Assembly (NCBI GenBank): GCA_051362555.1
Contig: CM120642.1
Location: 30,876,001 to 30,940,000, forward strand
Origin: Lingula anatina
Taxonomy: Eukaryota; Animalia; Brachiopoda
Length of the DNA stretch: 64,000 nucleotides
Direction: 5' to 3'
The notes beneath the pieces were generated by a model. It had not been told where the DNA came from. It ran no database searches and saw only the letters and a program-made list of their open reading frames with translations. Of the stretch, positions 1-64,000 are shown piece after piece (positions within the stretch are counted from its first letter, which is position 1; each line of letters starts with the position of its first letter). The position numbers and the translations under genes were made by a program.

Positions 1-658
1 TGTGCAACAACAGCTCGAATACTATTCAAGCCGATGATGTAATCTGGGATTCATTAAGTTCCATCCAAATACATGTGAAAGGGCCAGAATGAAAATTTCT
101 TGAAATCAGGACTTCCATAATAATCAGTTGATTAACCACATTTGTAAACAAGAAAAATAAATATGTTGGGAGTTGATAGGTTTCACTGCTTTGTTTCTGA
201 ACACAACCTAGGAGGGACTCAAAACAAAAACAAAACTTTCTAGGTAAGGACCTATATTCATCACACACTTGCACTCCAGGTGTTGCTAAATCCATACCTG
301 TTCACTACAAACAGGACTTAAAATATGTGACTTATCTGCTCAATTCATACCTGCACTGGCTGCATACATACAAACAGGACTTAGAGCATGTGACCAAGGC
401 TGTGTTCACAACTAGTTGATGCGCAAACTAACTAGTTCCTAGATCAAATATGGCAAGACCTACTTGAAAATGTGCCAAAATTTAATAGCTCTGCCCCTGC
501 TGGAACGACACACGTGGGGGTGGGGGGGGGTGGGGTAGGTGGGGGGTTCAGTTGTGTACCGTTTTTGTTCGGCAGACTATATAGTCCATGGACCAACTTG
601 TTGTGAGCAAGGCCTTATCTGTTAAATTCATACCTATTCATTACAAATAAAACCTTAC

Positions 659-3554
659 CGGTGAACTCTAGAGGTAGAATATGTAGAGTTATAACAGGAT
701 GGTCTCCTCCGAGCAACGTTCCCTGTAGGTTGATCACGTGGACTTCCTTGCGACTAGGAGTGATATTAGAACTTACGCACCCTCCAGATGGCGTGAGCTG
801 CTCGTAGACAGGAGAGACGTAGGGAGAGGAATAAGGATAGGTGATGGCACACTTCGATGCAACTTCAGGGGCTGAAATTGAAAAAGAAGACGAAGTTGTT
901 AATTGAGATGCATTCATTCCATGAAACAAAGCAATCTCTCTGGGTATGTGAGAACTCTAAGATCTCACACAACGTATACAACTTAAACTTATAGTTTAAA
1001 TTTTCAGCAAGAACAAGATATCACTAAATAATTAGAAATTGGCAAAAAAAAATGTAATGCAAGAAAAAAAATCCTTATTTACATTCACCAAAGTTCAAGT
1101 GTTTATTTTGCACAATTAGCAAAACCTGCACATTAACAAAATATGCTGAAGAAGGCAAGGCACTCATCATAATAAGTTCCACAAGCCTGGTTACATGCCA
1201 AAAATTATTTGGGATATGCACATATTAATTGATTGAAAAAGGTATTATCACAAATATGTTACCTAAATCTTCAATGAAGAAGTCATATGCTATTCTAACT
1301 TATGTCCTATTCTAAAACAACCCACTCATTTTATATTATACACTGAAAAGAAGCAAAACCATATCATCAAACATATTTAAAAAGTGTGTAATGGGGGGGG
1401 GGGGGGGGTTGGCAATCTGCACGCATGAAATAATAGAAAGTGTGAAGATATCAATACTGTGTAAACACACAACTAGGCAAAAATCCATACAGCTGGGCTG
1501 AAATTTATTGCTCAATTTGTAACATAGAACATGGACTGTACACAGAGCTGGCTGAAGGTCTCCATACAGGGATGGATTTCTTAACACTTACAATGACTGT
1601 TAATTATGTGCTAAGCGCACCAATTTAAACAATATCCAAGATTTTTTTTTCACTTTTATTTAGTTTTGAAGCAATATCAGTCATCAAGGGGACCACAGGA
1701 TCAAGATTAATCGATTTTTGATGCAAAATGGCAAAGTAAGCTATAATCTTCAGAAAAAAAAATACACCATGTTTTCTTTGGTAAATTTCATATTTTGATT
1801 TCAAGAATTTATATAATTTACATCTTTATTTTCAAAAGTTACAATCTCAACCATTCTATGAAAAAGAAAGAAGTCAGGCTGAGGACACTTGGCACAGGCC
1901 TCACTAGGATAGCTTATTGCTCTTGAAATTGGCATCAGGTCAACCAATAGTACATTCCACTCTGACCTCTTCCATCAAACTAAACAGAACGATGCAACTA
2001 AAAGACAAAAATAAATGTCAACACAGCTATTTAGTGTATTTCAAAACGAAATTTCTTTACAGTTACTCAAATTTCTGATTCCCTTTTCAGCCTATAACAA
2101 AATAACGTGCATGCATGTGCGTGTGCATACACAAGCATTCTTCACATTTTCTCTTCCACAACAAGTTAAAACATCAAGTGGACATACATACATACAGACA
2201 ATACGTGGGCCATATTCACAACCAATGCTGATTCTCAGACCAACAGATCAGCAGACCAAATTACTGTAGCAGGTTGGCCATATCTGATCTGTGGATATAT
2301 ATGATTCCGTGGATCAACTCGTCCTGAATGCACCAAAGGTGCCATCCAATATGTTTCTAATGCCAGTATGTGGTAAAAGTATGACTAACCTATACTTAAA
2401 ACAAACTCAATTTACATCAAAACAATCTGATCAGCTTCCAACACATCCCCTTAGTAAAACGCAAAGTTTGTAGCAAATTTACAAGAGCATCTAAGGTTTG
2501 CAGCAAAATTGCAAGAAGTCTTCATATATATATTCTTTCAAATTTAAAACAAATCTCATTTGTATGGCAAAATCCTTGCAAATTTGCAGAAAATTTGCAG
2601 CCACAGTTTGCAAATAAGCCTAAAATTTTGCTATGGGTCGACCTTGGAATTCTAAATCCCATGTCAAGCGATTTGGTCATCAGTAATCTCAGTTTTAATA
2701 CAGCCAGTATGAGTTCCTGACCTCGCACTCAGTAACCGCTCTATAAATACAGAGAAATTACTCTCAAATAATGTTTACTCTCCTTCTGATCTCCATTATG
2801 ATTTTGTCAAACCTCCTCACCACGTTTGACCGTAAATTGACCCCTTCCTTTTGACCAGCGATGTAATGGTCATTCCGACTCAATGGCCGGGCTGTATGAC
2901 CTTTCAAAATAAACCAACTTATTTAAATTCAAGATATTACTAATGCAAGCTATGTTTTGTATGAAGCAGAACTTGGAAAACTTGACCAGCTTGGATATAA
3001 TGGAAAATTGCCATCGTATTTATATAGGCTATGTTGTTACACAACTAGGGTCCATATTTCTAAAGGACTAAGCACTAGTGGGTCACAAAGGTTATGTAAT
3101 TCATAGCACAGGGCCACATTTAACAAAAGACCCAGAGTCTTAAGTTGGCCTGAGCTATAAGAGCGAAAATTTTGGTCTACTTAAATGCAGGCTAAATCCG
3201 TAGTAGTACACTTAAATACTGGTATTAGTCACTCTACACAAAAAGTAGGAATAGCTGATGTTTTAGACCAACAGTAACTTTTTTAGTTCAGTGTTCTTCA
3301 ACAGACTTATTGCAGTTTTCAGTACACTATGTCTGAAAATAAGGACATTCTTATGCCCAAAGTTCTTTGGTGAAACGTGGGCCAAGCCAACAGAATAAGT
3401 TAAAGGGTGCAGTGTTCCAAGCATGTGGTTCTCTGTGACCCCCCCCCCCCCCCTCCACAAATACACACACTCACACACACACACACACTCACTCAGTTTC
3501 ACACACACACACTCACACACACACACACACACACATAAACACACACACATTCAC

Positions 3555-3594
<40 letters not shown>

Positions 3595-3800
3595 TCACAC
3601 AGTTTCACACACACACACACACACACATACACTCACATAAACACACACACTCACAGTTTCACAAATACAGTTACACTTACATGTATTCACACACACATAC
3701 ACATACTCACACACATACAGTTTCAAACATACAGTTTCACATACACTTACACACACACACACACACACACACAAAGAGAGAGAGAGAGAGAGAGAGAGAG

Positions 3801-3836
<36 letters not shown>

Positions 3837-6800
3837 CTGAATACCTCCAGGTCAATAACCTTAGGCTCTCTATTTACGTAACTGGCACACACTGACAGTA
3901 ATGTGCATACCTTGACCTACCTCTATTTGCCATGCTAGTAAAACCATGACCCCATTTAAAAAAATATTCTTGATGTACACATTTGAACTGTCTCCAGTAT
4001 ATATGATTCTAGTAATAACAGTTGGCTGAAACAGTACTGGTGGCTATTGTAATGAGCAAGGGGAGCTTCACAATTTTTTCTTGCACATGACACACAATTC
4101 ACCATCAATAAGCTGTAAATATTCTAAACTTGTTTTGCAACATTTACTCACAAATTGAACAATTACACATTTATATTGCATTGTAAATGGCCCTTTTGTC
4201 CTGAAAAAAAAAAGGTTTTCAGTTGAACCATTTCGTGAAAATTCCTTGACAAATAAGAGTAGAAAAGGGCTGTGGAATGTTGACAATTGATATGTTGATT
4301 TACATGTAAAAAAATCAAGAAAGACAGATGAAGGTGTTACCCTTCATTCCCTTGCTTTTTTTTCATCAACACTTCAAATAAAAAGTGACAGAGATTGCAA
4401 TTCAAACTGTTTGCTATTTAGTTCCAAAAGGGGTTGTTTATGCATGGGACAGTAACGTGTGACACTGGTTTGATGAGATAATTAACAGGAATCCATCAAA
4501 ACGCCACACCCACTTAATATTCCATAACTATATTATCCGTATATAACAGTGTAAAGCGGGGTTAAACAGCCCAAACTGGCATGGTCATGCCTGACCTAAT
4601 TCTAGCCCTACCTGGCCTTGTCCTACACTCTACCAAGGGGACAGATTGACTTTTCACAAGATATTCCCAGATAATTTGTGTCTTTAGATAAATAGACAGA
4701 CATTTGATTCTCTGCTTTTTGAAATTTGCCTATTATGCTTGGTCATATTTGCTGCTATTCATGCCTGGACTAATTCTATACCAAATTAGCTTAATCATAT
4801 CTAGCTTTATTCTAGTCCCAACTTGCCTACACCTTAATGAAAATTCACATTTTTTTTCACTATTCCAGTCTGTTCTGTAATCTGTTCAATAGGCTAACAA
4901 TGTTCCCTTTTCCCTAGATTAATTTTATGACCTTTATGTAGAATCCATCTACCACCTTTTTGTACATATTTCGTTATTTTTAACCTGCCATCCAACAGTG
5001 GGGGTCATATTGCCAGGCCCGTAGCCAGGGGGGGGGGGTTCGAAAGAACTGCCCTTTTTGCTGGGAAAAGGTCCACTTTGGATAAAATTTGATCTAGGTA
5101 CATGAAGGTTTTATGATAAAAGGTCCACTTTTTCAGAAAACGAACCCCCCATTTGAAATTGCTGGCTACGGGCCTGTATTGCCATTATTCTGTTTTTGGT
5201 CCTGTCCAAAAAAAAATCCATTTTCCATAATTCAATGATTATTTTGATATAAAATTTCATCACCATTCTCATCCAGTGCAAGCGTAAAAGCTACCTATGG
5301 TGTTTTTTCCTCCCAAGATATTCCAACCCTCACAATCTCTCATTCTTGACATCACCCCTATGACCTGAAAACTAACTCCACATTCCACGATGAGGTCAAG
5401 ACCCAAAAGAGGACCAACCAATTATGTCCTCACATTTTGCGGTGACGTGCTGGTGGAATAATTTAGGCTGCATTTACTGAAGCAAGTGATGCAAAAAGAC
5501 CATAGACTGACTCAGCCCTGTGAGGTTAAAATATGTTTATTTTTCTTTACTTCTAGGGTACTTGTTCAAGTTATATTATGATTAACAATTTTTTCATGTA
5601 CTGAATTTCAAAGAACAGTAAACCAATTGTACTTTATTTGATTTTAAGCCAAGGGCAGTATCAATCACTGCTGCACTGGTTACATATCAACTTTTCTTTC
5701 TACAGATCTATTTTTTACAAGTCCAAGTATGCCAATTTGTTTTCTAAACAAGTCTAACTGATATCATATGTCGACATTTTTAAAAACTAAACTGCCTCTT
5801 TTTTACATGACAGAAATGTTGAGGCTCAAATGACTGTAAAAACCACAGAATATTTCATGCTACATAAAAATAAAATCTAACTAGACAAAGAAAAGCAATG
5901 GTAAAATTGGTTCTGATTACAGATTATGATTTTTCATCTTTTCTCAAAAACCAGTCCACTTCAGTCCCTGCCCAAAACCTTTCAGCCTAATTGGCCTTTG
6001 GGCCCCAAAGCAGAGCACACTGGCCTAAAGGTGATTGGATAATAATGGACACTATCAATTTAAGCAATTAAAATGGTGCCATTTTGGATAAAAAGGTGAG
6101 CAGGATGCGCGATGTTTCCTCTGAGTATTCTGTGGTTTGTCATAAAGTGAGTTTTTGAGTTTATAAGATGAAATTTTTTTGAACACTTCATAAGTGCTTT
6201 CATAGATTTTGTACCACCAAAGTTGCCATCAAGCCTGTAGGGCCAGTATATACAAAGGGCTTTTAAACTATTTCAATTATGGCAGGAACATCTCAGAGGC
6301 AGAAATTACATTAATCTTTCAAAGGTCTCATCTCTTAAATTATGCTTTAATCATAAAATTCAGAAAATCACCATTGCCTTTTCTCTCTCTTTCACCTTTA
6401 TGGGCACATGACACCTACATGATACTAACATGTTGCTATGGTTCAGACATGTAGTTGGTTAAGCAAGAATAACTGAGAATCAGCCACCTTGAAACCAATA
6501 CTTTTAAAAAGGCATTTATTCCTTATGCAAATAAGTAGAAAAATGAATGAAAAGAGACATTTTTTGCTATGTTTGATAATTAGGTCATTGACATAGTGGC
6601 GGTAGGGAGTCACCCAGACGACCCGTTATGCATACGTAGATCGCGAACTGCGTTTATGTACGAATGAGGCACAGCTGGAAATGACGTAATTATTAAAGGT
6701 GGCTGGAAAATAGCGCCGCTAAGGACTGGATTTGAACTAGCGGAAAAACGTTTTGAAGACAGACTAAGCGGAAAGGAGGAAAAAGGACTTAGAAAAGAAG

Positions 6801-9800
6801 CTGACGGGGAGGGAGGAGGTGAACGAAATAAAGTGAGAGACTTACCGATCTGCTACTTTAGCTGTACTCAAACACTGTCCTCTATTGTTGTACGTATAGT
6901 AGTAAGCGTTGTCGACGGCTGCACGTCTCTCTATAGTTGACCGCTCGTGCCGGAGGCTGGATACGATCTGACCGCTACTGCTAAGATCTTCAACGCGCAC
7001 ATGTGGGTCACATGTCAATTAGGACGCGTAACGATTGGTCAAGATGATGTAAGAAGTGCGGTAGAGGCACAAGTGGCTGTATAACGGCGCCAGGGCGACT
7101 CCCTACTTATTATGTAACGTCATAAATGGGATTGCGTCTAAGGCCGCAATCTTGTATTTATTCCTTATGCAAATAAGTAGAAAAATGAATGAAAAGAGAC
7201 ATTTTTTGCTATGTTTGATAATTAGGTCATTGACATAGTGGCGGTAGGGAGTCACCCAGACGACCCGTTATGCATACGTAGATCGCGAACTGCGTTTATG
7301 TACGAATGAGGCACAGCTGGAAATGACGTAATTATTAAAGGTGGCTGGAAAATAGCGCCATGAAAACGCCAGGACATGTGTAGCATGTACCTGGGGTTTT
7401 TCCGCCACCCAAAAAATGTAAATAAAGAAAAAACACCTATAATGAGATATGAACAATTTAATTATTGAACATTGATGCGTATATGAGAGGAAAAGGATAT
7501 TTAATTTAGTTTTGAAGTACCTGGAACTGTGTTGTAAAGTCCTTTGGTAAAATTTTTTGCGTATCAGTCCTTTGCTCTATAACAATATAAGCGTATAAAG
7601 TTGTTGTAAAACTATGCTGTCTTTTAAAAATGCTTAAACCACTGCAATCAGTAGAGGGGAAGTGACAAGTCCATGCTCCTATAGACGTATGTATATCTTT
7701 AACGTAATCGGAGCGTCGTCGCCCCGAAGGGTCAGTTGGTCGTACATACCCTTGCGTTTCAGTATATGAGTTCTATAACGAAATAAACGTATAAAATTGA
7801 TGTAAAGTAAGCTATCGCTTATAAATACATAAATCTCCTGTAATCGGGAAAGAAAAGAGTCTAGTCAATGGTTCTAAAAGCGGATGTATTTCTTGAAAGC
7901 GTTGGAGCGCCATCGCCCCAACGAACGGATCTGTTGGTCGGACATACCCCTGCTAGCAGCTAAGGTTGCGCCCCCGATACGAAAACTATGACTTCTTATG
8001 TTCGTGTTAGCGATTGAAGCGGACGCAAGGCATACTTGTAAGGCTCTGTTGAATTGGGAACGCCTCACTGGAGACCCGTCCTGATTTACGAAGAGGTGGG
8101 GGTAGGTGGAGGCCGGGCGGGCTTGGAGGTAAGCTTTACAGATGGACACCGGGCATATCGTAGGTTGCGAGATGATTGAAATCTGGAAGTTAGAGGTGAC
8201 TGATGAGTGTTTAAACGATCCAAAGGTTAGAGTCAGTTGATGGCTGGTCTGATCGTAACGTAGATCGTCCCGTAAGAGCGTATGAGGCGATGGTCCTGCC
8301 GTGATCTCACTAATGCGCAGTAAGCCGAAAAAGGCTAAAGAGAACATGGCCTTGTACAGGATTGCATTGTAACTCGAATCGAAAGCGTGTGAGGCGGCGG
8401 ATACGAGTTTTTCAAGGATAGGTAGAGTGATTGGCAGGCGTGTGTCCTGAGAAGGCTGTAGTCTCTGTAAGCCCTGAAGCGTCTGACGCACCAGGTAAGT
8501 GGCTGTGGGGTCCGTCATATTTCGCATTTTGTATCTGTAGCTTAAAGCTGACATGAAAGTTTTTATGGAGTTGGGCTTATAGCGGATCGCCAAATATTGA
8601 GCAAAGAGCGCCGTTATCGTAGCGTCTGCGGGGAAGGGTACTAAACCGGTGGACGCCTGAAAATCCTGTAATAGGTTGTCGATTTTTCCGTACGAACGTC
8701 GCGTTGAAGGGGCCAAGGCTGCGTTGATTGTATTGTTTAGTCGGCCAGTAAGATCTCGGGTGACAGATGACTGGGCAGCGGAACGGGATGGGGTGTGGCT
8801 GTCGTTTGCGTAGAGCGGAAAGTCTGAAAATCGAAGCGAGAAAGAGCGTCAGCTGCGACGTTGTCAGAACCTGGAATATGTTCGGCTTTGAATAGAATGT
8901 TGTAGGATAACGCAACAAGGGTTAGTTTGCGAAGTAAGCGGAGAATAACTTTTTCTTTTGTCGAACATTTGTTTAGAACGTATACTAGCGCTTGATTGTC
9001 TGAATGAACGATGACTTTTTTGTGAGCGAAAGTGTCACGCCATAGGCTGAAAGCTGCCACTATAGGATACATTTCAAGAACGGCTATGTTTAATTGCTTC
9101 AAGTGATCAGCCCAGGGTCCCCAGAACCACAGAGAGTTGAGTATCGCGCCGAACCCATGTTGGCTAGAAGCGTCGGTGTACAGGTGAAGGGTGTTCGAAC
9201 CTTCCCATGCGTCGTCGTGGAAGAAACCTCTTCCGTTGAACTCGAGTAGAAAACTTCTCCACATATTCAGGTCGGCTCGAGATTCGCTGTTAAGACGGAC
9301 TTTGAAGTATGGTTTAGAGACCCCTATTGTCAAGTTTATGAGTCTGCGAAGGAAGGCTCGGCCAGCGGGAATGATGTAGCAGCAGAAATTTAAGAGACCA
9401 ATGATCGACTGAAGCTCTTTCAATGTGATTTTCTTACTGCGGAGGTGAGACTGAATTAACTCTAAACACCTTGAGATTTTTTCGGCGGGAAGTCGGGCCT
9501 CTTGCTTTACAGAGTCTAGCTCAATGCCCGCGAACGTTATGGTCGTGGCCGGGTCAGTTGTTTTGTCTGCAGCGATGGGTATCCCGATGTCCTTGCACGT
9601 ATGAAGAAATTGTTGCAACTTGTTCGAACAACCTTGGTAAGAGCTTTCTACGACAAGGAAATCGTCTAGTAAGTGAGTCATGTGGGGAATGTCTAGCTTT
9701 GTAGCTGCGATCCACTGCAGTGCCGAACTAAGCTTTTCGAAGAGGCTGCATGAACACGAAAGACCCATAGGCAATGTTTTGTCGAAATAGAAAAACTGGC

Positions 9801-12800
9801 GATGTCGAAAGCCTAACAGAAAGCGGTAGTCTGGATGAATCGGAATGATACGAAAAGCATTTTCAATGTCTGTTTTTGCCATGAAGGCTCCCTTTCCAAC
9901 GGTCTTGACTAAGCGTATGGCGTCGGCGACTGTGGCGTATTGCACTGAAGAATGTTCTGGGTTAATGCCGTCATTAACCGAATGGCCTTCGGGGTGGGAG
10001 AGGTGGTGGATAAAGCGAAATTTGCCTGGGGAATTTTTGGGGACGACGCCGACAGGGGAGATTTTAAAATTTGGAAAAGGAGGGGTGGCGAGAGGGCCCA
10101 ATAAACGACCCGCTTGGACTTCGGTGAGAATTTTGTCGTCTAACGCTTGGGAAGTGTCGGAGGCGGACTGTAAGTTTTTAGTAGAATTTTGAGGGAGGGA
10201 ACCTGAAAAGGGGATTTTAAAACCTTCTGAAAACCCCGTAACTAGAAATTGAGACGTGACGATGTCGTAATTTGTGAGGTAACGTTCGAGGATCTGGGGT
10301 TTTACGGGGGTGGTGATGGACTGGTCCTGATTGTACGGCTTGTTTTGGAGAATGGCCTGCTGGAGAGGGGAACTAGAATCTTCGGAAGCTGGGTCTGGGT
10401 TGGTAGGGGGAAGGGCCGGAGGCTCGAAAGGAGTGGGATCGTTGGCGGGACATTTTGAATGGAGAGGGCTTTGACGAAAGTTGGGGGCAAGAGGAACGGG
10501 GGTGACTGCCCCTGCAGCCCATGCATTGGTGGGGGAAACGGCACGTGAGCGGGTTGCATGGCTGTCCCTCGTTCCAGCGAAAACAGAAGCCAGGTCTGGA
10601 GGCTGATTGTGGGACTTGGTCTTGATCACGTCTCGCAATGAAAGTGACCTCCGCCAATATAACTCCGTTAGGGTCCTCCCAGTTGAATCCAGGGGACTTT
10701 TGTTGTGCTCTGAACTTCTCGTCGTAGCGACGCCAATTAGGGAATTTGTTGGCCTGCATTTCGAGAATGCGGTTTGCGTAATGAAGGAGGCTCACTGCTT
10801 CCGTTGGGAAGCGCTGAAGGTGAATGACACTAAAAACGTGGAATGCGCACTGCCATTGATACGGGGTTATCGGAGACGAACGTTTGTGTGCAGGAGCCAA
10901 CTTAAACGAAATATTCCCGTCGTCGTCGACATTGGGCTGTGTAACGAGTTGTTGGGGCGTAGAAATTTCTGAAGAAGTAAGCGTATTTGACGAGGGGGGA
11001 AGGAGCGATTTCATATCCACGAACTCTTTAGCCCAGATTTTTTCCCTGAGGTTCTTGGGGACATGCTGGTCTAAAAGTGAATAGTGGCTCTTACCTTGAG
11101 AGCCCTGGTCCTGAGCCGGGCAGTGGAGGTGAGTGGGTGGCTGAAACTGTGCCTGGTTAGAAGAAGGATTACCCATGTAACCCTGAGAGGACGAAGGACC
11201 GGGATTAGAGGCGTAACCCGTGTTACCCTGTGACGACTGACGAACTTGAGACTGGGCTGGGTTACCCATGTAACCCGGGTTACCCATGTAACCCTGAGGG
11301 AAGGGAGAGTGTGTTGTGGCAAAGAAACCCAAGTTACTCTGCGACGACGTGGAAGGCTGGACATGTCCGGAGTTACCCACGAAACCCTGCGTGGTAGGCA
11401 GCTGAGATGGGGCAGAGTAACCCATGTTACTCGGCACTGCCCTTACAGCCTCTTGACTCCCGGTGTGTAAAGGTGCTTGGCCGTGCAGGGACACCTGACC
11501 CTGGATAGGATTACCCATGTAACCCTGTGAGGTGCCAGGTGGTGGGCTGTTTATGACACCCTGAGTAGCTGTATTGCTTGTGTGCGCATCTGATATCAGC
11601 GATCCGCTAGAGGGAATTGGGTTTGAGGCGGCGGCTGCTGCTCGTGGCGAGCTGTTTTGCCTGTGTTGATGCGCGACCTGCACGTTTGCGTCCGTCATAA
11701 CGGCGGTCGCGTATTCCCCGTGTTCCTGCAAGGCTTGAAGGAAGGAGAATCCTTCCATGGGAGGTGCAGGGATGTGAGGAAGTTGGCTCATGGTCTGAAA
11801 TAGAGAATGAATTGTTGTGACTCCCTGAGCAGAGATTTTAGCCCTGCCAGCTATGTGGGTGAGTGGGGGAGGGTGTCTGTATGTGTGAGTTTGTTTTATG
11901 TGAGAGGAGTAAAAAGATGGAAAGGTTCCGCTAATATGACGAGCAACGTACGTGAACGGATGTGTAAATAGTGGAACGTGATAAAATGTAACGAACTATT
12001 GCGATAACGTGTAACGAGCATAACGGGAACAGTAACGAATCTAGCCGTGATAACGTGTAACGCATGCGGCATAGTAACGGATGTAGCATGTAACGAATTA
12101 ACGTACGTAAGTATAACGTGTTTCATTGTGCGGAAAGTAATCTGAAAACGTGTAACTTAATGTGGCATGTCTGTAGTGAGTATAACGGGAAAATGTAACG
12201 AATCTAACGGTAATAACGTGTAACGTATGTAGCTTAATAACGGATGTAGCATGTAGTGAAATAACGAACGTAAGTATAACGTGTTTCAGTGTGCGGAACG
12301 TAATCTGAAAACGTATAAATTAATGTAGTATGAAACGTGTAAACCATGTAACGAATGAGACGAGATAATATAAAACGTATGTGGCGGTGATAGGAGATAG
12401 CGACTGCAGAATGTGCTACGATGTAACGAAAGGCCATGAAAACGTGAAACGTACGCAACTATTTAAACAGAAGCGAATCAAAAGAATAAAATGATGGCAA
12501 CGTGTGTAACGTAACGGAATGCGTATAATTATTATAACCTGAATAAACAATAAAACTAAATATAGTTAGTAGGCGACTTGATGCAAGGAGCGTGGTATAC
12601 TCACGCAGATGACGTCGCGAATGGATTACAGCGCCCCGTATCGATCGCCAGAGACGTTTTCGTCCCCGTGTGTTCAGATGAACTCCGTCGGAGCAGAGGA
12701 CGTCTTTCCACGCATCTTGGATTCCCACGTGTTTCCAGAAGTGTGCTCGTGACTTGGTTGAAAGTTGTCTTCGTAGTTCGTCGTTGATAACGTCGACTTG

Positions 12801-15244
12801 GCCATTGAAAGATTCCTGGTCCGATTCCTGCTTCAGGTAACCCCTCTGTTTGTATGCTCGAGGGTAAAGCTGGCCCCAGTATAAGTGAATGCGACGGTTA
12901 CGGCGGAGGATTTCATCAATTAAGAACAGGATGGAACGGATGACTGGTGTGGGATCGTGGCCAAGGCGAATGTCATTTTCACCCAACTGACAATATATGA
13001 AGTCGGCTGAGGAAACGGCGCTCCAAAGATCGGGAAATTGCCACATGCTGTGGACGTTAGCGCCACCACGCGCTAAGTAGCGTACTCTAGATCCAGCAAT
13101 ACCAAGATTGTTGGGAAGGTCACTGTCGTCCCGAAGTCGACGGATGAAACTATGTCCCATAACTACAACTTCCCGATTGTCTGGTTTCATGCTGAACGTA
13201 TGTGTACTAAGCTGCAAAGAATGAAGGAATAATGCGTGGGGTGAAGTGAGGGTATTGCGTGCTAAGACTTGGTAGTAGGAGGGGGTGTTGTAGAGACAAA
13301 AAGATGTGACTAGGCTATGAGCATCTGTTAAGTATTAAAGTCGGTTCTATTGAAGAGCTGGGTTAATGTGACGCTAATTAGCTCGTCCGGTGAAAGTTAC
13401 GTAATGACCTAAGTGATGTAAGCTTAGGTTACAGATTAGAGAAGACTTTGGAGCCATCTAATTAAACATGCATGTGTCCACAGATGTGGTGCGTGGGAAT
13501 GGCGTAAACATATCTGAACTGAAAAACGTATAGGAAGGCAAGTTTAAGCGTAAAAAGGGGCTATGTAATGTGTTACTAACGACTAATCTGTAGTGATAGT
13601 GTAAAGGTGAGCGTTCTAATAACGAGAGGGATGACTATCGGGGGTGAGGTTCATTAGCTACGGATGCGTAAAATATACTAGTGGACGTGTATTAATAATA
13701 AGCTTCACCTGCATGTCTATTAAGAGCTAACGAGCGGGGTATCTAATGTGACTAAACGAACTACCATACAGTTCTGAGTCCGGTGCTGAGATCCTGGAGT
13801 GGTAAGATCGACGATCGGAGGAAAAAACTCAACGTCCATCGGTGTTAAGTAACGACAAGAGATATAATGCCAACTGTAGACCATGATAACGTAACGAACT
13901 GATATTGAACGAAATAAAGTGAGAGACTTACCGATCTGCTACTTTAGCTGTACTCAAACACTGTCCTCTATTGTTGTACGTATAGTAGTAAGCGTTGTCG
14001 ACGGCTGCACGTCTCTCTATAGTTGACCGCTCGTGCCGGAGGCTGGATACGATCTGACCGCTACTGCTAAGATCTTCAACGCGCACATGTGGGTCACATG
14101 TCAATTAGGACGCGTAACGATTGGTCAAGATGATGTAAGAAGTGCGGTAGAGGCACAAGTGGCTGTATAACGGCGCCAGGGCGACTCCCTACTTATTATG
14201 TAACGTCATAAATGGGATTGCGTCTAAGGCCGCAATCTTGTATTTATACCAGAAGCCTAAATTTAGCACTTCCATCCCATAAATTTCAAATCTCATTTTA
14301 ATGCCCCTTCCTTATATGGGAAATAACAGAGATTCTGACCATCATAAAAACCCACTCTGCCCATTTTACATGCATACTGAGTTGCTGTCACGATACTAGA
14401 ATATCGGTAGTAAATCAATAATTCAACTACATAGTTCATTGTACGTATATGTATAAATCTTATTCAAGAACAGAAGCCATTAATATATGACAGCAAGTAT
14501 GGTTATAGCTGCCATCTTGTGGACAGTCCCCAACTGGATCTTTTCTCTCACAAATATGACCTTTATGTTTACAAGTTTATTGTTATCAATGAGAACAAAT
14601 ATCACAAAAGCCTGAAAAACACAGGTAAATAGTCCAGAAATTAGCATTCTATAAGCATCCCTGCCATGGACACACATACCAGCATAATTTGTTTACCAAC
14701 CACTGAGAAAGTTGAACCATTCAAGATTATTTTCCAAAATGGTATCAAAAATTATCAACATTTTCAACACTTAGAGAGCATTCACATCAAGAAGAGCCGA
14801 GGTCTAGCAAGGCCCAGAGCAAAATATGACTGACCTTCATGAAAGGAAGCCTGCCTAATCCTTTAACAGTCTATCAATGAATAAATTTGAAAATGGGAAG
14901 TTCAAGTATACAATTGATGATTCATTTGGCTTAAGTGAACATTTCTGTTATTCATTAACATAATATTAATGCTATTTATTTATCTTATGAACTTCATAAT
15001 CAGCATTTTATTAGCTTATTTACTTATTTCTATTATTTTATTATTGTTTTAGGGTCTCGGGGGCTCAATTCCTTTGTTTAAATTGTGTTGGGTTTTTAAC
15101 TTTATATACCAATTTTAGCACATTCCACACAAAAAGCAAACTGCCTGATCAAATATGTAAAGTGGAAGAACTTATGCGCATAAATAATCATCTGTAATTC
15201 TCTGCCAAGTTAACACACACTAATAAAAACTGACAGCAACCACA

Positions 15245-15306
<62 letters not shown>

Positions 15307-15919
15307 TCTCCAAACCAAAACAAGTGTGGTTACGACAAAAACACGAGATGGGTTAATTAATTACACTTTAATCTACGCTAATACTAACACACAATGAGTC
15401 TGTGCCCATCGTGTCTGTTAATTAGGCCTTGACTTCATCTGACAGTGGCTTTTTTAAAAATTATTATCACATTTTTCAGAAACCCATATCAGTGGAAAAT
15501 GAACTGATCTTATTTTATTCTTAGGTATCATTACTGTATTTTTAATATATTTAATTCATTATTTCTATCATAACTTTACAATGCTTATCTTTTTTGTGAG
15601 CCCTCACTTCATCTGTTGTTGGTTCAAATGCTTCCATACAATTCATTTATACTGTTTTTCTGAACCAGCATTTCCATGTTATTTTCAGAATAAAATCTCT
15701 TCAAAAATAGTTAGGACTGGTAGTTCTGGTACACTGGCTTCAAAACCAAAAGGCTACTTTGGATTAACTTAAATCAACCCTCATAGTCAACAACCTGCAG
15801 TGAAAAAAGAGCTGACAGTGTTCCAAGTAATTGATCCAATGAAGCACTGATAACTTACCTATGGCCGCCAGCGCCCCTATGTATAGTACCACAGCTTCAT
15901 GAATATGTATTTTCTTCAT
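659..15919 (-). CDS. TGFBR3: TGF-beta receptor type III (betaglycan)/endoglin-like gene, first two coding exons: 15919-15859 (signal peptide) and 871-659 (start of orphan domain); continues off the left edge
   Basis: Exon 871-659 lies between tttcaatttcag and gtaagg (phase 1-1). It encodes CAITYPYSSPYVSPVYEQLTPSGGCVSSNITPSRKEVHVINLQG...VITLHILPL, matching by eye the betaglycan N-terminal pattern C...GC.S.......EVHVLNL......VTLHL.P. Exon 16016-15859 (tttcag / gtaagt) gives MKKIHIHEAVVLYIGALAAI, a signal peptide that joins in frame. Confidence 0.8.
3462..3835. repeat. Compound (CA)n/(GA)n microsatellite with CAGTTT interruptions
   Basis: Directly visible dinucleotide runs. Confidence 0.95.
5014..5176. 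mobile_element. MITE with 15-bp TIRs
   Basis: TIR CAGGCCCGTAGCCAG / CTGGCTACGGGCCTG, flanked by the direct repeat TATTGC (5008-5013, 5177-5182). Confidence 0.8.
6514..6717 (-). repeat. Split direct repeat B2 (204 bp)
   Basis: Identical by eye to 7156-7359 (offset 642); ends in AATAAAT on the minus strand. Confidence 0.95.
6820..7161 (-). repeat. Split direct repeat A2 (342 bp)
   Basis: Identical by eye to 13906-14247 (offset 7086). Confidence 0.95.
7156..7359 (-). repeat. Split direct repeat B1 (204 bp)
   Basis: Identical by eye to 6514-6717; overlaps A2 by ATTTAT. Confidence 0.95.
7874..8823 (-). CDS. Tyrosine recombinase (integrase) of the Ngaro element
   Basis: Catalytic set present: FGLLRISEI (R), FKHS (K), SHSFRIGGAT (HxxR), LGRWRS (W), KKYIR (Y). 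The frame is open from 8848. The ORF-track start at 8716 is TTG and the first ATG is at 8554. Start placed at the splice acceptor at 8823 by inference. Confidence 0.93.
8737..10791 (-). CDS. Reverse transcriptase / RNase H (pol) of the Ngaro element
   Basis: Motifs ISPVGVVPK, FRFIHHLS, AKTDIENAFR, LPMGLSCS, HLLDDFL; RNase H YTDASS, LEMYPIV, HSDNQ, NVAADALSR. The frame opens after TGA at 10794-10792 and overlaps gag in the +1 frame. Confidence 0.95.
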   Translation of the reverse strand, partial: ASFITQTAFSKCRPTNSLIGVATTRSSEHNKSPLDSTGRTLTELYWRRSLSLRDVIKTKSHNQPPDLASVFAGTRDSHATRSRAVSPTNAWAAGAVTPVPLAPNFRQSPLHSKCPANDPTPFEPPALPPTNPDPASEDSSSPLQQAILQNKPYNQDQSITTPVKPQILERYLTNYDIVTSQFLVTGFSEGFKIPFSGSLPQNSTKNLQSASDTSQALDDKILTEVQAGRLLGPLATPPFPNFKISPVGVVPKNSPGKFRFIHHLSHPEGHSVNDGINPEHSSVQYATVADAIRLVKTVGKGAFMAKTDIENAFRIIPIHPDYRFLLGFRHRQFFYFDKTLPMGLSCSCSLFEKLSSALQWIAATKLDIPHMTHLLDDFLVVESSYQGCSNKLQQFLHTCKDIGIPIAADKTTDPATTITFAGIELDSVKQEARLPAEKISRCLELIQSHLRSKKITLKELQSIIGLLNFCCYIIPAGRAFLRRLINLTIGVSKPYFKVRLNSESRADLNMWRSFLLEFNGRGFFHDDAWEGSNTLHLYTDASSQHGFGAILNSLWFWGPWADHLKQLNIAVLEMYPIVAAFSLWRDTFAHKKVIVHSDNQALVYVLNKCSTKEKVILRLLRKLTLVALSYNILFKAEHIPGSDNVAADALSRFDFQTFRSTQTTATPHPVPLPSHLSPEILLAD
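10373..11791 (-). CDS. Gag-like ORF of the Ngaro element (472 aa)
   Basis: ATG at 11791. DIRS/Ngaro gag-like core (LREKIWAKEFVDMKSLL, WRRYDEKFR, FNW) and C-terminal Cys/His finger CFRWNEGQPCNPLTCRFPHQCMGCRGSHPRSSC; lies upstream of and overlaps pol. Confidence 0.88.
   Translation of the reverse strand: MSQLPHIPAPPMEGFSFLQALQEHGEYATAVMTDANVQVAHQHRQNSSPRAAAAASNPIPSSGSLISDAHTSNTATQGVINSPPPGTSQGYMGNPIQGQVSLHGQAPLHTGSQEAVRAVPSNMGYSAPSQLPTTQGFVGNSGHVQPSTSSQSNLGFFATTHSPFPQGYMGNPGYMGNPAQSQVRQSSQGNTGYASNPGPSSSQGYMGNPSSNQAQFQPPTHLHCPAQDQGSQGKSHYSLLDQHVPKNLREKIWAKEFVDMKSLLPPSSNTLTSSEISTPQQLVTQPNVDDDGNISFKLAPAHKRSSPITPYQWQCAFHVFSVIHLQRFPTEAVSLLHYANRILEMQANKFPNWRRYDEKFRAQQKSPGFNWEDPNGVILAEVTFIARRDQDQVPQSASRPGFCFRWNEGQPCNPLTCRFPHQCMGCRGSHPRSSCPQLSSKPSPFKMSRQRSHSFRASGPSPYQPRPSFRRF
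11930..12520. repeat. Degenerate TAACG-rich internal repeat region between the SGNH and gag ORFs
   Basis: Many GTAACG/TAACGTG units; a ~163-bp-period duplication (about 12025-12170 vs 12190-12332). Confidence 0.75.
12459..13190 (-). CDS. SGNH/GDSL hydrolase (esterase) ORF carried by the retrotransposon
   Basis: All four SGNH blocks: VMGHSF (Ser), ARGG (Gly), QLGEND (Asn), SDGVHL (Asp/His). First ATG at 13190. Probable 66-nt in-frame intron at 12604-12539. Confidence 0.9.
   Translation of the reverse strand: MKPDNREVVVMGHSFIRRLRDDSDLPNNLGIAGSRVRYLARGGANVHSMWQFPDLWSAVSSADFIYCQLGENDIRLGHDPTPVIRSILFLIDEILRRNRRIHLYWGQLYPRAYKQRGYLKQESDQESFNGQVDVINDELRRQLSTKSRAHFWKHVGIQDAWKDVLCSDGVHLNTRGRKRLWRSIRGAVIHSRRHLREYTTLLASSRLLTIFSFIVYSGYNNYTHSVTLHTLPSFYSFDSLLFK
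13906..14247 (-). repeat. Split direct repeat A1 (5' terminal repeat, probable promoter and leader exon)
   Basis: Matches 6820-7161; contains the minus-strand donor CG|GTAAGT at 13932/13931. Confidence 0.95.
15247..15303. repeat. (TA)n microsatellite
   Basis: Visible run. Confidence 0.95.
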
Positions 15920-18900
15920 GCCCACACCTCAATGCATTCGGCCCATTACGGGGCCTAGGATTTCACTCTTACACTGGGATGAATCAGAAGATGTGGCTGA
16001 TATCCTACTCAATAGGCTGAAAGTGAAAAAAAAAAAGCATTATTGATTTAAGATTATGAGTACAAGTGAAGGTTTGTATTTTAAAAATACCTTAAAATAA
16101 GCAAATTGGTGAGGCTCACGCTAAGACCCTAATTCAAACTGACCAAGGAGAATAAAAATTTGTCTTTTCATTATCACAGAGGAATTTGTATTATTGAGTT
16201 ACATAATCACTGACCCTAAAATAAATCAAGAAAAAAAAAAAAGAAAGAAACACAACCAACCAGAATACTTAGAATGACAACCTGCTAGGAGAAGAACTGG
16301 CTGAAGAAGAAATGTGAATTGGCTTCAACCCATTCACACTAGTTAGCATTTTTAGGACTGTGGTTATCACCTAACTATGGTTGTGGTGCACAGTCAACTT
16401 TTCTTATGTTACTCGTCATCTAACAACTCCACCACTGGACTTCTAACATGGTCAATTTCAAACTGTGGTCTTTATGGAGGTTGTTTTCATAGTAAAATAT
16501 ATACACTATAAAGCAAATAATTTGTCCGACTTCACAGGCCTTTTGACCTGCTGAATCCCATAGTGCACCCAAAAATGACCTTCCGCTGTCCAGATATTCC
16601 TTATGGGGAGTGGGCAGGTTGGTTGCTTTTTTTAAAGTAAACACATCATTTTATGTATGAACTATAGGAATCAAACAGGAAGTACAATAGATGAGGGACA
16701 TATAAGTAAGGGAACTCCAAAAGTAAAAGTGGGTTTATTTGACTGTAGTCATATCGAGATTCATTGTACCGTACTTTACTTGTTAACAAGTGTGAATAAG
16801 GTATATTTTTCCTGAAAATCAAATGACACACAAGTAACAGGTCCGAAAGCCCTCAAGACTGTCCATAAAGATGCAGTAAAGATGAATGCATCTTGCACAA
16901 TGCAGGTTTCTGTATTGCCCAAAGAGAAGTACTTTATTCTCCGGTAACCTTCAGAGAGAGAAGACAGGAAGAACACAAGTCGGCTTTATGGACACACTGC
17001 TAAGGGATGCTGCAACAGAAAATGTCATAGACAAGGAGAGCTGAAATAAAGAAACCCTGTGCAAGCTGTGGAGTTTCTTTCAAGGCAAACTAGTAGTAAC
17101 GGTAGTCCAAAACCTAAGCCATCTTAAATTAAAAAAAAAAAAAAAAAATTGCAGAAAGATTTTGACTATAAATATTCATATTTACAGTAGTTCATCACAT
17201 TAAACGAAAATTATCTAAATTCAACCACCAAATATTATAAATGAAACAATAAATTCTAAGAACCATCTTATTTACAATATCGATATTACACAAAAAGTTT
17301 CCTGAATTTACTGTTGAATGCTTTAAACAACACTAATAAAGTCACAACAAGAAAATATACACTTATATATTTACTTATCAATAAAGGCATAACAAATTTT
17401 TTACCTCTTCAAAAATCCCTTTCAACAAGGGAACATGCTTAATATCACCTCTATCAAGATCATCAAAAATATGCTGATAGCTATCAACAGTTACAATCAC
17501 TATTGAAGGGACATTTTTCAGTGGGGGAATCTGAAATGAACCATCGCATATCGTATATTGTATCGTCTGAATACCCTCCATTAGATAATTTGCTCCTATG
17601 GTTTGATTTAAAAGATGGTGTACATGGTACAAAAACCAACCAAATGACCCCGCTAATCTACTTTTAAAATCTAGTATGTAAATCTCTTCAAGAAAACCAC
17701 AAAGAACTTTAAAGGAAGCCTCTACATTGAAGGCTACAACCTAAAAAGACTGACATTTTTATGGTTGTTATTAACACTCCCCTCAAGGAAGAAACATCTG
17801 AAATGCTCACCATATTGCTTCAGCAAGGACTTTTGTTACCAAACAATTCTTTTTTCTTTTCTTTCTCAGATCTAAGTAATTTATCCAACAAAACAAACCT
17901 ATTTTATGTTCTTCAGTAAACATTACCTGAGATGACCCCAAATTTGATATCTGATACAGATGACAACAGTTTTCAATAAAGCCCCCTGAAGTTATTATTT
18001 ATAGTTACACACCAAGTGACCCTTTCTGTTGTGCTCTTTTCTGTTGAATATCATTTATTGATTTTTGGGCCACTCTGTTTGTGATAGCACAAAAAGAATA
18101 GGTCATATACATTTAATATGTTATGTGTGCCGTTTTGTATATGCCGTTCTTCTTTACTTAAGGTTCTTGTCTTATTAGTACTTATATTTGGCAGCAAAAA
18201 GAAAGACTGTTTTAGTCTGTCATTAAATGCTGATAAGTTATAACTACAAGACAGCTTACATTTCTCACTAAGTCTATAAAACTAAGATCGATGGCCTTCT
18301 ATTTACTAATTGTACAAATTTGGATGACTGCCAATTCTGACCCCTTTCATGCCAACAAAGTGGTAATATTTAAGAAACAGCAGATATATACTTTTAGATA
18401 TTGGCAATGTATTTTTAACACCCTTTATCATTTGATGCAAGATTGAATTAATTCCTTTATGCTGCTGAACTATGAAGAAACGTGGTAAAAACTCCTTACT
18501 AGTATCGATGTTTCACTCTTAGTGATCAACCTTATTGCTGCATAAAACTTACTTATATACAACAATCTGTTATACATTCTTAAATAACTTTGGTGAATAT
18601 AAATTTTTTCCATATTTCAAATACATGGTGAGTATAAGACTTGAGATGGTAAAAATTCAGGCTACCATGAATAGCCAATAAAACCAAAACAACAACAACA
18701 ATAATAACAATATCAAACTTCCTTCAAAATTATTTTCAAAAGGGCAAGAAAATAATTCATCGTATTCAGCACACAAATCGGAGAAGTATGATAACTTGAA
18801 AGGAATCATTTTGATAAATATTTTTTCAGTTTGCAAATATTTGCACTGGAAATTCAGGCAGCGCATCATTAAAATCTTTTTCACGCAACCCTTGTTTTTT

Positions 18901-19951
18901 AATATGTACACAATTTTAACTATTTATAAATTGTTTTAAAGTATAGGCCTACTATCCACATCTAAAAATGTCCCAAAACCACACTTTCTGTATCAAAATA
19001 TCCTGCAAAGCTATTATCTTTCAAAGTTCAGACCAAAAACAAAAATCCTCCAATTGTACAAATTAGCTTTTTTTCAAGAAAATTTGCTAATGGAAGCAAG
19101 ATACCAGAACAGATACCTTTAAATAAGATTTGAAATAAAAAATGAAAAAAAAAATAAAATAAAAATTTAGCGCTTTTCATTCTGTTAATCACCAGATTTT
19201 TGATATGACACAGAAACCTTAAAGTTGTCATATAGATCTACATACAAATCAAACAATCTTTGAACACTCCAAATTTCCTATGAGCAGAAATATAAAGAAT
19301 GCACCAAATTATACAAGACTTATTAAACAATATAAAAGAACTGGGATTACTAGCCTTTCTAAAAACTGACCTTAAATGTTGACAAATAAATACAAAGCGA
19401 CCACTTCCTGGCTAAAACAAGGTGGAATGACTTTTTTACTACACAGGACAGGAAATGTCATATTCAATGAATGACCTTTTCTATTCATGATGAAATCTAC
19501 AAGAATATGGAGGTCAATCGGTGTGGAAATTTCAAGTCGGACGATATCCGCACCAGCAATCTGTGAAACCATTGTCCCACCATAAGTGAAGTCGTCTTGC
19601 ATACAGAAGCCCCCACTTGCAACACATTTTACACGCAATCCTGGCTAAAGCAACGCAGCGCTAGCCTCGCGCGCTTGATACTCAGGTCATCCATTACAAA
19701 CAAGATGGCCGGCCTTTTATTTGATGACCGCTGTTGCCTGAAAGCGCAGGCGAGCCCCATGGTAAAGTAAACAACTGAAAATTCCGAAAGTTTGAGCCCT
19801 TAAACATCGCCAACCCCCTCCAAATCATACATCATCGGAATTGACAATACATAAGGAGTAAATTGGCGTTGACAAGGCAAGCCAAAGAAACGCAGGGGTT
19901 AAGAAAAGGCTGAGGGTATGGGAGAGAAACCATGACCGAGTGATGCCTCAC

Positions 19952-20240
19952 CTTTTAGCTTACGTCCATCATGTCTTATAGAGGTCAGCGCGCTGGTCAT
20001 TCCCTTGCCGTTATTTCTGGCTTCTTCGCGTACACTACCTCAAAAAATGTGTGCTAAATATATTCCTGAGGTGTTAAGTCACTTGAGCAATGCTTGACAA
20101 GTGTAAAAGTCAATAGGATCCGCGATAAAACTGTGAATTGGTCTTAGCGTAGTACGATTTCCCTCGCTCGGTACAATGTTGTTATTTCGGAACTCATTAG
20201 CATTTTCCATATATGGTCAATTGACGTCACGCGCAAGTGC
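19952..20240 (-). promoter_or_regulatory. Probable non-coding first exon and promoter of the TGFBR3-like gene
   Basis: Minus-strand donor AAG|GTGAGG at 19952/19951, locally CpG-rich sequence and a full CRE palindrome TGACGTCA at 20222-20229. Confidence 0.4.
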
Positions 20241-20886
20241 TGACACCTGCTTGCAAGTGTTTGTCCTCATCGGGTAACATTATGGCGGATAAAAAACATT
20301 TGCATTGTACTAAAATTTCACATTTTCTGTCTTTAACTTTGAGATTTGAGATTTATGAGCTACACAAGCAAGAAAATACAGAGATGATGACTCAACATCA
20401 TAGAAAGGGAAAACTCAGCACAACTATAAAGAATAATATTTGGTTTATTTTGATTGTATTTTTCATAACAACAAAAGTGTGTCAAAAGGTCACAACGCAC
20501 AGTTCATTCATAAAACAGGAATTATTATCTTGACTCAAAACCGGAGCGGGATGCGGTTCCGCTAAGAATATAAATCATCGGAGTAACTATACATAAATGT
20601 AAAATGAAGGCAAATAATTGACAACCCGACCCTTGCACGTATATTAACCTATCATACTGAATGGCATTAGAAATCGCAACTTTCATGTGTAGGTGATTGT
20701 ATTGCTTATTTGGACTCACTAACATTGCTAAATAAACGCAGGACACGGCGGCAGGTGTTTTGAGGATGACAAGGTCTCTTTTTATCCTTTTAATTTTTTC
20801 AATCTGTGTGCATTGGGTTTCATATTTTAGAATATGATGTTATTCGTCCATCAAAATTGATAGGTGCACATATAGGCCTATATAAA

Positions 20887-20995
<109 letters not shown>

Positions 20996-21369
20996 TAGCC
21001 TACTACTGAGATTGACTCTGCGTAGGGTTGGCCTACGGTAAGGCAGTTCAAAGATCTTAAAATTACTTGAAGCTTTTTTCCTGCTATTTTTTCGTCTTAG
21101 CCACATAACAATGTAGATGGAGAGAATACGACAACATTTTTATTCCTCATTGTCCTTCATTTTTTCTTAACGAACGATTTTATTATATGTCAAGTACTGT
21201 CGGATTCAGGTTTTTGTTGCATAAACCTCTGAGTATGACTTCGTTAAATTTGTTTGAATGTTAAAAAGTTTTGAAAAACTGTGAATAAAAGCCTCTACAT
21301 AGGATGGCTAATGCTGATGATGTGCTAATAAAACCGATGATCATAATAAGTATACTGTACAGTAGGCTA

Positions 21370-21674
21370 CAGTGGCGGATTTAGGGGGGGGGGAGGGTCA
21401 GGGGGTCCTGACCAAAAAAAAATCACACCGATAGTCCCCTCTTGAAATTAGAACTTTGACTAGCTGAGTCATAGTTCTAAACCGTACCAAATGACACCGT
21501 TCGCCCTCTAAAATACCAAATTTTTCGGGGCCCTTCAGCGGACCCCGAACCCCACGCCAAGGGTGGGGTGGGGGAGGGGTGGGGGAGGGCGGGAGTCGGC
21601 TTCTCATCCACAGCCTGTCATTCCTAGAAAACGGACACCCCTTCAAATAATCCTGGATCCACGATCCGCCCCTG
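21370..21674. mobile_element. MITE of the CAG(T/G)GGCGGAT...ATCCGCCCCTG family; partial relatives at ~26582-26730 and ~34748-34900
   Basis: Terminal inverted repeats; internal block CCCCTCTTGAAATTAGAA...CATAGTTCTAAACCGTACCAAATG.CACCGTTCGC is shared between copies. Confidence 0.75.
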
Positions 21675-23355
21675 AATATAGCTCCTATCAATAAGATATT
21701 ATATGGTAGAAATACGAGAATGGTACATATCGTTTCAAAACGCAGCATGACGGAATCCTGCCATATGAAAATTAATTGACTTATATTATTTCAATGTGGA
21801 AGTTTAAACATAGAATCCTGTCATATTCATTTTTTTTCTAAATTGTCATAGACCCGTAGGCGACAGAGAGTACGGGAGTGAGTAATAGTGGTGGGCCTGC
21901 TGGTAGTTACTAATACATTAACCTATTCCTCAGTTGTCAGTTCAATGAACTTTACCAGCCACGGCTAGTTCATGCACTACATGTACCAACACTACAGGGC
22001 CTTAAGCGTTGATTAGTGTCGCCTTGGTCCCCAGCAAAATTAACACTTAGATTCATATGACTAACAGTGACTCCACTCTTACCACCACTCTTTTAGTGGA
22101 GGAAAATTTCCAATGGACTCCTACACAAAAATTTAACCCCACCCCACTCCTTTAACAGTTACCCCGTTTCAAATCAATTTTTATATAATTTCATAAATTT
22201 TATCTTAGACGATGTTATTGGAAGAGGTCTAGATTTACCAAGGATATATATCCTTTGACTTACTATTTTATACACATGAATATATCTAGATCTTGACTTG
22301 AGCTTTACGCATGCGCACTTATGATCTACACTTGTTAAACTTCAAACTGCACGTGACATTAATATTTCTCCTCAAACATTCCTTGTGCATCACTAAAATG
22401 CTTCACTAGAAACGTAATGAAAAAGTAACGAACGTGAACTTCCACATATAATTTGGATGGTTAAATAACGACGGAACACCGGCCTTAGGTCTCATTTAAC
22501 TGGCCTAGGGCACATGTAGGGCCTTTGGAAAAGTCTCTCAGACGCGACTAGTCTGTAATTACAAGGCAGACAACCCTAGAAAATTTAAACGTCATATTCG
22601 CAGTTGATTGGCCTATGAATTATGGAAATGAGGGAAACGTACGTTGGTCAGGGGGCTTAACACAGATTAACGATGAAAAATGTGTATGTGCAAACCGCAA
22701 TATAATATTTGACTTTTGTTGTAATTGTCTGTAGTGTAAAGAAACTCATTTCAACTCTCTTCAAAATCCAAAGCAATATCGACACCATGGGTGAGGACGG
22801 GGGTTAGTATGCGCCCCGCCCTTAGCTCATAAAAATTTAATTCACCACAGGAACATATTTTACGCCAAATGCTTGGGAGTAAAATAAACAAATACTTAAT
22901 TTAGTGAAATCCTGTCAGTTTCATACACTTTGTTTAAACTCATCCACTTGTTTGCGGACAAGCTGATTAGAACGACGGAGATAACACCGGTTTTAGATCG
23001 AAAATCCCTGTGTTGAAATCAACGAAATATGAGACCTTTACAAAACGGGCCAAATCGTTGCACCTTGCTGAGACCTGGTCGCAATAACATTGGCATTATC
23101 ATCAGTTGTATACACACAGATTTCAGGACAAGGAAACATTCACACTAAAAACACTAAGACCGAAAATCAGCATGAAACGCGTCATCAGACGGCAAAAATT
23201 ATTCACATTTGCTGGTACTGACAAAGTATTTGAGATTTATTACAGACCCAAGAAAAAAAAAACTTGTGCCTGGGCCATAGAGAGATTTTAAACCAGATAA
23301 TCAAAGATATTTCTCTTTCTAAATAAAATTGCACATATATCTAGAGAGCAATGTT

Positions 23356-23356
<1 letters not shown>

Positions 23357-23388
<32 letters not shown>
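23357..23388. repeat. (CA)n microsatellite
   Basis: Visible run. Confidence 0.9.
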
Positions 23389-23389
<1 letters not shown>

Positions 23390-26300
23390 GTCACGACACA
23401 GCAGGCCTCTGGTCGCAGCCTGAAAGAAAGCACTGAAGTAAGGGACTGAAAGATCGGAACTAGAGTATATAGGGCAAGTACATGAGTCACCTTGGCAGGT
23501 CACAGCGAAGTGTTCTACTGAACTCATGTAGTGCGCTTGAGCACACACAGATACTGCTGTACAAATAAAAAAGTTTACATCATGTATTCCCGAGCGTGCA
23601 GCGGTCATATGGATTCTTTGTTAGGATATGACCCAGGGTCTCGGCTATCAGAAAATGGCCGAGGTCAAATATAACGTCGGCGCTGTACGAGATTTATTTT
23701 AAAAATGCAGCTGAAAATTATGTTTTGTCTCGTAAAATATGTTAAAAAGAATGCCGTGCATGTTTCAGCTCGATGGAACTGAGACTTTGGAAAAGATTAT
23801 ATATGACTGTTTTCCCTTTTGGATGCTTATTTTCAAATATAGCAAATTATTCTGATTAAATTGTTCAAAGAAAAGGTATAAATTTTTATACCAGGGGTTC
23901 CAACAATAACAATGTGCATTTGGATCAGAAAAACCGATGTTACCCGGCAGTTGGTGAAATATCACAATGAACAGTTTCGAAAGTCATAGTGATTGCAACA
24001 CAAATATTCAAGCAGGAAGAGTTGCCTTTCGTAAGATATCCATGCTGTCTAAAAGCAAAATTTTCCTTTTTTTTTCTCATCGGCGCTTGACTTTCTTGCA
24101 CTAATGTTCATCGATACTGAAGGAATGTTGGGCATCTTTTTACAAATAGGTTGTTCTTTCTGGTATTTATGAAGCGTTTTAAATTATGTTCTCCGCTTGG
24201 CTTGTCTAGTCATCTAGGGGGAGTAAAATGGCGAAAATGTCATTTGACCTTCCCGCAAGGTTTTCGTGACTAGCCTTTTTTTGGTTGGCAATTTACAAGT
24301 AGATAACTTTAAAAAATAAAAGAATTAGTAATATATATCTCAAAATGAAGAGAGTGATATAAAATTTAAACGAGCGCCTTCAATACTCAGATGTACCAAA
24401 AATTTTACGATAACAGATGGACACTTTGAGTAGACGTACCATGCTAATACTCAGCCGAATATTAGAATTAGATTTAAAAATGTTGTCATCCATATAATAT
24501 TGCAGACCACACTGTTTAACTCGATAGAGGCGCCTGGTTTTGAAATTAAATTCATTCATTCATTGTAGTGTCATGTGCTTCACTGCTTAAAAAAAAACCT
24601 CCACCCTTTTGTTTGGATTTATAAGACACTTATTATATATATTTGTTCTTGCTTTATGGGATGTATTATAACTATAAATTTGGAAGCTGTTTTATATGTA
24701 AAATATAAGATATACCAGTACACCATACAGTAAACACGTTTACAAGTGGGTTATACAAGTGTTACTTTTATAACAAGGGGTAAATAAGGAATATAACAAT
24801 GTACTGACCTGTAGTGCCGCGGTTTGAGGTATGCGGTATTAGTGCAATTTAAGGTTTGCCCACGAGTACGCAAAATAACAAGTATAGCTGGACTGTGATT
24901 CTGTCAATGACATTAGATATTTTGTAAGTGGTCGCTTTATTAAGCTTTATAAAATGGGCATCTTGACATAGTTGCTGGGTTATTTAACGGTAGCTTTGGT
25001 TACGTTCCAAGTCATTGCCCTGGCCGGCATTTGGAGTGGAGACGTTTTGAATACCTGATATAAGTCACATGGAGAGGCCAAAGGATATAAAAATAGAAAA
25101 AAAAAGAGAAAAGCGAAAGTTAGGATGGATAAGGAAAAGAAGGGATAGGCATTTATCTTATAAAACATAAACCAACATTAAGTCTTAAACAGTTTCGGGA
25201 GTTAAACTCACTCAATATATATAAGGGTCTACGTGAGGTCCATGAGGCTCGGCCCCACTAATATGGGTCATTAAGGTCAGTGTTGTCGTTGGTTTAATGA
25301 TCATTCAGTCTCTAGACATCAAAATTTCAATTTATGTTGCACGTTTGTCATGAAAGCTTTGTACCGCCTTCTCTTCAAAACACACGTATCAATTTAAATA
25401 AACAGGTTCCGACCTCTGATAATGGTACTGATATCTCAACCGATATCTTATTATTTTATTTGTTTATTTGAGATAGTTGCAAATCTGGTTTTGAATTCAG
25501 ATAGGCCTCTAGGGAAATATATAGGCCTACAGGTCTTAGTATGCAGGCCTAAAATTACCTCGATATTAACCCGTATTAAGAAAGAACGGTTGGATAAATC
25601 CGACACGAGAAAACATCCTGTAAGCATTTTCATAAAAAAGCTATAAGGTATATCATAAACTGTCATTTAGTTTTTAAGATTTAGTAACAAAATGTTCTGT
25701 ATTGGAGGATCACAAGAAATGGACAAAATAGTTTGACTCCACCTCCCATGTTTTCTCTTCTTTTCATCCCCCCTCTCTTCATCCCCTTCCCTCTCTCCCT
25801 TTGGCAGGACCCACCTACGATCACGACAGATTAATGATATTTTGCCTGATATTATATGTTGTAAAACGACATAAATTTTATATAACTTTTTTGGACAATA
25901 CTGTTGTGCTAGTTGAGCTGTAATAGCAACCAGAGACAGAAAGCGCCTGCGCATGCGTAATACAGCATGTTGAGCAGACGGCTTCAATGGATTTGAATCT
26001 ATCAAACTGTTTAAAAATCATTTAAAACAACATGGCTTGCTTCACTGTTTGTTTCATCTTACCAGAAAAATTAACAATGCATCAAAACCTTTAGAAGTTT
26101 GCAAAATTTGCAATTTTATTTCCCAGTTTCGTGCACCCAATCTAAACTTGAAGCCTTCCAAACCAAAATTTTCCCGACAAAACGTATATTCAACGATTTT
26201 ACCGTATATACTAATAATGTGCTTTAAAATTTTTAATTTTCCTCAGATAAGTTCACCAAGAAGCGATTCATGCACTTTGAATGCGTTCAAAATCTTGGCT

Positions 26301-27476
26301 TGAATTGCTTTAAACCGCTTTGTTTTCGAGAAGTCAAAACTGACTGTCAAATCCCGATAACTGAATTTTGAAACGACTATCGACCATTAGTCCAAACAAA
26401 ATGAGGGTTAAACTTCCATTATTTGCAATTAATCTCTAAAGGAATATCAAAGTATCTTCTCAATATTCAATCCATTTTGCCACCACGGCCATTTTGACTC
26501 TGATTTTTACAGTTATTTGGAGTGGGGTGGAGATCCTTTGGATTGAGATGACTCAGACCCAATCTTAAGAACTAAACAGCTCATTGGAGGATTTAGAGGG
26601 GGGTTAGGGGGTGGAGTCCTGCCTCCCCCCCCCCCCTTCGATTTCTGGTTCCCCCTTGAAATTAGAATTTTGACAAATGGTACCGTTCGCCCTCTAATTT
26701 ACGAAAGATTTTCGGGGGCCCGTCCCTGCAGATGGACAACCGGTCTAGGCCTATAGTTGGGGAGCCTGTTTGAAACGTAAATAAACAACTTGTATTCTTT
26801 AGCTGATCACATTATTTGCTTGTGACATTTAGCCTCCTTGTAGATAAGACATCTCTCGTCTTGGTTGCAATTTGTCACACATCATATAGGGTTCAACTTC
26901 TTTCTTCATTTTACGCTACTGTTGCACTTGCTGAGATTTTGAAGCCATTTCTCGTGCCACACCAAACACATTTGCATGGCTTGTCTTGGACAGCTCTACC
27001 TGTCGCCCCAAAGTAAAAATTTTCGTGTGGGCGTTTTTGTTATTCTGTCACCGGTACAAGCTCTGGCCTGCCCGTACACGCTGTTTATTCCTAGGCTATA
27101 TAAAGCGGCAGATCGTAGTTTATAACAGACGAAAACCTGTTAATCGCCACAGAAGGTGGGTACTACAGTGAAAAAGGGAAATCAAAGCCTGATCGTGATT
27201 TTATGAACCGGATTAGACTTGAGACTAGAGGAGTAGGCCTATGTGTTGTTGTGTTGAGTTGTGTTGAGGAGCAGCCCACTGCCTTATCAATCAGCAATCA
27301 GTGCAATATCTAAATAGGACCCTTATTTAATAATCAAAAAATTCCAAATCCATTATAATTGTTGTTTTTTACTAGTACTGTGTCGGATTTAAATGGAATA
27401 ATCTAAAGCCAATTTTAAAAGGGCTCTCAAAAATATGATAATGAAACAGGAAGGCTTATTTCGCACATATACCATA

Positions 27477-27727
27477 GGGCTCATTCCCAATGACACTTTC
27501 GGTCTATGAAGATCGATCCAACTCCTCGGGACTCTCACTGAAGGCATTCAGATTAACATATTAACACGCCTCCTCCTGGCGTTGAGCAGAGCACAGAAAA
27601 AAAAAAAACTAGTGGTTAAGCGAAACAAGAGGCGTGTTAATCTGTTAATCTGATTGCATTCAGCGAGAGTCCCCGCGAAGTTGGATCGATCTACGTAGAC
27701 CGACAGTTTCATTAGGAAAAACCCCCT
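27477..27727. mobile_element. Long-hairpin PIF/Harbinger-like MITE (copy 1)
   Basis: About 100-bp imperfect inverted arms (GATCGATCCAACT...GGGACTCTC.CTGAA / TTCAGCGAGAGTCCC...AGTTGGATCGATC) with GGGC-type termini; homologous to 46848-47084 and 51146-51408. Confidence 0.75.
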
Positions 27728-28308
27728 CATAGGCATAATGAAGTAGATATATTTTGAAGGACAAAGTGGCCTATTTATGTATGAAGATAAGATGAAATAG
27801 CTCATGACATATAAGATAAAATGGCATTTGATATCGATTTTTGCTGAATGCAGCTGATGCTGGTCTAACAGAAAGTCTGAAATAAAGAACGGTAGTACTG
27901 TCGAATGTGGATACAGCCTTCAGGAACGGGGGTTGGAGGGGAGGAAAGGGGTGTCAGGAATACATTCCTGAAACGTTTTGGATACCACATCTAGTGAACG
28001 CCTTATGGTAATTGAGGGTCGAAGGGGTGGTGGGAGGGGGGTTGGGGGAGTGGAGGGGGCACGTGCACATTATTCACCTTTAAATATCGTACTGCCGATG
28101 GGCAACGGTACTTGGGTTCTCTCGCCATACTCATTTATTTCAGAAAGACATCTTGAATTTATTGTAAGTGAAATTACTTAAACGTATCCTATCCGAGATT
28201 TTCTTTGAAAAAAGAAGTAATTTTTCTTTTAACTTTTTCAGTTTCAGAATTGTAGCTGAAAAAAAGAAAAACCATTCGCTATATAAATTGGATCTGCATA
28301 ATTTGAAG

Positions 28309-31300
28309 ATGGGAGAGCCGCAACGCAAACGCGCTATGAAAAGGCTACTGCAGGACTTGGAAGAGTTAAAGAAGTCCCCAGTGGCCAACGTGTCAGCCGC
28401 TCCTCTAGATAGCGACATGTTTGAGTGGCACTGTAACTTTAAACTCGATGATAACGTGTACCACCTTATCCTATTCTTTCCTGAAAACTACCCCTATCGG
28501 TCTCCAAGTGCAGAGTTTGTACCACGTGGTTTTCAGTATCACGGAGGAGCCACCAAAAATGGAAAGAAGGGAACGCAAGTCTGTTTGTCGATTTTCTCGG
28601 ATTTTGCCGATTGGCACCGGGAATGGGCGAACGACAAGGCCATGGGGTGGTCTCCCGGGTACACCGTACAGACAGTGCTGTTGAATATGCTGTCGTTTCT
28701 CATCGAGGTTCAGTCTGCCAATTCAGGTATGAATAAATCGGGTTTTCTGAAAACTTATTTGCGGGATAAACTTTTGGTTTTGTTTTGTGTGGTTTAAAAT
28801 TTATTTGATCATTGTGCCTTTGTCATTCAATTTTTCGAAATAAAAACCTTCTTTATTTTGTGTCTAATCTTCACCAGTAGTTATTTTAAATACAAATTTC
28901 ATACGAACTGAATCACGCATCGGGCTGCAGATCAGTAAAGCTAGATTATGATGGTTTGGATATTTGATGAAAAAAATGCGCTCATCCTTTATAAATATCC
29001 TGCACTAGGGTATCCCACAACAATGCCTTGCGACAAAAACCACGGTTTTAGTGTCATCTACATCTAATTTATTCAATTTGACAGCTTTAGGAGGAACAAA
29101 CGAAGCAAACCTGAAACGCAACCAGAAGTTTAAGTGTTCAGATTGTGGCCATAACTTCAAAAAGCCCTATCCGGAGTTGCCCAAGGAAAGCGAAACCACA
29201 GTGTCGCCACCTGCCGCAGAAGACGGTAAACCACATATAGTGTGCTATATTTCAAAGGCGCCGTTTAAGGTATAGTATGTTTACCTCAAGTGAATTCTTT
29301 TAAAAGAAAGTAGATAATATCCATCTTTCAGTCTGATTTGGAAGATTTTTTTTACTTTGATATCTTTACATGAGAATTATCATAAAATCCATCAAACATT
29401 ATCAGTGTTTACATAATTTTGTCTGTTAGACATTGTGTCTCCCTCTCGGATTTGAAATCCATCCAGTATTATATTCCTTTGTGTAAAATACAACTGGATG
29501 ATTATCATACACAGTATTATCATTTGTAAATGTTACAAATTCCATTCTTTCACTCAGAATTTCACAGGTTTTACACAAAAATGATTTTTAAAAAAATTAA
29601 TGCAAATTGGTTCAAATCATTTCAAACAATTCATTTATAATTTTTCTGAACCAGCCCTTACGTGTTATTAAAAAAAAGAAAAAAAAACAAAAAAAAAACA
29701 AACAAAAAAAAAAAAAACAAAAAAAAAACAGCACGAGTGAGTGTGATTACTTCAAGCTATTTTTCTCCATCCCAGGTTGTGAAGCCCAAGTGCCGGGAGG
29801 AACTTTATGGCTACGGTTTAATTAAATCAGGTCCAGACCATCGCCCGTCTCTGACCACCCCGTGCGAGTTTCTAACCGGTGATTCTTTCTACAGTATGCA
29901 AAAGTCTGTAGGAAACGTTCAGAGCATCATGAAGGAGGACCTAGCGTTCTTTCTGCCACTTTACATTCATCCAAAGCACGGCGAAGAAATCAAAGCCACG
30001 TTTGAAGAAACGATGAGGGCGGTGTCTAAAATATTGCCGGGGTGTAAGAGGGACAGCACCCCCATGGAGACGATAATTTTGCGCGTGATACCAAACCTCA
30101 TGGCTGCAACGGTGGTCGAGTTTTCTAAAGGGACGCAGCACGCTAGTGATAACCACCTGAGTGGATACTTCGCCCTCCATCGCTTGTTCCTATGGGCGTT
30201 GAAGGAGTATCCGAAAATGCAAGACATGTTGGAAGAGAAACTTAAAGTAAGTTCAGCGTCTCTTGGGGATAAATGGAAGAATTGTGTTGGTTTGTGGCGT
30301 CAAAACATGCACAGAATAGGCTTATATGTTTCACATAGACAGTTCTGATCTTATTTGCCTAGAGGAGAATTTTAAAACTCTGCACGCGACTTCCATCCCA
30401 GTTATCATAATTTAGTTATCCAGAAAAATCATAAATAATAATAATAAAAGTTTGACCCAAATTTATGAAAATATTAACACTCTAAACAGTATGTTCTCAG
30501 ATTCGTGCATAATTGATTATATAAACCTTCATCTGTAGGAATTTATCACCGATGAAGATCATCGCAGCAAGAAGGCATGCCCTCACATTGGAGAGTGGCT
30601 GATGTTGCTGTCGGCTTCAAATAAATACACGTAAGTACAGACTGAAACTCGTTAGTGTAAAATGAACGCCTTAACCGCTGTGCGAGATGGGTAGTTACTT
30701 TTTTCACTCATACACGCGTTTACCCTAGGCATGATAATGAAGCTAAAGAGGAGAGAAAAAAGACCAAAAAAAACAGCTTTAATATTTGTCTATATATTAA
30801 CCAATGCATTCAGATGGCAAGATGCTTCGGACGCCTATTTGTCAGAGAGTTGGAGACGTAACGTAATGTGGTATGTCAAAGATGACGCCAAGCTGGGGTT
30901 TATGGACACGCCGCAAAACTATCGGTTAGAAAAGACACTGCAAGCGACAGCTGTAAGCAGGAAGATACTGGCGTTCCAGGTTTGTATTTTTGAAAAAATT
31001 TTAAAAATTACAGCAAAATTTGTTTTTAGTTAATGGGAGATCAAATGCTGAAGTGAAGTTTTTGTGCACTATTTGTTATGATTTGAACTCTATGCAACTA
31101 GGTGAAGTGGCTCTTAATCTATGTGCCCCTCTTTCGCAAGTAAAATTCTATATTTCAGATATTTATAAGTGCAAAAATTATCACCGATAAACATTGAAAT
31201 TACTGGTTTACAGGTTTTATTCTTGGACATTGCTATGCCAAAAAGTATGACAAGAGATAACGTTGTGAAGCGGTATGACGAAAACTTTGGATTTCCAACG

Positions 31301-32643
31301 ACTAAAATGGTTGCTGAAATGAAGGCTGCTTGTAGCAAAATTGAGACCATGAAATCCTATGAAGATTGGTTTAAGGTAATATATATTTCATTATACCTGA
31401 TGTGCAGGTATCATGTATACCACACGTAAATAACTCATATATACCACACGTAAATAACTCTTTATATATGGAACAAGGAAATTCCTTTTTTTGACCCTGG
31501 TTTAGAAACATCTTGGCAACTATTATAAGAGATAAAACGCTTAATGCTACATGTCACTTCCTTAAATGTGAGGCCGCGTTAGTTTCAAACTGTACCTCAG
31601 TGATTTTCAATGGAAATAAAATTGAAAGAGCTTATTGATGAACTTCCATTGCACCTTTATTGTGTACGTAGGTGTTGCGCTTGGACCCTATACCGGACGA
31701 TAAGTTATTCGAAAAGTTGATCGAATCCCTAGAGTTTGCTATCAATACGGACGGCTATCACTGGTCATTTTGGAAAGGAGCCGGCGGCTGGACAGAGGTA
31801 AGTAGTGATGGGGAAATCGTAAATTTATTTTAGGAAAGGGGCGCATGTTATTACTGGCCTATAGTAAGCAATTTCAGAGTTTTTTTCTTTGAAAAAGTGG
31901 ACTTTTTATCCTCTGAGTTGACCCAACTTGAGAATCTTTGATATAGAACCTATAAATTGAATTTTTCATTTAGATCAGACCTTTTCCTGTCAGATGGGCG
32001 TGTCTTTGGACCCCCTACCCCGGACCCCTACCCCCACCCCCCGCGCCTACATGTACGAAACTGTTAGTCGAATGACTGATTCTTTGTGGCTGTCAGTGAT
32101 TTATGTTCAATTATTAGCCAACGTTGACGAGAAAAAAAAGTAAAATAATAGCCAGATGACTGTTACAAAAGGAATTCTTTCGTGTTTATCGCCAAATCTC
32201 TCTTACGGTAACACGCTGCACATGTCAATATTAAAAAAAGGCGTTTTAAAGAAAGTGAAAGAAACCATTCATTGTATTTTTGCACTGATGGTATCTATAT
32301 ATTTTTACAGGCCTTGAAGCGCTACAAAGCAACTGCGGGTGCGGATTCAAAGAAAGGAAAAGAGGTTAAACAGGGAAAAGCACAGGGAGCCAAGAAAAAT
32401 GATAAAGATTGTGCTTCCTCGACGGAGGACCTAAAAGGAAAGTCGAAAAACTCGAAGAAAACCGTGAAAGAGGAAGGAGCAAAGAAACCAAAGGGGCGTG
32501 CCACCAAAAGAAAGGTCAAGGACGACGACTCAGATACAGATGAAGAGGAGGAAGTTCAAAATGCAAAAGGCCGAGGAAGAGGAAAACGCGCAGCAACAGT
32601 GCCATCTCCAGGGAAGAAACCCGTTGCTAAAAAGCGGCCCTAA
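28309..32643 (+). CDS. Atypical long ubiquitin-conjugating enzyme E2 (UBC-domain) protein. Exons 28309-28726, 29085(or 29091)-29269, 29776-30246, 30539-30630, 30814-30979, 31214-31375, 31672-31797, 32311-32643
   Basis: UBC fold motifs KRLLQDLEEL, DMFEWHC, FPENYPYRSP, VCLSI (catalytic Cys), WSPGYTVQTVLL. All introns are GT-AG and phase-consistent. Followed by CSDCGH, a long helical region and a Lys-rich tail with NLS-like KKPVAKKRP. Confidence 0.85.
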
Positions 32644-33219
32644 CTAAACAGTGTCAGTGGCTTAAAGGCAAACAGTTTGTGACAACTAATCTTCTGTAAA
32701 AGATTTCAAAAAGTAGTTTTTGAAATATTACAAAGACAATTGCTCTTAAGCTTTCTTTCTAGACTGAAGGGAACAGGGAACATCAAGTACGTGACAAATT
32801 CATTGCGTATTTAAACAATTGGTTGATGCCAATCACGACCACGGTTTTTGAATGTTTTCAGCTTGATGTGATCGGTACACTGTGGTTCATCTACCACATT
32901 AAGCACCAACAAGTGATTTTCAGACATGAAAATTTTGTTCATCTTGGAGGTTAATTTCCTTTTAAAATAAAAGTGACAGGTTAGAAGGACGGTGTTTACA
33001 TGTTTAGATACTGGGGGAATTTCAGCTTTTGGGTTTGTCAGCTTTTCTAACTGTTCTCCGTTCCCATCCCTGTTTCTGATTTTAAGGATTTTTTTTAAAC
33101 TAGTACCTTTACTTTTTCTTAAAAACAGAACTTGACTTTGAAAAAAACAACCATAATGAACTGCTCATTATCCATGAATTCCAGATGTCGTATCTTCATG
33201 CATTTTGTTTCTTTTCTGG

Positions 33220-33327
33220 AGTTTAATTGTTCAGATTGTGGCCATAACTTCAAAAAGCCCTATCCGGAGTTGCCCAAGGAAAGCGAAACCACAGTGTCGC
33301 CACCTGCCGCAGAAGACGGTAAACCAC
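33220..33327 (+). repeat. 108-bp duplicate of UBC gene exon 2 (29127-29234)
   Basis: Direct alignment at offset 4093; one mismatch seen. Confidence 0.95.
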
Positions 33328-36007
33328 TTCTGGAGACTTCTGGAGACAATGATGCCAAATGCCCCAAAAATCGACAGTATCTGCCTTTTTTTTACCTTAC
33401 GTGAAATGTGTTGCTTATAAGCTTGTCGATAAAATATAACAAGTTGAAACAGTCTTAAAAGCTTCAAATTTTGTAATAAAACATCTTTTTAATAATCAGT
33501 TGTTCATGTCAGGTGCATTTCGTAATCCATTCAAACCAATTTCTCAACATAGACAAGAAACCAAAAATTCAACAGAGCTTTGCAGCAAGATTTTTCTCAC
33601 TTTTAAGAACGTATTAAAGCGTTCCCATCGAAAACTTTACAATTTTTGTGACCCAGCCACTGTCGGGGATTTTCAATCTAATTTTTCATAGCAAGATACA
33701 GATTTAGAAAAATGATGTAATAATAAAAGATATAAATACTCTCCAAAACATCGGTTTCCATATAATATGGTTTTAATCGATAGGTCATGGCTTCCTTTTT
33801 CCAGCCTGAAGGACGCCCATGATATTCTACCCGTAGGGCCTATTCATATTCGGAAACTCTGAACAGTAATATTTTCAAGATGTAACAAATGACAGATGGC
33901 ATTAAATGCTGCAGAAAGTTCTTTATTAATAAAAAATGTTGGATTGTACAATATTAATTGTTAAATTCAATAAGTGAGGATACGATTGATAAAATTGCTT
34001 TAAAATTAAAATGAAATGAAACATTTGGTAGGCCTACTCTGAGGATATTAAAAAAAAATTAAGTTTAAGACTTATTTAAAAATACCAAAAAAACTAGGTC
34101 TGTTTTTCAAAAAGCCTTAAATTGGATGGTTTGTGATCATTAACAGAGAGGTGAAGACCATTATGTAAGCTGTTTTTGTGCAATATGTTGTACCCTATAT
34201 GCTGACTGCGTTTTGATAAAGCAAGAAGTTGTATTTAGAGAGATTACGCTAATTTGAAAGCATTTACGTAGTGCCTACTATTGTTGATATGAAATTGATG
34301 ACAGAAATGATATATTTAATGTCAAGACACCAGAAAACAGTGCACAACCTCATGGGAAGGCCCGTGAATTGCACACTCAGATCGGGGCATTTCAGTACCA
34401 GGTCCATATTTGAAGGGGACATTTGGGATGAAGAAAGCCTAGCTTTTTAGTACCTCGGTACGTATATTTTATCTTGCATTGTGTGTAAGAGAGACAATGT
34501 CAGGACTCAGGTACTTAATCAATGTGTTCTAGGTTTGGGAGCTTCACCCTTCTCTACCCCCCCCCCCCCCCCCTCCGCAACCCTGAACTAGTTAACTCTG
34601 TACACCTCATCTTGGGAGGAGAACGTGTCAGTGTGGTGTCTAGTCATCACCCTCTACTAGGGCCTCGGGTGAAATATGTGCATTCTCCAGGACGAGCGAT
34701 TTGTGTCATGAATAAGACAGAGTTATATCTGTGAATATCGTCAACACTGTGGCGGTTTTAGGGGGAGGGGTGTGTCAGAGGGGTCCTGACCCCCCCTTCG
34801 ATTTCTGAAAAAATCACACTAATATTCCCCTCTTGAAATTAGAATTTGGACAAGCTGAACCATAGTTCTAAACCGTACCAAATGGCACCGTTCGCAATCC
34901 ATTTTTTCAACATTTCACCCACTTACGCGACTAGTAGCACTGTGATAATTGGTCTTTTGGTTTTGAGGACAGCAACCTTGAAACGAACCCATGTATTATG
35001 TTACAAAATCTACGGTCCTTGTGAAATTTTTATTTTTGAAATATAGTTCAAATGATTCAAAGCCAAGAGGAGATTATTTATAGGCTTGAAACGTCATCTC
35101 ATGATTTTTACAGGATCGCCTCTTTGATTCTAAAATATAGAAAAAGGAAGGCACCCGGACAGCTCACTGGCATTTCTGGCCTGCACGAACCATCTATTTA
35201 CTCTCTGATCACGGGGCGCGCTAGTAGTCTGTTACAACATTATTGTATCACCCCTATACTTTAATTTTGTATATTAATTTAGAGGCCTCTGATATTAGAG
35301 GGTAGGCCTACCATTTAAAGGCGTTACAGGGGTTAGGACTTTTTATAAGAACAACAAGACACGTGTAAACCCTTTTGCCCATTAGGGTTATCACTACAAG
35401 CAGTGCCTGCACTGATGTCAAGTGAATGAATAAACTCTTCAAGTTGATTAAAGTGAATATATTTATTGTATTCGAAATTCATGAAAAAACAGATGTAGGC
35501 CTATTTAATCAGTCAAAGGTAGGCCTAAAAGTAATACGAAATTCACTGCTGCGGAATCTCTATTCAGCAGCACAGCAGATTGCGCTGAAAATCTGTATGG
35601 CATTTTAACATACATCATGTACTTCCTTGAGATGAACAACACCGGATACCGATACTCGAGGAGTAAATTCCCGAAATTTTAGGCCCTACACCTACTGATT
35701 TCTAGACAAGATAGAAACAACATTTGGCACAGACGTTGACTTAATAGTGAACTTCAAGATCCTAAAAATATTAGGCCTACTGTAAGCCGTGAAAATAAAC
35801 ATATCTTTTATCATATTTAAAACGCCTGTAGTTCCATCAACTTACATGTATATAGAATATAAAACTTTAGAAAAAGGAATTGCTTTCGGAAATCTTAAAC
35901 AGGAAGAATTTGATCAAAAAAGGGGTGTTTGAAAAAATCTTTCCGAAAAAGTGGAATTTACCTATTTTATGAATATATTTAATTACTTCCCATCTATTGT
36001 GTGTAGG

Positions 36008-39000
36008 CAAGGAGTTATAACAGAAGGAGATTACACGCGTGGGGGCGGAGCCCGTATTACGGTCTCTCATTGGTCGGAATGAATAGAACCCAGAGAACAA
36101 TGGGTTCCTATCTCTGTTACGCTTTCTGTTACTCTCGTTTAAATCTCGTTTGTCAGAATAGGTGCCTTCGTCTGTCGTTTGGAGAGGATACAAACAGAAA
36201 CGCAGTCAAATGTTTCTTAAAGTGAGAGAATTACAGAGTGCAGAGGATATAACGTTGGATAAGGTTATCAAAAAACAGGTAAGTGCTTTTAAATGCATAA
36301 CTACAAGAAATATGAAGATAAATTGCAACTTTTATGCCGTGGGGTCTCACTGTGTAAGTGTCCAGCTCCACGTCGATCTCGCGAGGTGGTGTGTGGAGAA
36401 TAAATATTGCACGAAAAATATTTCCCACTCATAACAAGTGCTTATAAATATAGTATCAGATGAAGAAAGTTTGGTCTTTATACAGTTGCAATTGTTTAGT
36501 TATTTGTGGCAATAGCATAGAATAAAACTTAGGTGCACTTTCAGTAGCCTAATAACAAGCAGATGCATAAGCCGCCATCTTGTTTATGTTTCGAAAAAAA
36601 AAAAAAACTCCAAAAGACATTTTCCTCCTACTTTTTGATACTTGTATCACATGAGTCATAAAATTTAACTAATTGGTGTGTGTACAATACATTTTCTTGA
36701 GCAGTATTGTTGGTTTTTACGATTTTACATGTGGTCTAGCTTGAATACGACAAGGGTCAATTTTCATGAGTCCAGATCAAAAAGTGTTACGCTTGTTACG
36801 GCCAAAAGCCTGAACGTTTTTTTTGCACTTTTCAAATGCGTGATTATAAAAGATTTTGGTGTGTTTAGATTCTTGAACATCTTGGTCGTGGCTTGGTATA
36901 TATTGCATGGGTATTGCTCCAATATTTCTAGAAAAAAATAACCTGTTTTGTTCAGAATACCCATTTTTTACTTTAGTGTTATGGGTAAATGTACCATTTT
37001 TGCCTTTACCTTTTTCGTGTTTAAAACTAAGAGGACTTATCATGACAGTTGGTCATAATTTTTCTTCTCACCATGGTAAGTGGCTTTGGAGTGGTAACTT
37101 TGTTGTTAAAGTAAGGTGCTCAGTTATTTTGACTGGAAAAGTTTTGCCTCCACACAGCATTTTCCATCATGGCGGTCGAACGGGAAGTTTGACTTCACAG
37201 TGTCTTTGGTATAGTTATTTTAAACTTATTTAGTCTTCTTTTTACATATATATGTTTTAATTCATATTAAACCTTTGAAAAAAGAACACACATGAATCCT
37301 GGTGCTTCTTAATTTAAAGTCTTAAGGTTTTAAGTTCTCCTAGGGTCTATTCTCACAACTTTAGATCGATCTATCACCGCGGGGAGTCTCACCAGACTAC
37401 CGTCAGATAATCCCCCTTAAGTGTCCGTCCCCGCCCACTACAAGCCGTAAGGGGCAATTAACTTTCGTGTCCGCCCGGCTGACAGCTATTCAGCGCGAAC
37501 CCCCAGGGAGTTAGGTCGATCCAAAGTAGGTCGATCCAATCTATGGAAATGGGGTGTTAGGCTCCACCAATTACTTTACCTGTTAGCTCACTACACATCT
37601 CCCTTTGAGCCAAGGTGTGTAAGACACACCTTATTGTGTAAGACACCTCTAATTAAGGGGTACTTGCTTCTCTACTTTAATTATACTTCACTACTTTGGC
37701 ATGTTAGGTGGCAAGCTTGGATGTTTCAGTTCATTTTAAGAAAAAAGCTTTGCCTCGGTGGTTACAAAAGAATAGAACCCTATCAGTGTTTTATTTACCT
37801 CTGCGTCATGCGTAAAAAACGCATGAATCCTAAAATTGACGCAAAAAAATATGATCTAGTGCGTCATTTGACCCTAATGTATGACAGCCACAACTAATTA
37901 CTTTCAAAATTGTTGTAATATTGCCGATTAAAAACCTACATGTACTAGTAGGCCTATTTCCGATCGTTGTTGTGTTGCAAAAAAGTATGTCAACTTGCCA
38001 CCGATAGTACACTACTAGTACAATGCTGCTATAGGCACAATACGGGTTTTTTAATTCAATTTAAATATTTTATTGTGTTTTAAGATCCAAATGTAATTGG
38101 TTTGACATAAAAAACAGTTTAGTCCGCAAACTGGTGACAGAGATTACTCTAAATGGTTAAAATATGTTACACTACGTGTATAAAATCACAGGTGAAATGT
38201 CTAGTATTGTGTTTTTATGTTTAATAGTCAAAACATAATTTTTCCAGATTGGAATATAATTTGTTATTGCCATAGTAATTATCTATTGAAATTCCTTGTC
38301 TTCATTTATCTACTTTTTTGTGTTTGACAATCTTATTCCCTCCTATATAAATTGTTTTCCATTTATGTCCATATAATTTTTGAAAATTTTTTTACATACT
38401 AGTCAACACAAAGTTTATCCATATCAATTTTAATTTATTGTTTATCTTGGTGATTTTTTGTTCATATATCTACCTTTAGGTTTAATCATGTTAGTAAGCC
38501 TTTGTTTTAACGGTTTTTGTTAGAAAAAACAAATCAAAATGCATACTTTTGTCCATATCATTTTGAAGTTGTATGACTATTAGTGTGTTTGTTGTCATAT
38601 GTTGAATACACTTATACAAAAGCTGTTTTTTTTTTTTTTTTGTATTCTTCAGTTCCTGTAGATAGAATTCTATACTTTTAGTCTGGGATATAACAATTAC
38701 AAATAAACAACCTCAATTCATATACAATCTGTTTACATAATATATGGTTGTACGCATCATTACTAGTTAAAATTACCCATTCCAAAAAGGCGGGAAAATT
38801 TTGACTCCTGAAAATAAAAAATGACTCGTAATCTGCAGTGTCAGCGAGTCATCTGACTCTCTAGTTCCAAATTGTAAATAAAACACTGCCTATTAAGGTT
38901 TATTCATTACTTGAAAGTAAATATTTCATCTTGCAGTGTTGAAACAGAAATTCTCTCAAAATTGATAATGAATTTTACATGCATATCTTAACACTACTCA

Positions 39001-41179
39001 AGTTTTTTTTTCTTCTATTATAGATATGGGAGAAGGCTGCATTGAATATATGAATTATGGTCAGGCTGGAAAAAATTTTAAAATGTCAATGAAAAAAGGA
39101 GGTCAGCGTGTCTGGGGTAAGTTACTTTTGTCATAATGCCTAAGATGCATTAAACATTCACTAACAACAGTACCCTTTTAAATTTTTTTTCAAAATACAA
39201 CAACCTTGGGCATTTTCCTTTTAGCATCCAGCCTCTCTGAAATCCCCTTATTGTCCTTATTGAAGAGTAGGAACCAGGGCGGATTTAAATAATTTCTTGT
39301 AATATGTACAATTTCTTTCAATTTCTTGGGGTTATTAGCTTGTGATCATGAATCTTGATATTCTACATAAATTTAGTTGTAAATTGTTCATTTATGTGGT
39401 GAACATTATTTCAGTCAAGTCATAACAAGACACATTAAACTTCACTGCGTAATTCCATAATGTCTACATGGATACTAGTAGTTCATAATGCTATTATTAT
39501 GTTTTTTTTCTAACCTACAGGTTTCTCTCTTTTCTGAGTGGCATGGCATTGGCAGGCAGAAGAAAAGGCCCTGAAGAAATTCTCCCTTGAGTTGTCCTTT
39601 TTGGAGAAGAAACTGGATAAGACTGGCCAACAGAGATTGCATTAAATTAATAGTGCACCTTCATGACATTTTAAAATATTTTCAGTCACCTAACTGACTC
39701 TATACATTTCAAAAGTTGACATAAATTTTATGTTACTGTCACGTGGAAAAAAATTCAAAACCTATATATAATTTGTTGAGTGCCATGGTATAACAGTCTA
39801 CTTGATTGCCAGTAAAATTTGAACTGTTTCAGTGAAATTTCTTTAAAGCAGTCACTTACTGGCCCAGTTAATTTTTTCAGCTGTAACATGTACTCCAGTT
39901 TATTTTATAAATGTTCTTACTAAGTGTTGTCTTGATTTATAATAACCTTTTGAAAATCCCATTTTTTTTATCCTATTTGTAAGAATTAGCCACTTAATCT
40001 TCTAGGGTTTTTTTTTTCATTCAGCCCATTAGATTCTCAGACCTTGCTGGCCTGTGAGTGGAATAGTATCTGGCACAGACTGGTATCAGCAAGTCAGATA
40101 AAAAAGAATATAATTATTTCTATTTGCACGGTTGAAAAAAATTCCAACACAGACTGCATAAAACTTGGAAAACTATAGCAACTTAATCATTCTTATGACT
40201 TCATTAATTACTGCTTATGTGTAAAATTTTGTTTTTGTTCTTCTATTGATATAATAAAATGGTTTTACTCACAGATGCTACTATCATGATGCTTGAGTAT
40301 AGAGTTGACTTAAAATATATTTTAACTTAATATAGTAAATAATAGTTTGAAATTCAAAATTCTCATCTTTATTTGTTTCACTTTAAAGAGCTCAGTTAAT
40401 ACTAAAATTTCTGATATATTTTGTACATAAATATATTTATGAATGAATAAAAATTATTCTTAATGTTTAGCACTGTGCACTTGTTTACCGACAAATAAGA
40501 AGTGTTTTATGTGTCAAAATAATCCTGAAAATAAAAAGGGAGATTTCCAAGATAAAGAAATTTATAACGAGTATTTAGTAAACTGACATGTCGTGGCATT
40601 GCCTCAACCTTTGATTAAAATTTCACTTTAATGCATTATGATATTAAAATTATACCGAGTGAGAGAAAAAATACTTAAAGGAATTTAAAACCAGTCACAA
40701 AGCTTAGGCACTGTCTCAATGTATATGTTTATGGGATCAAAGGGCAGGGGGTCCAAACGTTTATGTATTAATATTATGCCCTTTGGCAGTGAGGACAGAC
40801 GTTCACTTGAATGTCATTTTCACAAACCACAGTTGGGACGTTTTCTTTTGACTTATCTTGGTGATTTTTCACTGTGTTGTGCAAAAGAAAAGCCATCTAT
40901 CACCGACTAAAAAAACTCATGGCGACCATCCTCAGTCACCACCTTATAATCGCTTTCTATGATATCGTTCCCTCCCAGCACATTCGTCCAAATAACTACC
41001 TGTGAAAAAAATCGTCAGCATACAGCGCCGCTTTGACACTACTGATCTCGAATTCTTACGCGAAGTAACGCAAATAAAATCAATCTCCAAGCGGAGGAGA
41101 GCGACCCAGACGACAGGAGGCCCTAGCTCCGCCCACTGTAACAGGCTTGTGTGTAATCTCCTTTTGTTATAACTCCTTG
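36008..41179. mobile_element. 5.17-kb non-autonomous TIR DNA transposon, P-element-like
   Basis: About 30-bp TIRs CAAGGAGTTATAACAGAAGGAGATTACAC / GTGTAATCTCCTTTTGTTATAACTCCTTG plus a subterminal inverted GGGCGGAGC. Perfect 7-bp TSD GTGTAGG (36001-36007, 41180-41186). CANRG termini with a 7-8 bp TSD fit the P superfamily. No intact transposase. Confidence 0.8.
37341..37560. mobile_element. Diverged MITE nested in the P-like element, related to the Harbinger-like hairpin family
   Basis: Contains AGATCGATC...CCGCGGGGAGTCTC and GGTCGATCCAA blocks resembling 27477-27727. Confidence 0.45.
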
Positions 41180-42047
41180 GTGTAGGTATGTGTATATGTT
41201 TGTGTATTCGTTCTTCTTTACTTTTCTCTCTTCTGTGTTTGTGTGTGATTTTTTAAAAAAGAATATAAATGATAAAACCCTTTTATTCGTTACATTTGCC
41301 GTCTCTTCCCGGCGAAACTGCACAAGTCTTGCAACCACGCTATTGCATAATAATAATAATACTTTCCGATAAATAGTCCTTTTATACATCGAGGAATTAG
41401 GCATTTATTTGGAAACCAAACAGCCGTGAAAACTCAAATATGCTCTCCTCGTCTCTTAATTTAGAAAATTAAATCAATAGTATGTATTTATATGCAAGGC
41501 GCTCCAGCAGAAAGAAAAACATTATGCGCAGTAATTTACCACAGGTGAAGGACTTCTTTCATATCAAAAGACACCAAACGTTTTCGGTAGTGTTAGGGCA
41601 CCTGTCAACCGATCTGTCATCATGAGGGGAAACCCACCCAGCTATGGACCTAGTTGTGGAATTTATCGGTGGGTGTGCGGAACAACGGTAATGTTGGAGG
41701 TGAAAGGCGTTAAATGTGTCAAATCCGTGTGGAGACTGTGATAATGATCATAATCGCGTGTGGTTGTTAGGTAGGCCCGAAGTTTATTCCGGAAAAGTCG
41801 CAAATGAAAAAATCTGACAGATATTGAAAATTGAACCTACTAGAATAAGTTTATAATATGTATAAATTGATTGATCATAACTTTAACTTTTAAATCGACT
41901 GAAAAAGTGTCCACATTCAGCCATAAAAATGACTTTAAACAACAATCAAAACACGCAGTGAACAGAACGGCGGTTTGAACACGTCGTAGTCTACGCCACT
42001 GCGTTCATACAATATTAGGCCAGTGAGAGCTAGGGCAAATAACCGGC

Positions 42048-42664
42048 CAGCGTTTGACACTCGCACTCGCCAGCTCGCCAATGCGAGTTAAAATTAAATC
42101 TGGCGAGTGAAAATTATGGTGCAAGTCGCCATTTTGGCGATTTATGTCAACTTACTGTGTTAAGTTTATCGGCAAAATTTAGACTCAATTTAAGTCCGAC
42201 TCGTATGCCAAAATTTACAGGGAAGTTCATGGGATTACCCTTACTGCTAACCTCGTTTTCACTCTCATAATCGTGATTGCTTGAAGTTGGGGAATTCCGT
42301 AATGACGTATTCACAGTCTCGCTGTCGTTTTTGAAAGCATCTAGCTTTCGTTTGCGCGCCGGGTTTTGACGAAGTATAGGAAATGCTGTCTGTTTCGTTT
42401 CACTTATATATTACGTCTTGCGATTTTGCGCAGTTGACGCTTCCGGGAGAAAACGTGATGCACGTGGATCATCAAGCTGCATGGAGAAGTTTTTAAACAA
42501 TTCAAAACGCCAAGTAGAAGAGACTGAGAGTGAGAGCGTCGCAGAATCGGCTTCAACTTGAAGTGGTAAGTAAACAAAATCAAAGCAGAAACGAACTAAT
42601 AATCTGAGCTCTTTAACCCAACGCATGTTTTTGACGTTTTCTGATTTTTTTTCCTGAGCGGAAC

Positions 42665-42695
<31 letters not shown>

Positions 42696-44058
42696 AGGGG
42701 GTTAAATGCGTGCGACGTGCAACGTGTGTAGGGTACGAGAACTTGAATTACCTAGCGCACGCTATTACAGTACAGTGCAATACTATACAAATAATACAAA
42801 ATAATGAATTTTATTTCAACTCGGATACAATTGAATCTTTTAACAATCTCGTTAGGTTTTCAGCAGTTCACCGACTGCATCTCCGTCAGTGCGACTTACG
42901 GAGTTCACCCTGAATATCACAAGTTCTCTAATAATGATAGCAGGGGCGGATCCAGATATATTTTCTGACAGTCTTCCAAATTATCTTTGTTGATCCATTC
43001 TCCATTTTTGACCATCTTCCGACAGAAAACAGATGCCCGGCAATGTAAACTTGAAAATCTGACCGTCTTCCGGAAGACCCAGAAGACGCCCTAAATCCGC
43101 CCCTGCTATGATAGTGCTTAATTTAACCTCATTTTAATATTTATTTTGAAACGAGTATTTCTATATATATATTTATTAAGACCCCATATCTGTATGGTCT
43201 ACTTGTTTGTCCCAATTGTTGATTTTAACGTTGTTAAATGTTTAGCTCTTTATCACATGTACCAGTAATTGATTATGTCTGACTCAATGATTGTGTTGGC
43301 AGTCTTTAATAAACTTGACACTTAAAAATTGCAGGTACCAAACCAAAAACACCAAGAATTGTAAAAAGGGATGCAGTGACAGTGATGTGGGGTTTGATGA
43401 CTGTTATAGTGATTCAGATGAAGACAATGAAATGACTGAGAAGGATGTGGAGCAGTTTTTAAGACAAAATTGATCTTTATACTGACTTTTATCTCTTCAT
43501 CGGTATCAGGACAATTTCACCCCGGCCGATTCCCCCAAAAAATATATATATTTATGTACAAATATATAGTAAAGAGCATGAAGCTTAAATCCTTGCATCT
43601 ATTGTATGAATATTTCTTGGTGTGATGATGCAACTTAAAGATACAAAATATAAATTTCATTAAACAAATTATGTTCACGGAGTACAAGTTCAGAAAACTT
43701 TAGAAATATAAGTACAGAAAATTTTATTAAAAATCTAATTAAAGTATCTCTAGGTAAAGTGGGGTAAATAAATATGAATATTTATGTTAAATTTAGATTA
43801 GAATGTGCAAAATCTGTAGACTAAAGAATAAACACAGTTCTAGGTTTAAAAAAGGTTTTTAATTTTTTTTCTTTATTTGCATATGATAACATCTCCATCA
43901 TGAGTCATTACCACATGGCCTGCACTTTGAATATTTGGCCAGTAACTTCGTAATAAAGCTGGCCAAAGTCTGGCTTGTGCATTTTCGGTTTGTCCAGTAA
44001 CTTTCAGAGCACACTGTCCAAATTGGCCTGTACTATTTCAAACAAAGGTCAAACACTG
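42048..44058 (+). mobile_element. 2-kb internally deleted hAT-like DNA transposon
   Basis: 11-bp TIR CAGCGTTTGAC / GTCAAACACTG; clustered subterminal motifs (CTCGCCA/TGGCGA left, GGCCAGTAACT-like right). Relict exon-like pieces MEKFLNNSKRQVEETESE (42481, followed by gtaagt) and acidic DSDEDNEMTEKDVEQFL* (to 43473). TSD unclear. Confidence 0.55.
42941..43105. mobile_element. MITE nested in the hAT-like element
   Basis: TIR CAGGGGCGGAT / ATCCGCCCCTG; ATGATAG on both sides. Confidence 0.75.
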
Positions 44059-46320
44059 TCGGCCAAGCGTCTCCTTTTGCCTTTGTCCATTGTTTGGTAA
44101 GCTTCGCTATATAAACCGTCGCTGTTAGCTAGTCATAGGGTTTTATATAGGCCACAGTAGCACGTTTCAAGTTGAGCATGTATAGAAAGATTTGCCTATG
44201 TCGCCTCGACTCGGATCAATACTAGCTTATGTTAAACGTTTCTCGATAAAGGTGAGTGATGATAGTTTCCAAAATTAAAAGTAATAGGGTGTGTCTGTAA
44301 AAGAAATACATTAAATGAGCGCAAAGACGACACACAAGAGTGAGAGGCTGATGACTGTTACTGAAATTGTTACAGCTGCTTATCATAAAAAGTTTCCCCT
44401 TCAAATGCCCCGAAGATTTGTAAAGATTTAGGCCTATAGTTTTGAATAGTTGTTGGCATAAGCTTTTCAATCGATCATGTGTGCATATTTAATATACCTC
44501 TACATAACCTGTATCAACCACGGTTAAATCAAGCCCTACAGTTGACATTTTACTAAATCGACGATGGTCATTTTGATATAAGGTGGGGGCAAAGTTGATC
44601 ATCGAGACCAATATTGGTCCCGTCAAACATAGGGTGTCCAAGTCAAGGCATACAGCTACTTGTCTTGAAACTTCACTCTACGGTGGAAAACATGAGAGCA
44701 TTTTTGTTTTAAAAGAATGGGTTTGAATATTTGTATTTTCAACCATAGTATTCCATAATCAATGCGTGTAAAAAGATAGTTGGAGAGAGGCGAATTAAGT
44801 AGCCTACAGAGGAGAAGTAATATCTTTTACCTTATAGAAAGTATTTTGTGGTAGTAGAAGTAGTTGTTAACTGTCCAGCTCTCAGTCTTAAATGTTCTTA
44901 AAAATTCACATGCATATCTCAGGAGTGTGAGAAAATGTCAAGGCATTTGAAGAGGAATATGCAAAGGCCGGCTGAAACGCCTTTTGATAAAACTTAGTTA
45001 AACGTGAGTTGCCAGACAAGAGTTACGTGGTTCACCTTTAATTATTTAAACCCAGTGCTTTTAAGTTAATTGCCCACGTCTTTCATATGCAGCGTTATTT
45101 AAAATTACTTCACTGGGTGGGTTTCAAAAATGATTCCATATGAAAGAGACCTCGATATTTATATAGCTACACAAAAGGGGATCGATTAATCGCCTTAGTT
45201 GTACATATATGTACAGGCAATTAGGGCGTGTCCATTTGCTGGCCGTATCACATATCCAACGGCACCGTGCCCTGTCACAGCCACAACAAGTGTGTGGGAT
45301 TAAATGCGTTTGTTTATTAATTCATCCGCCTTTATTGTGCGTGTTTTTCACTTGAGAGTAGTGATATTTTATGAAAGCCAAAATGACAAGCAAGATTTGC
45401 AAGGGCTGTCGGAATCATTGTAATACTAGATACTGTTCTTTATCATGCTAATACAGTGTGTACCAGCATCACAGAGAAATATATTTCACCAGATATTTTC
45501 ACAGATATTTGTCAAGCTGTGCACATTTCTATTCTGTGACCCTGCCCAAGAAGTCATTATAACTTCTTGCCTTGCAAATGATGAAGACATAGGTCTTTAG
45601 TTATAGGGTTGGCCACTGTTACATAACCACATTAGACACTGACGTCTGTTGGTATTGTCCCACTGTTGTCTTGACCCCCTTGCTTGCCCAGCTGTGCCAG
45701 ACAATACAGAGCCTTGGTGATGAAACACAATACTGATTCAGAATGAGGTTAACTGAGGGAATCCCTTGCAGTACAGTAATGAAATGTGTGGAACATTTCA
45801 TTTTATAGAATACAACGTAAATAATTAGGACTGAGATAATTAGGAATTTAATTCTAGTACTGGATCTTGCATTGAAATGGAGATCGCGACGTTACGGCCT
45901 TATATCGCAAGGTCTTCTTCGAACTGATTTTGAATTATCACCGGTGGCTCGTGGTGGCGTTCTGCCCTAGGAAAAGTTGGAATTATGGTATATATTAAAG
46001 ATACTTAAGATAGCTTTACCTTCTAAGTTATGAATATGCCTCCTTATTCATTTCAGATCCAGACTACTACATGTATCTATATGAAGTAGAAGAACATCCA
46101 AGTGAAATGAGATAAACTGTTGCATTTTAAAAACAGAGAACGAGAATACGACGGAAATCAAAGGGACGGAAAACTTATCATCAGCAGACATGACATTAAT
46201 TTTTTTTGTAAATGGAGTTAACTAATTTTTCCCCTAATTAGTCAGAGACATTTTACGATCTGGGTCTATGCAAGTGGGATATCGCACACTGCGGACAGTT
46301 AGCACCAATCGCGGGAGAAT

Positions 46321-47615
46321 ATGGCGACGCGACCACCGCGGATTCATGTAGACCAGCGAAAATGTCTGAGATACTTGATTGTTTCGGTTTCTATACTTTT
46401 GCTGTCTCAATTTACAGTAAGTCTCTATTTCACATACGTGAAATCATCGACAGTGACATTTAAAAGGAATTTTGACCCAACATCAAGTGATACACCCTTT
46501 GGCATAGTAGGACGATTACTGGTATCTTCTCCTCTTCCATCATCATCTTCATCATCATCATCATCATCACCATTAGCGTCCACCAGTGCCTCTGTATTAA
46601 CATCCGCCTTGCCATCATCAACATCAACTTCAATACCTTCACCAACAACATCACCGCAATCAATTAAGTCAACTACACCGTTAACCACGACATCAAAACC
46701 TCCTGACGCTAAATTGAAGACAGTTAAACCAACTGGAATATCATCATCCACGGCCGGGACAAACTTTACCACGACAGAAGGGCCAAGCACCAGTTGGGAC
46801 GGAAGGTGTGGGGAGTTGCCTGCAGGACTCGGTGAGTGTTCTCTTTAAGGGACCATCAATGCAATGCAATAGAATGTCAATGCAACTGTCGATCTACTTA
46901 AGTCGACCAACATCAAGGGGACTTTCGCTGAATGAAATCAGATTAAAGTATCAGCACGCATCCTCATGCCGTTGAGTAGAATGGAAACAAGATGAGGGGT
47001 CCTAATCTGGTAATCTGTTTGCATTCAGTGAGAGTCCCGCTGAGTCAATCTACGTAAATCGATAGTTTTATTGAGTATGAGCCCTTGAAGTTTCTATATT
47101 ATATCTATATTATGTACTAAAAAAGAACATACATGTATAGCGTACACAAAAGAAAAATACGCCAAAACTCATGAATGAAACACTAAGAAAATAAATTGTA
47201 TGATTTGATTGTCATTACATCTTAATGATGCTATACTTACCAACAGATGTAAACATTGAAACCAACAATATATGTCAGCTAGAAAAAATAATACATTTTC
47301 TCACCTGTAGAGGGACGCAGGGTGGTCAACATGATGCCGCCATCTTGGGAAGACCTGCACCAAAAATTCAGTGGTAGCGGCATTCTTCCTGGCGGACGCT
47401 GGAAGCCTAAAGACTGCGTTCCACGGACCCATGTGGCAATAATTATTCCGTTCAGAGAGCGCTACGAACAGTTACGGGTATTTCTTAACAACATGCATCC
47501 ACTTCTCCAGAAACAACAGTTGAATTACGGAATATATATAATTGATCAGGTTGGTCCGGTAGCTTCTTCTTTTTTTTTTTTTTTTTGTTTAAATCAATGT
47601 TTATCTTTCATTCTT

Positions 47616-47651
<36 letters not shown>

Positions 47652-50600
47652 TCCCGAATGCACCTTTAAAATAACTTTTATAAATTGGTCTTGAAAACAT
47701 CACTACATTTTTTAGTAATCACATTATTATATAGAAATAGTGTATTTGCCTTTTTGGTGAAATAAAAGTGAAAGGTGAAGAGGACGTATCCCCGAGTCTA
47801 GACCAAATATTATTATCATTTTATTGCTTCGTACTAAAAATGCCTTTCGAGTTTGCAAACTTGATTTTGTACTGAGGGATATCAGTTAAATTGGCATGTT
47901 AATCTCAGAGTACTTTTTCTTTTAAATGTGACCGATAAGACGACACTTGGAAAAGGTAAAAGCCATCATTTTACAAATGTGAGAAAACTACGATGTGAAT
48001 GAAAAAAATCGCTTTATCTTTGACTCCAGTTTTTAGGCTAAACTCTGAAAGTTTATTTCTTTTCACTTTCAGCGTGTTGGGTTCCACTTTAACCGTGCAA
48101 TGTTGATGAACGTAGGGTTTGTAGAGGCAGGAAAAATCGAGGATTACGACTGCTTTATTTTCCATGACGTAGACCTGATAGCGGAAAACGAGCTGAATAT
48201 GTATAGTTGCCCCGCAAAGCCGAGGCACATGTCTGTCCTTATTGACAAGTTTAACTACAAGTAAGAGACATATAACACATAAATAGGAAGAAGTCACGGG
48301 TGAATACAAATAAGTAAGAGGGAGGTGGGGATTTTTTCTATTCTCCAGCTTTTACATGAACAAGAACGTTTAAGCTTGGATTTTACATTTGATTCTAAGA
48401 AAAGGAAAGAGATATATTATTAGAAAACTATCGGCGTAGAATTCGGAACTCTGTCATTTGTCTTCTTCGATTATAATTCAGTTTGCTTTGTTTTCTTAAA
48501 AAGACGTTTTTGTCTCCATATTTCCAGACCTCAATACTCGTACATTTTTGGCGGTGTGACTGCGCTGACCAAAGAGCACATGCACAGGGTTAACGGCTAC
48601 CCTAACCTCTACTTCGGTTGGGGCGGCGAGGACGATGATATGTCTGCAAGGTATTGATAAGCAAAAGTTCTATTTTATTGCAGCATGCTATGGCTATACA
48701 GCAAGCAGCAATGAACGTTAAAAATTTTCTAATTACCATTTACTCGTCCCTGTCTCCATGCTTCTACAAGTAGTCACTCTGGAAAACGCAGTACTTGTTA
48801 ATTTTGATCATAGCCAAAATGCTTTCTTTTTCAAAAATTAATCTGAATAAATTAATGGAACGCATTGATTCCTTTTATATATGAAGTTATGTAGATCGAC
48901 TTTGTTACCTATGTCGCCTTTTTCAAGCAGTCATTCTTCAAAACGTGATATATATTTGTAGACCAAGCGGATGCTTTTTCCTAAAGTGAATTTGAATTAT
49001 TTAAAGGAATCAGTAGATTTATTTTATGCGGGACACGATACAGTACCACAGAGCATTACATCGTTTGCATTACCTAAACAGCTTCACGTTTAAGCAATAA
49101 TAAGTTATACTAATGAGGATACAATGACAGGCAAGATCCAGCGGGTTCGCTTTGTTTTTTGTACAGGCACGTAGTGCATATACACATATACCTGTATATG
49201 CATATACCTGTACATATCGCACATATCGTCACCACCTACCCTCTACCAGGGCGACAGATTGATTTTCTACAGATATTCACAGATTTGTCTCTAAATAAAT
49301 AGACAGTCATTTTGGCCTGATGTCGCTTCAGCCAAAAATGTTCACAATAATAACTGCGATCCTGGTAGAGGGTAGGCACCACCCGCGTCTATCGGCGCCG
49401 TCGCCGTGCACTTTCAGAGATTGATGGATGTTCTTTAAGTACAGGTCGAGTTCGAAAAAAGGCTAAGTCGGACCATTTTTCCAAAAATTATGCTGTTTAT
49501 TCTGTCAATACAAAAGAGACGATAAAAACACGCCTGAGGTGGGGGTAGTCTGAAACTGTTAATAATACATAACGATATAGTGCTTACATAATAGCTCATG
49601 CGCAGCTAGGAGTCTGTATTCAGTATTGAGTCCTTGGTGCAGCTTAGACCCGCCTCTTATTCAGCTAACACGTCGTTTTATACGTGACCAAGTTAACAAG
49701 TATATTGAGGGCAAGAAAGTCTTGTTGCCATACATCTCTCGTTAGTATTGAAGTAAGAACTACCAGTACTTGGGGTGAAAATTATGTGAAAACCCACACC
49801 TTGGCATGTATGACCCTAATCCCCCCCCCCTCCTCCTCAACACAGTTCCGGTTCCAGATCCCGTTTTATTTCCATTTTACTCTGTTCATGCTTTATCTGC
49901 TGTGTTTCTTAAATGGATAATTTTAAAGCTATGACCATATTGAACTTGTGCTGTTTATTTTAAGCTTCTTTATTTAGCTGTATTCATGCAATTGAATTGG
50001 GGCATAACTTTTATTACCGCAATAAGTATGAATATCATACACTTGAAAGAAATTAATCAATGTAGATCATTATGGTCTCAATATAATAGAATCGGTTCTT
50101 ATCAACGAAAATCTGTTTATTAATTTTTTTCTTCTTAATTTTCAAGTAAGATATGCCTACATTAATGCCTGTTGTTTTCTTCCAGAATACGAAGTAAAGG
50201 CGCACCAGGGTTAAGTAGAGTTCCCGGAGAGATAGGAAGATATAAAATGATCAAACACAAGCGAGAAAAAAGTAACCCTGTAAATCCCCTTCGGTAAGTG
50301 ATATATGCCATGTCTGCCAGTGGGAACCTCCTTTGTGCTCGACCGATACAGATATGTTTCCCTCCTCCAAGAGGAGGTTAGGCCCTATATGTTCTCACCC
50401 CCGTTTGTCTAAAGTCATGGATGAATTTCGATAAAATTTTCAGGATATCTAAGAAATGGTAAAAAAGATTTCCCATCCACCCTATTTGCACAGGGGTCGT
50501 TTGCGTATATTTATCATTATCTTTTCTGTCACGCGTGCGTCATTAGCTCTGCCCTTTTTTGCTTCTCCGCTCATTGCGATCGAACAACTAACACAATCAA

Positions 50601-51775
50601 TAGCAGCGCAACCTGTTGATTGAGCTGCCTTGGCGGATGTCTATGAATAGGCTATCTAGTTGACTATAATTTTGTATATAGGACCGTGTGCCCTTCTTGC
50701 ACCCCACCGCCTCAAACGTAAACAACGGTATTACGTTGTAGCCGAAATGTAAAGCAACGTTTTGCGTTTTGACTTGATATAATTTGACGCTTGTTATAAT
50801 TTATGCTTATCAAAAATGCAGTTGATTTTTGTTGGATCAGTGCAAGTGTGCATTTATTTGGAAGATTTTTATTCAGCATTTGCTATTTCATAGAAGACAA
50901 TGCACACATAAGTATATCAAAGGCCAATGTTTTCTTCCAGCATTCTACATAAAAAGACATCAGCAAAATGACAAGTTTCACCTTTATTACAGGATTAAAC
51001 TTTTAGCCACAGCCAAGACGAGGTTTTCAACCGATGGTTTAAACAGTCTGGCTGGGAAATACTCTGTGCTCAGAGTGGAACAACTTCCATTGTACACACG
51101 AATCGAAGTAGACCTGGATGAAAAGGGAATTTTTATGGTAATTAAGGGCTAATTTACAATGAAACTATCGTACTACGTAGATCGATCCAACTCCGCGGGG
51201 ACTCTTGCTGAATGCAATCAGATTAGTGGGTCAACACGCCTCCTCTCGTTTGCCTCGCACCCGTATAATTACCAGGTTATTCTGTATTCTATTCAAAGCC
51301 AGGAGGAGGCGTGTTTTAAATTAAAATTTGTAAATCTTGCATTCACCAAGAGTCACCACGACGTTTGATCCATATACTTTGAACGACAGTTTCACTAGAA
51401 AAGAGCCTTAATTTTTAGAATTCAAACACGAGTACGTGTATAGATTTGATCACGAACTACCTTTGTGTTTTTTCTTTTTTTTTTCCTCTCTTTTTCATCG
51501 TCTCTGCCTGCCTGTTTGTCAATCACCCACTTATATTAAAATTGTTTTTCGTCTACTTCCTGTTAAAAACCGCATTGATTACATATTTTGTTACATTTCA
51601 GCAAAAACAGGTGGAAAAGTTTCGAAACAATAGCTTTATACAAGGTGCTCTTAAGATGAACGAGACCTTCATAACCATGCCCTCAACTACCACGTCCACC
51701 ACACCGAAGCCAACAACTACTACGCGATCAGTGCCACAGCAACTTCTGCATCTTATAAAGTCTGTTTTTAAATGA
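46321..51775 (+). CDS. bre-4: GT7 beta-1,4-N-acetylgalactosaminyltransferase (bre-4-like, LacdiNAc synthase). Exons 46321-46831, 47311-47549, 48073-48260, 48528-48650, 50186-50293, 50993-51137, 51602-51775
   Basis: Type II TM anchor and S/T-rich stem; motifs GGRWKPKDC, VAIIIPFRER, FNRAMLMNVG, FHDVD (DxD), PRHMSV, YIFGGV, GWGGEDDD, RYKMIKH, DGLNSL. GT-AG phase-consistent introns. Ile at the position of beta4GalT1 Tyr289. Confidence 0.9.
46848..47084. mobile_element. Harbinger-like hairpin MITE (copy 2)
   Basis: Homologous to 27477-27727; inverted arms GGGACTTTCGCTGAATG / CATTCAGTGAGAGTCCC; ends ATGAGCCC. Confidence 0.7.
49235..49376. mobile_element. MITE with 16-bp perfect TIR; related copy at ~4622-4710
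   Basis: CCTACCCTCTACCAGG / CCTGGTAGAGGGTAGG flanked by the direct repeat CACCA; internal ACAGATTGA...AGATATTC.CAGAT...AAATAGACAG shared with 4622-4710. Confidence 0.75.
50361..50661 (+). mobile_element. Probable non-autonomous Helentron-type element (HINE-like)
   Basis: Subterminal inverted pair CCTCCTCCAAG / CTTGGCGGATG, 5' GGAGGTTA block and 3' CTAGTT end. Confidence 0.45.
51146..51408. mobile_element. Harbinger-like hairpin MITE (copy 3)
   Basis: TAA flanks on both sides of GGGCT...AGCCT; homologous to 27477-27727. Confidence 0.75.
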
Positions 51776-53307
51776 CCTCTCAAGAGAAGACAAAGCTAAG
51801 AGAAACGCAAAGTGGCGAATGGCCTCTCAGGAGAAGACGAAGCTAAGAGAAGAGAGAAGCGGTGATATGTCTGTCACGTCCCTTCATCAGTCCACATGCA
51901 GCTTGGGCCACCTACTTAAGATGAATACTGAGGCAGACGTGGGTAACAAAGCCGGGGGTTGGTCTCACGACGCCGTCCCGCGCTGCAAATGCCAGCGAGA
52001 CAGTTTAATCGTTAAAAAGCTTTATTTTTGAGAAAATCCGAAGGATTTCACGAAGTTGTTATTTACTTCTCTCCAAGGATTATGCCTAAAACGCTGTTAT
52101 CTAGTAAATGACATTTTACTAGTTTGCTTTTGCTTGAGATGTGATACATTCGATGCAGCTCATAGACATTTTACAATCTGCAGGCTGTAATTATATAGAA
52201 GTAAGTCAATGTTTTTATAATTAAGGGTGAGAATTACTTACAAACGTGTAAGGGGCAACTTATGAAAGTCTACATTTACTACCTTTTTGTTTTATTTTGA
52301 TCATAAATAAACAGAGAAAAAATAAATAAAAAATTATTCATGGCAATAATGGTTTGTCATTCTGGAGGATTGAGCTTACGAATAAAACCAAATTGGCAAA
52401 AAATGAGCAAAACAAATCGGGGCCAGTATTCCCCTGCTCAGACCCCTTCACAAAGATGACATCAACGTTTTTGCGACTGATTTATTCTATGTATTATACC
52501 AGCTCGAATCTGTACCATAATAACCACGACAAACTGGATACTGCGGCGTCACGTATCAAACTGGTGTCAACAGTAGTATCTCTTCAAGTTGTCTGTCATA
52601 TGTCGTATTTGCCTTCCTTATCACACACTGCTAGTATCTACTGGAAGTACTGTCAAATGCGAGTGATAACATCTCCACGTTGACAATGTCACCAAAGCAG
52701 GGACAGTGAAGAGGGTGGGGGGGGGGACCGCCATTTAAATTATTTTTCGATCATGCAACTTCGTAAGTGTGAAGTTGCTGGGACCGACAGCATATACCTT
52801 TCTAACAATCTAGATAGGAATTATTTTAGGATTGATCTACTCGGATTTCACCTAAAATCTAGAAATCCAAAGTGTTATTTGTGATTTTGCAAGCATGCTC
52901 GACAGTAAATGTACAGAAGGCAAAGGAGTGAGGAAATTCATACACTGATAAAGAATTCTTGTATAAATTTAAGTTTAATCCTTAATTTATAGGAGTTAAA
53001 ACATCATCCATCGTCTTTGGAAAAAAAAAACAGTAAGCAAAGGGAAAATGAACACAAAGGGGTTTATGCCAGAGCATGTGCTTGATCACCATCTATAAAG
53101 TAAATGAAATATGGGCCTCTTAAATGGCACTTAAATATTGACTGTTGTGACCTTGGACAAAAACGATGGGCCGTCTTTAAAGGTACATTTTAAGCCGAAA
53201 AAGCAAGCTAAGGTGTGTCACGAATGAACGGAGCTGAATGCTAATGCTTGACAATGAAGCTCATCCAGCAAAGCAGGGTGCTTTTTTTCACAACTTGGCA
53301 CATGCAC

Positions 53308-53308
53308 A

Positions 53309-53352
<44 letters not shown>
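53308..53352. repeat. (AAT)n microsatellite
   Basis: Visible run. Confidence 0.9.
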
Positions 53353-53356
<4 letters not shown>

Positions 53357-53391
53357 AGGAACTTTATCATATCATTATGCAATCGCAAGTG

Positions 53392-55400
53392 TTATATTTC
53401 ATAAAGATTCATTTTATTTAACTCTTCTCTTTTCTTGTCGTCTGCTTTCGAAATGTTTTTCGTCTTGCTGTCACGTGGCGCGGCGTTGTCCTTGTGGACG
53501 GTCACGTGATACTGCAGGGCAACGGAATAAGTTGGGGGAGTGGAGCAGAAGTCGTTAAAATCGACAATTTCCAACCCGTCGTCGGTGACGTATGTGCCCC
53601 TGGCTGTTGGTTTCATTGGTACCATCTGTCCGGTGATCTTGTCCCCCTGTTTGGAGGTGGAGGTGACAGACGCGTTCCTTTGTACACCAGACAAAGTGTA
53701 TTCCCCGGAATCGGCTGCCTGAAGATTCAAGGTGATGTTTGAAGTAATTCTCGTCTCCTCATCAGAGCTAGGTTCAGTCGCCACGCCAGTCTTCTTTTTT
53801 TCTTTACAGCAAAATAGCAGAACAAGGAAACCGCAGCAGCAGCAGGACAGCAGCACGGCGAAACCAGTGCTCACGGAGAAAATAATTAAGGTCGTTTCGT
53901 CTTCAAGAAAGTGGCCCTTGTCATTGGTCCCAATCCTCGCTTGGGCACTTTGGTTCGATTTCACCTCAGTGGTGATACGTTCACGAGGAGACTTAAATCC
54001 ACTTGTTGTTCCTGTTTCTGCCGGCGTCACTTCTAAGACTTTGGTTTCGAAAGCCGTTGTTATTGAGGCGGCATCCGTTGTTGTCAAATCGCTTCCGCCC
54101 ACAGCTGCAATTGTCAGGAAAATTAGGATTAAATATGTTGCTCGTGGATAGTTTTGTATTATGTTTATTTTGGAGCGATTTATGGCTACTGACTGACATG
54201 ATCTGCAAAGCCACTCAGTTAATTTGGCATTTTAACAGAATCTATGCTAAACGAGCAGACAATCGCACAGAAAAGTAAAAATTCTCTAAGCAATGTCACC
54301 GTTCATCAGAATTATCGATATTTCACTTATTGCAGTTGATGCTAATACTTGTTAACTTACTCCAAACACTAGAAATAATTAGTTATTTGTAAATTACAAG
54401 TTAATGCTTTGGCAAATCTAACAATCTTTATATTGTGCAGCTGCAGCATACGGTTTTAGGGTTGTATAACCAAATTCTAACCTTGACAAAGAGCGCTGGA
54501 GATTTCACACACTATATCAGAAAGCGAATCAAAGTTCAGTACGCTAAATACGTGAGTGTCATTTGGTTTGCTGGCAATGGAAGCTAGTTCATTGAAGTCG
54601 ACCATGGTAGCGTTTCCAATTCCTATGCAGTATATTTGCATCCCTTCCTTCCGAATTAAATCTGCCTCGTGTATGGTTTGAAGTTTGTCGCTTGATTCAC
54701 CGTCAGTGAGAAGAATAACCACTTTAGGCACATTATGTTTTATATTGTTTTTATAATGTGGATTTTGAGGATTAAATAAACTCGTTCGAATATGAGATAA
54801 CCCTTTATGCGTTTCGGTAGCACCGCCGTTATGCACGATTTGCCTTATTCCTTCTGTAACGTCACCGTGGTCTTCTGTCCAACTAAAAGCGTCTCTGTAG
54901 CCATTGCTGAAGAGTGTTAATGCAACATGTGTTTGGGTTTTGCCGATGGTCAATGAGTCGGTGATGCTGTTCAAAAATCTAAGCATCTTTTTGAAACTGT
55001 TCTCATCAATACTGCTTGAGTCGTCTACCAGGAAAGCGATATCACCTTCGCCATTTTCACAACTGCAGTTGAATGTGCCAGTTTGTGAGTAACCACCTGA
55101 AATATGTATCTTAAAAATGAATCTAATGCAATGATCTTATAAAAAAAGAAAAGGGCAATAGCATAAAGGGCATCATTAGTGATATAAACAGATGGAAACT
55201 TTTTATTGAATTATTATCGATGAAAATTTTACTCTAGGCGTTTGTCATTCGAAAATCCATAAATCATCAAGACAGGATATTTCTTGAATGTAACTTGCAA
55301 TGAGAAAACATATTTATTATTAATTTGTAATAGTAAACTTACCTGCGTAAAAGAAAACATGAAAGCACCAAAATGCAACAATAAGATACCACGGCTTCAT
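53392..55400 (-). CDS. vWA-domain type I membrane protein (short paralog). Exons 55400-55343, 55096-54482, 54104-53392
   Basis: Signal peptide MKPWYLIVAFWCFHVFFYAG; vWA with MIDAS (DIAFLVDDSSS, GGATET, LLTDGES); Thr-rich stalk; TM helix with a Cys cluster; cytoplasmic PPTY. TATAAAA about 85 bp upstream (~55482-55488). Confidence 0.85.
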
Positions 55401-57213
55401 TTTGTCAGCCCAGTGCTGTCAAACACCCAAGGCCGCAAATGAATCTTAAATTTGTGATTTGTTTCGTCACCCTATCGGCTTTTATAGCAGTATAATCATA
55501 CAAACGCTCGTTATGGGCCCATCACCCCGAGATTCAGAAAGCTGACGTTGACTTTATTAATATTAATATAATTACATATCCACAGGACCCCAGTTTTAAT
55601 TGTTCAGTGGTCAGGTTCTAATAAATTAACAATGTGGTAAAATGGTATCACTATTAAAAACATTAGATTGTTTAAAAGCACCAGAAATGCCGTATATACT
55701 ATCGTATTTTAAATGAGGTTGCAGATGGTTTTTCATGGCCCCCAATAACATTTTAACAACTTGAAGATACAGTTTTTACAATATTTTTTTCAAAAGAATA
55801 CTGGATAACCTTAAACAAGCGTCAATGTGCGTGATATTATCGAGAAAAAACTAAGAGCCACGGTCAATTACATGTACATGCGACATTCAGGGTATTGTAC
55901 GTAACACAATCACAGCGATAAAACCAATCACAAACGGAGGCTATAACCGAGCCAGCGACAGGTGATAAGTTTGTATATTGGGCTGGGAAACCACAAGTTG
56001 GTCTTCCACGGTGGGTATCAAGGGTCCGTGCTGAACTTAGTTTTTGGTGCACTTGAATCTGTTTTGGTTATTTCGCATACGTTGTATTGAGTTACTGTTT
56101 GTATTCCATAAGCTGTAGCGCGAATTGTACCACATCAGAGGCAAGATACAGTGTGAGAGTGTAAAATGGCAATAATGAAATGTCGAAAAACATATTTTAA
56201 AGTCTGAAAAAGTGTCACGAAGGACCGCCCACAATAAATTGATCTTGCTATCGATGTTTTCTATTACATACCATGGCATATAACTACTTTGCATATTCTC
56301 TTTATCAAAATACCTGTAATTAATCAAATGTCCTGCGAAAATTTGGCCCATGTAACGCTCACTTTCGGTCTGTCTTTGAACATAATGTCTTTCTCTTTTA
56401 CTGAAAAATTCTTAATCTGTCCTAGGACATTCTGAAGGACTTCCCAAAAACAGTTCTCGGATTTTTACATCCATTACAGAACAACATTAGAACTGTAAAA
56501 AAATACACCAAATGTTCTAGAATAGATTGAGAACTGAACGTTAAATGAGACAAATTTTCGCATGGGACGTTTCATATGGAGCATACGTGTATGATAACTT
56601 GTCCTTAAAAGCAACACATGGGTTAAAACACGAGACAACAATTATCTACTCCAGTATCAAACACAAACCTTTTGAGTCCAAGGTTAATCAGATGGGGCTT
56701 ATCTCTTCACGTGAACAGAGAAAGACAAACCAGTATTATCAACACTTAAATTTTATCAAGACTAATTCATGTGAACTGTTTTAACATAATAAGCTAACAT
56801 GCGTGAGTTATATTCACTTCTGTTTCAGAAGCACATTTTGACGCGTTTTCCCTGAACGAAAGGTTTGTTTACGCTATACAGATAACAACATTTAGTTTCT
56901 AATGCTCACTCACAGATACGTAAAGTGATAATATATCGGTAAGGTGAACACGTACAGATCACCATCTCAAAGCAAATAAAGATAAGATAAGTTTAACATT
57001 TCTCTTCCATGCTTGATTTATTCACTGCGTTTTTAAAGATGGCCACAAAGAAAAAAGAAACACTACTTTAAGTTTAATCTCTATTGGTGATATTTCATCG
57101 GGATTTTTTCATTTTTGTTTTGAAGTCGTCAGGAATGAGCATTAAAATACAGCCTATTTTGAAAAGAAATGGCCTTGCAGTGCTGAATTATGTAATTTTA
57201 TCCAGTTTTGAAG

Positions 57214-60200
57214 TCAAAACATCAAGTTTTTGGCAGCAACCGAATCTCTGTAATTCCAAGATGGCCGCTGAGTATGATGGCGATGGTTTCTTCTATTGGA
57301 TGTGAATGTAACTTCGCTCTTGAGCGCGATGGAGTAAGATGGTGGCGTGCTTCCATAGCCGTCGAAATCCTGCATCTCCAAACCGTCTGGCGTGACAGTT
57401 CGTCCCTGGGATATTGTTTTCACAGGGACTGACCTGTCCGTCGATAGAGGTTTATACGTCGCTTTGGACGTCATGGTGAAATCAGATTCACTGGGACCTG
57501 GAGTTGTTTGGTCCGTGTTGTTGTTGTTTAGTTCTTCGACAAAGAAGGTGTGCTTCTCACGGCGCCGTCGCCTGTATAATAATATGAAAAGCAAAAGGCA
57601 ACACAACAGCAGGATAAAACTAGCTCCAACGGTTATACCAAAAGTGACTTTGGTTACAACACTCGCATTGTCCAAAAAGAATATTCCGTGATTGTTTATC
57701 ACAGCAGCCGGGTTTGGTTTTGAGGTTGTATTAAAGGTCCCAAATGGAATATCTACTGCAAGATCCTCGTCCACAAGGCCGTCATCATCGTCGTCAATGC
57801 CATTGGATTTCTCCTCGTCAATTGAGCCATCACAATCGTTATCAGCATTGTCACCCGGTAGCGAGTACCCAGTTGGCCTGCAATACTGTCCCAAGGGAGC
57901 GAACCGGCTACCTGCCGAAAAGCCAAATCCTCCAGAGCGAGTGAAACCGTACACATTGGCTGAGAAGACAACTGTAGGGGACGTATGGTACAGGGCATGA
58001 ACTTTTTCAGTGACTTTCAGCGCGGCTGAAACGTACGGAGAGTTTGGTACAGGAGACCAGGCTCCGACGATGTTCGAACTGTCTAGCTGATAGCCGTCTA
58101 TACGCAGTCCTTCGCTATATCTCCTCTCGATGACAATGTTCACATAAACGTCGTTAATTTCCTCAGAGTCGTCCCGAGTGGTTTCCGGGGGGCTGATGAC
58201 GTAATAGGACTGCCACTGCTCGGCTGGCGAGAGAGTTATCATAAAGGCCTGACTTGGCATGCCATCTAAGTTGGTTGTAAACGGAAACAGAATCAAGAGT
58301 GAATGTCTTTCAAAATTAGTTACCGGATAAATCAAGAACTGAAAGCAAGAAATTCAAGAAAGAGCAACGGACATCAACAGTGGACTGCTTGAAATCGGCG
58401 ACAATATCTTTTTATCAACACAGAGAAGACATTAGCAATTAGACAACGTCACAAATTATCAGAGCAGGTAGTAAGTAACTGACCTGACAGGCTATACTGT
58501 GTTACAAGGACCCCGGTGTCGCTCTCCACATACAGGTGCTCCGAACTTGTGCCATTTACACGGATAAAACTTTGTGGGTGGAGCGCGATAGTTTCAGTAG
58601 AATGGTGATCCGATGATATAGTGACTTTTGTGTTTTCAAAGGCAGCTTAAATGCAGAACAGACTCAGTTTGAAATTGGCAGTCTAGACACCATTGTAAAA
58701 TACATAAAAGCTCTTGGCCTATAATACAATTCAGTCTATGAGATGATTTTTGCTCGAAAATTTTCTTGACAATAATTTAGTCATATATTAAGGCAAAATG
58801 TCTTGCAGATAGTATCTACTTAATATCAAATCTCTGTGCATACTTTGAAGATCGAAGCGGGTAAATAGTAAACAGTTACCTAGAATACTAATGGTATATC
58901 CGGCCTTGCGATCCTGCAATGGACTCACCGCAAATTGTTTGCCGAGTGTTTTAACCGGGGGTATCATTTCCTCAAGATGGTCTTCACTCTGGCCGTGAAA
59001 GGAATCGCCGTGATGGTTCCCGTAAACGTTCGTGCCTGAATTCCCAGAATTCACTGCCACGGGATAATTGGCTGTCACCATGGTACCCGACAGGTCATGC
59101 GCACTTTGTATCTGGACCGCGTCGTATTGTTTTAGAGGAATGATGATTGTGTCACCGCTTGAGTATAAAGTATTGTTGAAGGTGACCGTCACAGGCAGCT
59201 GTTTCTTTGGTGGGAGAGAAATTCGCACGACAGTATTGGCCTTGGTGCTCGACACACCTACGATAAAAGTAATACAAAATATAAGACTGAAATGGGTGAA
59301 GGGATATAATTATTGGTTCATGGAATGCGTAATAGTGGAAAGGTTTACTGTATCACCAATGATGCAGAATGCTTCACAGAAATGGCAGCCTAATAACCAG
59401 ATGTTAATTGTGCCATACATATGTACACAGAATGGCAGGCAGTTCGTCTATGTGGCCTGCCAACAAAACGCAGACATTATTGTAACTTAACAACAACCAG
59501 TTTTCCACATTTACTGCCAAGACAAGGTTTTCATTTCTGAGTTGAGAACCTGTCAACAATCTGCATCAATACCTACTGAAGTCACGTGTTTATTTTGTCA
59601 TTTTTACCTATCTGTGACCTCCCAGTTGCCCCTTGCCATGACGGAATCAGGTACTGCCGGCCCAGGGACGTTTCTGGAATGACGTAAAAACCGTCTGAAC
59701 TCTGGGAAGCCTGGTTCATGACAAACACATACACAGCGCCGGTTGCTTGAACACGTACGGTTTTCGAGGATATTTCTGTTTCCTCTAGCTGCATACTGCG
59801 GGGAATGTGTACCTCCACAGGTGATAGGTATCGAACCGTGATCTGAAATTGAACGATCAATCAATCAATCAATCAATCAAAAAGAGATGTAAATTATGAT
59901 TCATCCAGTTGTGATGTTCAAATGTAAAACTATTAACACTAATACCGGACGCTCACTTAGATCTGCTAGATGTTTATGCACCAACAACAACACGTGGTCC
60001 TATTATCTAATCCATGGATCAATCAAGCATCAGTTAAGCTCTCGATAATGAGCCAACGCCTTTTACGTATCTTTGCTACCAAATCTACAACAAAAAAGTT
60101 AATAAATCAAAAGAAATGTTGCATCTTATTCAGTAAAAGTCATCAATTCTATAATACTCACTCTTTTGTATAACACGTCCGCAGGGGCATATACGTCCAC

Positions 60201-63165
60201 TGTAACGAGGTTTCGTTGTACTGTCAATATGCTCAACTTTAAGGTACTTGAAGTGTCAGATGGTTTATTCTCACCAAAATTGAACACAAACGTCCTTCCT
60301 CTATGCCCTACGAAGAAAAAAATATGCCTGACACATAAATAGCTGCATTGAGAATATCTGAATATATTAACGACATTATGTCTTTATACATGCATATACC
60401 GGTACACATTCTCTGGTACATCAGTATCTATCACCAAGTATAGATCTATGGTTCGTTAAGTTTTGAAATTTACTCTGACCCATATCTGCAATTGTACCAC
60501 TTAACGACAGTTATCCCACTGAATCTTAATCAATGACAGTATTTTATGGTACTTTATTTTATAAACAAAAGTAAAAACGATCCTACTGGATATCAAGAAG
60601 CATATAAATTAATATAAAAACATACCAATGCGGGGTAATGGTGAAGTTGCCAGCCCTGCAGCAGATCCCTCATTCGTTGGTTTCGACACTATTGTGGTGA
60701 CGAGTGTTGACGATGGTATATGTGTTGTTGTCCTAGCTGATCCTGATGGAGTCGTTTTTGTTGTTGTGGCCTGCAAAGCCTGTCCCACTCTCGTTGTTGC
60801 GGTATCTGTAACAATGACAGGAGGTAATGACAATCGCACTGTTGTTGTGGCGGCCGTCGTTGTCATTTCTGTTGTTGTACCAGGTGTTAATGTCGGCAGT
60901 AGTTCAGAGGTTTCACCAAGTGTTGATGTCAATATTGTTTCGGTCGTTGTTCCAGGCGCTGAAGTCGGTAGTGTTTTGGTTGTTCCAAGGGCTGATGTTG
61001 GCAGTGTTTCAGTTGAAGTACCAAGTGTCAATGGCGGCGGCACTTTTGTTATTGTTGTTTTTGTTCCAGATGTTGTCTTTGGCAGCACATTTGATGTTGA
61101 TCCAGTCGTTGTTGGCGGTGGTACATTTGTTGTTGTTGTACCTGGCGTTGATGTCGGCGGTACTTCAGTTGTTGTACCAGGTGTTGTCGTCGGCGGTACT
61201 TCAGTTGTTGTACCAGTTGTTGTCGTTGGCAGTAATTTAGTTGTTGTACCAGGTGTTGTCGTCGGCGGTACTTCTGTTGTTGTACCAGGTGTTGTCGTCG
61301 GCGGTACTTCAGTTGTTGTACCAGGTGTTGTCGTCGGTGGTACTTCTTTTGTTGTACCAGGTGGTGTCGTTGGCAGTAAATCAGTTGTTGTACCAGGTGT
61401 TGTCGTCGGCGGTACTTCTGTTGTTGTGCCAGGTGCTGTCGTCGGAGGTATTTCAGTTGTTGTACCAGGTGGTGTCGTTGAAGGTAATTCAGTTGTACCA
61501 GGTGTTGTGGTCGGCGGTATTTCAGTTGGTGTACCAGCTGTTGCCGTTGGTGATACTTCAGTTGTTGTACCAGGTGGTGTCGTGGGTAGTACTTCAGTTG
61601 TTGTACCAGGTGGTGTCGTCGGTAGGAATACCGTGGTAACAGCCGATGTAGACAGTTGGAATTCTCTTCCGGTTTTTACACTAATCAGAGAAGGAATTTT
61701 TTTAGGGGCTTCTGTTGTTAAAGTCTCCTTAGTCGGTGTCTCTGTGGTAAGGTCCAGTAATGCACTGGTTATGCCTTTTGTCACAGTGGAGGTCTCTGTC
61801 GAGGATGAGAAGCGAGGATCCTTAGTCGGCAGAGAGCTGTGTATTGCCTTCAGTGCTTCACCAACAGCTTGAAAAGGAATATTCCATACTGTGTTACTAT
61901 GATGATATACGGTAATGTTGTTACCAAAGCAGTCGCATGAAATTTTTACTATACTTTACTATACAAGATACAATTACTGTCATATTTATGCAAGGCGTCA
62001 TATAAACACTCTATTCAACGGATAACTGGACGTAGAACTATGTTTGAATATTCAGCCGATAGTTCTTTTTTAACAAGTTTATGAATATTTATTTTAAAGC
62101 TTTGCACGCTGTACCATTGGAAATAATGACACCTATATATTTATAAATTGTGAGGCTTATGTAACGTACCTTTACAAATGCTCCTGGACACTCTATCACC
62201 GATACTGCTTAGCGCTGTAAAATCATCAACGCTATAAACATGGCTGTCATCAGGATCGCTGGCAATGGCTTGAAGCTCATTGTAGTCTGTGCTGTTACCA
62301 ATACCAATAGCAAATATCTCTATACCTTGCTTCTGAGCTAATTCTGCTTCCTTTTTGGTCTCGGTGAGGTTGTCGGAAACTCCGTCAGTTATCACAATGG
62401 CGACTTGCGGAATTCCTTTTCTAGCACCAGGACCAGGCTTAAGGGGGTTTAAATGTGCCAACCTTGCTAAACGTATAGCTTGATGAGTGGCTGTCCCTCC
62501 GCCTTGCTGCGCTACAGCATCTATCTTATTCAAAACATCTGTTTTGCTCGTGGTGTCTCGCAAAGTAAACTGTATTTTGTAACCATTTCCAAAAGTAATC
62601 ATAGCCACCCGAACGCCGTCTTTGCTGACATTGAAAGACGTGTTCACCATGATGTGAATGAACTGCAAAACTTTCCGGAATTGAGCTGCTTTAATGCTTC
62701 CTGATTCATCCACAAGGAAGGCGACGTCAGCTGCAGAGCTGCAGTCTTAGAAAAAGGTGTTTTTTAATTATACGAAAACAAAAAAATCTTGAAAGTGTTA
62801 CAGCGCTTGTCAAAACTAATAAAAAAGTTAGATTATTACGAACTGGTGGACATTCTAAGCACGGTTAATATCAAAATATCATCTAGGACCAGAGTCAAAA
62901 AATTACTTAAAAGTTGTCACATCTCACAGTCATAGATGACATACGAAAGACACACTCACAAACACGGCCTCTCAGTGGTGGTTTAAGTTGATAGATTGAT
63001 ACATATGTATGTCTACTGTAAACTAAGATAAATAACTACCTGTTGACTCCTCGGGTGATATCATTGTAGTATATGGCAGTGAGGAACTCTGGATAATGGC
63101 TGAAGCACTGGTAGTGAGTAGGGCAACATGACTGTGGCTGCTTGTTTTCAGTTTTTGTTCCACCG
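57214..63165 (-). CDS. Large type I membrane protein: vWA + mucin-like PTT repeats + IgGFc-binding-like region + DNDCDG acidic motif + TM. Exons 63165-63040, 62745-62170, 61867-60626, 60307-60162, 59842-59608, 59257-58880, 58645-58484, 58265-57214; 5' end not located
   Basis: vWA DVAFLVDESGS / GGGTAT / VITDGVS; TTPGTTTEVPP repeats; FCGBP N-terminal-like motifs (GRTFVFNF, SSDGFYVIPETSLGRQY, DLSGTMVTANYPVAVNSG, DHLEEMIPPV); GDNADNDCDGSIDEE..NGIDDDDDGLVDED; TM followed by RRRRR; PPSY tail. GT-AG phase-consistent exons. Confidence 0.85.
61020..61625 (-). repeat. 36-bp coding minisatellite (12-aa PTTTPGTTTEVP units)
   Basis: Repeated TCAGTTGTTGTACCAGGTGTTGTCGTCGGCGGTACT on the plus strand. Confidence 0.9.
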
Positions 63166-64000
63166 CTGGAATGAAGGAGATGTCAGTTTTATCATTCTTA
63201 ATTATTTAATAGTTTATATTAAAAACTCTTCGACAAACATTCTTAAATATTCTAAGATTTTAGACAGCACGTTTTTCACATTTCACCTTAAAAAATCAAA
63301 ACAGCCTCGGTATCAATTTCTAACAGAAAGACGCACGACCAGCATTTTAACAAATCTTTGATATTTGTAATAAATAATAATAATAATAATAATAATAATA
63401 TGAAATTACACACAAATAATTATGATCATTGTTCAAATCAACGGAATGGAAATTTTTACAGAGGAAAATTTAAGAAGTATAATAGACTGAGTGTGGACTT
63501 TTTAGTAGCCTTCATTTATGGAAGGGTACGAATAAAATAAGAAAATAACAAAGTTACTATCAACGTAGACGTACATGTAATATTAACATTTAAAAATCTT
63601 CTTATCTAATTTGGCAGCACGAGAAAATATGAAATATCATCATTATTGCACAAAAAAAATCAAAAACGACTTTTTTCGTTGACACATTCTTAAACTTAAA
63701 TTTTAAAAGACCTTATGCGCCTATATGGCCTCAGTTTGCAAAACGTTAAAAGAATATAAAATCTACAACCTGCAGATCCGCTTGGCTGCGCCACAGGTAG
63801 AAAGAAAATATCGTTTATTTGATTACCATAAATGATGTTAGATATCTCGAAGGTTTATACTTGAGTAGAGCTCGGAAAGTGAGCTATGGTCACAAATTTA
63901 ATTCAGACTGCTGAGAGAGACACTCTCTTTCTCTCTACAAAGGGCGCTTTGCATTCTTGTGTTAAATATGCATTATGCTAAGTGCGAAAGTACTTTACTT

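Follow-up and report, generated by a model that had tools for sequence, protein, structure and literature searches.

The element described here lies in a window of 64,000 nucleotides from Lingula anatina (contig CM120642.1, positions 30,876,001 to 30,940,000 of the forward strand), and positions below are those of the window. The ORF listing and repeat comparison showed that, on the minus strand, its parts run in the order A1-SGNH-gag-RT/RH-YR-B1-A2-(102 nt)-B2, with all four frames free of stops. The features are given from the 5′ end of the element; splice scores come from a generic matrix.

14242..14247, no strand: 6-bp core at the element's 5′ terminus, likely the YR crossover core; the hexamer recurs at the other end and in the B1/A2 overlap
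13906..14247, minus strand: A1 split direct repeat at the element's 5′ end; equals A2 over 342 nt (100%)
13931, minus strand: first intron base of the predicted splice donor in A1 (score 8.9)
13191..13905, minus strand: non-coding leader, with a second candidate donor (13708) and the element's strongest acceptor (first exon base 13211, score 8.8)
12459..13190, minus strand: SGNH/GDSL hydrolase, 243 aa, own ATG at 13190 (open frame 13334-12459), assigned from ORF, Pfam, residues and fold
11792..12458, minus strand: SGNH-gag spacer, 667 nt, with a 163-nt tandem repeat (12016-12326) and an acceptor 3 nt before the gag ATG
11794, minus strand: first exon base of that predicted gag acceptor, a pyrimidine tract and CAG
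10373..11791, minus strand: gag-like ORF, 472 aa, ATG at 11791 (open frame 11995-10373), named by position
11094, minus strand: predicted gag donor, phase 1, strong
8737..10791, minus strand: RT/RNase H frame (LDDF; TDAS...LEMY...SDN...ADALS), Pfam RVT_1 and RT_RNaseH
7874..8848, minus strand: tyrosine recombinase (YR) frame with R, K, HxxR, W and Y motifs, Pfam Phage_integrase, without an early ATG
8823, minus strand: first exon base of the predicted YR acceptor, phase 1
7156..7359, minus strand: B1 repeat with AATAAA at its end; equals B2 over 204 nt (100%)
6820..7161, minus strand: A2 repeat; equals A1 over 342 nt (100%)
6718..6819, minus strand: unique A2/B2 spacer, 102 nt, from repeat comparison
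6514..6717, minus strand: B2 repeat, 3′ end of the element, with AATAAA (6520-6515) and the 6-bp core (6514-6519)

A and B overlap by 6 nt, and the core hexamer occurs three times (14242-14247, 6514-6519 and, in the B1/A2 overlap, 7156-7161). The B1/A2 join is the predicted circle junction. Recombination of a circle by the YR is the established model for this element class, and integration here would take place at the 6-bp core. Both ends of the element abut unique flanks in the window, and the SGNH gene lies inside A1...B2. The identity of A1 with A2 and of B1 with B2, together with the open frames, supports an intact, young element, and the ORF order and uninterrupted frames claimed in the earlier note, made from the sequence alone, were confirmed. 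That note had not recorded the 102-nt gap between A2 and B2, the 6-nt core or the lack of an ATG before the conserved domains of the RT and YR frames. Downstream of YR, two short ORFs (7506-7772 and 7268-7576) were considered as genes and set aside for want of a credible family match.

The N-terminal half of the gag-like product is of low complexity; its C-domain is conserved and carries CCCH and CCHC-like zinc knuckles, and the position, conserved domain and Cys/His knuckles are common to 34 relatives. The product had no Pfam match, and nothing matched its structure model (pLDDT 86) with Foldseek or with VIA-align (best Z 4.9), known capsids included. Calling the ORF gag by its position follows the literature. 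The RT/RH frame overlaps gag by 419 nt, lacks an early ATG and stops about 30 aa past the last RNase H motif, and a search for a methyltransferase after RNase H gave no Dam match. In the outgroups, the Dam search gave a weak match in one (L153) and none in another (L151).

The Ngaro group is defined by its repeats, the absence of a methyltransferase and RT phylogeny, according to the papers covered. In the present element the split direct repeats are arranged A1...B1-A2-B2, the internal ones lying 3′ of YR; RT/RNase H precedes a tyrosine recombinase encoded on the same strand, and RNase H is not followed by a methyltransferase domain. The gag-like ORF is not first after A1, the SGNH ahead of it being the variant feature. 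PAT-like membership was rejected, the split direct repeats being there and the methyltransferase absent, as was DIRS1-like membership, with inverted terminal repeats and an internal complementary region, as only direct repeats bound the element. The Xenopus elements DIRS-53_XT and DIRS-54_XT are Ngaro-like, with the SGNH 'after the YR' and all frames overlapping, in the part of PMC9210276 that describes them. They resemble the present element in A1...B1-A2-B2, a gag-like ORF, RT/RH and YR, the lack of a methyltransferase and a fourth ORF for a putative SGNH hydrolase, but here the SGNH comes first and has its own ATG, and a 667-nt spacer lies between it and gag. Three-ORF Ngaro elements (Ngaro1_DR, Lv_Ngaro2 and Cafeteria Ngaro) share the repeats, the order gag-RT/RH-YR, the post-YR internal repeats and the absent methyltransferase, whereas the sections of PMC8547959 and PMC4157794 that cover them mention no hydrolase ORF. 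Ngaro counts in the available text of PMC4157794 are 114 in Nematostella and 53 in Lottia.

The SGNH product matched Pfam Lipase_GDSL_2 with an E value of 8.5e-07 (30.1 bits, slightly below the 32.9 cut-off). Its catalytic set, made up of the Ser-Asp-His triad and the oxyanion residues, is complete, as the earlier note had stated, with S14 (GHS), G43, N72 (GEND), D168 and H171 (DGVH), and these residues are nearly invariant in 82 relatives. The AlphaFold model (pLDDT 95) retrieved PAF-acetylhydrolase and other SGNH folds in Foldseek (E about 1e-9, probability 1.0, TM about 0.65 for PAF-acetylhydrolase), the closest being PAF-acetylhydrolases and sialate O-acetylesterases. The residues and the modelled alpha/beta fold place the protein in the SGNH hydrolase superfamily. 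It has a pI of about 10 and no transmembrane segment (maximum hydropathy 1.3), and its relatives are mostly basic (pI >8 in 10/11). The best solved match of its profile was the ZfL2-1 ORF1 esterase (4C1B, E 1e-10). With a full HMMER protein search, 639 relatives were recovered (E up to 0.001); a word-indexed protein search found none, nor did a search of viral contigs, and no usable pattern emerged from the SGNH alignment.

The position of SGNH was compared among 80 related loci in 31 families from metagenome contigs, in which the families are related and the counts not independent. Relative to RT, SGNH was upstream only in 40 loci, on both sides in two, downstream only in three and missing from 35, all of which have <2.6 kb of upstream sequence. 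The ORF order, tabulated by family as the earlier note had proposed, was SGNH upstream of gag in 18/31, and none of the 18 families with at least 700 nt of post-YR sequence had SGNH directly after YR. Two single contigs (L056 and L119) carry A before SGNH and A again after YR, and copy flanks diverge 270-370 nt before SGNH in all seven families with testable copy pairs. SGNH was found 1.1-1.4 kb after YR in 5/80 loci; a 3′ SGNH layout was rejected for four loci (L009, L036, L073 and L075), in which SGNH is reached via sequence identical to that upstream of their siblings' 5′ SGNH. Of these, L073 and L075 have a break at a run rich in A/G; the fifth locus, L026, stands outside this comparison. 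Named relatives come from Nematostella, Pecten, Lingula, Owenia, Mytilus and Pinctada, from which we infer an invertebrate setting. These comparisons indicate that SGNH-first is a lineage-wide layout in related Ngaro-type elements. In the papers covered, a Ngaro SGNH is described only after YR, and the SGNH-first layout may be new. The distinct architecture proposed in the earlier note holds in that the 5′ SGNH departs from the published placement and has its own GHS group, but it is not peculiar to this element.

The RT trees were quick or FastTree trees of hand-picked subsets (57 rows and 23 rows). In the SGNH tree the 5′ GHS enzymes separated from the 3′ enzymes (SH-aLRT 91 and 97), which have GDS/GSS in place of GHS; this contrast is drawn with 3′ relatives in contigs, the Xenopus elements being known by description. 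LINE esterases of the same contig set formed a separate group. In the RT trees, from which the references Ngaro1_DR, Lv_Ngaro2 and DIRS-53_XT were absent, the lineage stood apart from long-ORF outgroups (100) and with the 3′-SGNH elements (99), although RT monophyly of the 5′ lineage had support of only 74. The sister lineage has the published 3′ layout, with a GDS/GSS motif and a phase-1 splice acceptor: a phase-1 CAG lies 14 nt before block I in all six 3′ enzymes examined. An ATG occurs 9-20 codons ahead of GHS in 15/17 relative families and about 10 codons upstream also in 2/6 of the 3′ enzymes, so the contrast between startless enzymes and enzymes with their own start is not absolute. Trees of RT and SGNH had been asked for in the earlier note; the 5′ GHS enzymes group together, and SGNH tracks the RT tree. 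SGNH and RT distances correlate (rho 0.88, n=11), indicating that SGNH is co-inherited with RT. The dN/dS calculation suggested in the same note was least affected by saturation in two between-family pairs, with values of 0.17 and 0.08, most such pairs being saturated; within families there were one synonymous and no non-synonymous changes over nine pairs, which makes dN/dS uninformative. The between-family values are well under 1, contrary to neutral decay, and point to purifying selection and a selectively kept gene.

The splice signals point to three messages, one each for SGNH, Gag and Gag-YR. Unspliced, 13 ATGs precede that of SGNH, counted from the element's 5′ end. A short 5′ exon spliced to the 13211 acceptor would give the SGNH message; alternatively, the same exon spliced to 11794 would skip SGNH and give the Gag message, and a join from 11094 to 8823 would fuse the first 232 Gag residues in frame to YR. 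The Gln codon of the YR acceptor is CAG in 25/25 families, compared to a 40% background, and a phase-1 gag donor (score >=8) just 5′ of the conserved domain was present in 10/18 families, compared to 1.7 in codon shuffles. An acceptor at most 16 nt from the gag ATG was found in 5/16 relative families. The SGNH acceptor and leader donor were not conserved in most relative families, and no conserved RT acceptor was found across relatives. Four RNA runs contained no splice junctions at very low depth (29-175 reads per run); nearly all reads of run X17 were partial and diverged. Sense-oriented reads over the leader (13350-13937), a stretch that a splice from the A1 donor would remove, count against that splice.

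It is also conceivable, if unlikely, that the same element transcribes gag (with or without pol) from a promoter located within the SGNH-gag spacer, making SGNH and gag two transcription units. The spacer has its tandem repeat and 21 copies of CGTTA in 667 nt, compared to 23 in 49.7 kb, a pentamer that we take to be a MYB-like core; the corresponding spacers of relatives are 400-815 nt long, some with tandem repeats, and in 11/16 relative families the gag ATG has no strong acceptor. Sense RNA in run X11 was near zero over the spacer and rose at gag, but an intron explains the low spacer depth equally well. Against such a promoter stand the pyrimidine tract and CAG 3 nt 5′ of the gag ATG in the window, the strongly conserved YR splice signals already in the element, and the enrichment of gag-ATG acceptors over the families' own spacer controls (4/15 versus 0.7 expected, p 0.004).

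Taken together, we favour, with rather better than even confidence, the reading that this is an intact Ngaro-type element from a widespread SGNH-first lineage, whose free basic esterase comes from a spliced message and aids the particle by hydrolysing membrane lipids. The SGNH, likely a free protein from its spliced message, is predicted to bind and hydrolyse membrane lipids and so to assist the formation or movement of an RNA-protein particle. An action on lipids or membranes may be proposed by analogy with the ZfL2-1 esterase, an enzyme that cleaves esters and binds to anionic liposomes (PMC3905857, in the portion available). That ORF1p, from an L2/CR1-group LINE (4C1B), likewise has the SGNH fold and full triad and is a basic first-ORF esterase; there the esterase forms one domain of a coiled-coil protein from a non-LTR element that lacks Gag, whereas here it stands alone next to gag within a YR element. 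Helitron texim and Terminons also carry a stand-alone SGNH/GDSL passenger with a speculative membrane role, but they belong to other element classes, and texim has introns and no RT link (as far as the available parts of PMC4021074 and PMC6431247 describe them). In the 3′ sister lineage a phase-1 join like that from Gag to YR would leave SGNH tethered to Gag, and the move to the front would thereby free the enzyme; a free rather than Gag-tethered enzyme is probably the chief consequence of the 5′ position. A predicted complex of the Gag domain and SGNH scored 0.01 and gave no answer.

The esterase might instead be an early accessory enzyme for counter-defence or host modulation, such as one that deacylates a lipid signal, a glycan or a protein of the host, and not an assembly factor, which we consider quite unlikely. 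A free enzyme, placed first and unfused to Gag, fits such a role, as do its nearest folds, the PAF-acetylhydrolases and sialate O-acetylesterases; many Ngaro elements are without SGNH (the relevant passages of PMC8547959 and PMC3783388 mention no hydrolase), and deacetylation of messengers and depalmitoylation are among the options in the portion of PMC3905857 available. The basic surface and kinship with the ZfL2-1 esterase, however, point to anionic membranes or RNA-protein particles, and the apparent Gag tethering in the 3′ lineage suggests a particle-linked role. Decidedly doubtful is the broader version of the membrane-lipid reading, in which a large, overlooked animal Ngaro lineage uses a free esterase from its own spliced message for envelope-free membrane remodelling, in particle traffic across membranes or between cells; if true, the three esterase forms in YR elements (free 5′ gene, Gag-spliced 3′ exon and RT-fused tail) would imply a general lipid step in YR retrotransposition. 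That the 5′ position is an artefact of circularly permuted assembly or a tandem copy (on a circle, gag-RT-YR-SGNH equals SGNH-gag-RT-YR, and five loci have a post-YR SGNH), or that SGNH is a neutral passenger or nested foreign gene, is hardly credible and already largely refuted by the unique flanks around an SGNH within A1...B2, the sibling sequence that explains four of those five loci, the flank divergence, the low dN/dS and the congruence with RT.

The lineage bears on the role of esterases across mobile elements (LINE ORF1, Ngaro, Helitrons and Terminons). A stand-alone, 200-residue SGNH enzyme with its own start in an intact, recent insertion offers the easiest version for expression, assay and knock-out, as no fusion partner has to be guessed. 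Annotation that takes gag to come first would put the 5′ boundary of many invertebrate DIRS-order families in the wrong place. The gene is retained in 5′, 3′ and RT-fused versions while its position and tethering vary, implying that the enzyme probably need not be covalently bound to Gag. When longer proteins with a fused SGNH were sought, two matches came up, one a gag-RT-SGNH gene model from Mytilus and the other a protein that looks unrelated.

The Ngaro-type tyrosine recombinase (YR) retrotransposon and the host genes of the window are listed below in window coordinates.

Features of the element and host genes in the window
14247 to 6514, minus strand, whole element (repeats and open frames)
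13906-14247, minus strand, repeat A1, 342 nt, identical to A2
13190, minus strand, ATG of the SGNH hydrolase frame, 243 aa
11791, minus strand, ATG of the gag-like frame, 472 aa
7156-7359, minus strand, repeat B1, 204 nt, identical to B2
6820-7161, minus strand, repeat A2, 342 nt, identical to A1
6514-6717, minus strand, repeat B2, 204 nt, identical to B1
28168-32643, host gene with a ubiquitin-conjugating domain
46303-47669, glycosyltransferase 7 (B4GALT-like) host gene
53392-62746, large IgGFc-binding/VWA mucin-like host gene

The description in the earlier note of an intact element with SGNH first and complete catalytic residues was confirmed: the repeats are identical, four open frames (SGNH, gag-like, reverse transcriptase (RT)/RNase H and YR) lie downstream of A1, and the catalytic set S14, G43, N72, D168 and H171 is complete, with conservation of 90% or more at every one of these positions in an alignment of 82 relatives. 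The RT and YR frames contain conserved domains without a preceding ATG. A2 and B2 are separated by 102 nt, and the A and B repeats overlap in a single hexamer, identical to one at each outer end of the element, which is probably the YR crossover core. No further copies or fragments of the element were found within the window. Nine DNA runs (three studies, one organism) each contained 67-85% of its sampled words, and one of these studies is possibly where the sequence originated.

ORF order was compared in metagenome loci that encode relatives of the RT (44-54% identity), using the best 80 of 449, a sample thus confined to near relatives, among which a Nematostella protein also falls. The results showed that SGNH is upstream of gag in 18 of the 31 families defined in this best-80 sample at 85% nucleotide identity, and that no SGNH lies within the post-YR stretch in any of the 18 families having at least 700 nt there. 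The 35 sampled loci without SGNH all have less than 2.6 kb upstream of RT. In five loci of the sample SGNH is located 1.1-1.4 kb past YR; in the four of these other than L026 the connecting sequence matches, with full identity, the stretch ahead of the 5′ SGNH in sibling copies, and in two of these apparent post-YR cases, L073 and L075, a break falls at a simple run of A/G. Flanks diverge 270-370 nt ahead of SGNH in all seven families with testable copy pairs, L056 and L119 each contain an A repeat on both sides (ahead of SGNH and past YR) within one contig, and an ATG lies 9-20 codons ahead of the catalytic Ser motif GHS in 15 of 17 families. Taken together, the family counts, flank divergence, A repeats and ATG positions demonstrate that the SGNH-first layout is real and lineage-wide. 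The earlier interpretation is partly supported: the architecture is distinct, a new variant within Ngaro, but it is common among related animal elements and not peculiar to this one.

In the available portions of PMC9210276, the hydrolase of amphibian Ngaro elements is placed 'after the YR', without proven function, whereas in the window's element SGNH is ahead of gag. Excerpts of PMC7192593 and PMC6681497 mention a Ngaro hydrolase and give no 5′ position; term searches for the hydrolase found no match in the searched text of PMC3783388, PMC8547959, PMC4157794 and PMC13465315, and the excerpts of PMC7599744, PMC2632668, PMC4021074 and PMC6431247 held no additional case. None of the titles and abstracts in the literature search describes a hydrolase upstream of gag.

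Three Lingula and Owenia gene models (P0123, P0135 and P0202) begin with a GHS-type SGNH followed by low-complexity sequence, and a search of them for a gag domain gave no match; they are possibly SGNH and gag of 5′-type elements mis-joined.

dN/dS on SGNH, proposed earlier as a check, came out low between families: 0.17 and 0.08 for the two family pairs with least saturation, and 0.15 and 0.11 for the next two (dS >2), the remaining pairs being saturated. SGNH and RT distances were correlated (rho 0.88, n=11, families non-independent). The SGNH Pfam score is slightly below the cut-off; the predicted structure (pLDDT 95) matches PAF-acetylhydrolase and other SGNH folds, and the top solved-structure match of the SGNH profile is the ORF1 esterase of the LINE ZfL2-1. 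According to the part of PMC3905857 consulted, that enzyme cleaves short esters, and its surface charge mediates binding to anionic phospholipids and liposomes. The SGNH protein is computed to be basic (pI about 10), without a membrane-spanning segment. Because of the ZfL2-1 analogy and this basic character, a role at membranes in particle assembly or trafficking is favoured, at about an even chance; alternatively, SGNH may modulate the host.

Both layouts occur in G001, a bacterial genome bin, with 5′ GHS elements (L087, L118, L119, L120) and 3′ elements (L085, L123-L128 and the more distant L129) whose SGNH, with a GDS or GSS motif, lies 64-331 nt past YR. In the RT tree, one of those suggested in the earlier note, the 3′ elements are monophyletic (support 100) and sit within a 99-supported group shared with the 5′ elements, whose own monophyly is supported at just 74; in the SGNH tree, also suggested there, the types stand apart (91 and 97). 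Relocation and independent capture may both fit. Since the two gene orders are equal on a circle, repeat-block relocation is, speculatively, one possible route.

In L133:2322-5126 and L134:4022-6883, also from G001, SGNH is fused in frame to the RT/RNase H C-terminus (934 and 953 aa; Pfam RVT_1 plus weak GDSL). Both elements contain YR, in L133 upstream of RT. Judged from sequence, this fusion is a third placement of the esterase. Animal YR retrotransposons and LINEs are carried on dozens of contigs in the 9 Mb bin, which therefore appears heavily contaminated with host repeats.

The SGNH start has 13 ATGs upstream of it and the spacer ahead of gag contains nine, so translation by simple scanning of full-length RNA is unlikely. 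Scored with a generic splice matrix, the top acceptor of the element lies 21 nt ahead of the SGNH ATG, another lies 3 nt ahead of the gag ATG, and donors in the 5′ region are at 13931 and 13708. The 5′ exon would splice to the acceptor ahead of SGNH or, alternatively, to that ahead of gag; an acceptor directly ahead of the gag ATG is enriched among relatives, yet no more than 5 of 16 families have one. The top-scoring donor (11094, minus strand, in gag) and the acceptor 8823 at the end of RNase H, both phase 1, are predicted to join Gag 1-232 to YR in frame, and a Gag-YR fusion would arise by this splice. The Gln codon at the YR acceptor is CAG in 25/25 relative families; Gln is absent in three families, including the window's element, whose acceptor lies two codons later. 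A matching gag donor was found in 10 of 18 families versus 1.7 by shuffling. The sequence case for splicing in this element is good. A phase-1 acceptor occupies a fixed place in SGNH in all six 3′ elements examined, and the 5′ type usually has its own ATG. On this reading SGNH would be tethered to Gag in 3′ elements and free in 5′ elements. Five QGYMGNP-like repeats occur in the N-half of Gag (11151-11538), several of which also score as acceptors.

RNA runs X11 and X12, from a single study, gave 97 and 83 reads on the element, chiefly in one orientation over leader, gag, RT and YR, which would be the sense strand for a library prepared with the common stranded protocol. Coverage of SGNH was thin, in X12 alone, and that of the spacer nearly nil in both. 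No splice joints were listed in the four RNA runs compared (29-175 reads each), reads were present in the leader segment that A1 splicing would excise, and the RNA gave the splicing scheme no confirmation. Expression of gag from an internal promoter in the spacer is a live rival to splicing: the 667-nt spacer (11792-12458) is rich in CGTTA, with 21 copies versus 23 in 49.7 kb of flank, and these sit in a 163-nt tandem repeat that is possibly an enhancer or promoter.

In a further RNA run, X17, short diverged A, B and spacer pieces (matching the window at 6724-6824, from 6948 and from 7171) were found within host transcripts that have no relation to the element, which points to ancient solo-repeat remnants at other genomic sites.

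Follow-up and report, generated by a model that had tools for sequence, protein, structure and literature searches.

The tyrosine recombinase (YR) of an intact Ngaro-type retrotransposon of Lingula anatina is probably, at roughly two chances in three, produced by a splice from position 11095 to position 8823 as a fusion of the Gag N-terminus, Gag(N), with the recombinase. The donor inside gag would be joined to an acceptor in the last RNase H codons, with the Gag core and pol being dropped as a 2271-nt intron and a 548-aa Gag(N)-recombinase being left, in which the Gag N-terminus may serve to ferry the recombinase into the particle. That the splice likely occurs in cells is what we infer from the structure of the element, the splice sites, their join, which is in frame, their conservation in relatives and the gene models in databases. 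The conserved phase-1 donor in gag, the CAG of the acceptor and these gene models favour the splice over a ribosomal frameshift, and the donor in gag also speaks against a reading with the leader as the only donor.

Architecture and classification of the element

The window, that is, the whole analysed stretch of 64,000 nucleotides, contains the element on its minus strand in the order A1-SGNH-gag-pol-YR-B1A2B2, with the following repeats and open reading frames:

13906..14247, minus strand: A1 terminal repeat, 342 nt, 100% identical to A2, starting with the 6-nt core common to the ends of B1 and B2
12459..13190, minus strand: SGNH/GDSL hydrolase ORF (PF13472, E=8.5e-07, 30.1 bits, under the 32.9 cut-off), with homologues in relatives
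10373..11791, minus strand: gag-like ORF, in which a low-complexity N-terminus of 232 aa precedes a conserved core with a Cys/His knuckle at its end
8737..10791, minus strand: pol ORF (RT and RNase H), in the +1 frame relative to gag, without an early ATG
7874..8848, minus strand: YR ORF, in the -1 frame relative to pol, with the first ATG at codon 99 (PF00589, E=2.6e-07)
7156..7359, minus strand: B1 repeat, 204 nt, 100% identical to B2, with an AATAAA-containing stretch at its end
6820..7161, minus strand: A2 repeat, in which the leader donor recurs at 6846
6514..6717, minus strand: B2 repeat, the 3' end of the element

The assignment to the Ngaro type follows the split direct repeats A1...B1A2B2 (342 nt shared by A1 and A2, 204 nt by B1 and B2), the overlapping ORFs in the order gag-like, RT/RNase H and YR, and the YR with its catalytic motifs R, H-x-x-R, W and Y all located and its -1 frame overlap with the end of pol. 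No Pfam match to a methyltransferase domain was present after RNase H, and the end of pol lies about 30 residues past the RNase H motif. The SGNH ORF, which follows YR in amphibian elements, lies here between A1 and gag; since this ORF is an optional feature, its position leaves the membership unaffected. The same placement 5' of gag was seen in 15 of the 17 families with an SGNH motif, in contigs that may be collapsed or permuted. The gag-like ORF matched no Pfam family, and the search with the full-length gag query gave no matches; the relatives came from the query with the core domain, which found 2402 of them at E up to 0.001, and their gag ORFs were located by a 151-row gag profile, one row of which is an off-frame peptide of the window. 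A scan of viral contigs found no relatives of the element. In the relatives, Met is absent from the first 60 YR codons in 15/23 families.

Predicted splice sites and their conservation

The predicted splice sites are as follows:

13926..13934, minus strand: predicted leader 5' donor, last exon base 13932, rank 2 of 403 GTs
13212..13240, minus strand: predicted SGNH 3' acceptor, first exon base 13211, rank 2 of 394 AGs
11795..11820, minus strand: predicted gag 3' acceptor, first exon base 11794, rank 5 of 394
11089..11097, minus strand: predicted gag-internal 5' donor, phase 1, last exon base 11095, rank 1 of 403, at the border of N-terminus and core, predicted partner of 8823
8824..8852, minus strand: predicted YR 3' acceptor, first exon base 8823, inside the RNase H motif AD..SR..Q

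The sites were scored by a rough weight matrix of our own, with approximate metazoan frequencies taken from general knowledge, and not by MaxEntScan. The preliminary description of this DNA had proposed that the element expresses its genes by alternative splicing from a leader exon in the terminal repeat. Its donor at 13932/13931 and its acceptors at 13212, 11795 and 8824 read on the minus strand as it gave them, with the SGNH ATG (13190) lying 21 nt and the gag ATG (11791) 3 nt past the respective acceptor. The gag-internal donor 11095/11094, the top-scoring donor of the element, was missing from its list; the prediction that 11095 joins to 8823 came from the sequence alone, ahead of the work on RNA and relatives. 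The acceptors before SGNH, gag and YR rank 2, 5 and 6 among the 394 sense-strand AGs, and the remaining ones of the top six (7837, 11293, 12538) precede no ORF start. A score of at least 5 is reached by 55 of 960 random 60-nt windows in related loci, and simple multiplication puts three of three acceptors by chance at about 2e-4, with the YR 'start' not having been defined beforehand. The 8824 site is located 24 nt into the stop-to-stop YR frame, whose next in-frame ATG comes only at codon 99. A branch-point-like CTGAC is found about 29 nt upstream of the YR acceptor.

The conservation of the sites in diverged families, which had been proposed as a check, was found for the YR acceptor and is not evident for the leader donor. 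The Gln codon at the YR acceptor is CAG in 26/26 families with the motif, whereas the other Gln codons of pol are CAG in 177/376; the 4 of 30 families without the motif by pattern were left out of the codon counts, and in three families CAG is displaced two codons downstream of its usual position. Four-fold sites have reached saturation across these relatives, at a median identity of 0.29. The Arg codon before the acceptor is CGN in 26/26, compared with 0.60-0.83 in nine further conserved Arg columns. For Ala, the codon is GCT, creating CTGAY, in 19/26 (0.22-0.52 in twelve other Ala columns). At the protein level, Gln occupies one of two positions in all 116 pol homologues with the motif, 4 of the 120 being without it. 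The residue encoded in the YR frame at the acceptor varies while CAG holds in every family counted. The Ser codon TCN was set aside as splice evidence, being uninformative, with 2/9 other Ser columns also at 100%.

For the donor, the best-scoring site just before the Gag core is in phase 1 in 21 of the 24 testable families, compared with 35/72 in the control (Fisher p=7e-4), and in 14/24 no donor anywhere in the gag ORF scores higher; the 6 of 30 families without a usable start of the Gag core were dropped from this test. The gag donor and the YR acceptor are therefore kept in matching phase across diverged members. Several close relatives (P0001, P0002, P0004, P0006, P0008, P0121) have an ATG about 20 codons past the YR acceptor, and their YR, judging by this start, might not need Gag(N).

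Five RefSeq loci from three animal phyla, of which three are of Lingula, one of Acanthaster and one of the frog Dendropsophus, are modelled as a low-complexity N-terminus followed by YR; these models are predictions, with XP_013410733.1, XP_022103377.1 and XP_069823144.1 standing for the three phyla. In three of the five, no RNase H motif could be encoded in its expected register by the residues upstream, two Lingula models being ambiguous, and the N-terminus of XP_013410733 aligns with the N-terminus of Gag P0243 better than 500/500 shuffles. At one Lingula locus the isoforms differ at the N-terminus only, and at another four accessions represent one protein. Together with the conservation, the models support well the YR acceptor of the preliminary description, while its leader is not the predicted donor for YR.

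Alternative routes to the recombinase, SGNH, Gag and pol

The reading in which one non-coding A1 leader exon is spliced to all three acceptors, so that SGNH, Gag and YR each have an mRNA of their own, draws on the high ranks of its donor and acceptors, on the 13 and 29 upstream ATGs that unspliced RNA carries before the SGNH and gag starts, and on pyrimidine-rich AGs within 30 nt of the ATG at 11/20 gag starts (control 62/197) and 9/15 SGNH starts (control 45/151), a modest enrichment in relatives (p about 0.02 for one of the two and about 0.05 for the other). The Lingula isoforms and accessions fit variable 5' exons, and the relatives with an ATG soon past the YR acceptor are also in line with it. 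However, the leader joined to 8823 gives no in-frame ATG before YR codon 99, the conserved phase-1 gag donor is left unexplained, conservation of the leader donor is not evident (7/13 versus 3/13 on the reverse strand; GTRAG 21 versus 21), and no leader junction appeared in the RNA runs, at a depth of 0-6. The leader ATGs were also considered as a coding first exon and rejected, since their three ORFs end inside A1, after 6, 1 and 23 codons. Because of these short ORFs and the lack of an early ATG in YR, the leader is predicted not to serve YR, and the three-acceptor reading appears improbable. The idea of one leader with several mRNAs, thus, cannot explain YR; for SGNH and gag it is plausible, with modest support, and a non-coding A1 leader spliced to these two acceptors, by which the upstream ATGs would be bypassed, has by its sequence signals a slightly better than even chance.

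The published alternative, a -1 ribosomal frameshift from pol into YR, for which PMC13003380 quotes Poulter and Butler 2015, would make the splice-like sites a mere consequence of constraints on codons and of a strand rich in pyrimidines. YR does overlap pol in the -1 frame in 23/24 families with a readable frame, and the reads across the YR acceptor are unspliced: on its intron side, at 8843, there are 4 sense reads in run X1 and 10 in X2, with 5, 4 and 2 reads on the exon side at 8776. Nevertheless, a -1 slippery heptamer is present in the pol/YR overlap in only 3/23 families, and a frameshift leaves unexplained the invariant CAG under a varying YR-frame residue, the phase-1 donor of gag and the gene models that join Gag(N) to YR, so that this route to the recombinase has a low probability.

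It is also conceivable, though on the whole rather unlikely, that Gag(N) and YR are indeed joined by splicing and that internal promoters downstream of A1 drive SGNH and gag; this reading is consistent with the central part of the preferred explanation. Sense reads were observed inside the proposed leader intron in 3/3 runs of study P1, with the A repeat barely covered, and these observations do not favour abundant leader splicing; the leader donor, as noted, shows no evident conservation. Against internal promoters stand the strong acceptors immediately before the SGNH and gag ATGs, the tiny read numbers and the fact that poly(A) libraries under-cover 5' ends. The RNA data come from 6 of nine same-species raw-read runs, about 6% of most runs having been read, and at their depth of 0-6 over the element no spliced junction passed the listing filter. 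Run X3 gave two reads for a joint 7826/10440, whose ends are not GT-AG in the window sequence and which was disregarded. Already-joined copies were not found in 98 YR domain matches in the window and 80 loci, the loci having been chosen for having pol.

For pol, a conserved spliced acceptor was not supported, the best sites being in phase 1 in 14/22 families versus 31/44 controls, with equal median scores. The overlap of gag and pol contains a candidate site, a lead only:

10423..10432, minus strand: candidate +1 frameshift site of the UUU-C type

The F-R codon bias for such a shift was not significant (18/29 in the overlap versus 70/122 elsewhere), and the 7 of 30 families without an intact gag/pol overlap were dropped. 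The looser UUU-C motif is enriched, at 43/114 Phe codons versus 48/241 (p=6e-4) and in 20/22 families, with the F-H conserved in the knuckle acting as a confounder. A +1 ribosomal frameshift from gag into pol is thus possible on these sequence grounds, at somewhat less than even odds.

Taken as a whole, a complex-retrovirus-like programme of animal Ngaros, with the A1 leader joined to SGNH and gag, the gag donor joined to the RNase H acceptor with its branch point, and a +1 shift for pol, is proposed tentatively, the odds being against its full form. If it is true, the motif AD..SR.Q would act in part as a splice signal, in cnidarian-type metagenome contigs as well as in brachiopods, echinoderms and frogs, and an enzyme would have a splice acceptor written over one of its motifs.

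Comparison with known systems

A defined splice would name the actual recombinase protein, with its 232-aa Gag N-terminus, as needed for expressing and assaying these recombinases, and it suggests that some 'uncharacterized' animal RefSeq genes with a phage-integrase domain may be spliced Ngaro mRNAs. Spliceosomal introns in fungal YR retrotransposons were reportedly described by Goodwin and Poulter in 2004; they are said to be ordinary introns in a subset of elements, with no alternative splice skipping pol.

The Lingula element shares with such Ngaro-like YR retrotransposons of the DIRS order as Xenopus DIRS-53_XT and the Cafeteria Ngaros (10.1101/2021.08.05.455354; PMC8547959) the arrangement A1...B1A2B2, the gag, RT-RH and YR overlapping frames, the lack of a methyltransferase and the extra SGNH ORF. 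It differs from amphibian Ngaros in that their SGNH is described after YR. For the translation of start-less overlapping ORFs in the DIRS order, the consulted literature has the presumed frameshift only; the evidence in the Lingula element points instead to a splice from gag, and a Gag-YR splice in such elements was not found reported in the literature search.

In plant Ty1/Copia elements a conserved alternative splice, giving the shGAG RNA, sets the protein ratio (PMC5580714); there, the splice with early termination yields Gag alone, whereas in the Lingula element it would remove the Gag core with pol and yield the recombinase. A further parallel is the SD' RNA of murine leukemia virus, in which, according to PMC10496198, a gag donor is joined to a pol acceptor and the Gag N-terminus with integrase sequence forms P50. 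In the virus, and by prediction in the Lingula element, a splice fuses a Gag N-terminus in frame to sequence of an integration enzyme. The two belong to different groups: P50 is an accessory protein with no more than the final 116 aa of a DDE integrase, while in the Lingula element the whole YR would depend on the splice.

Element structure and candidate splice sites

The intact element carries two pairs of repeats in the order A1...B1A2B2, with A1 equal to A2 (342 nt) and B1 equal to B2 (204 nt), both at 100% identity, and the four ORFs following A1 encode an SGNH hydrolase, a gag-like protein, reverse transcriptase (RT)/RNase H and a tyrosine recombinase (YR). It is a young Ngaro-type retrotransposon. 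The following features were located in the window:

14247 to 6514, minus strand: intact element
14242-14247, 7156-7161 and 6514-6519: 6-nt core present where the 5' flank meets A1, where B1 meets A2 and at the end of B2, the pattern that recombination of a circular intermediate into a matching target would leave
13932/13931, minus strand: leader donor in A1
13212, 11795 and 8824, minus strand: acceptors of SGNH, gag and YR
12010-12332: tandem duplication of 161 nt with 86% identity, in non-coding sequence between SGNH and gag
11095/11094, minus strand: donor inside gag, phase 1, the best donor of the element
10432-10423: UCC-UUU-CG site
7837-7860: top-scoring acceptor-like site of the element, in 3' non-coding sequence just past the end of the YR ORF
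28168-28794, plus strand: ORF with a ubiquitin-conjugating domain
54480-62746, minus strand: host exons encoding VWA and IgGFc-binding domains
about 60835-61704: 36-nt tandem array

The leader donor and the three acceptors were confirmed as the preliminary description had placed them. By a rough, self-made weight matrix, the acceptors 13212, 11795 and 8824 rank 2, 5 and 6 among the 394 sense AGs, and an equal acceptor score was reached by 55 of 960 random windows in relatives. None of the remaining three of the top six leads into an ORF start, so strong sites occur also without a role in the model.

It had been proposed that one A1 leader exon is spliced to all three acceptors in a complex-retrovirus-like programme. 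The first ATG of the YR frame is codon 99 of 324, and the ORFs of all three A1 ATGs close before the leader donor; thus, an RNA joining the leader to 8823 would encode a recombinase lacking its N-terminal third. The gag donor 11095 joins 8823 in frame, with a predicted product of 548 aa; this join was predicted ahead of any look at RNA or relatives, and the conserved Gag core starts a few residues past the donor. The proposal is partly supported: conservation and database gene models speak for splicing to the YR acceptor, with the donor inside gag and not the single leader as the predicted source. The gag-to-recombinase splice is the best-supported of those considered, and animal Ngaro elements in general probably use it.

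Conservation of the gag donor and the YR acceptor

The best 80 of 436 loci from a scan of metagenome contigs formed, together with the window, 30 families at an 80% cut-off, and 26 of these carry the acceptor motif, with a median nucleotide identity of 55% and saturated four-fold sites (0.29). The acceptor is embedded in the RNase H motif N..AD..SR.Q, whose glutamine codon is CAG in 26/26 families, against 177/376 for other pol glutamines and 38% at the sole other conserved Gln column; in the three families where CAG is missing from the usual position, it lies two codons further on. At the preceding arginine, AGR is avoided in all 26 families (other Arg columns, 0.60-0.83), and in 19/26 the Ala-Asp codons spell CTGAY, which resembles a branch point (other Ala columns, 0.22-0.52). 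The serine codon signal was uninformative as acceptor evidence. At the protein level, Gln stands at either of the two positions in 116/116 homologues bearing the motif.

Within 180 nt around the Gag-core start, the best donor is in phase 1, the phase required by the YR acceptor, in 21 of the 24 testable families (control 35/72; p=7e-4), with a median score of 4.4 vs 0.9, and is the best of the whole gag ORF in 14 of the 24.

Among the 120 YR homologues listed of 477, five reach at least 389 aa, all being NCBI models, that is, predictions, and in all five a low-complexity N-terminus precedes YR:

XP_013410733, Lingula
XP_013392382, Lingula
XP_013393009, Lingula
XP_022103377, Acanthaster
XP_069823144, Dendropsophus

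In XP_013410733, the register of the RNase H-frame phenylalanine matches that of the window, and the L-S-R motif could not be encoded there by the preceding residues; the starfish and frog models give the same result, off by one residue, and the other two are ambiguous. The alignment of the XP_013410733 N-terminus with that of the closest Gag (P0243) beats 500/500 shuffles.

RNA reads and the expression of the other ORFs

Six of nine same-species runs were examined, at about 6% of each (25% of run X7). The depth over the element in study P1 was 0-6, mostly in sense orientation assuming conventional strandedness of the libraries, and no junction with at least 3 reads was found at this coverage; in a second mapping, with A2 used in place of the leader exon, no leader reads were listed, whether spliced or unspliced. 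The unspliced reads over the YR acceptor region (4 and 10 at 8843) count against the gag-to-recombinase splice, and the reads within the proposed leader intron, with A barely covered, count against the leader splices. Unspliced RNA is expected anyway, serving as genome and pol template. These few molecules neither confirm nor refute splicing. Many X7 reads match only short parts of the A/B repeats and then other sequence (7180-7360, 14034-14073), which suggests expressed short relatives with common termini.

In the unspliced RNA, 13 ATGs lie ahead of SGNH and 29 ahead of gag, which makes a shorter mRNA of some kind likely necessary. A pyrimidine-rich AG occurs near 11/20 gag starts (p~0.05) and 9/15 SGNH starts (p~0.02), against about 30% of other ATGs. 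A leader donor could not be demonstrated in the relatives, where the repeats are mostly unassembled (7/13 vs 3/13 on the reverse strand, and GTRAG 21 vs 21). Leader splices to SGNH and gag are plausible but unproven.

The pol frame is +1 relative to gag in 22/23 families, and no conserved pol acceptor was found in the relatives. The gag-frame UUU-C is enriched in the gag/pol overlap, and the site at 10432-10423 resembles the +1 site of influenza PA-X; a +1 frameshift to pol at a UUU-C type site is a lead only. Three copies (P0208, L021:1062-3183, L070:202-1459) hold gag and pol in a single open frame, possibly as frameshift mutants showing how a Gag-Pol product would look.

Comparison with known systems

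Programmed frameshifting was graded by Poulter and Butler 2015, as quoted in PMC13003380, as "probably" the source of YR; a slippery heptamer was found in only 3/23 families. No report of a Gag-YR splice was found in the Ngaro/DIRS/YR literature searched, including the accessible portions of PMC7192593, PMC9341512, PMC6681497, 10.1101/2021.08.05.455354, PMC9940879, PMC5633606, PMC4157794, PMC3783388 and PMC8547959; subscription papers, Repbase notes and supplements lie outside this scope and may bear on novelty.

SGNH is upstream of gag in 15 of the 17 families with the motif, whereas in amphibian elements it is described as following YR (10.1101/2021.08.05.455354). The locus L008:1258-10988, with a 3.6-kb near-perfect direct repeat and SGNH on both sides of YR, is a tandem or permuted assembly, which calls for caution on gene order in metagenome contigs. 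The nearest working analogues of the gag-to-recombinase splice are the SD'/P50 of MLV and the shGAG of plant copia elements.

Follow-up and report, generated by a model that had tools for sequence, protein, structure and literature searches.

Sequence comparison suggests that the tyrosine recombinase (YR) of an Ngaro-type retrotransposon is probably made chiefly as a spliced protein that carries the N-terminal half of Gag (Gag-N-YR), a reading that we prefer to the frameshift proposed in print. It is the best reading because an acceptor in front of the YR exon is conserved, an early ATG is mostly absent, slippery sites are depleted, and RefSeq contains models in which a Gag-like N-terminus is joined to a YR. 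In the element described here, the main source of YR would be a splice from 11095 to 8823, cutting out gag's conserved half together with almost the whole of pol to leave a 548-residue product, whose Gag-N part might carry YR to the particle or cDNA.

Architecture of the element

The region 6514-14247 is an intact Ngaro-type YR retrotransposon on the minus strand (the strand of every feature below), and no second copy was found in the window, the whole 64,000-nt stretch of DNA analysed. Its frames follow in the order SGNH, gag, RT/RNase H and YR, and are bounded by split direct repeats laid out as A1 ... B1-A2-B2, where A is 342 nt, B is 204 nt and both pairs are 100% identical. A1 (13906-14247) forms the 5' end and matches A2 (6820-7161), B1 (7156-7359) overlaps A2 by 6 nt, and B2 (6514-6717) forms the 3' end. 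The element gave no Pfam match to a methyltransferase domain at E 0.1, and it is bounded only by direct repeats rather than by the inverted terminal repeats with internal complementary region of DIRS1. Frame order and the missing methyltransferase point to Ngaro, split repeats also occurring in PAT-like elements. Rfam returned 0 matches, and the 27 viral-contig stretches that fitted our search patterns included 0 relatives.

Repeat A1 is predicted to contain the promoter and a leader, ATG-free between 14030 and 13932, which ends in a consensus splice donor (13926-13935; exon end 13932, intron start 13931) with a second copy in A2 at 6845. This donor is used: in RNA run X3, 3 reads leave the sequence exactly at 13932, their partner lying outside the mapped stretch. 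The leader would be spliced either to a predicted acceptor 21 nt upstream of the SGNH ATG (13211-13240; pyrimidine tract and CAG) or to one 3 nt upstream of the gag ATG (11794-11825).

The SGNH/GDSL hydrolase ORF (12459-13190) encodes 243 residues if unspliced. Its catalytic GHS, GxND and DGxH are intact, blocks I, II, III and V (Ser, Gly, Asn, Asp-His) are present and conserved, and its match to Pfam PF13472 (E 8.5e-7, 30.1 bits) falls just below the 32.9 cut-off; beyond codon 195 the ORF is 66% AT, versus 49%. The gag ORF (10373-11791; 472 aa), which has no Pfam match and was assigned from its position and from matches in related loci, comprises a low-complexity N-terminal half (residues 1-232) and a conserved domain from about residue 240. 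The pol frame (8737-10791) matches RT (PF00078) and RNase H (PF17917), is devoid of a methyltransferase and ends 32 codons past the RNase H 'SR' motif; it lies +1 to gag, as in 19/20 loci having both, and its first ATG is at 9882. A Met occurs somewhere upstream of the conserved pol start in 21/28 loci. We found no conserved pol acceptor, with acceptor-like sites falling in all three phases. A separate candidate for a conserved acceptor, where the Gag domain begins (11070 in this element), is in phase 1 in 6/20. The leader donor at 13932/13931, the acceptors at 13211 and 11794, and the lack of an ATG in pol until 9882 go beyond the initial annotation of this DNA.

A conserved acceptor in front of an ATG-less recombinase frame

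The YR frame (7874-8848) lies at -1 to pol, overlaps the pol end at 8848-8737 and matches PF00589 (E 2.6e-7), and its catalytic residues R178, K213, H287, R290, W313 and Y321 are intact and invariant across 30 aligned sequences. The initial annotation described this frame as opening after a TGA just ahead of a splice acceptor and as lacking an early ATG, and both points were confirmed: the TGA is at 8851-8849, the AG at 8825-8824 and the exon runs from 8823, while the first in-frame ATG, at 8554, is residue 99 of the 324-residue frame, and TTG 8716 is residue 45. The acceptor (8823-8853) lies in the RNase H tail, where a branch-like CTGAC, which contains the TGA closing the YR frame, precedes an AG-free pyrimidine tract and CAG.

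In related elements, this site corresponds to the RNase H 'SR-x-Q' codons. We assembled a first set in which 59 of 81 loci carried both the motif and a YR in the -1 frame, yielding 55 non-redundant elements, this one included; under the same criteria 27 of 55 loci were testable in a second set, bringing the total to 82 elements, across which the proposed acceptor is kept. A CAG occurs within four codons after 'SR' in 53/55 elements of the first set and 18/27 of the second. At the site, Gln codons in the first set are CAG rather than CAA by 59:4, against 314:384 in pol (p 4e-15), and the second set shows a lesser preference (20:7 versus 217:203, p 0.028), both p-values being overstated because related elements are non-independent samples. 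The Ser of 'SR' is TCN in all elements (55/55 and 27/27) and the Arg is CGN in 53/55 and 27/27. In 48/55, the last base of the first AG is at +6 or +12 and coincides with a pol codon boundary. Where a non-T base stands in front, AG-codons account for 2/93 at the site versus 106/244 in the dual-coding stretch behind it, so the avoidance of AG differs from avoidance of stops. From the first AG, the YR frame is open in 55/55 and 26/27 elements, compared to 12% (428/3513) of control windows. A branch-like YTRAY is present in 30/55 versus a 23% background, which partly follows from Ala-Asp codons. Judged from these codon patterns, the YR acceptor at 8824/8823 is real and more than a chance occurrence.

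An ATG upstream of the first helix is absent from 33/55 elements of the first set and 18/27 of the second (51/82 together). The early ATGs in the other 22/55 of the first set are scattered and mostly derive from a pol Trp or Cys codon, and in the closest YR proteins (P0001, P0002, P0004 and P0121) a Met stands where the YR core begins. It had also been claimed that a start at 8554 would remove the N-terminal part of the recombinase. This holds, since residues 33-98 are conserved (Y53, P73, F82) and match a SAM-like core-binding domain in relatives, so that such a start would give a truncated YR.

Candidate donors and routes to the recombinase

The initial annotation had predicted a spliced SGNH-YR or Gag-YR protein from two donors, 12605 and 11095. 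Both are indeed in phase 1 and produce open frames, of 511 aa for SGNH-YR and 548 aa for Gag-N-YR, and comparison supports the acceptor and the Gag-N-YR product while the SGNH-YR product finds no such support. In-frame joining by itself says little here because a donor within an open frame is in phase 1 by default: of 21 strong donors in gag frames beyond the zone tested below, 17 were in phase 1, and a phase-2 donor would introduce a stop.

The predicted YR donor in gag (11089-11098; exon end 11095, intron start 11094) lies where the low-complexity half ends. Strong phase-1 donors occurred in the same zone of gag in 12/20 relatives versus 5.7 expected (P 0.0013, with the zone chosen after the data had been seen) and in 10/24 versus 6.5 expected in a repeat set (P 0.063), their positions spread over ~80 codons. 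Ten RefSeq models from brachiopod, starfish, fish, frogs and gecko, all of them predictions, join a low-complexity Gag-like N-terminus to a YR, and include zebrafish XP_009304434.1 and three alike, goldfish XP_026138202.1, Xenopus XP_031747536.1, gecko XP_077156397.1 and Lingula XP_013416314.1. In the Lingula model, the linker matches the model's own pol tail, read in the -1 frame, at 28/28 residues, the fit beginning precisely at this acceptor, compared to 15 in the next register and 3/10 in front of the acceptor; the N-terminus of the model has 3 copies of the GYMGN-type motif of this gag, which has 5 here. For the nine other models the register test gave 5/5 residues in six and 4/5 in three, a weak result in that the best of 30 registers was picked, and BLASTP of the model N-termini against this Gag-N was non-significant (best E 0.13). 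The Lingula model is odd in having RNase H behind YR.

The phase-1 donor at the SGNH end (12599-12608; exon end 12605, intron start 12604) would mostly be joined to the gag acceptor at 11794, its likely partner, across an AT-rich spacer (11795-12604) that is a predicted intron, contains a 155-nt duplication (86%) and has more acceptor-like sites at 12304 and 12141. This splice would enter the -1 frame of gag and give a 257-aa product with a stop inside gag-N; the same frame relation appears in three long SGNH models, Lingula XP_013405905.1 isoform X2 and Owenia CAH1796822.1 and CAH1800863.1, which continue into the gag -1 frame at the gag start. A protein signature of the donor occurs at DGxH+26/27 in 5/6 of the closest SGNH relatives, and the remaining one is a RefSeq model with a splice at this position. 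Distant elements with SGNH 5' of gag mostly end ~30 codons past DGxH with no strong donor (present in 0/7 with a DGxH match in the first set and 1/4 in the second), and those lacking it still have the YR acceptor; a phase-1 donor is found at DGxH+29 in distant locus L095. By this comparison, conservation of the SGNH-end donor is confined to the closest clade.

It is highly improbable that this donor instead skips gag and pol to join 8823, making the 511-aa esterase-recombinase the main form of YR, which was the headline claim of the initial annotation. The in-frame junction, the conservation of the donor in the close clade, its L095 counterpart and the want of an obvious purpose for the 257-aa product all speak for it, yet no relatives with SGNH followed by YR were found: the YR motif was in 0/150 of the best SGNH relatives (best 150 of 619), and SGNH stood in front of YR in 0/132 YR relatives, among which it occurred only in three Tegillarca hypothetical proteins, behind YR. 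The three long SGNH models enter the -1 frame of gag, most of the distant elements keep the YR acceptor with no strong SGNH donor, and phase 1 is expected by default. A search for longer SGNH proteins gave 0/974 candidates, a weak result in that it missed a 434-aa relative, P0135. SGNH-YR may arise as a minor exon-skipping product. That in this clade the YR exon is a common last exon for two phase-1 donors, giving both Gag-N-YR and esterase-YR by alternative splicing, with the SGNH-end donor conserved for the latter joining, is conceivable but doubtful.

If translation underwent programmed -1 frameshifting inside the overlap, passing from pol to YR, the product would be a Pol-YR polyprotein, a proposal quoted in PMC13003380. 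The overlap is in the appropriate -1 frame and open in 59/81 loci, and unspliced RNA spans the acceptor site, with 10 reads of run X2 covering 8843 on its intron side. Even so, we regard this route as very unlikely: strict slippery heptamers occur in the overlap of only 2/55 and 1/27 elements, where 12.5 sites were expected in the first set, this element has none, and frameshifting leaves the CAG-only Gln, the AG-free tract and the Gag-N-YR models unexplained. YR might alternatively start by itself, at TTG 8716, ATG 8554 or a near-cognate codon, on a message in which an upstream exon, the leader or any other, is joined to 8823, or by reinitiation after pol. Use of the leader donor, the position of 8554 as the first ATG in any frame past the acceptor, and the early Met in 22/55 relatives and the closest proteins are consistent with this, but the truncation expected at 8554, the scattered origin of the relatives' ATGs, and a frame held open ~36 codons upstream of the core make it unlikely.

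Among these routes, splicing to Gag-N-YR remains our preferred reading. The six RNA runs, at a depth of ~1-5 with 6-30% of each run read and 3 reads required to list a joint, yielded no joint of any kind, neither 11095>8823 nor 12605>8823. A two-read joint in X3, 7826/10440, was rejected as a splice because neither strand shows GT-AG at its ends. Sense depth in X1-X3 was ~1.9 over YR versus ~0.4 over RT/RNase H, a contrast that poly(A) 3' bias, together with high coverage of 10064-10507, makes uninformative.

Relation to known systems

An SGNH ORF, its function unproven, also occurs in the Ngaro-like YR retrotransposons DIRS-53_XT and DIRS-54_XT of Xenopus (PMC9210276). They share with this element the A1...B1-A2-B2 repeats, gag, RT/RNase H, YR, absence of a methyltransferase and the SGNH ORF, which follows YR in the Xenopus elements whereas here it lies upstream of gag with its own ATG. 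The terms 'splic' and 'intron' are absent from the available portion of PMC9210276. SGNH is also found upstream of gag in 8/80 and 5/55 related loci.

For Ngaro YR, programmed frameshifting was considered probable in the review of Poulter and Butler (2015), as quoted in PMC13003380; there, as here, the start of YR and the end of RT/RH overlap, with YR at -1. In contrast to that model, the overlap in this element has acceptor signals and no slippery sites. The RefSeq models on Ngaro copies have a full YR and a junction register that fits the same RNase H site, but their gag donor position differs. They are filed as uncharacterized or proline-rich proteins, their transposon origin unrecognised.

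Retroviral env, foamy virus pol and Drosophila copia gag are examples of a downstream or unequal product made from spliced RNA, with the unspliced RNA serving as genome. This element would differ from them in that the equivalent of the integrase joins half of Gag and RT is skipped, and in that the acceptor is encoded within the RNase H tail. Translation of the overlapping frames of YR retrotransposons has so far been a guess (frameshifting), and the conserved RNase H acceptor would give a defined recombinase protein. Kept across animals in RNase H codons, this acceptor would also account for a set of RefSeq genes mis-named 'proline-rich', which would be products of transposons, and recombinase constructs beginning at the first Met would be missing the natural N-terminus. 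The 5' SGNH with its clade-specific donor is a second, smaller variant.

Organization of the element

An intact Ngaro-type element occupies 14247-6514 on the minus strand, bounded by split direct repeats in the order A1 ... B1-A2-B2. Repeat A (342 nt; A1, 13906-14247; A2, 6820-7161) and repeat B (204 nt; B1, 7156-7359; B2, 6514-6717), also on the minus strand, are each 100% identical between copies. A 6-nt AT-rich word starts the element (14247), joins B1 to A2 where they overlap (7156-7161) and ends B2 (6514); it is a candidate recombination core. The word at both ends and the B1/A2 overlap would fit recombinase insertion without target duplication. The host flanks carry long CA and AT microsatellites (3400-3870, 15244-15304, 20889-20993).

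On the same strand, an SGNH ORF (ATG 13190, 243 aa) lies 5' of gag (ATG 11791, 472 aa), with pol, encoding RT and RNase H (10791-8737; first ATG at 9882, inside RT), and the tyrosine recombinase (YR) frame (8848-7874). A leader donor lies in repeat A (13932/13931), and acceptors are predicted directly 5' of the SGNH ATG (13211) and the gag ATG (11794). The spacer at 12010-12326 holds a 155-nt duplication (86%), with an acceptor-like site at the end of either copy (12304, 12141).

The Ngaro layout in the consulted parts of PMC9210276 matches this element apart from SGNH, which here lies 5' of gag. An SGNH ORF that has its own ATG and precedes gag is common among Ngaro elements of marine animals (related loci L006, L009, L014, L018, L029, L032, L064, L069, L092-L095 and L098); the portions of the literature consulted describe only a 3' layout. 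Among the best 120 of 477 matches, the named YR relatives closest to this element belong to the brachiopod Lingula, with 51-55% identity. The element is of a known kind, but the way its recombinase is made is likely undescribed: splicing of these messages does not appear in the consulted parts of PMC9210276, PMC7192593, PMC6681497, PMC8547959, PMC9341512, PMC3783388, PMC3266345, PMC13003380, PMC4157794 or PMC7599744.

Conservation of the recombinase acceptor

The initial annotation proposed that the YR frame is joined by splicing, through an acceptor AG at 8825-8824 (exon from 8823), to a phase-1 donor in SGNH (12605) or gag (11095). We confirmed all of these coordinates and phases, and both joins are open, over 511 aa and 548 aa respectively; this says little, because donors that lie within a reading frame are phase 1 by default (17/21 strong donors in gag frames outside the test window).

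Lack of acceptor conservation was among the outcomes that the initial annotation held against its proposal. Related loci from metagenome contigs (best 80 of 560) and the window gave 81 loci; in 59 of them the RNase H motif D-x-L-S-R was present and YR lay in the -1 frame, and 55 were left once near-duplicates had been dropped. CAG followed the motif within four codons in 53 of the 55. Glutamine within those four codons was encoded by CAG in 59 cases and by CAA in 4, whereas the ratio was 314:384 in upstream pol and 8:7 at codon +8 within the same pol/YR overlap. The motif serine was TCN in 55/55 (background 1101:381), the arginine CGN in 53/55 (563:448), and the first AG ended at +6 or +12, a pol codon boundary, in 48/55. 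A second set consisted of 55 contigs that had been assigned to prokaryote assemblies but are probably host DNA. In its 27 testable loci, TCN and CGN were each found in 27/27, and CAG within four codons in 18/27, with four further loci having it at the fifth; CAG:CAA was 20:7 versus 217:203 (p 0.028). The loci of both sets share ancestry, so that p-values overstate the case, but elements with YR identities of 26-44% all show the pattern. Across the 82 pooled loci, an AG ended codon +1 to +5 in 76, preceded by C in 75 of these. Avoidance of AG at the site could be a matter of keeping TAG out of the YR frame, but the bias remains in codons without T in front (AG in 2/93 at the site versus 106/244 in the dual-coding stretch behind it). 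From the first AG, the YR frame was open in 55/55 and 26/27 loci (median 36 codons; control windows, 12%). Together, these comparisons indicate that the YR acceptor is under selection. Dozens of animal-type YR retrotransposon contigs (L081-L135) sit in prokaryote genome bins (symbiont MAGs), probably as host contamination.

Two other routes to the recombinase have to be weighed. The published proposal is a programmed frameshift from pol into YR (Poulter and Butler 2015, as quoted in PMC13003380), which was also among the outcomes that the initial annotation held against splicing; strict slippery heptamers occur in the overlap of only 2/55 and 1/27 loci, below background expectation, and the window has none. 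Internal initiation is possible, above all in relatives with Met at the core start. No ATG precedes the first helix in 33/55 and 18/27 loci, and in the other 22 of the 55 the ATGs are scattered, mostly arising where pol encodes Trp or Cys. As anticipated, starting at ATG 8554 would remove an N-terminal part, residues 33-98, which is conserved and matches a SAM-like core-binding domain in relatives. For pol itself, an acceptor-like site at 10359 could pair with a phase-0 donor-like site at 10796/10795 to make a Gag-Pol protein of 872 aa; such an acceptor was not conserved in relatives.

Candidate donors in gag and SGNH

Strong phase-1 donors occurred near the start of the conserved Gag domain, in a zone reaching from 80 codons upstream of it to 10 codons downstream, in 12/20 loci (25 examined; 4 redundant and 1 without anchor dropped). 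Synonymous shuffles predicted 5.7 (P 0.0013), but the zone had been chosen after looking; a repeat with fixed rules gave 10/24 versus 6.5 (P 0.063). An acceptor-like phase-1 site lies only 24 nt past the Gag donor (11094-11071), at the conserved domain start.

Among the YR matches listed (best 120 of 477, plus 10 of 10), at least ten RefSeq models combine a low-complexity N-terminus with a full YR. Lingula contributes four of these, and Acanthaster, goldfish, Xenopus, Paroedura, zebrafish (four near-identical proteins) and Dendropsophus (three accessions) contribute one apiece. Both fish models have an HeH/LEM match in the N-terminus. Lingula XP_013416314.1 contains its own pol tail besides YR. 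Read in the -1 frame, that tail matches the model's YR linker at 28/28 residues from just past the acceptor Gln and at 3/10 before it, and this model is therefore spliced at the YR acceptor site. The GYMGN-type motif occurs three times in the N-terminus of XP_013416314.1 and five times in Gag-N, the low-complexity half of the window's gag; BLASTP of the model N-termini against the latter gave no significant match (E 0.13). The order in XP_013416314.1 (P0123), Gag-N, YR, then an RNase H tail, probably reflects a tandem or rearranged copy.

On this evidence the Gag donor has moderate support and the YR acceptor strong support. The recombinase is thus probably made as a Gag-N-YR protein by splicing, in which 11095 would be joined to 8823 to yield 548 aa; comparison supports this part of the initial proposal well, and no junction was listed in the six RNA runs.

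Within the close clade the SGNH donor is probably genuine, since a phase-1 donor residue signature lies at DGxH+26/27 in five of the six best SGNH relatives (the remaining one, a RefSeq model, has its junction at this position) and in 17/143 overall versus 7.2 expected. DGxH was present in 143 of the best 150 of 619 relatives, whose median end is 32 residues past it. Where SGNH precedes gag in distant loci, its frame runs to a plain stop, and strong donors were counted in 0/7 (first set, in which a weak GTTAG site is present in three) and 1/4 (second set). In three long models (Lingula isoform X2 and two Owenia proteins) SGNH runs into the -1 frame of the gag start, which by our reading would be the donor's partner there; 12605>11794 would make the same join in the window (257 aa). 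Other candidate partners in the window are 11070, placing SGNH onto the Gag domain in frame (427 aa), and 7837, giving an SGNH-only message (203 aa with an 8-residue tail). The esterase-recombinase fusion of the initial annotation found no support: none of the best 150 of 619 SGNH relatives has a YR motif, and the only matches listed that combine the two, three hypothetical proteins from Tegillarca, carry SGNH behind YR. Such a fusion is very improbable as the main product and conceivable, if doubtful, as a side product. Site 7837 is a strong acceptor-like site 36 nt past the YR stop; a pyrimidine-rich YAG within 110 nt of that stop occurs in 23/51 relatives, a count without control.

Transcript evidence

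We examined six of nine listed RNA runs (6-30% of each). Three runs of one study gave reads at 99% identity and a depth of about 1-5, mostly in the direction expected of sense transcripts if the library was stranded in the usual way. Unspliced RNA is present, as genomic RNA requires, because ten reads of run X2 cover 8843. No splice joints were listed in the six runs at this depth of about 1-5. Three reads of run X3 end exactly at the leader donor (13932) and continue into sequence outside the stretch; the spliceosome thus uses the element's leader donor, although the one used may be that of another copy or of repeat A2. In run X7, many reads match repeats A and B only over short segments (7170-7360, 14034-14073) at 90-95% and continue into other sequence, which suggests related or non-autonomous elements.
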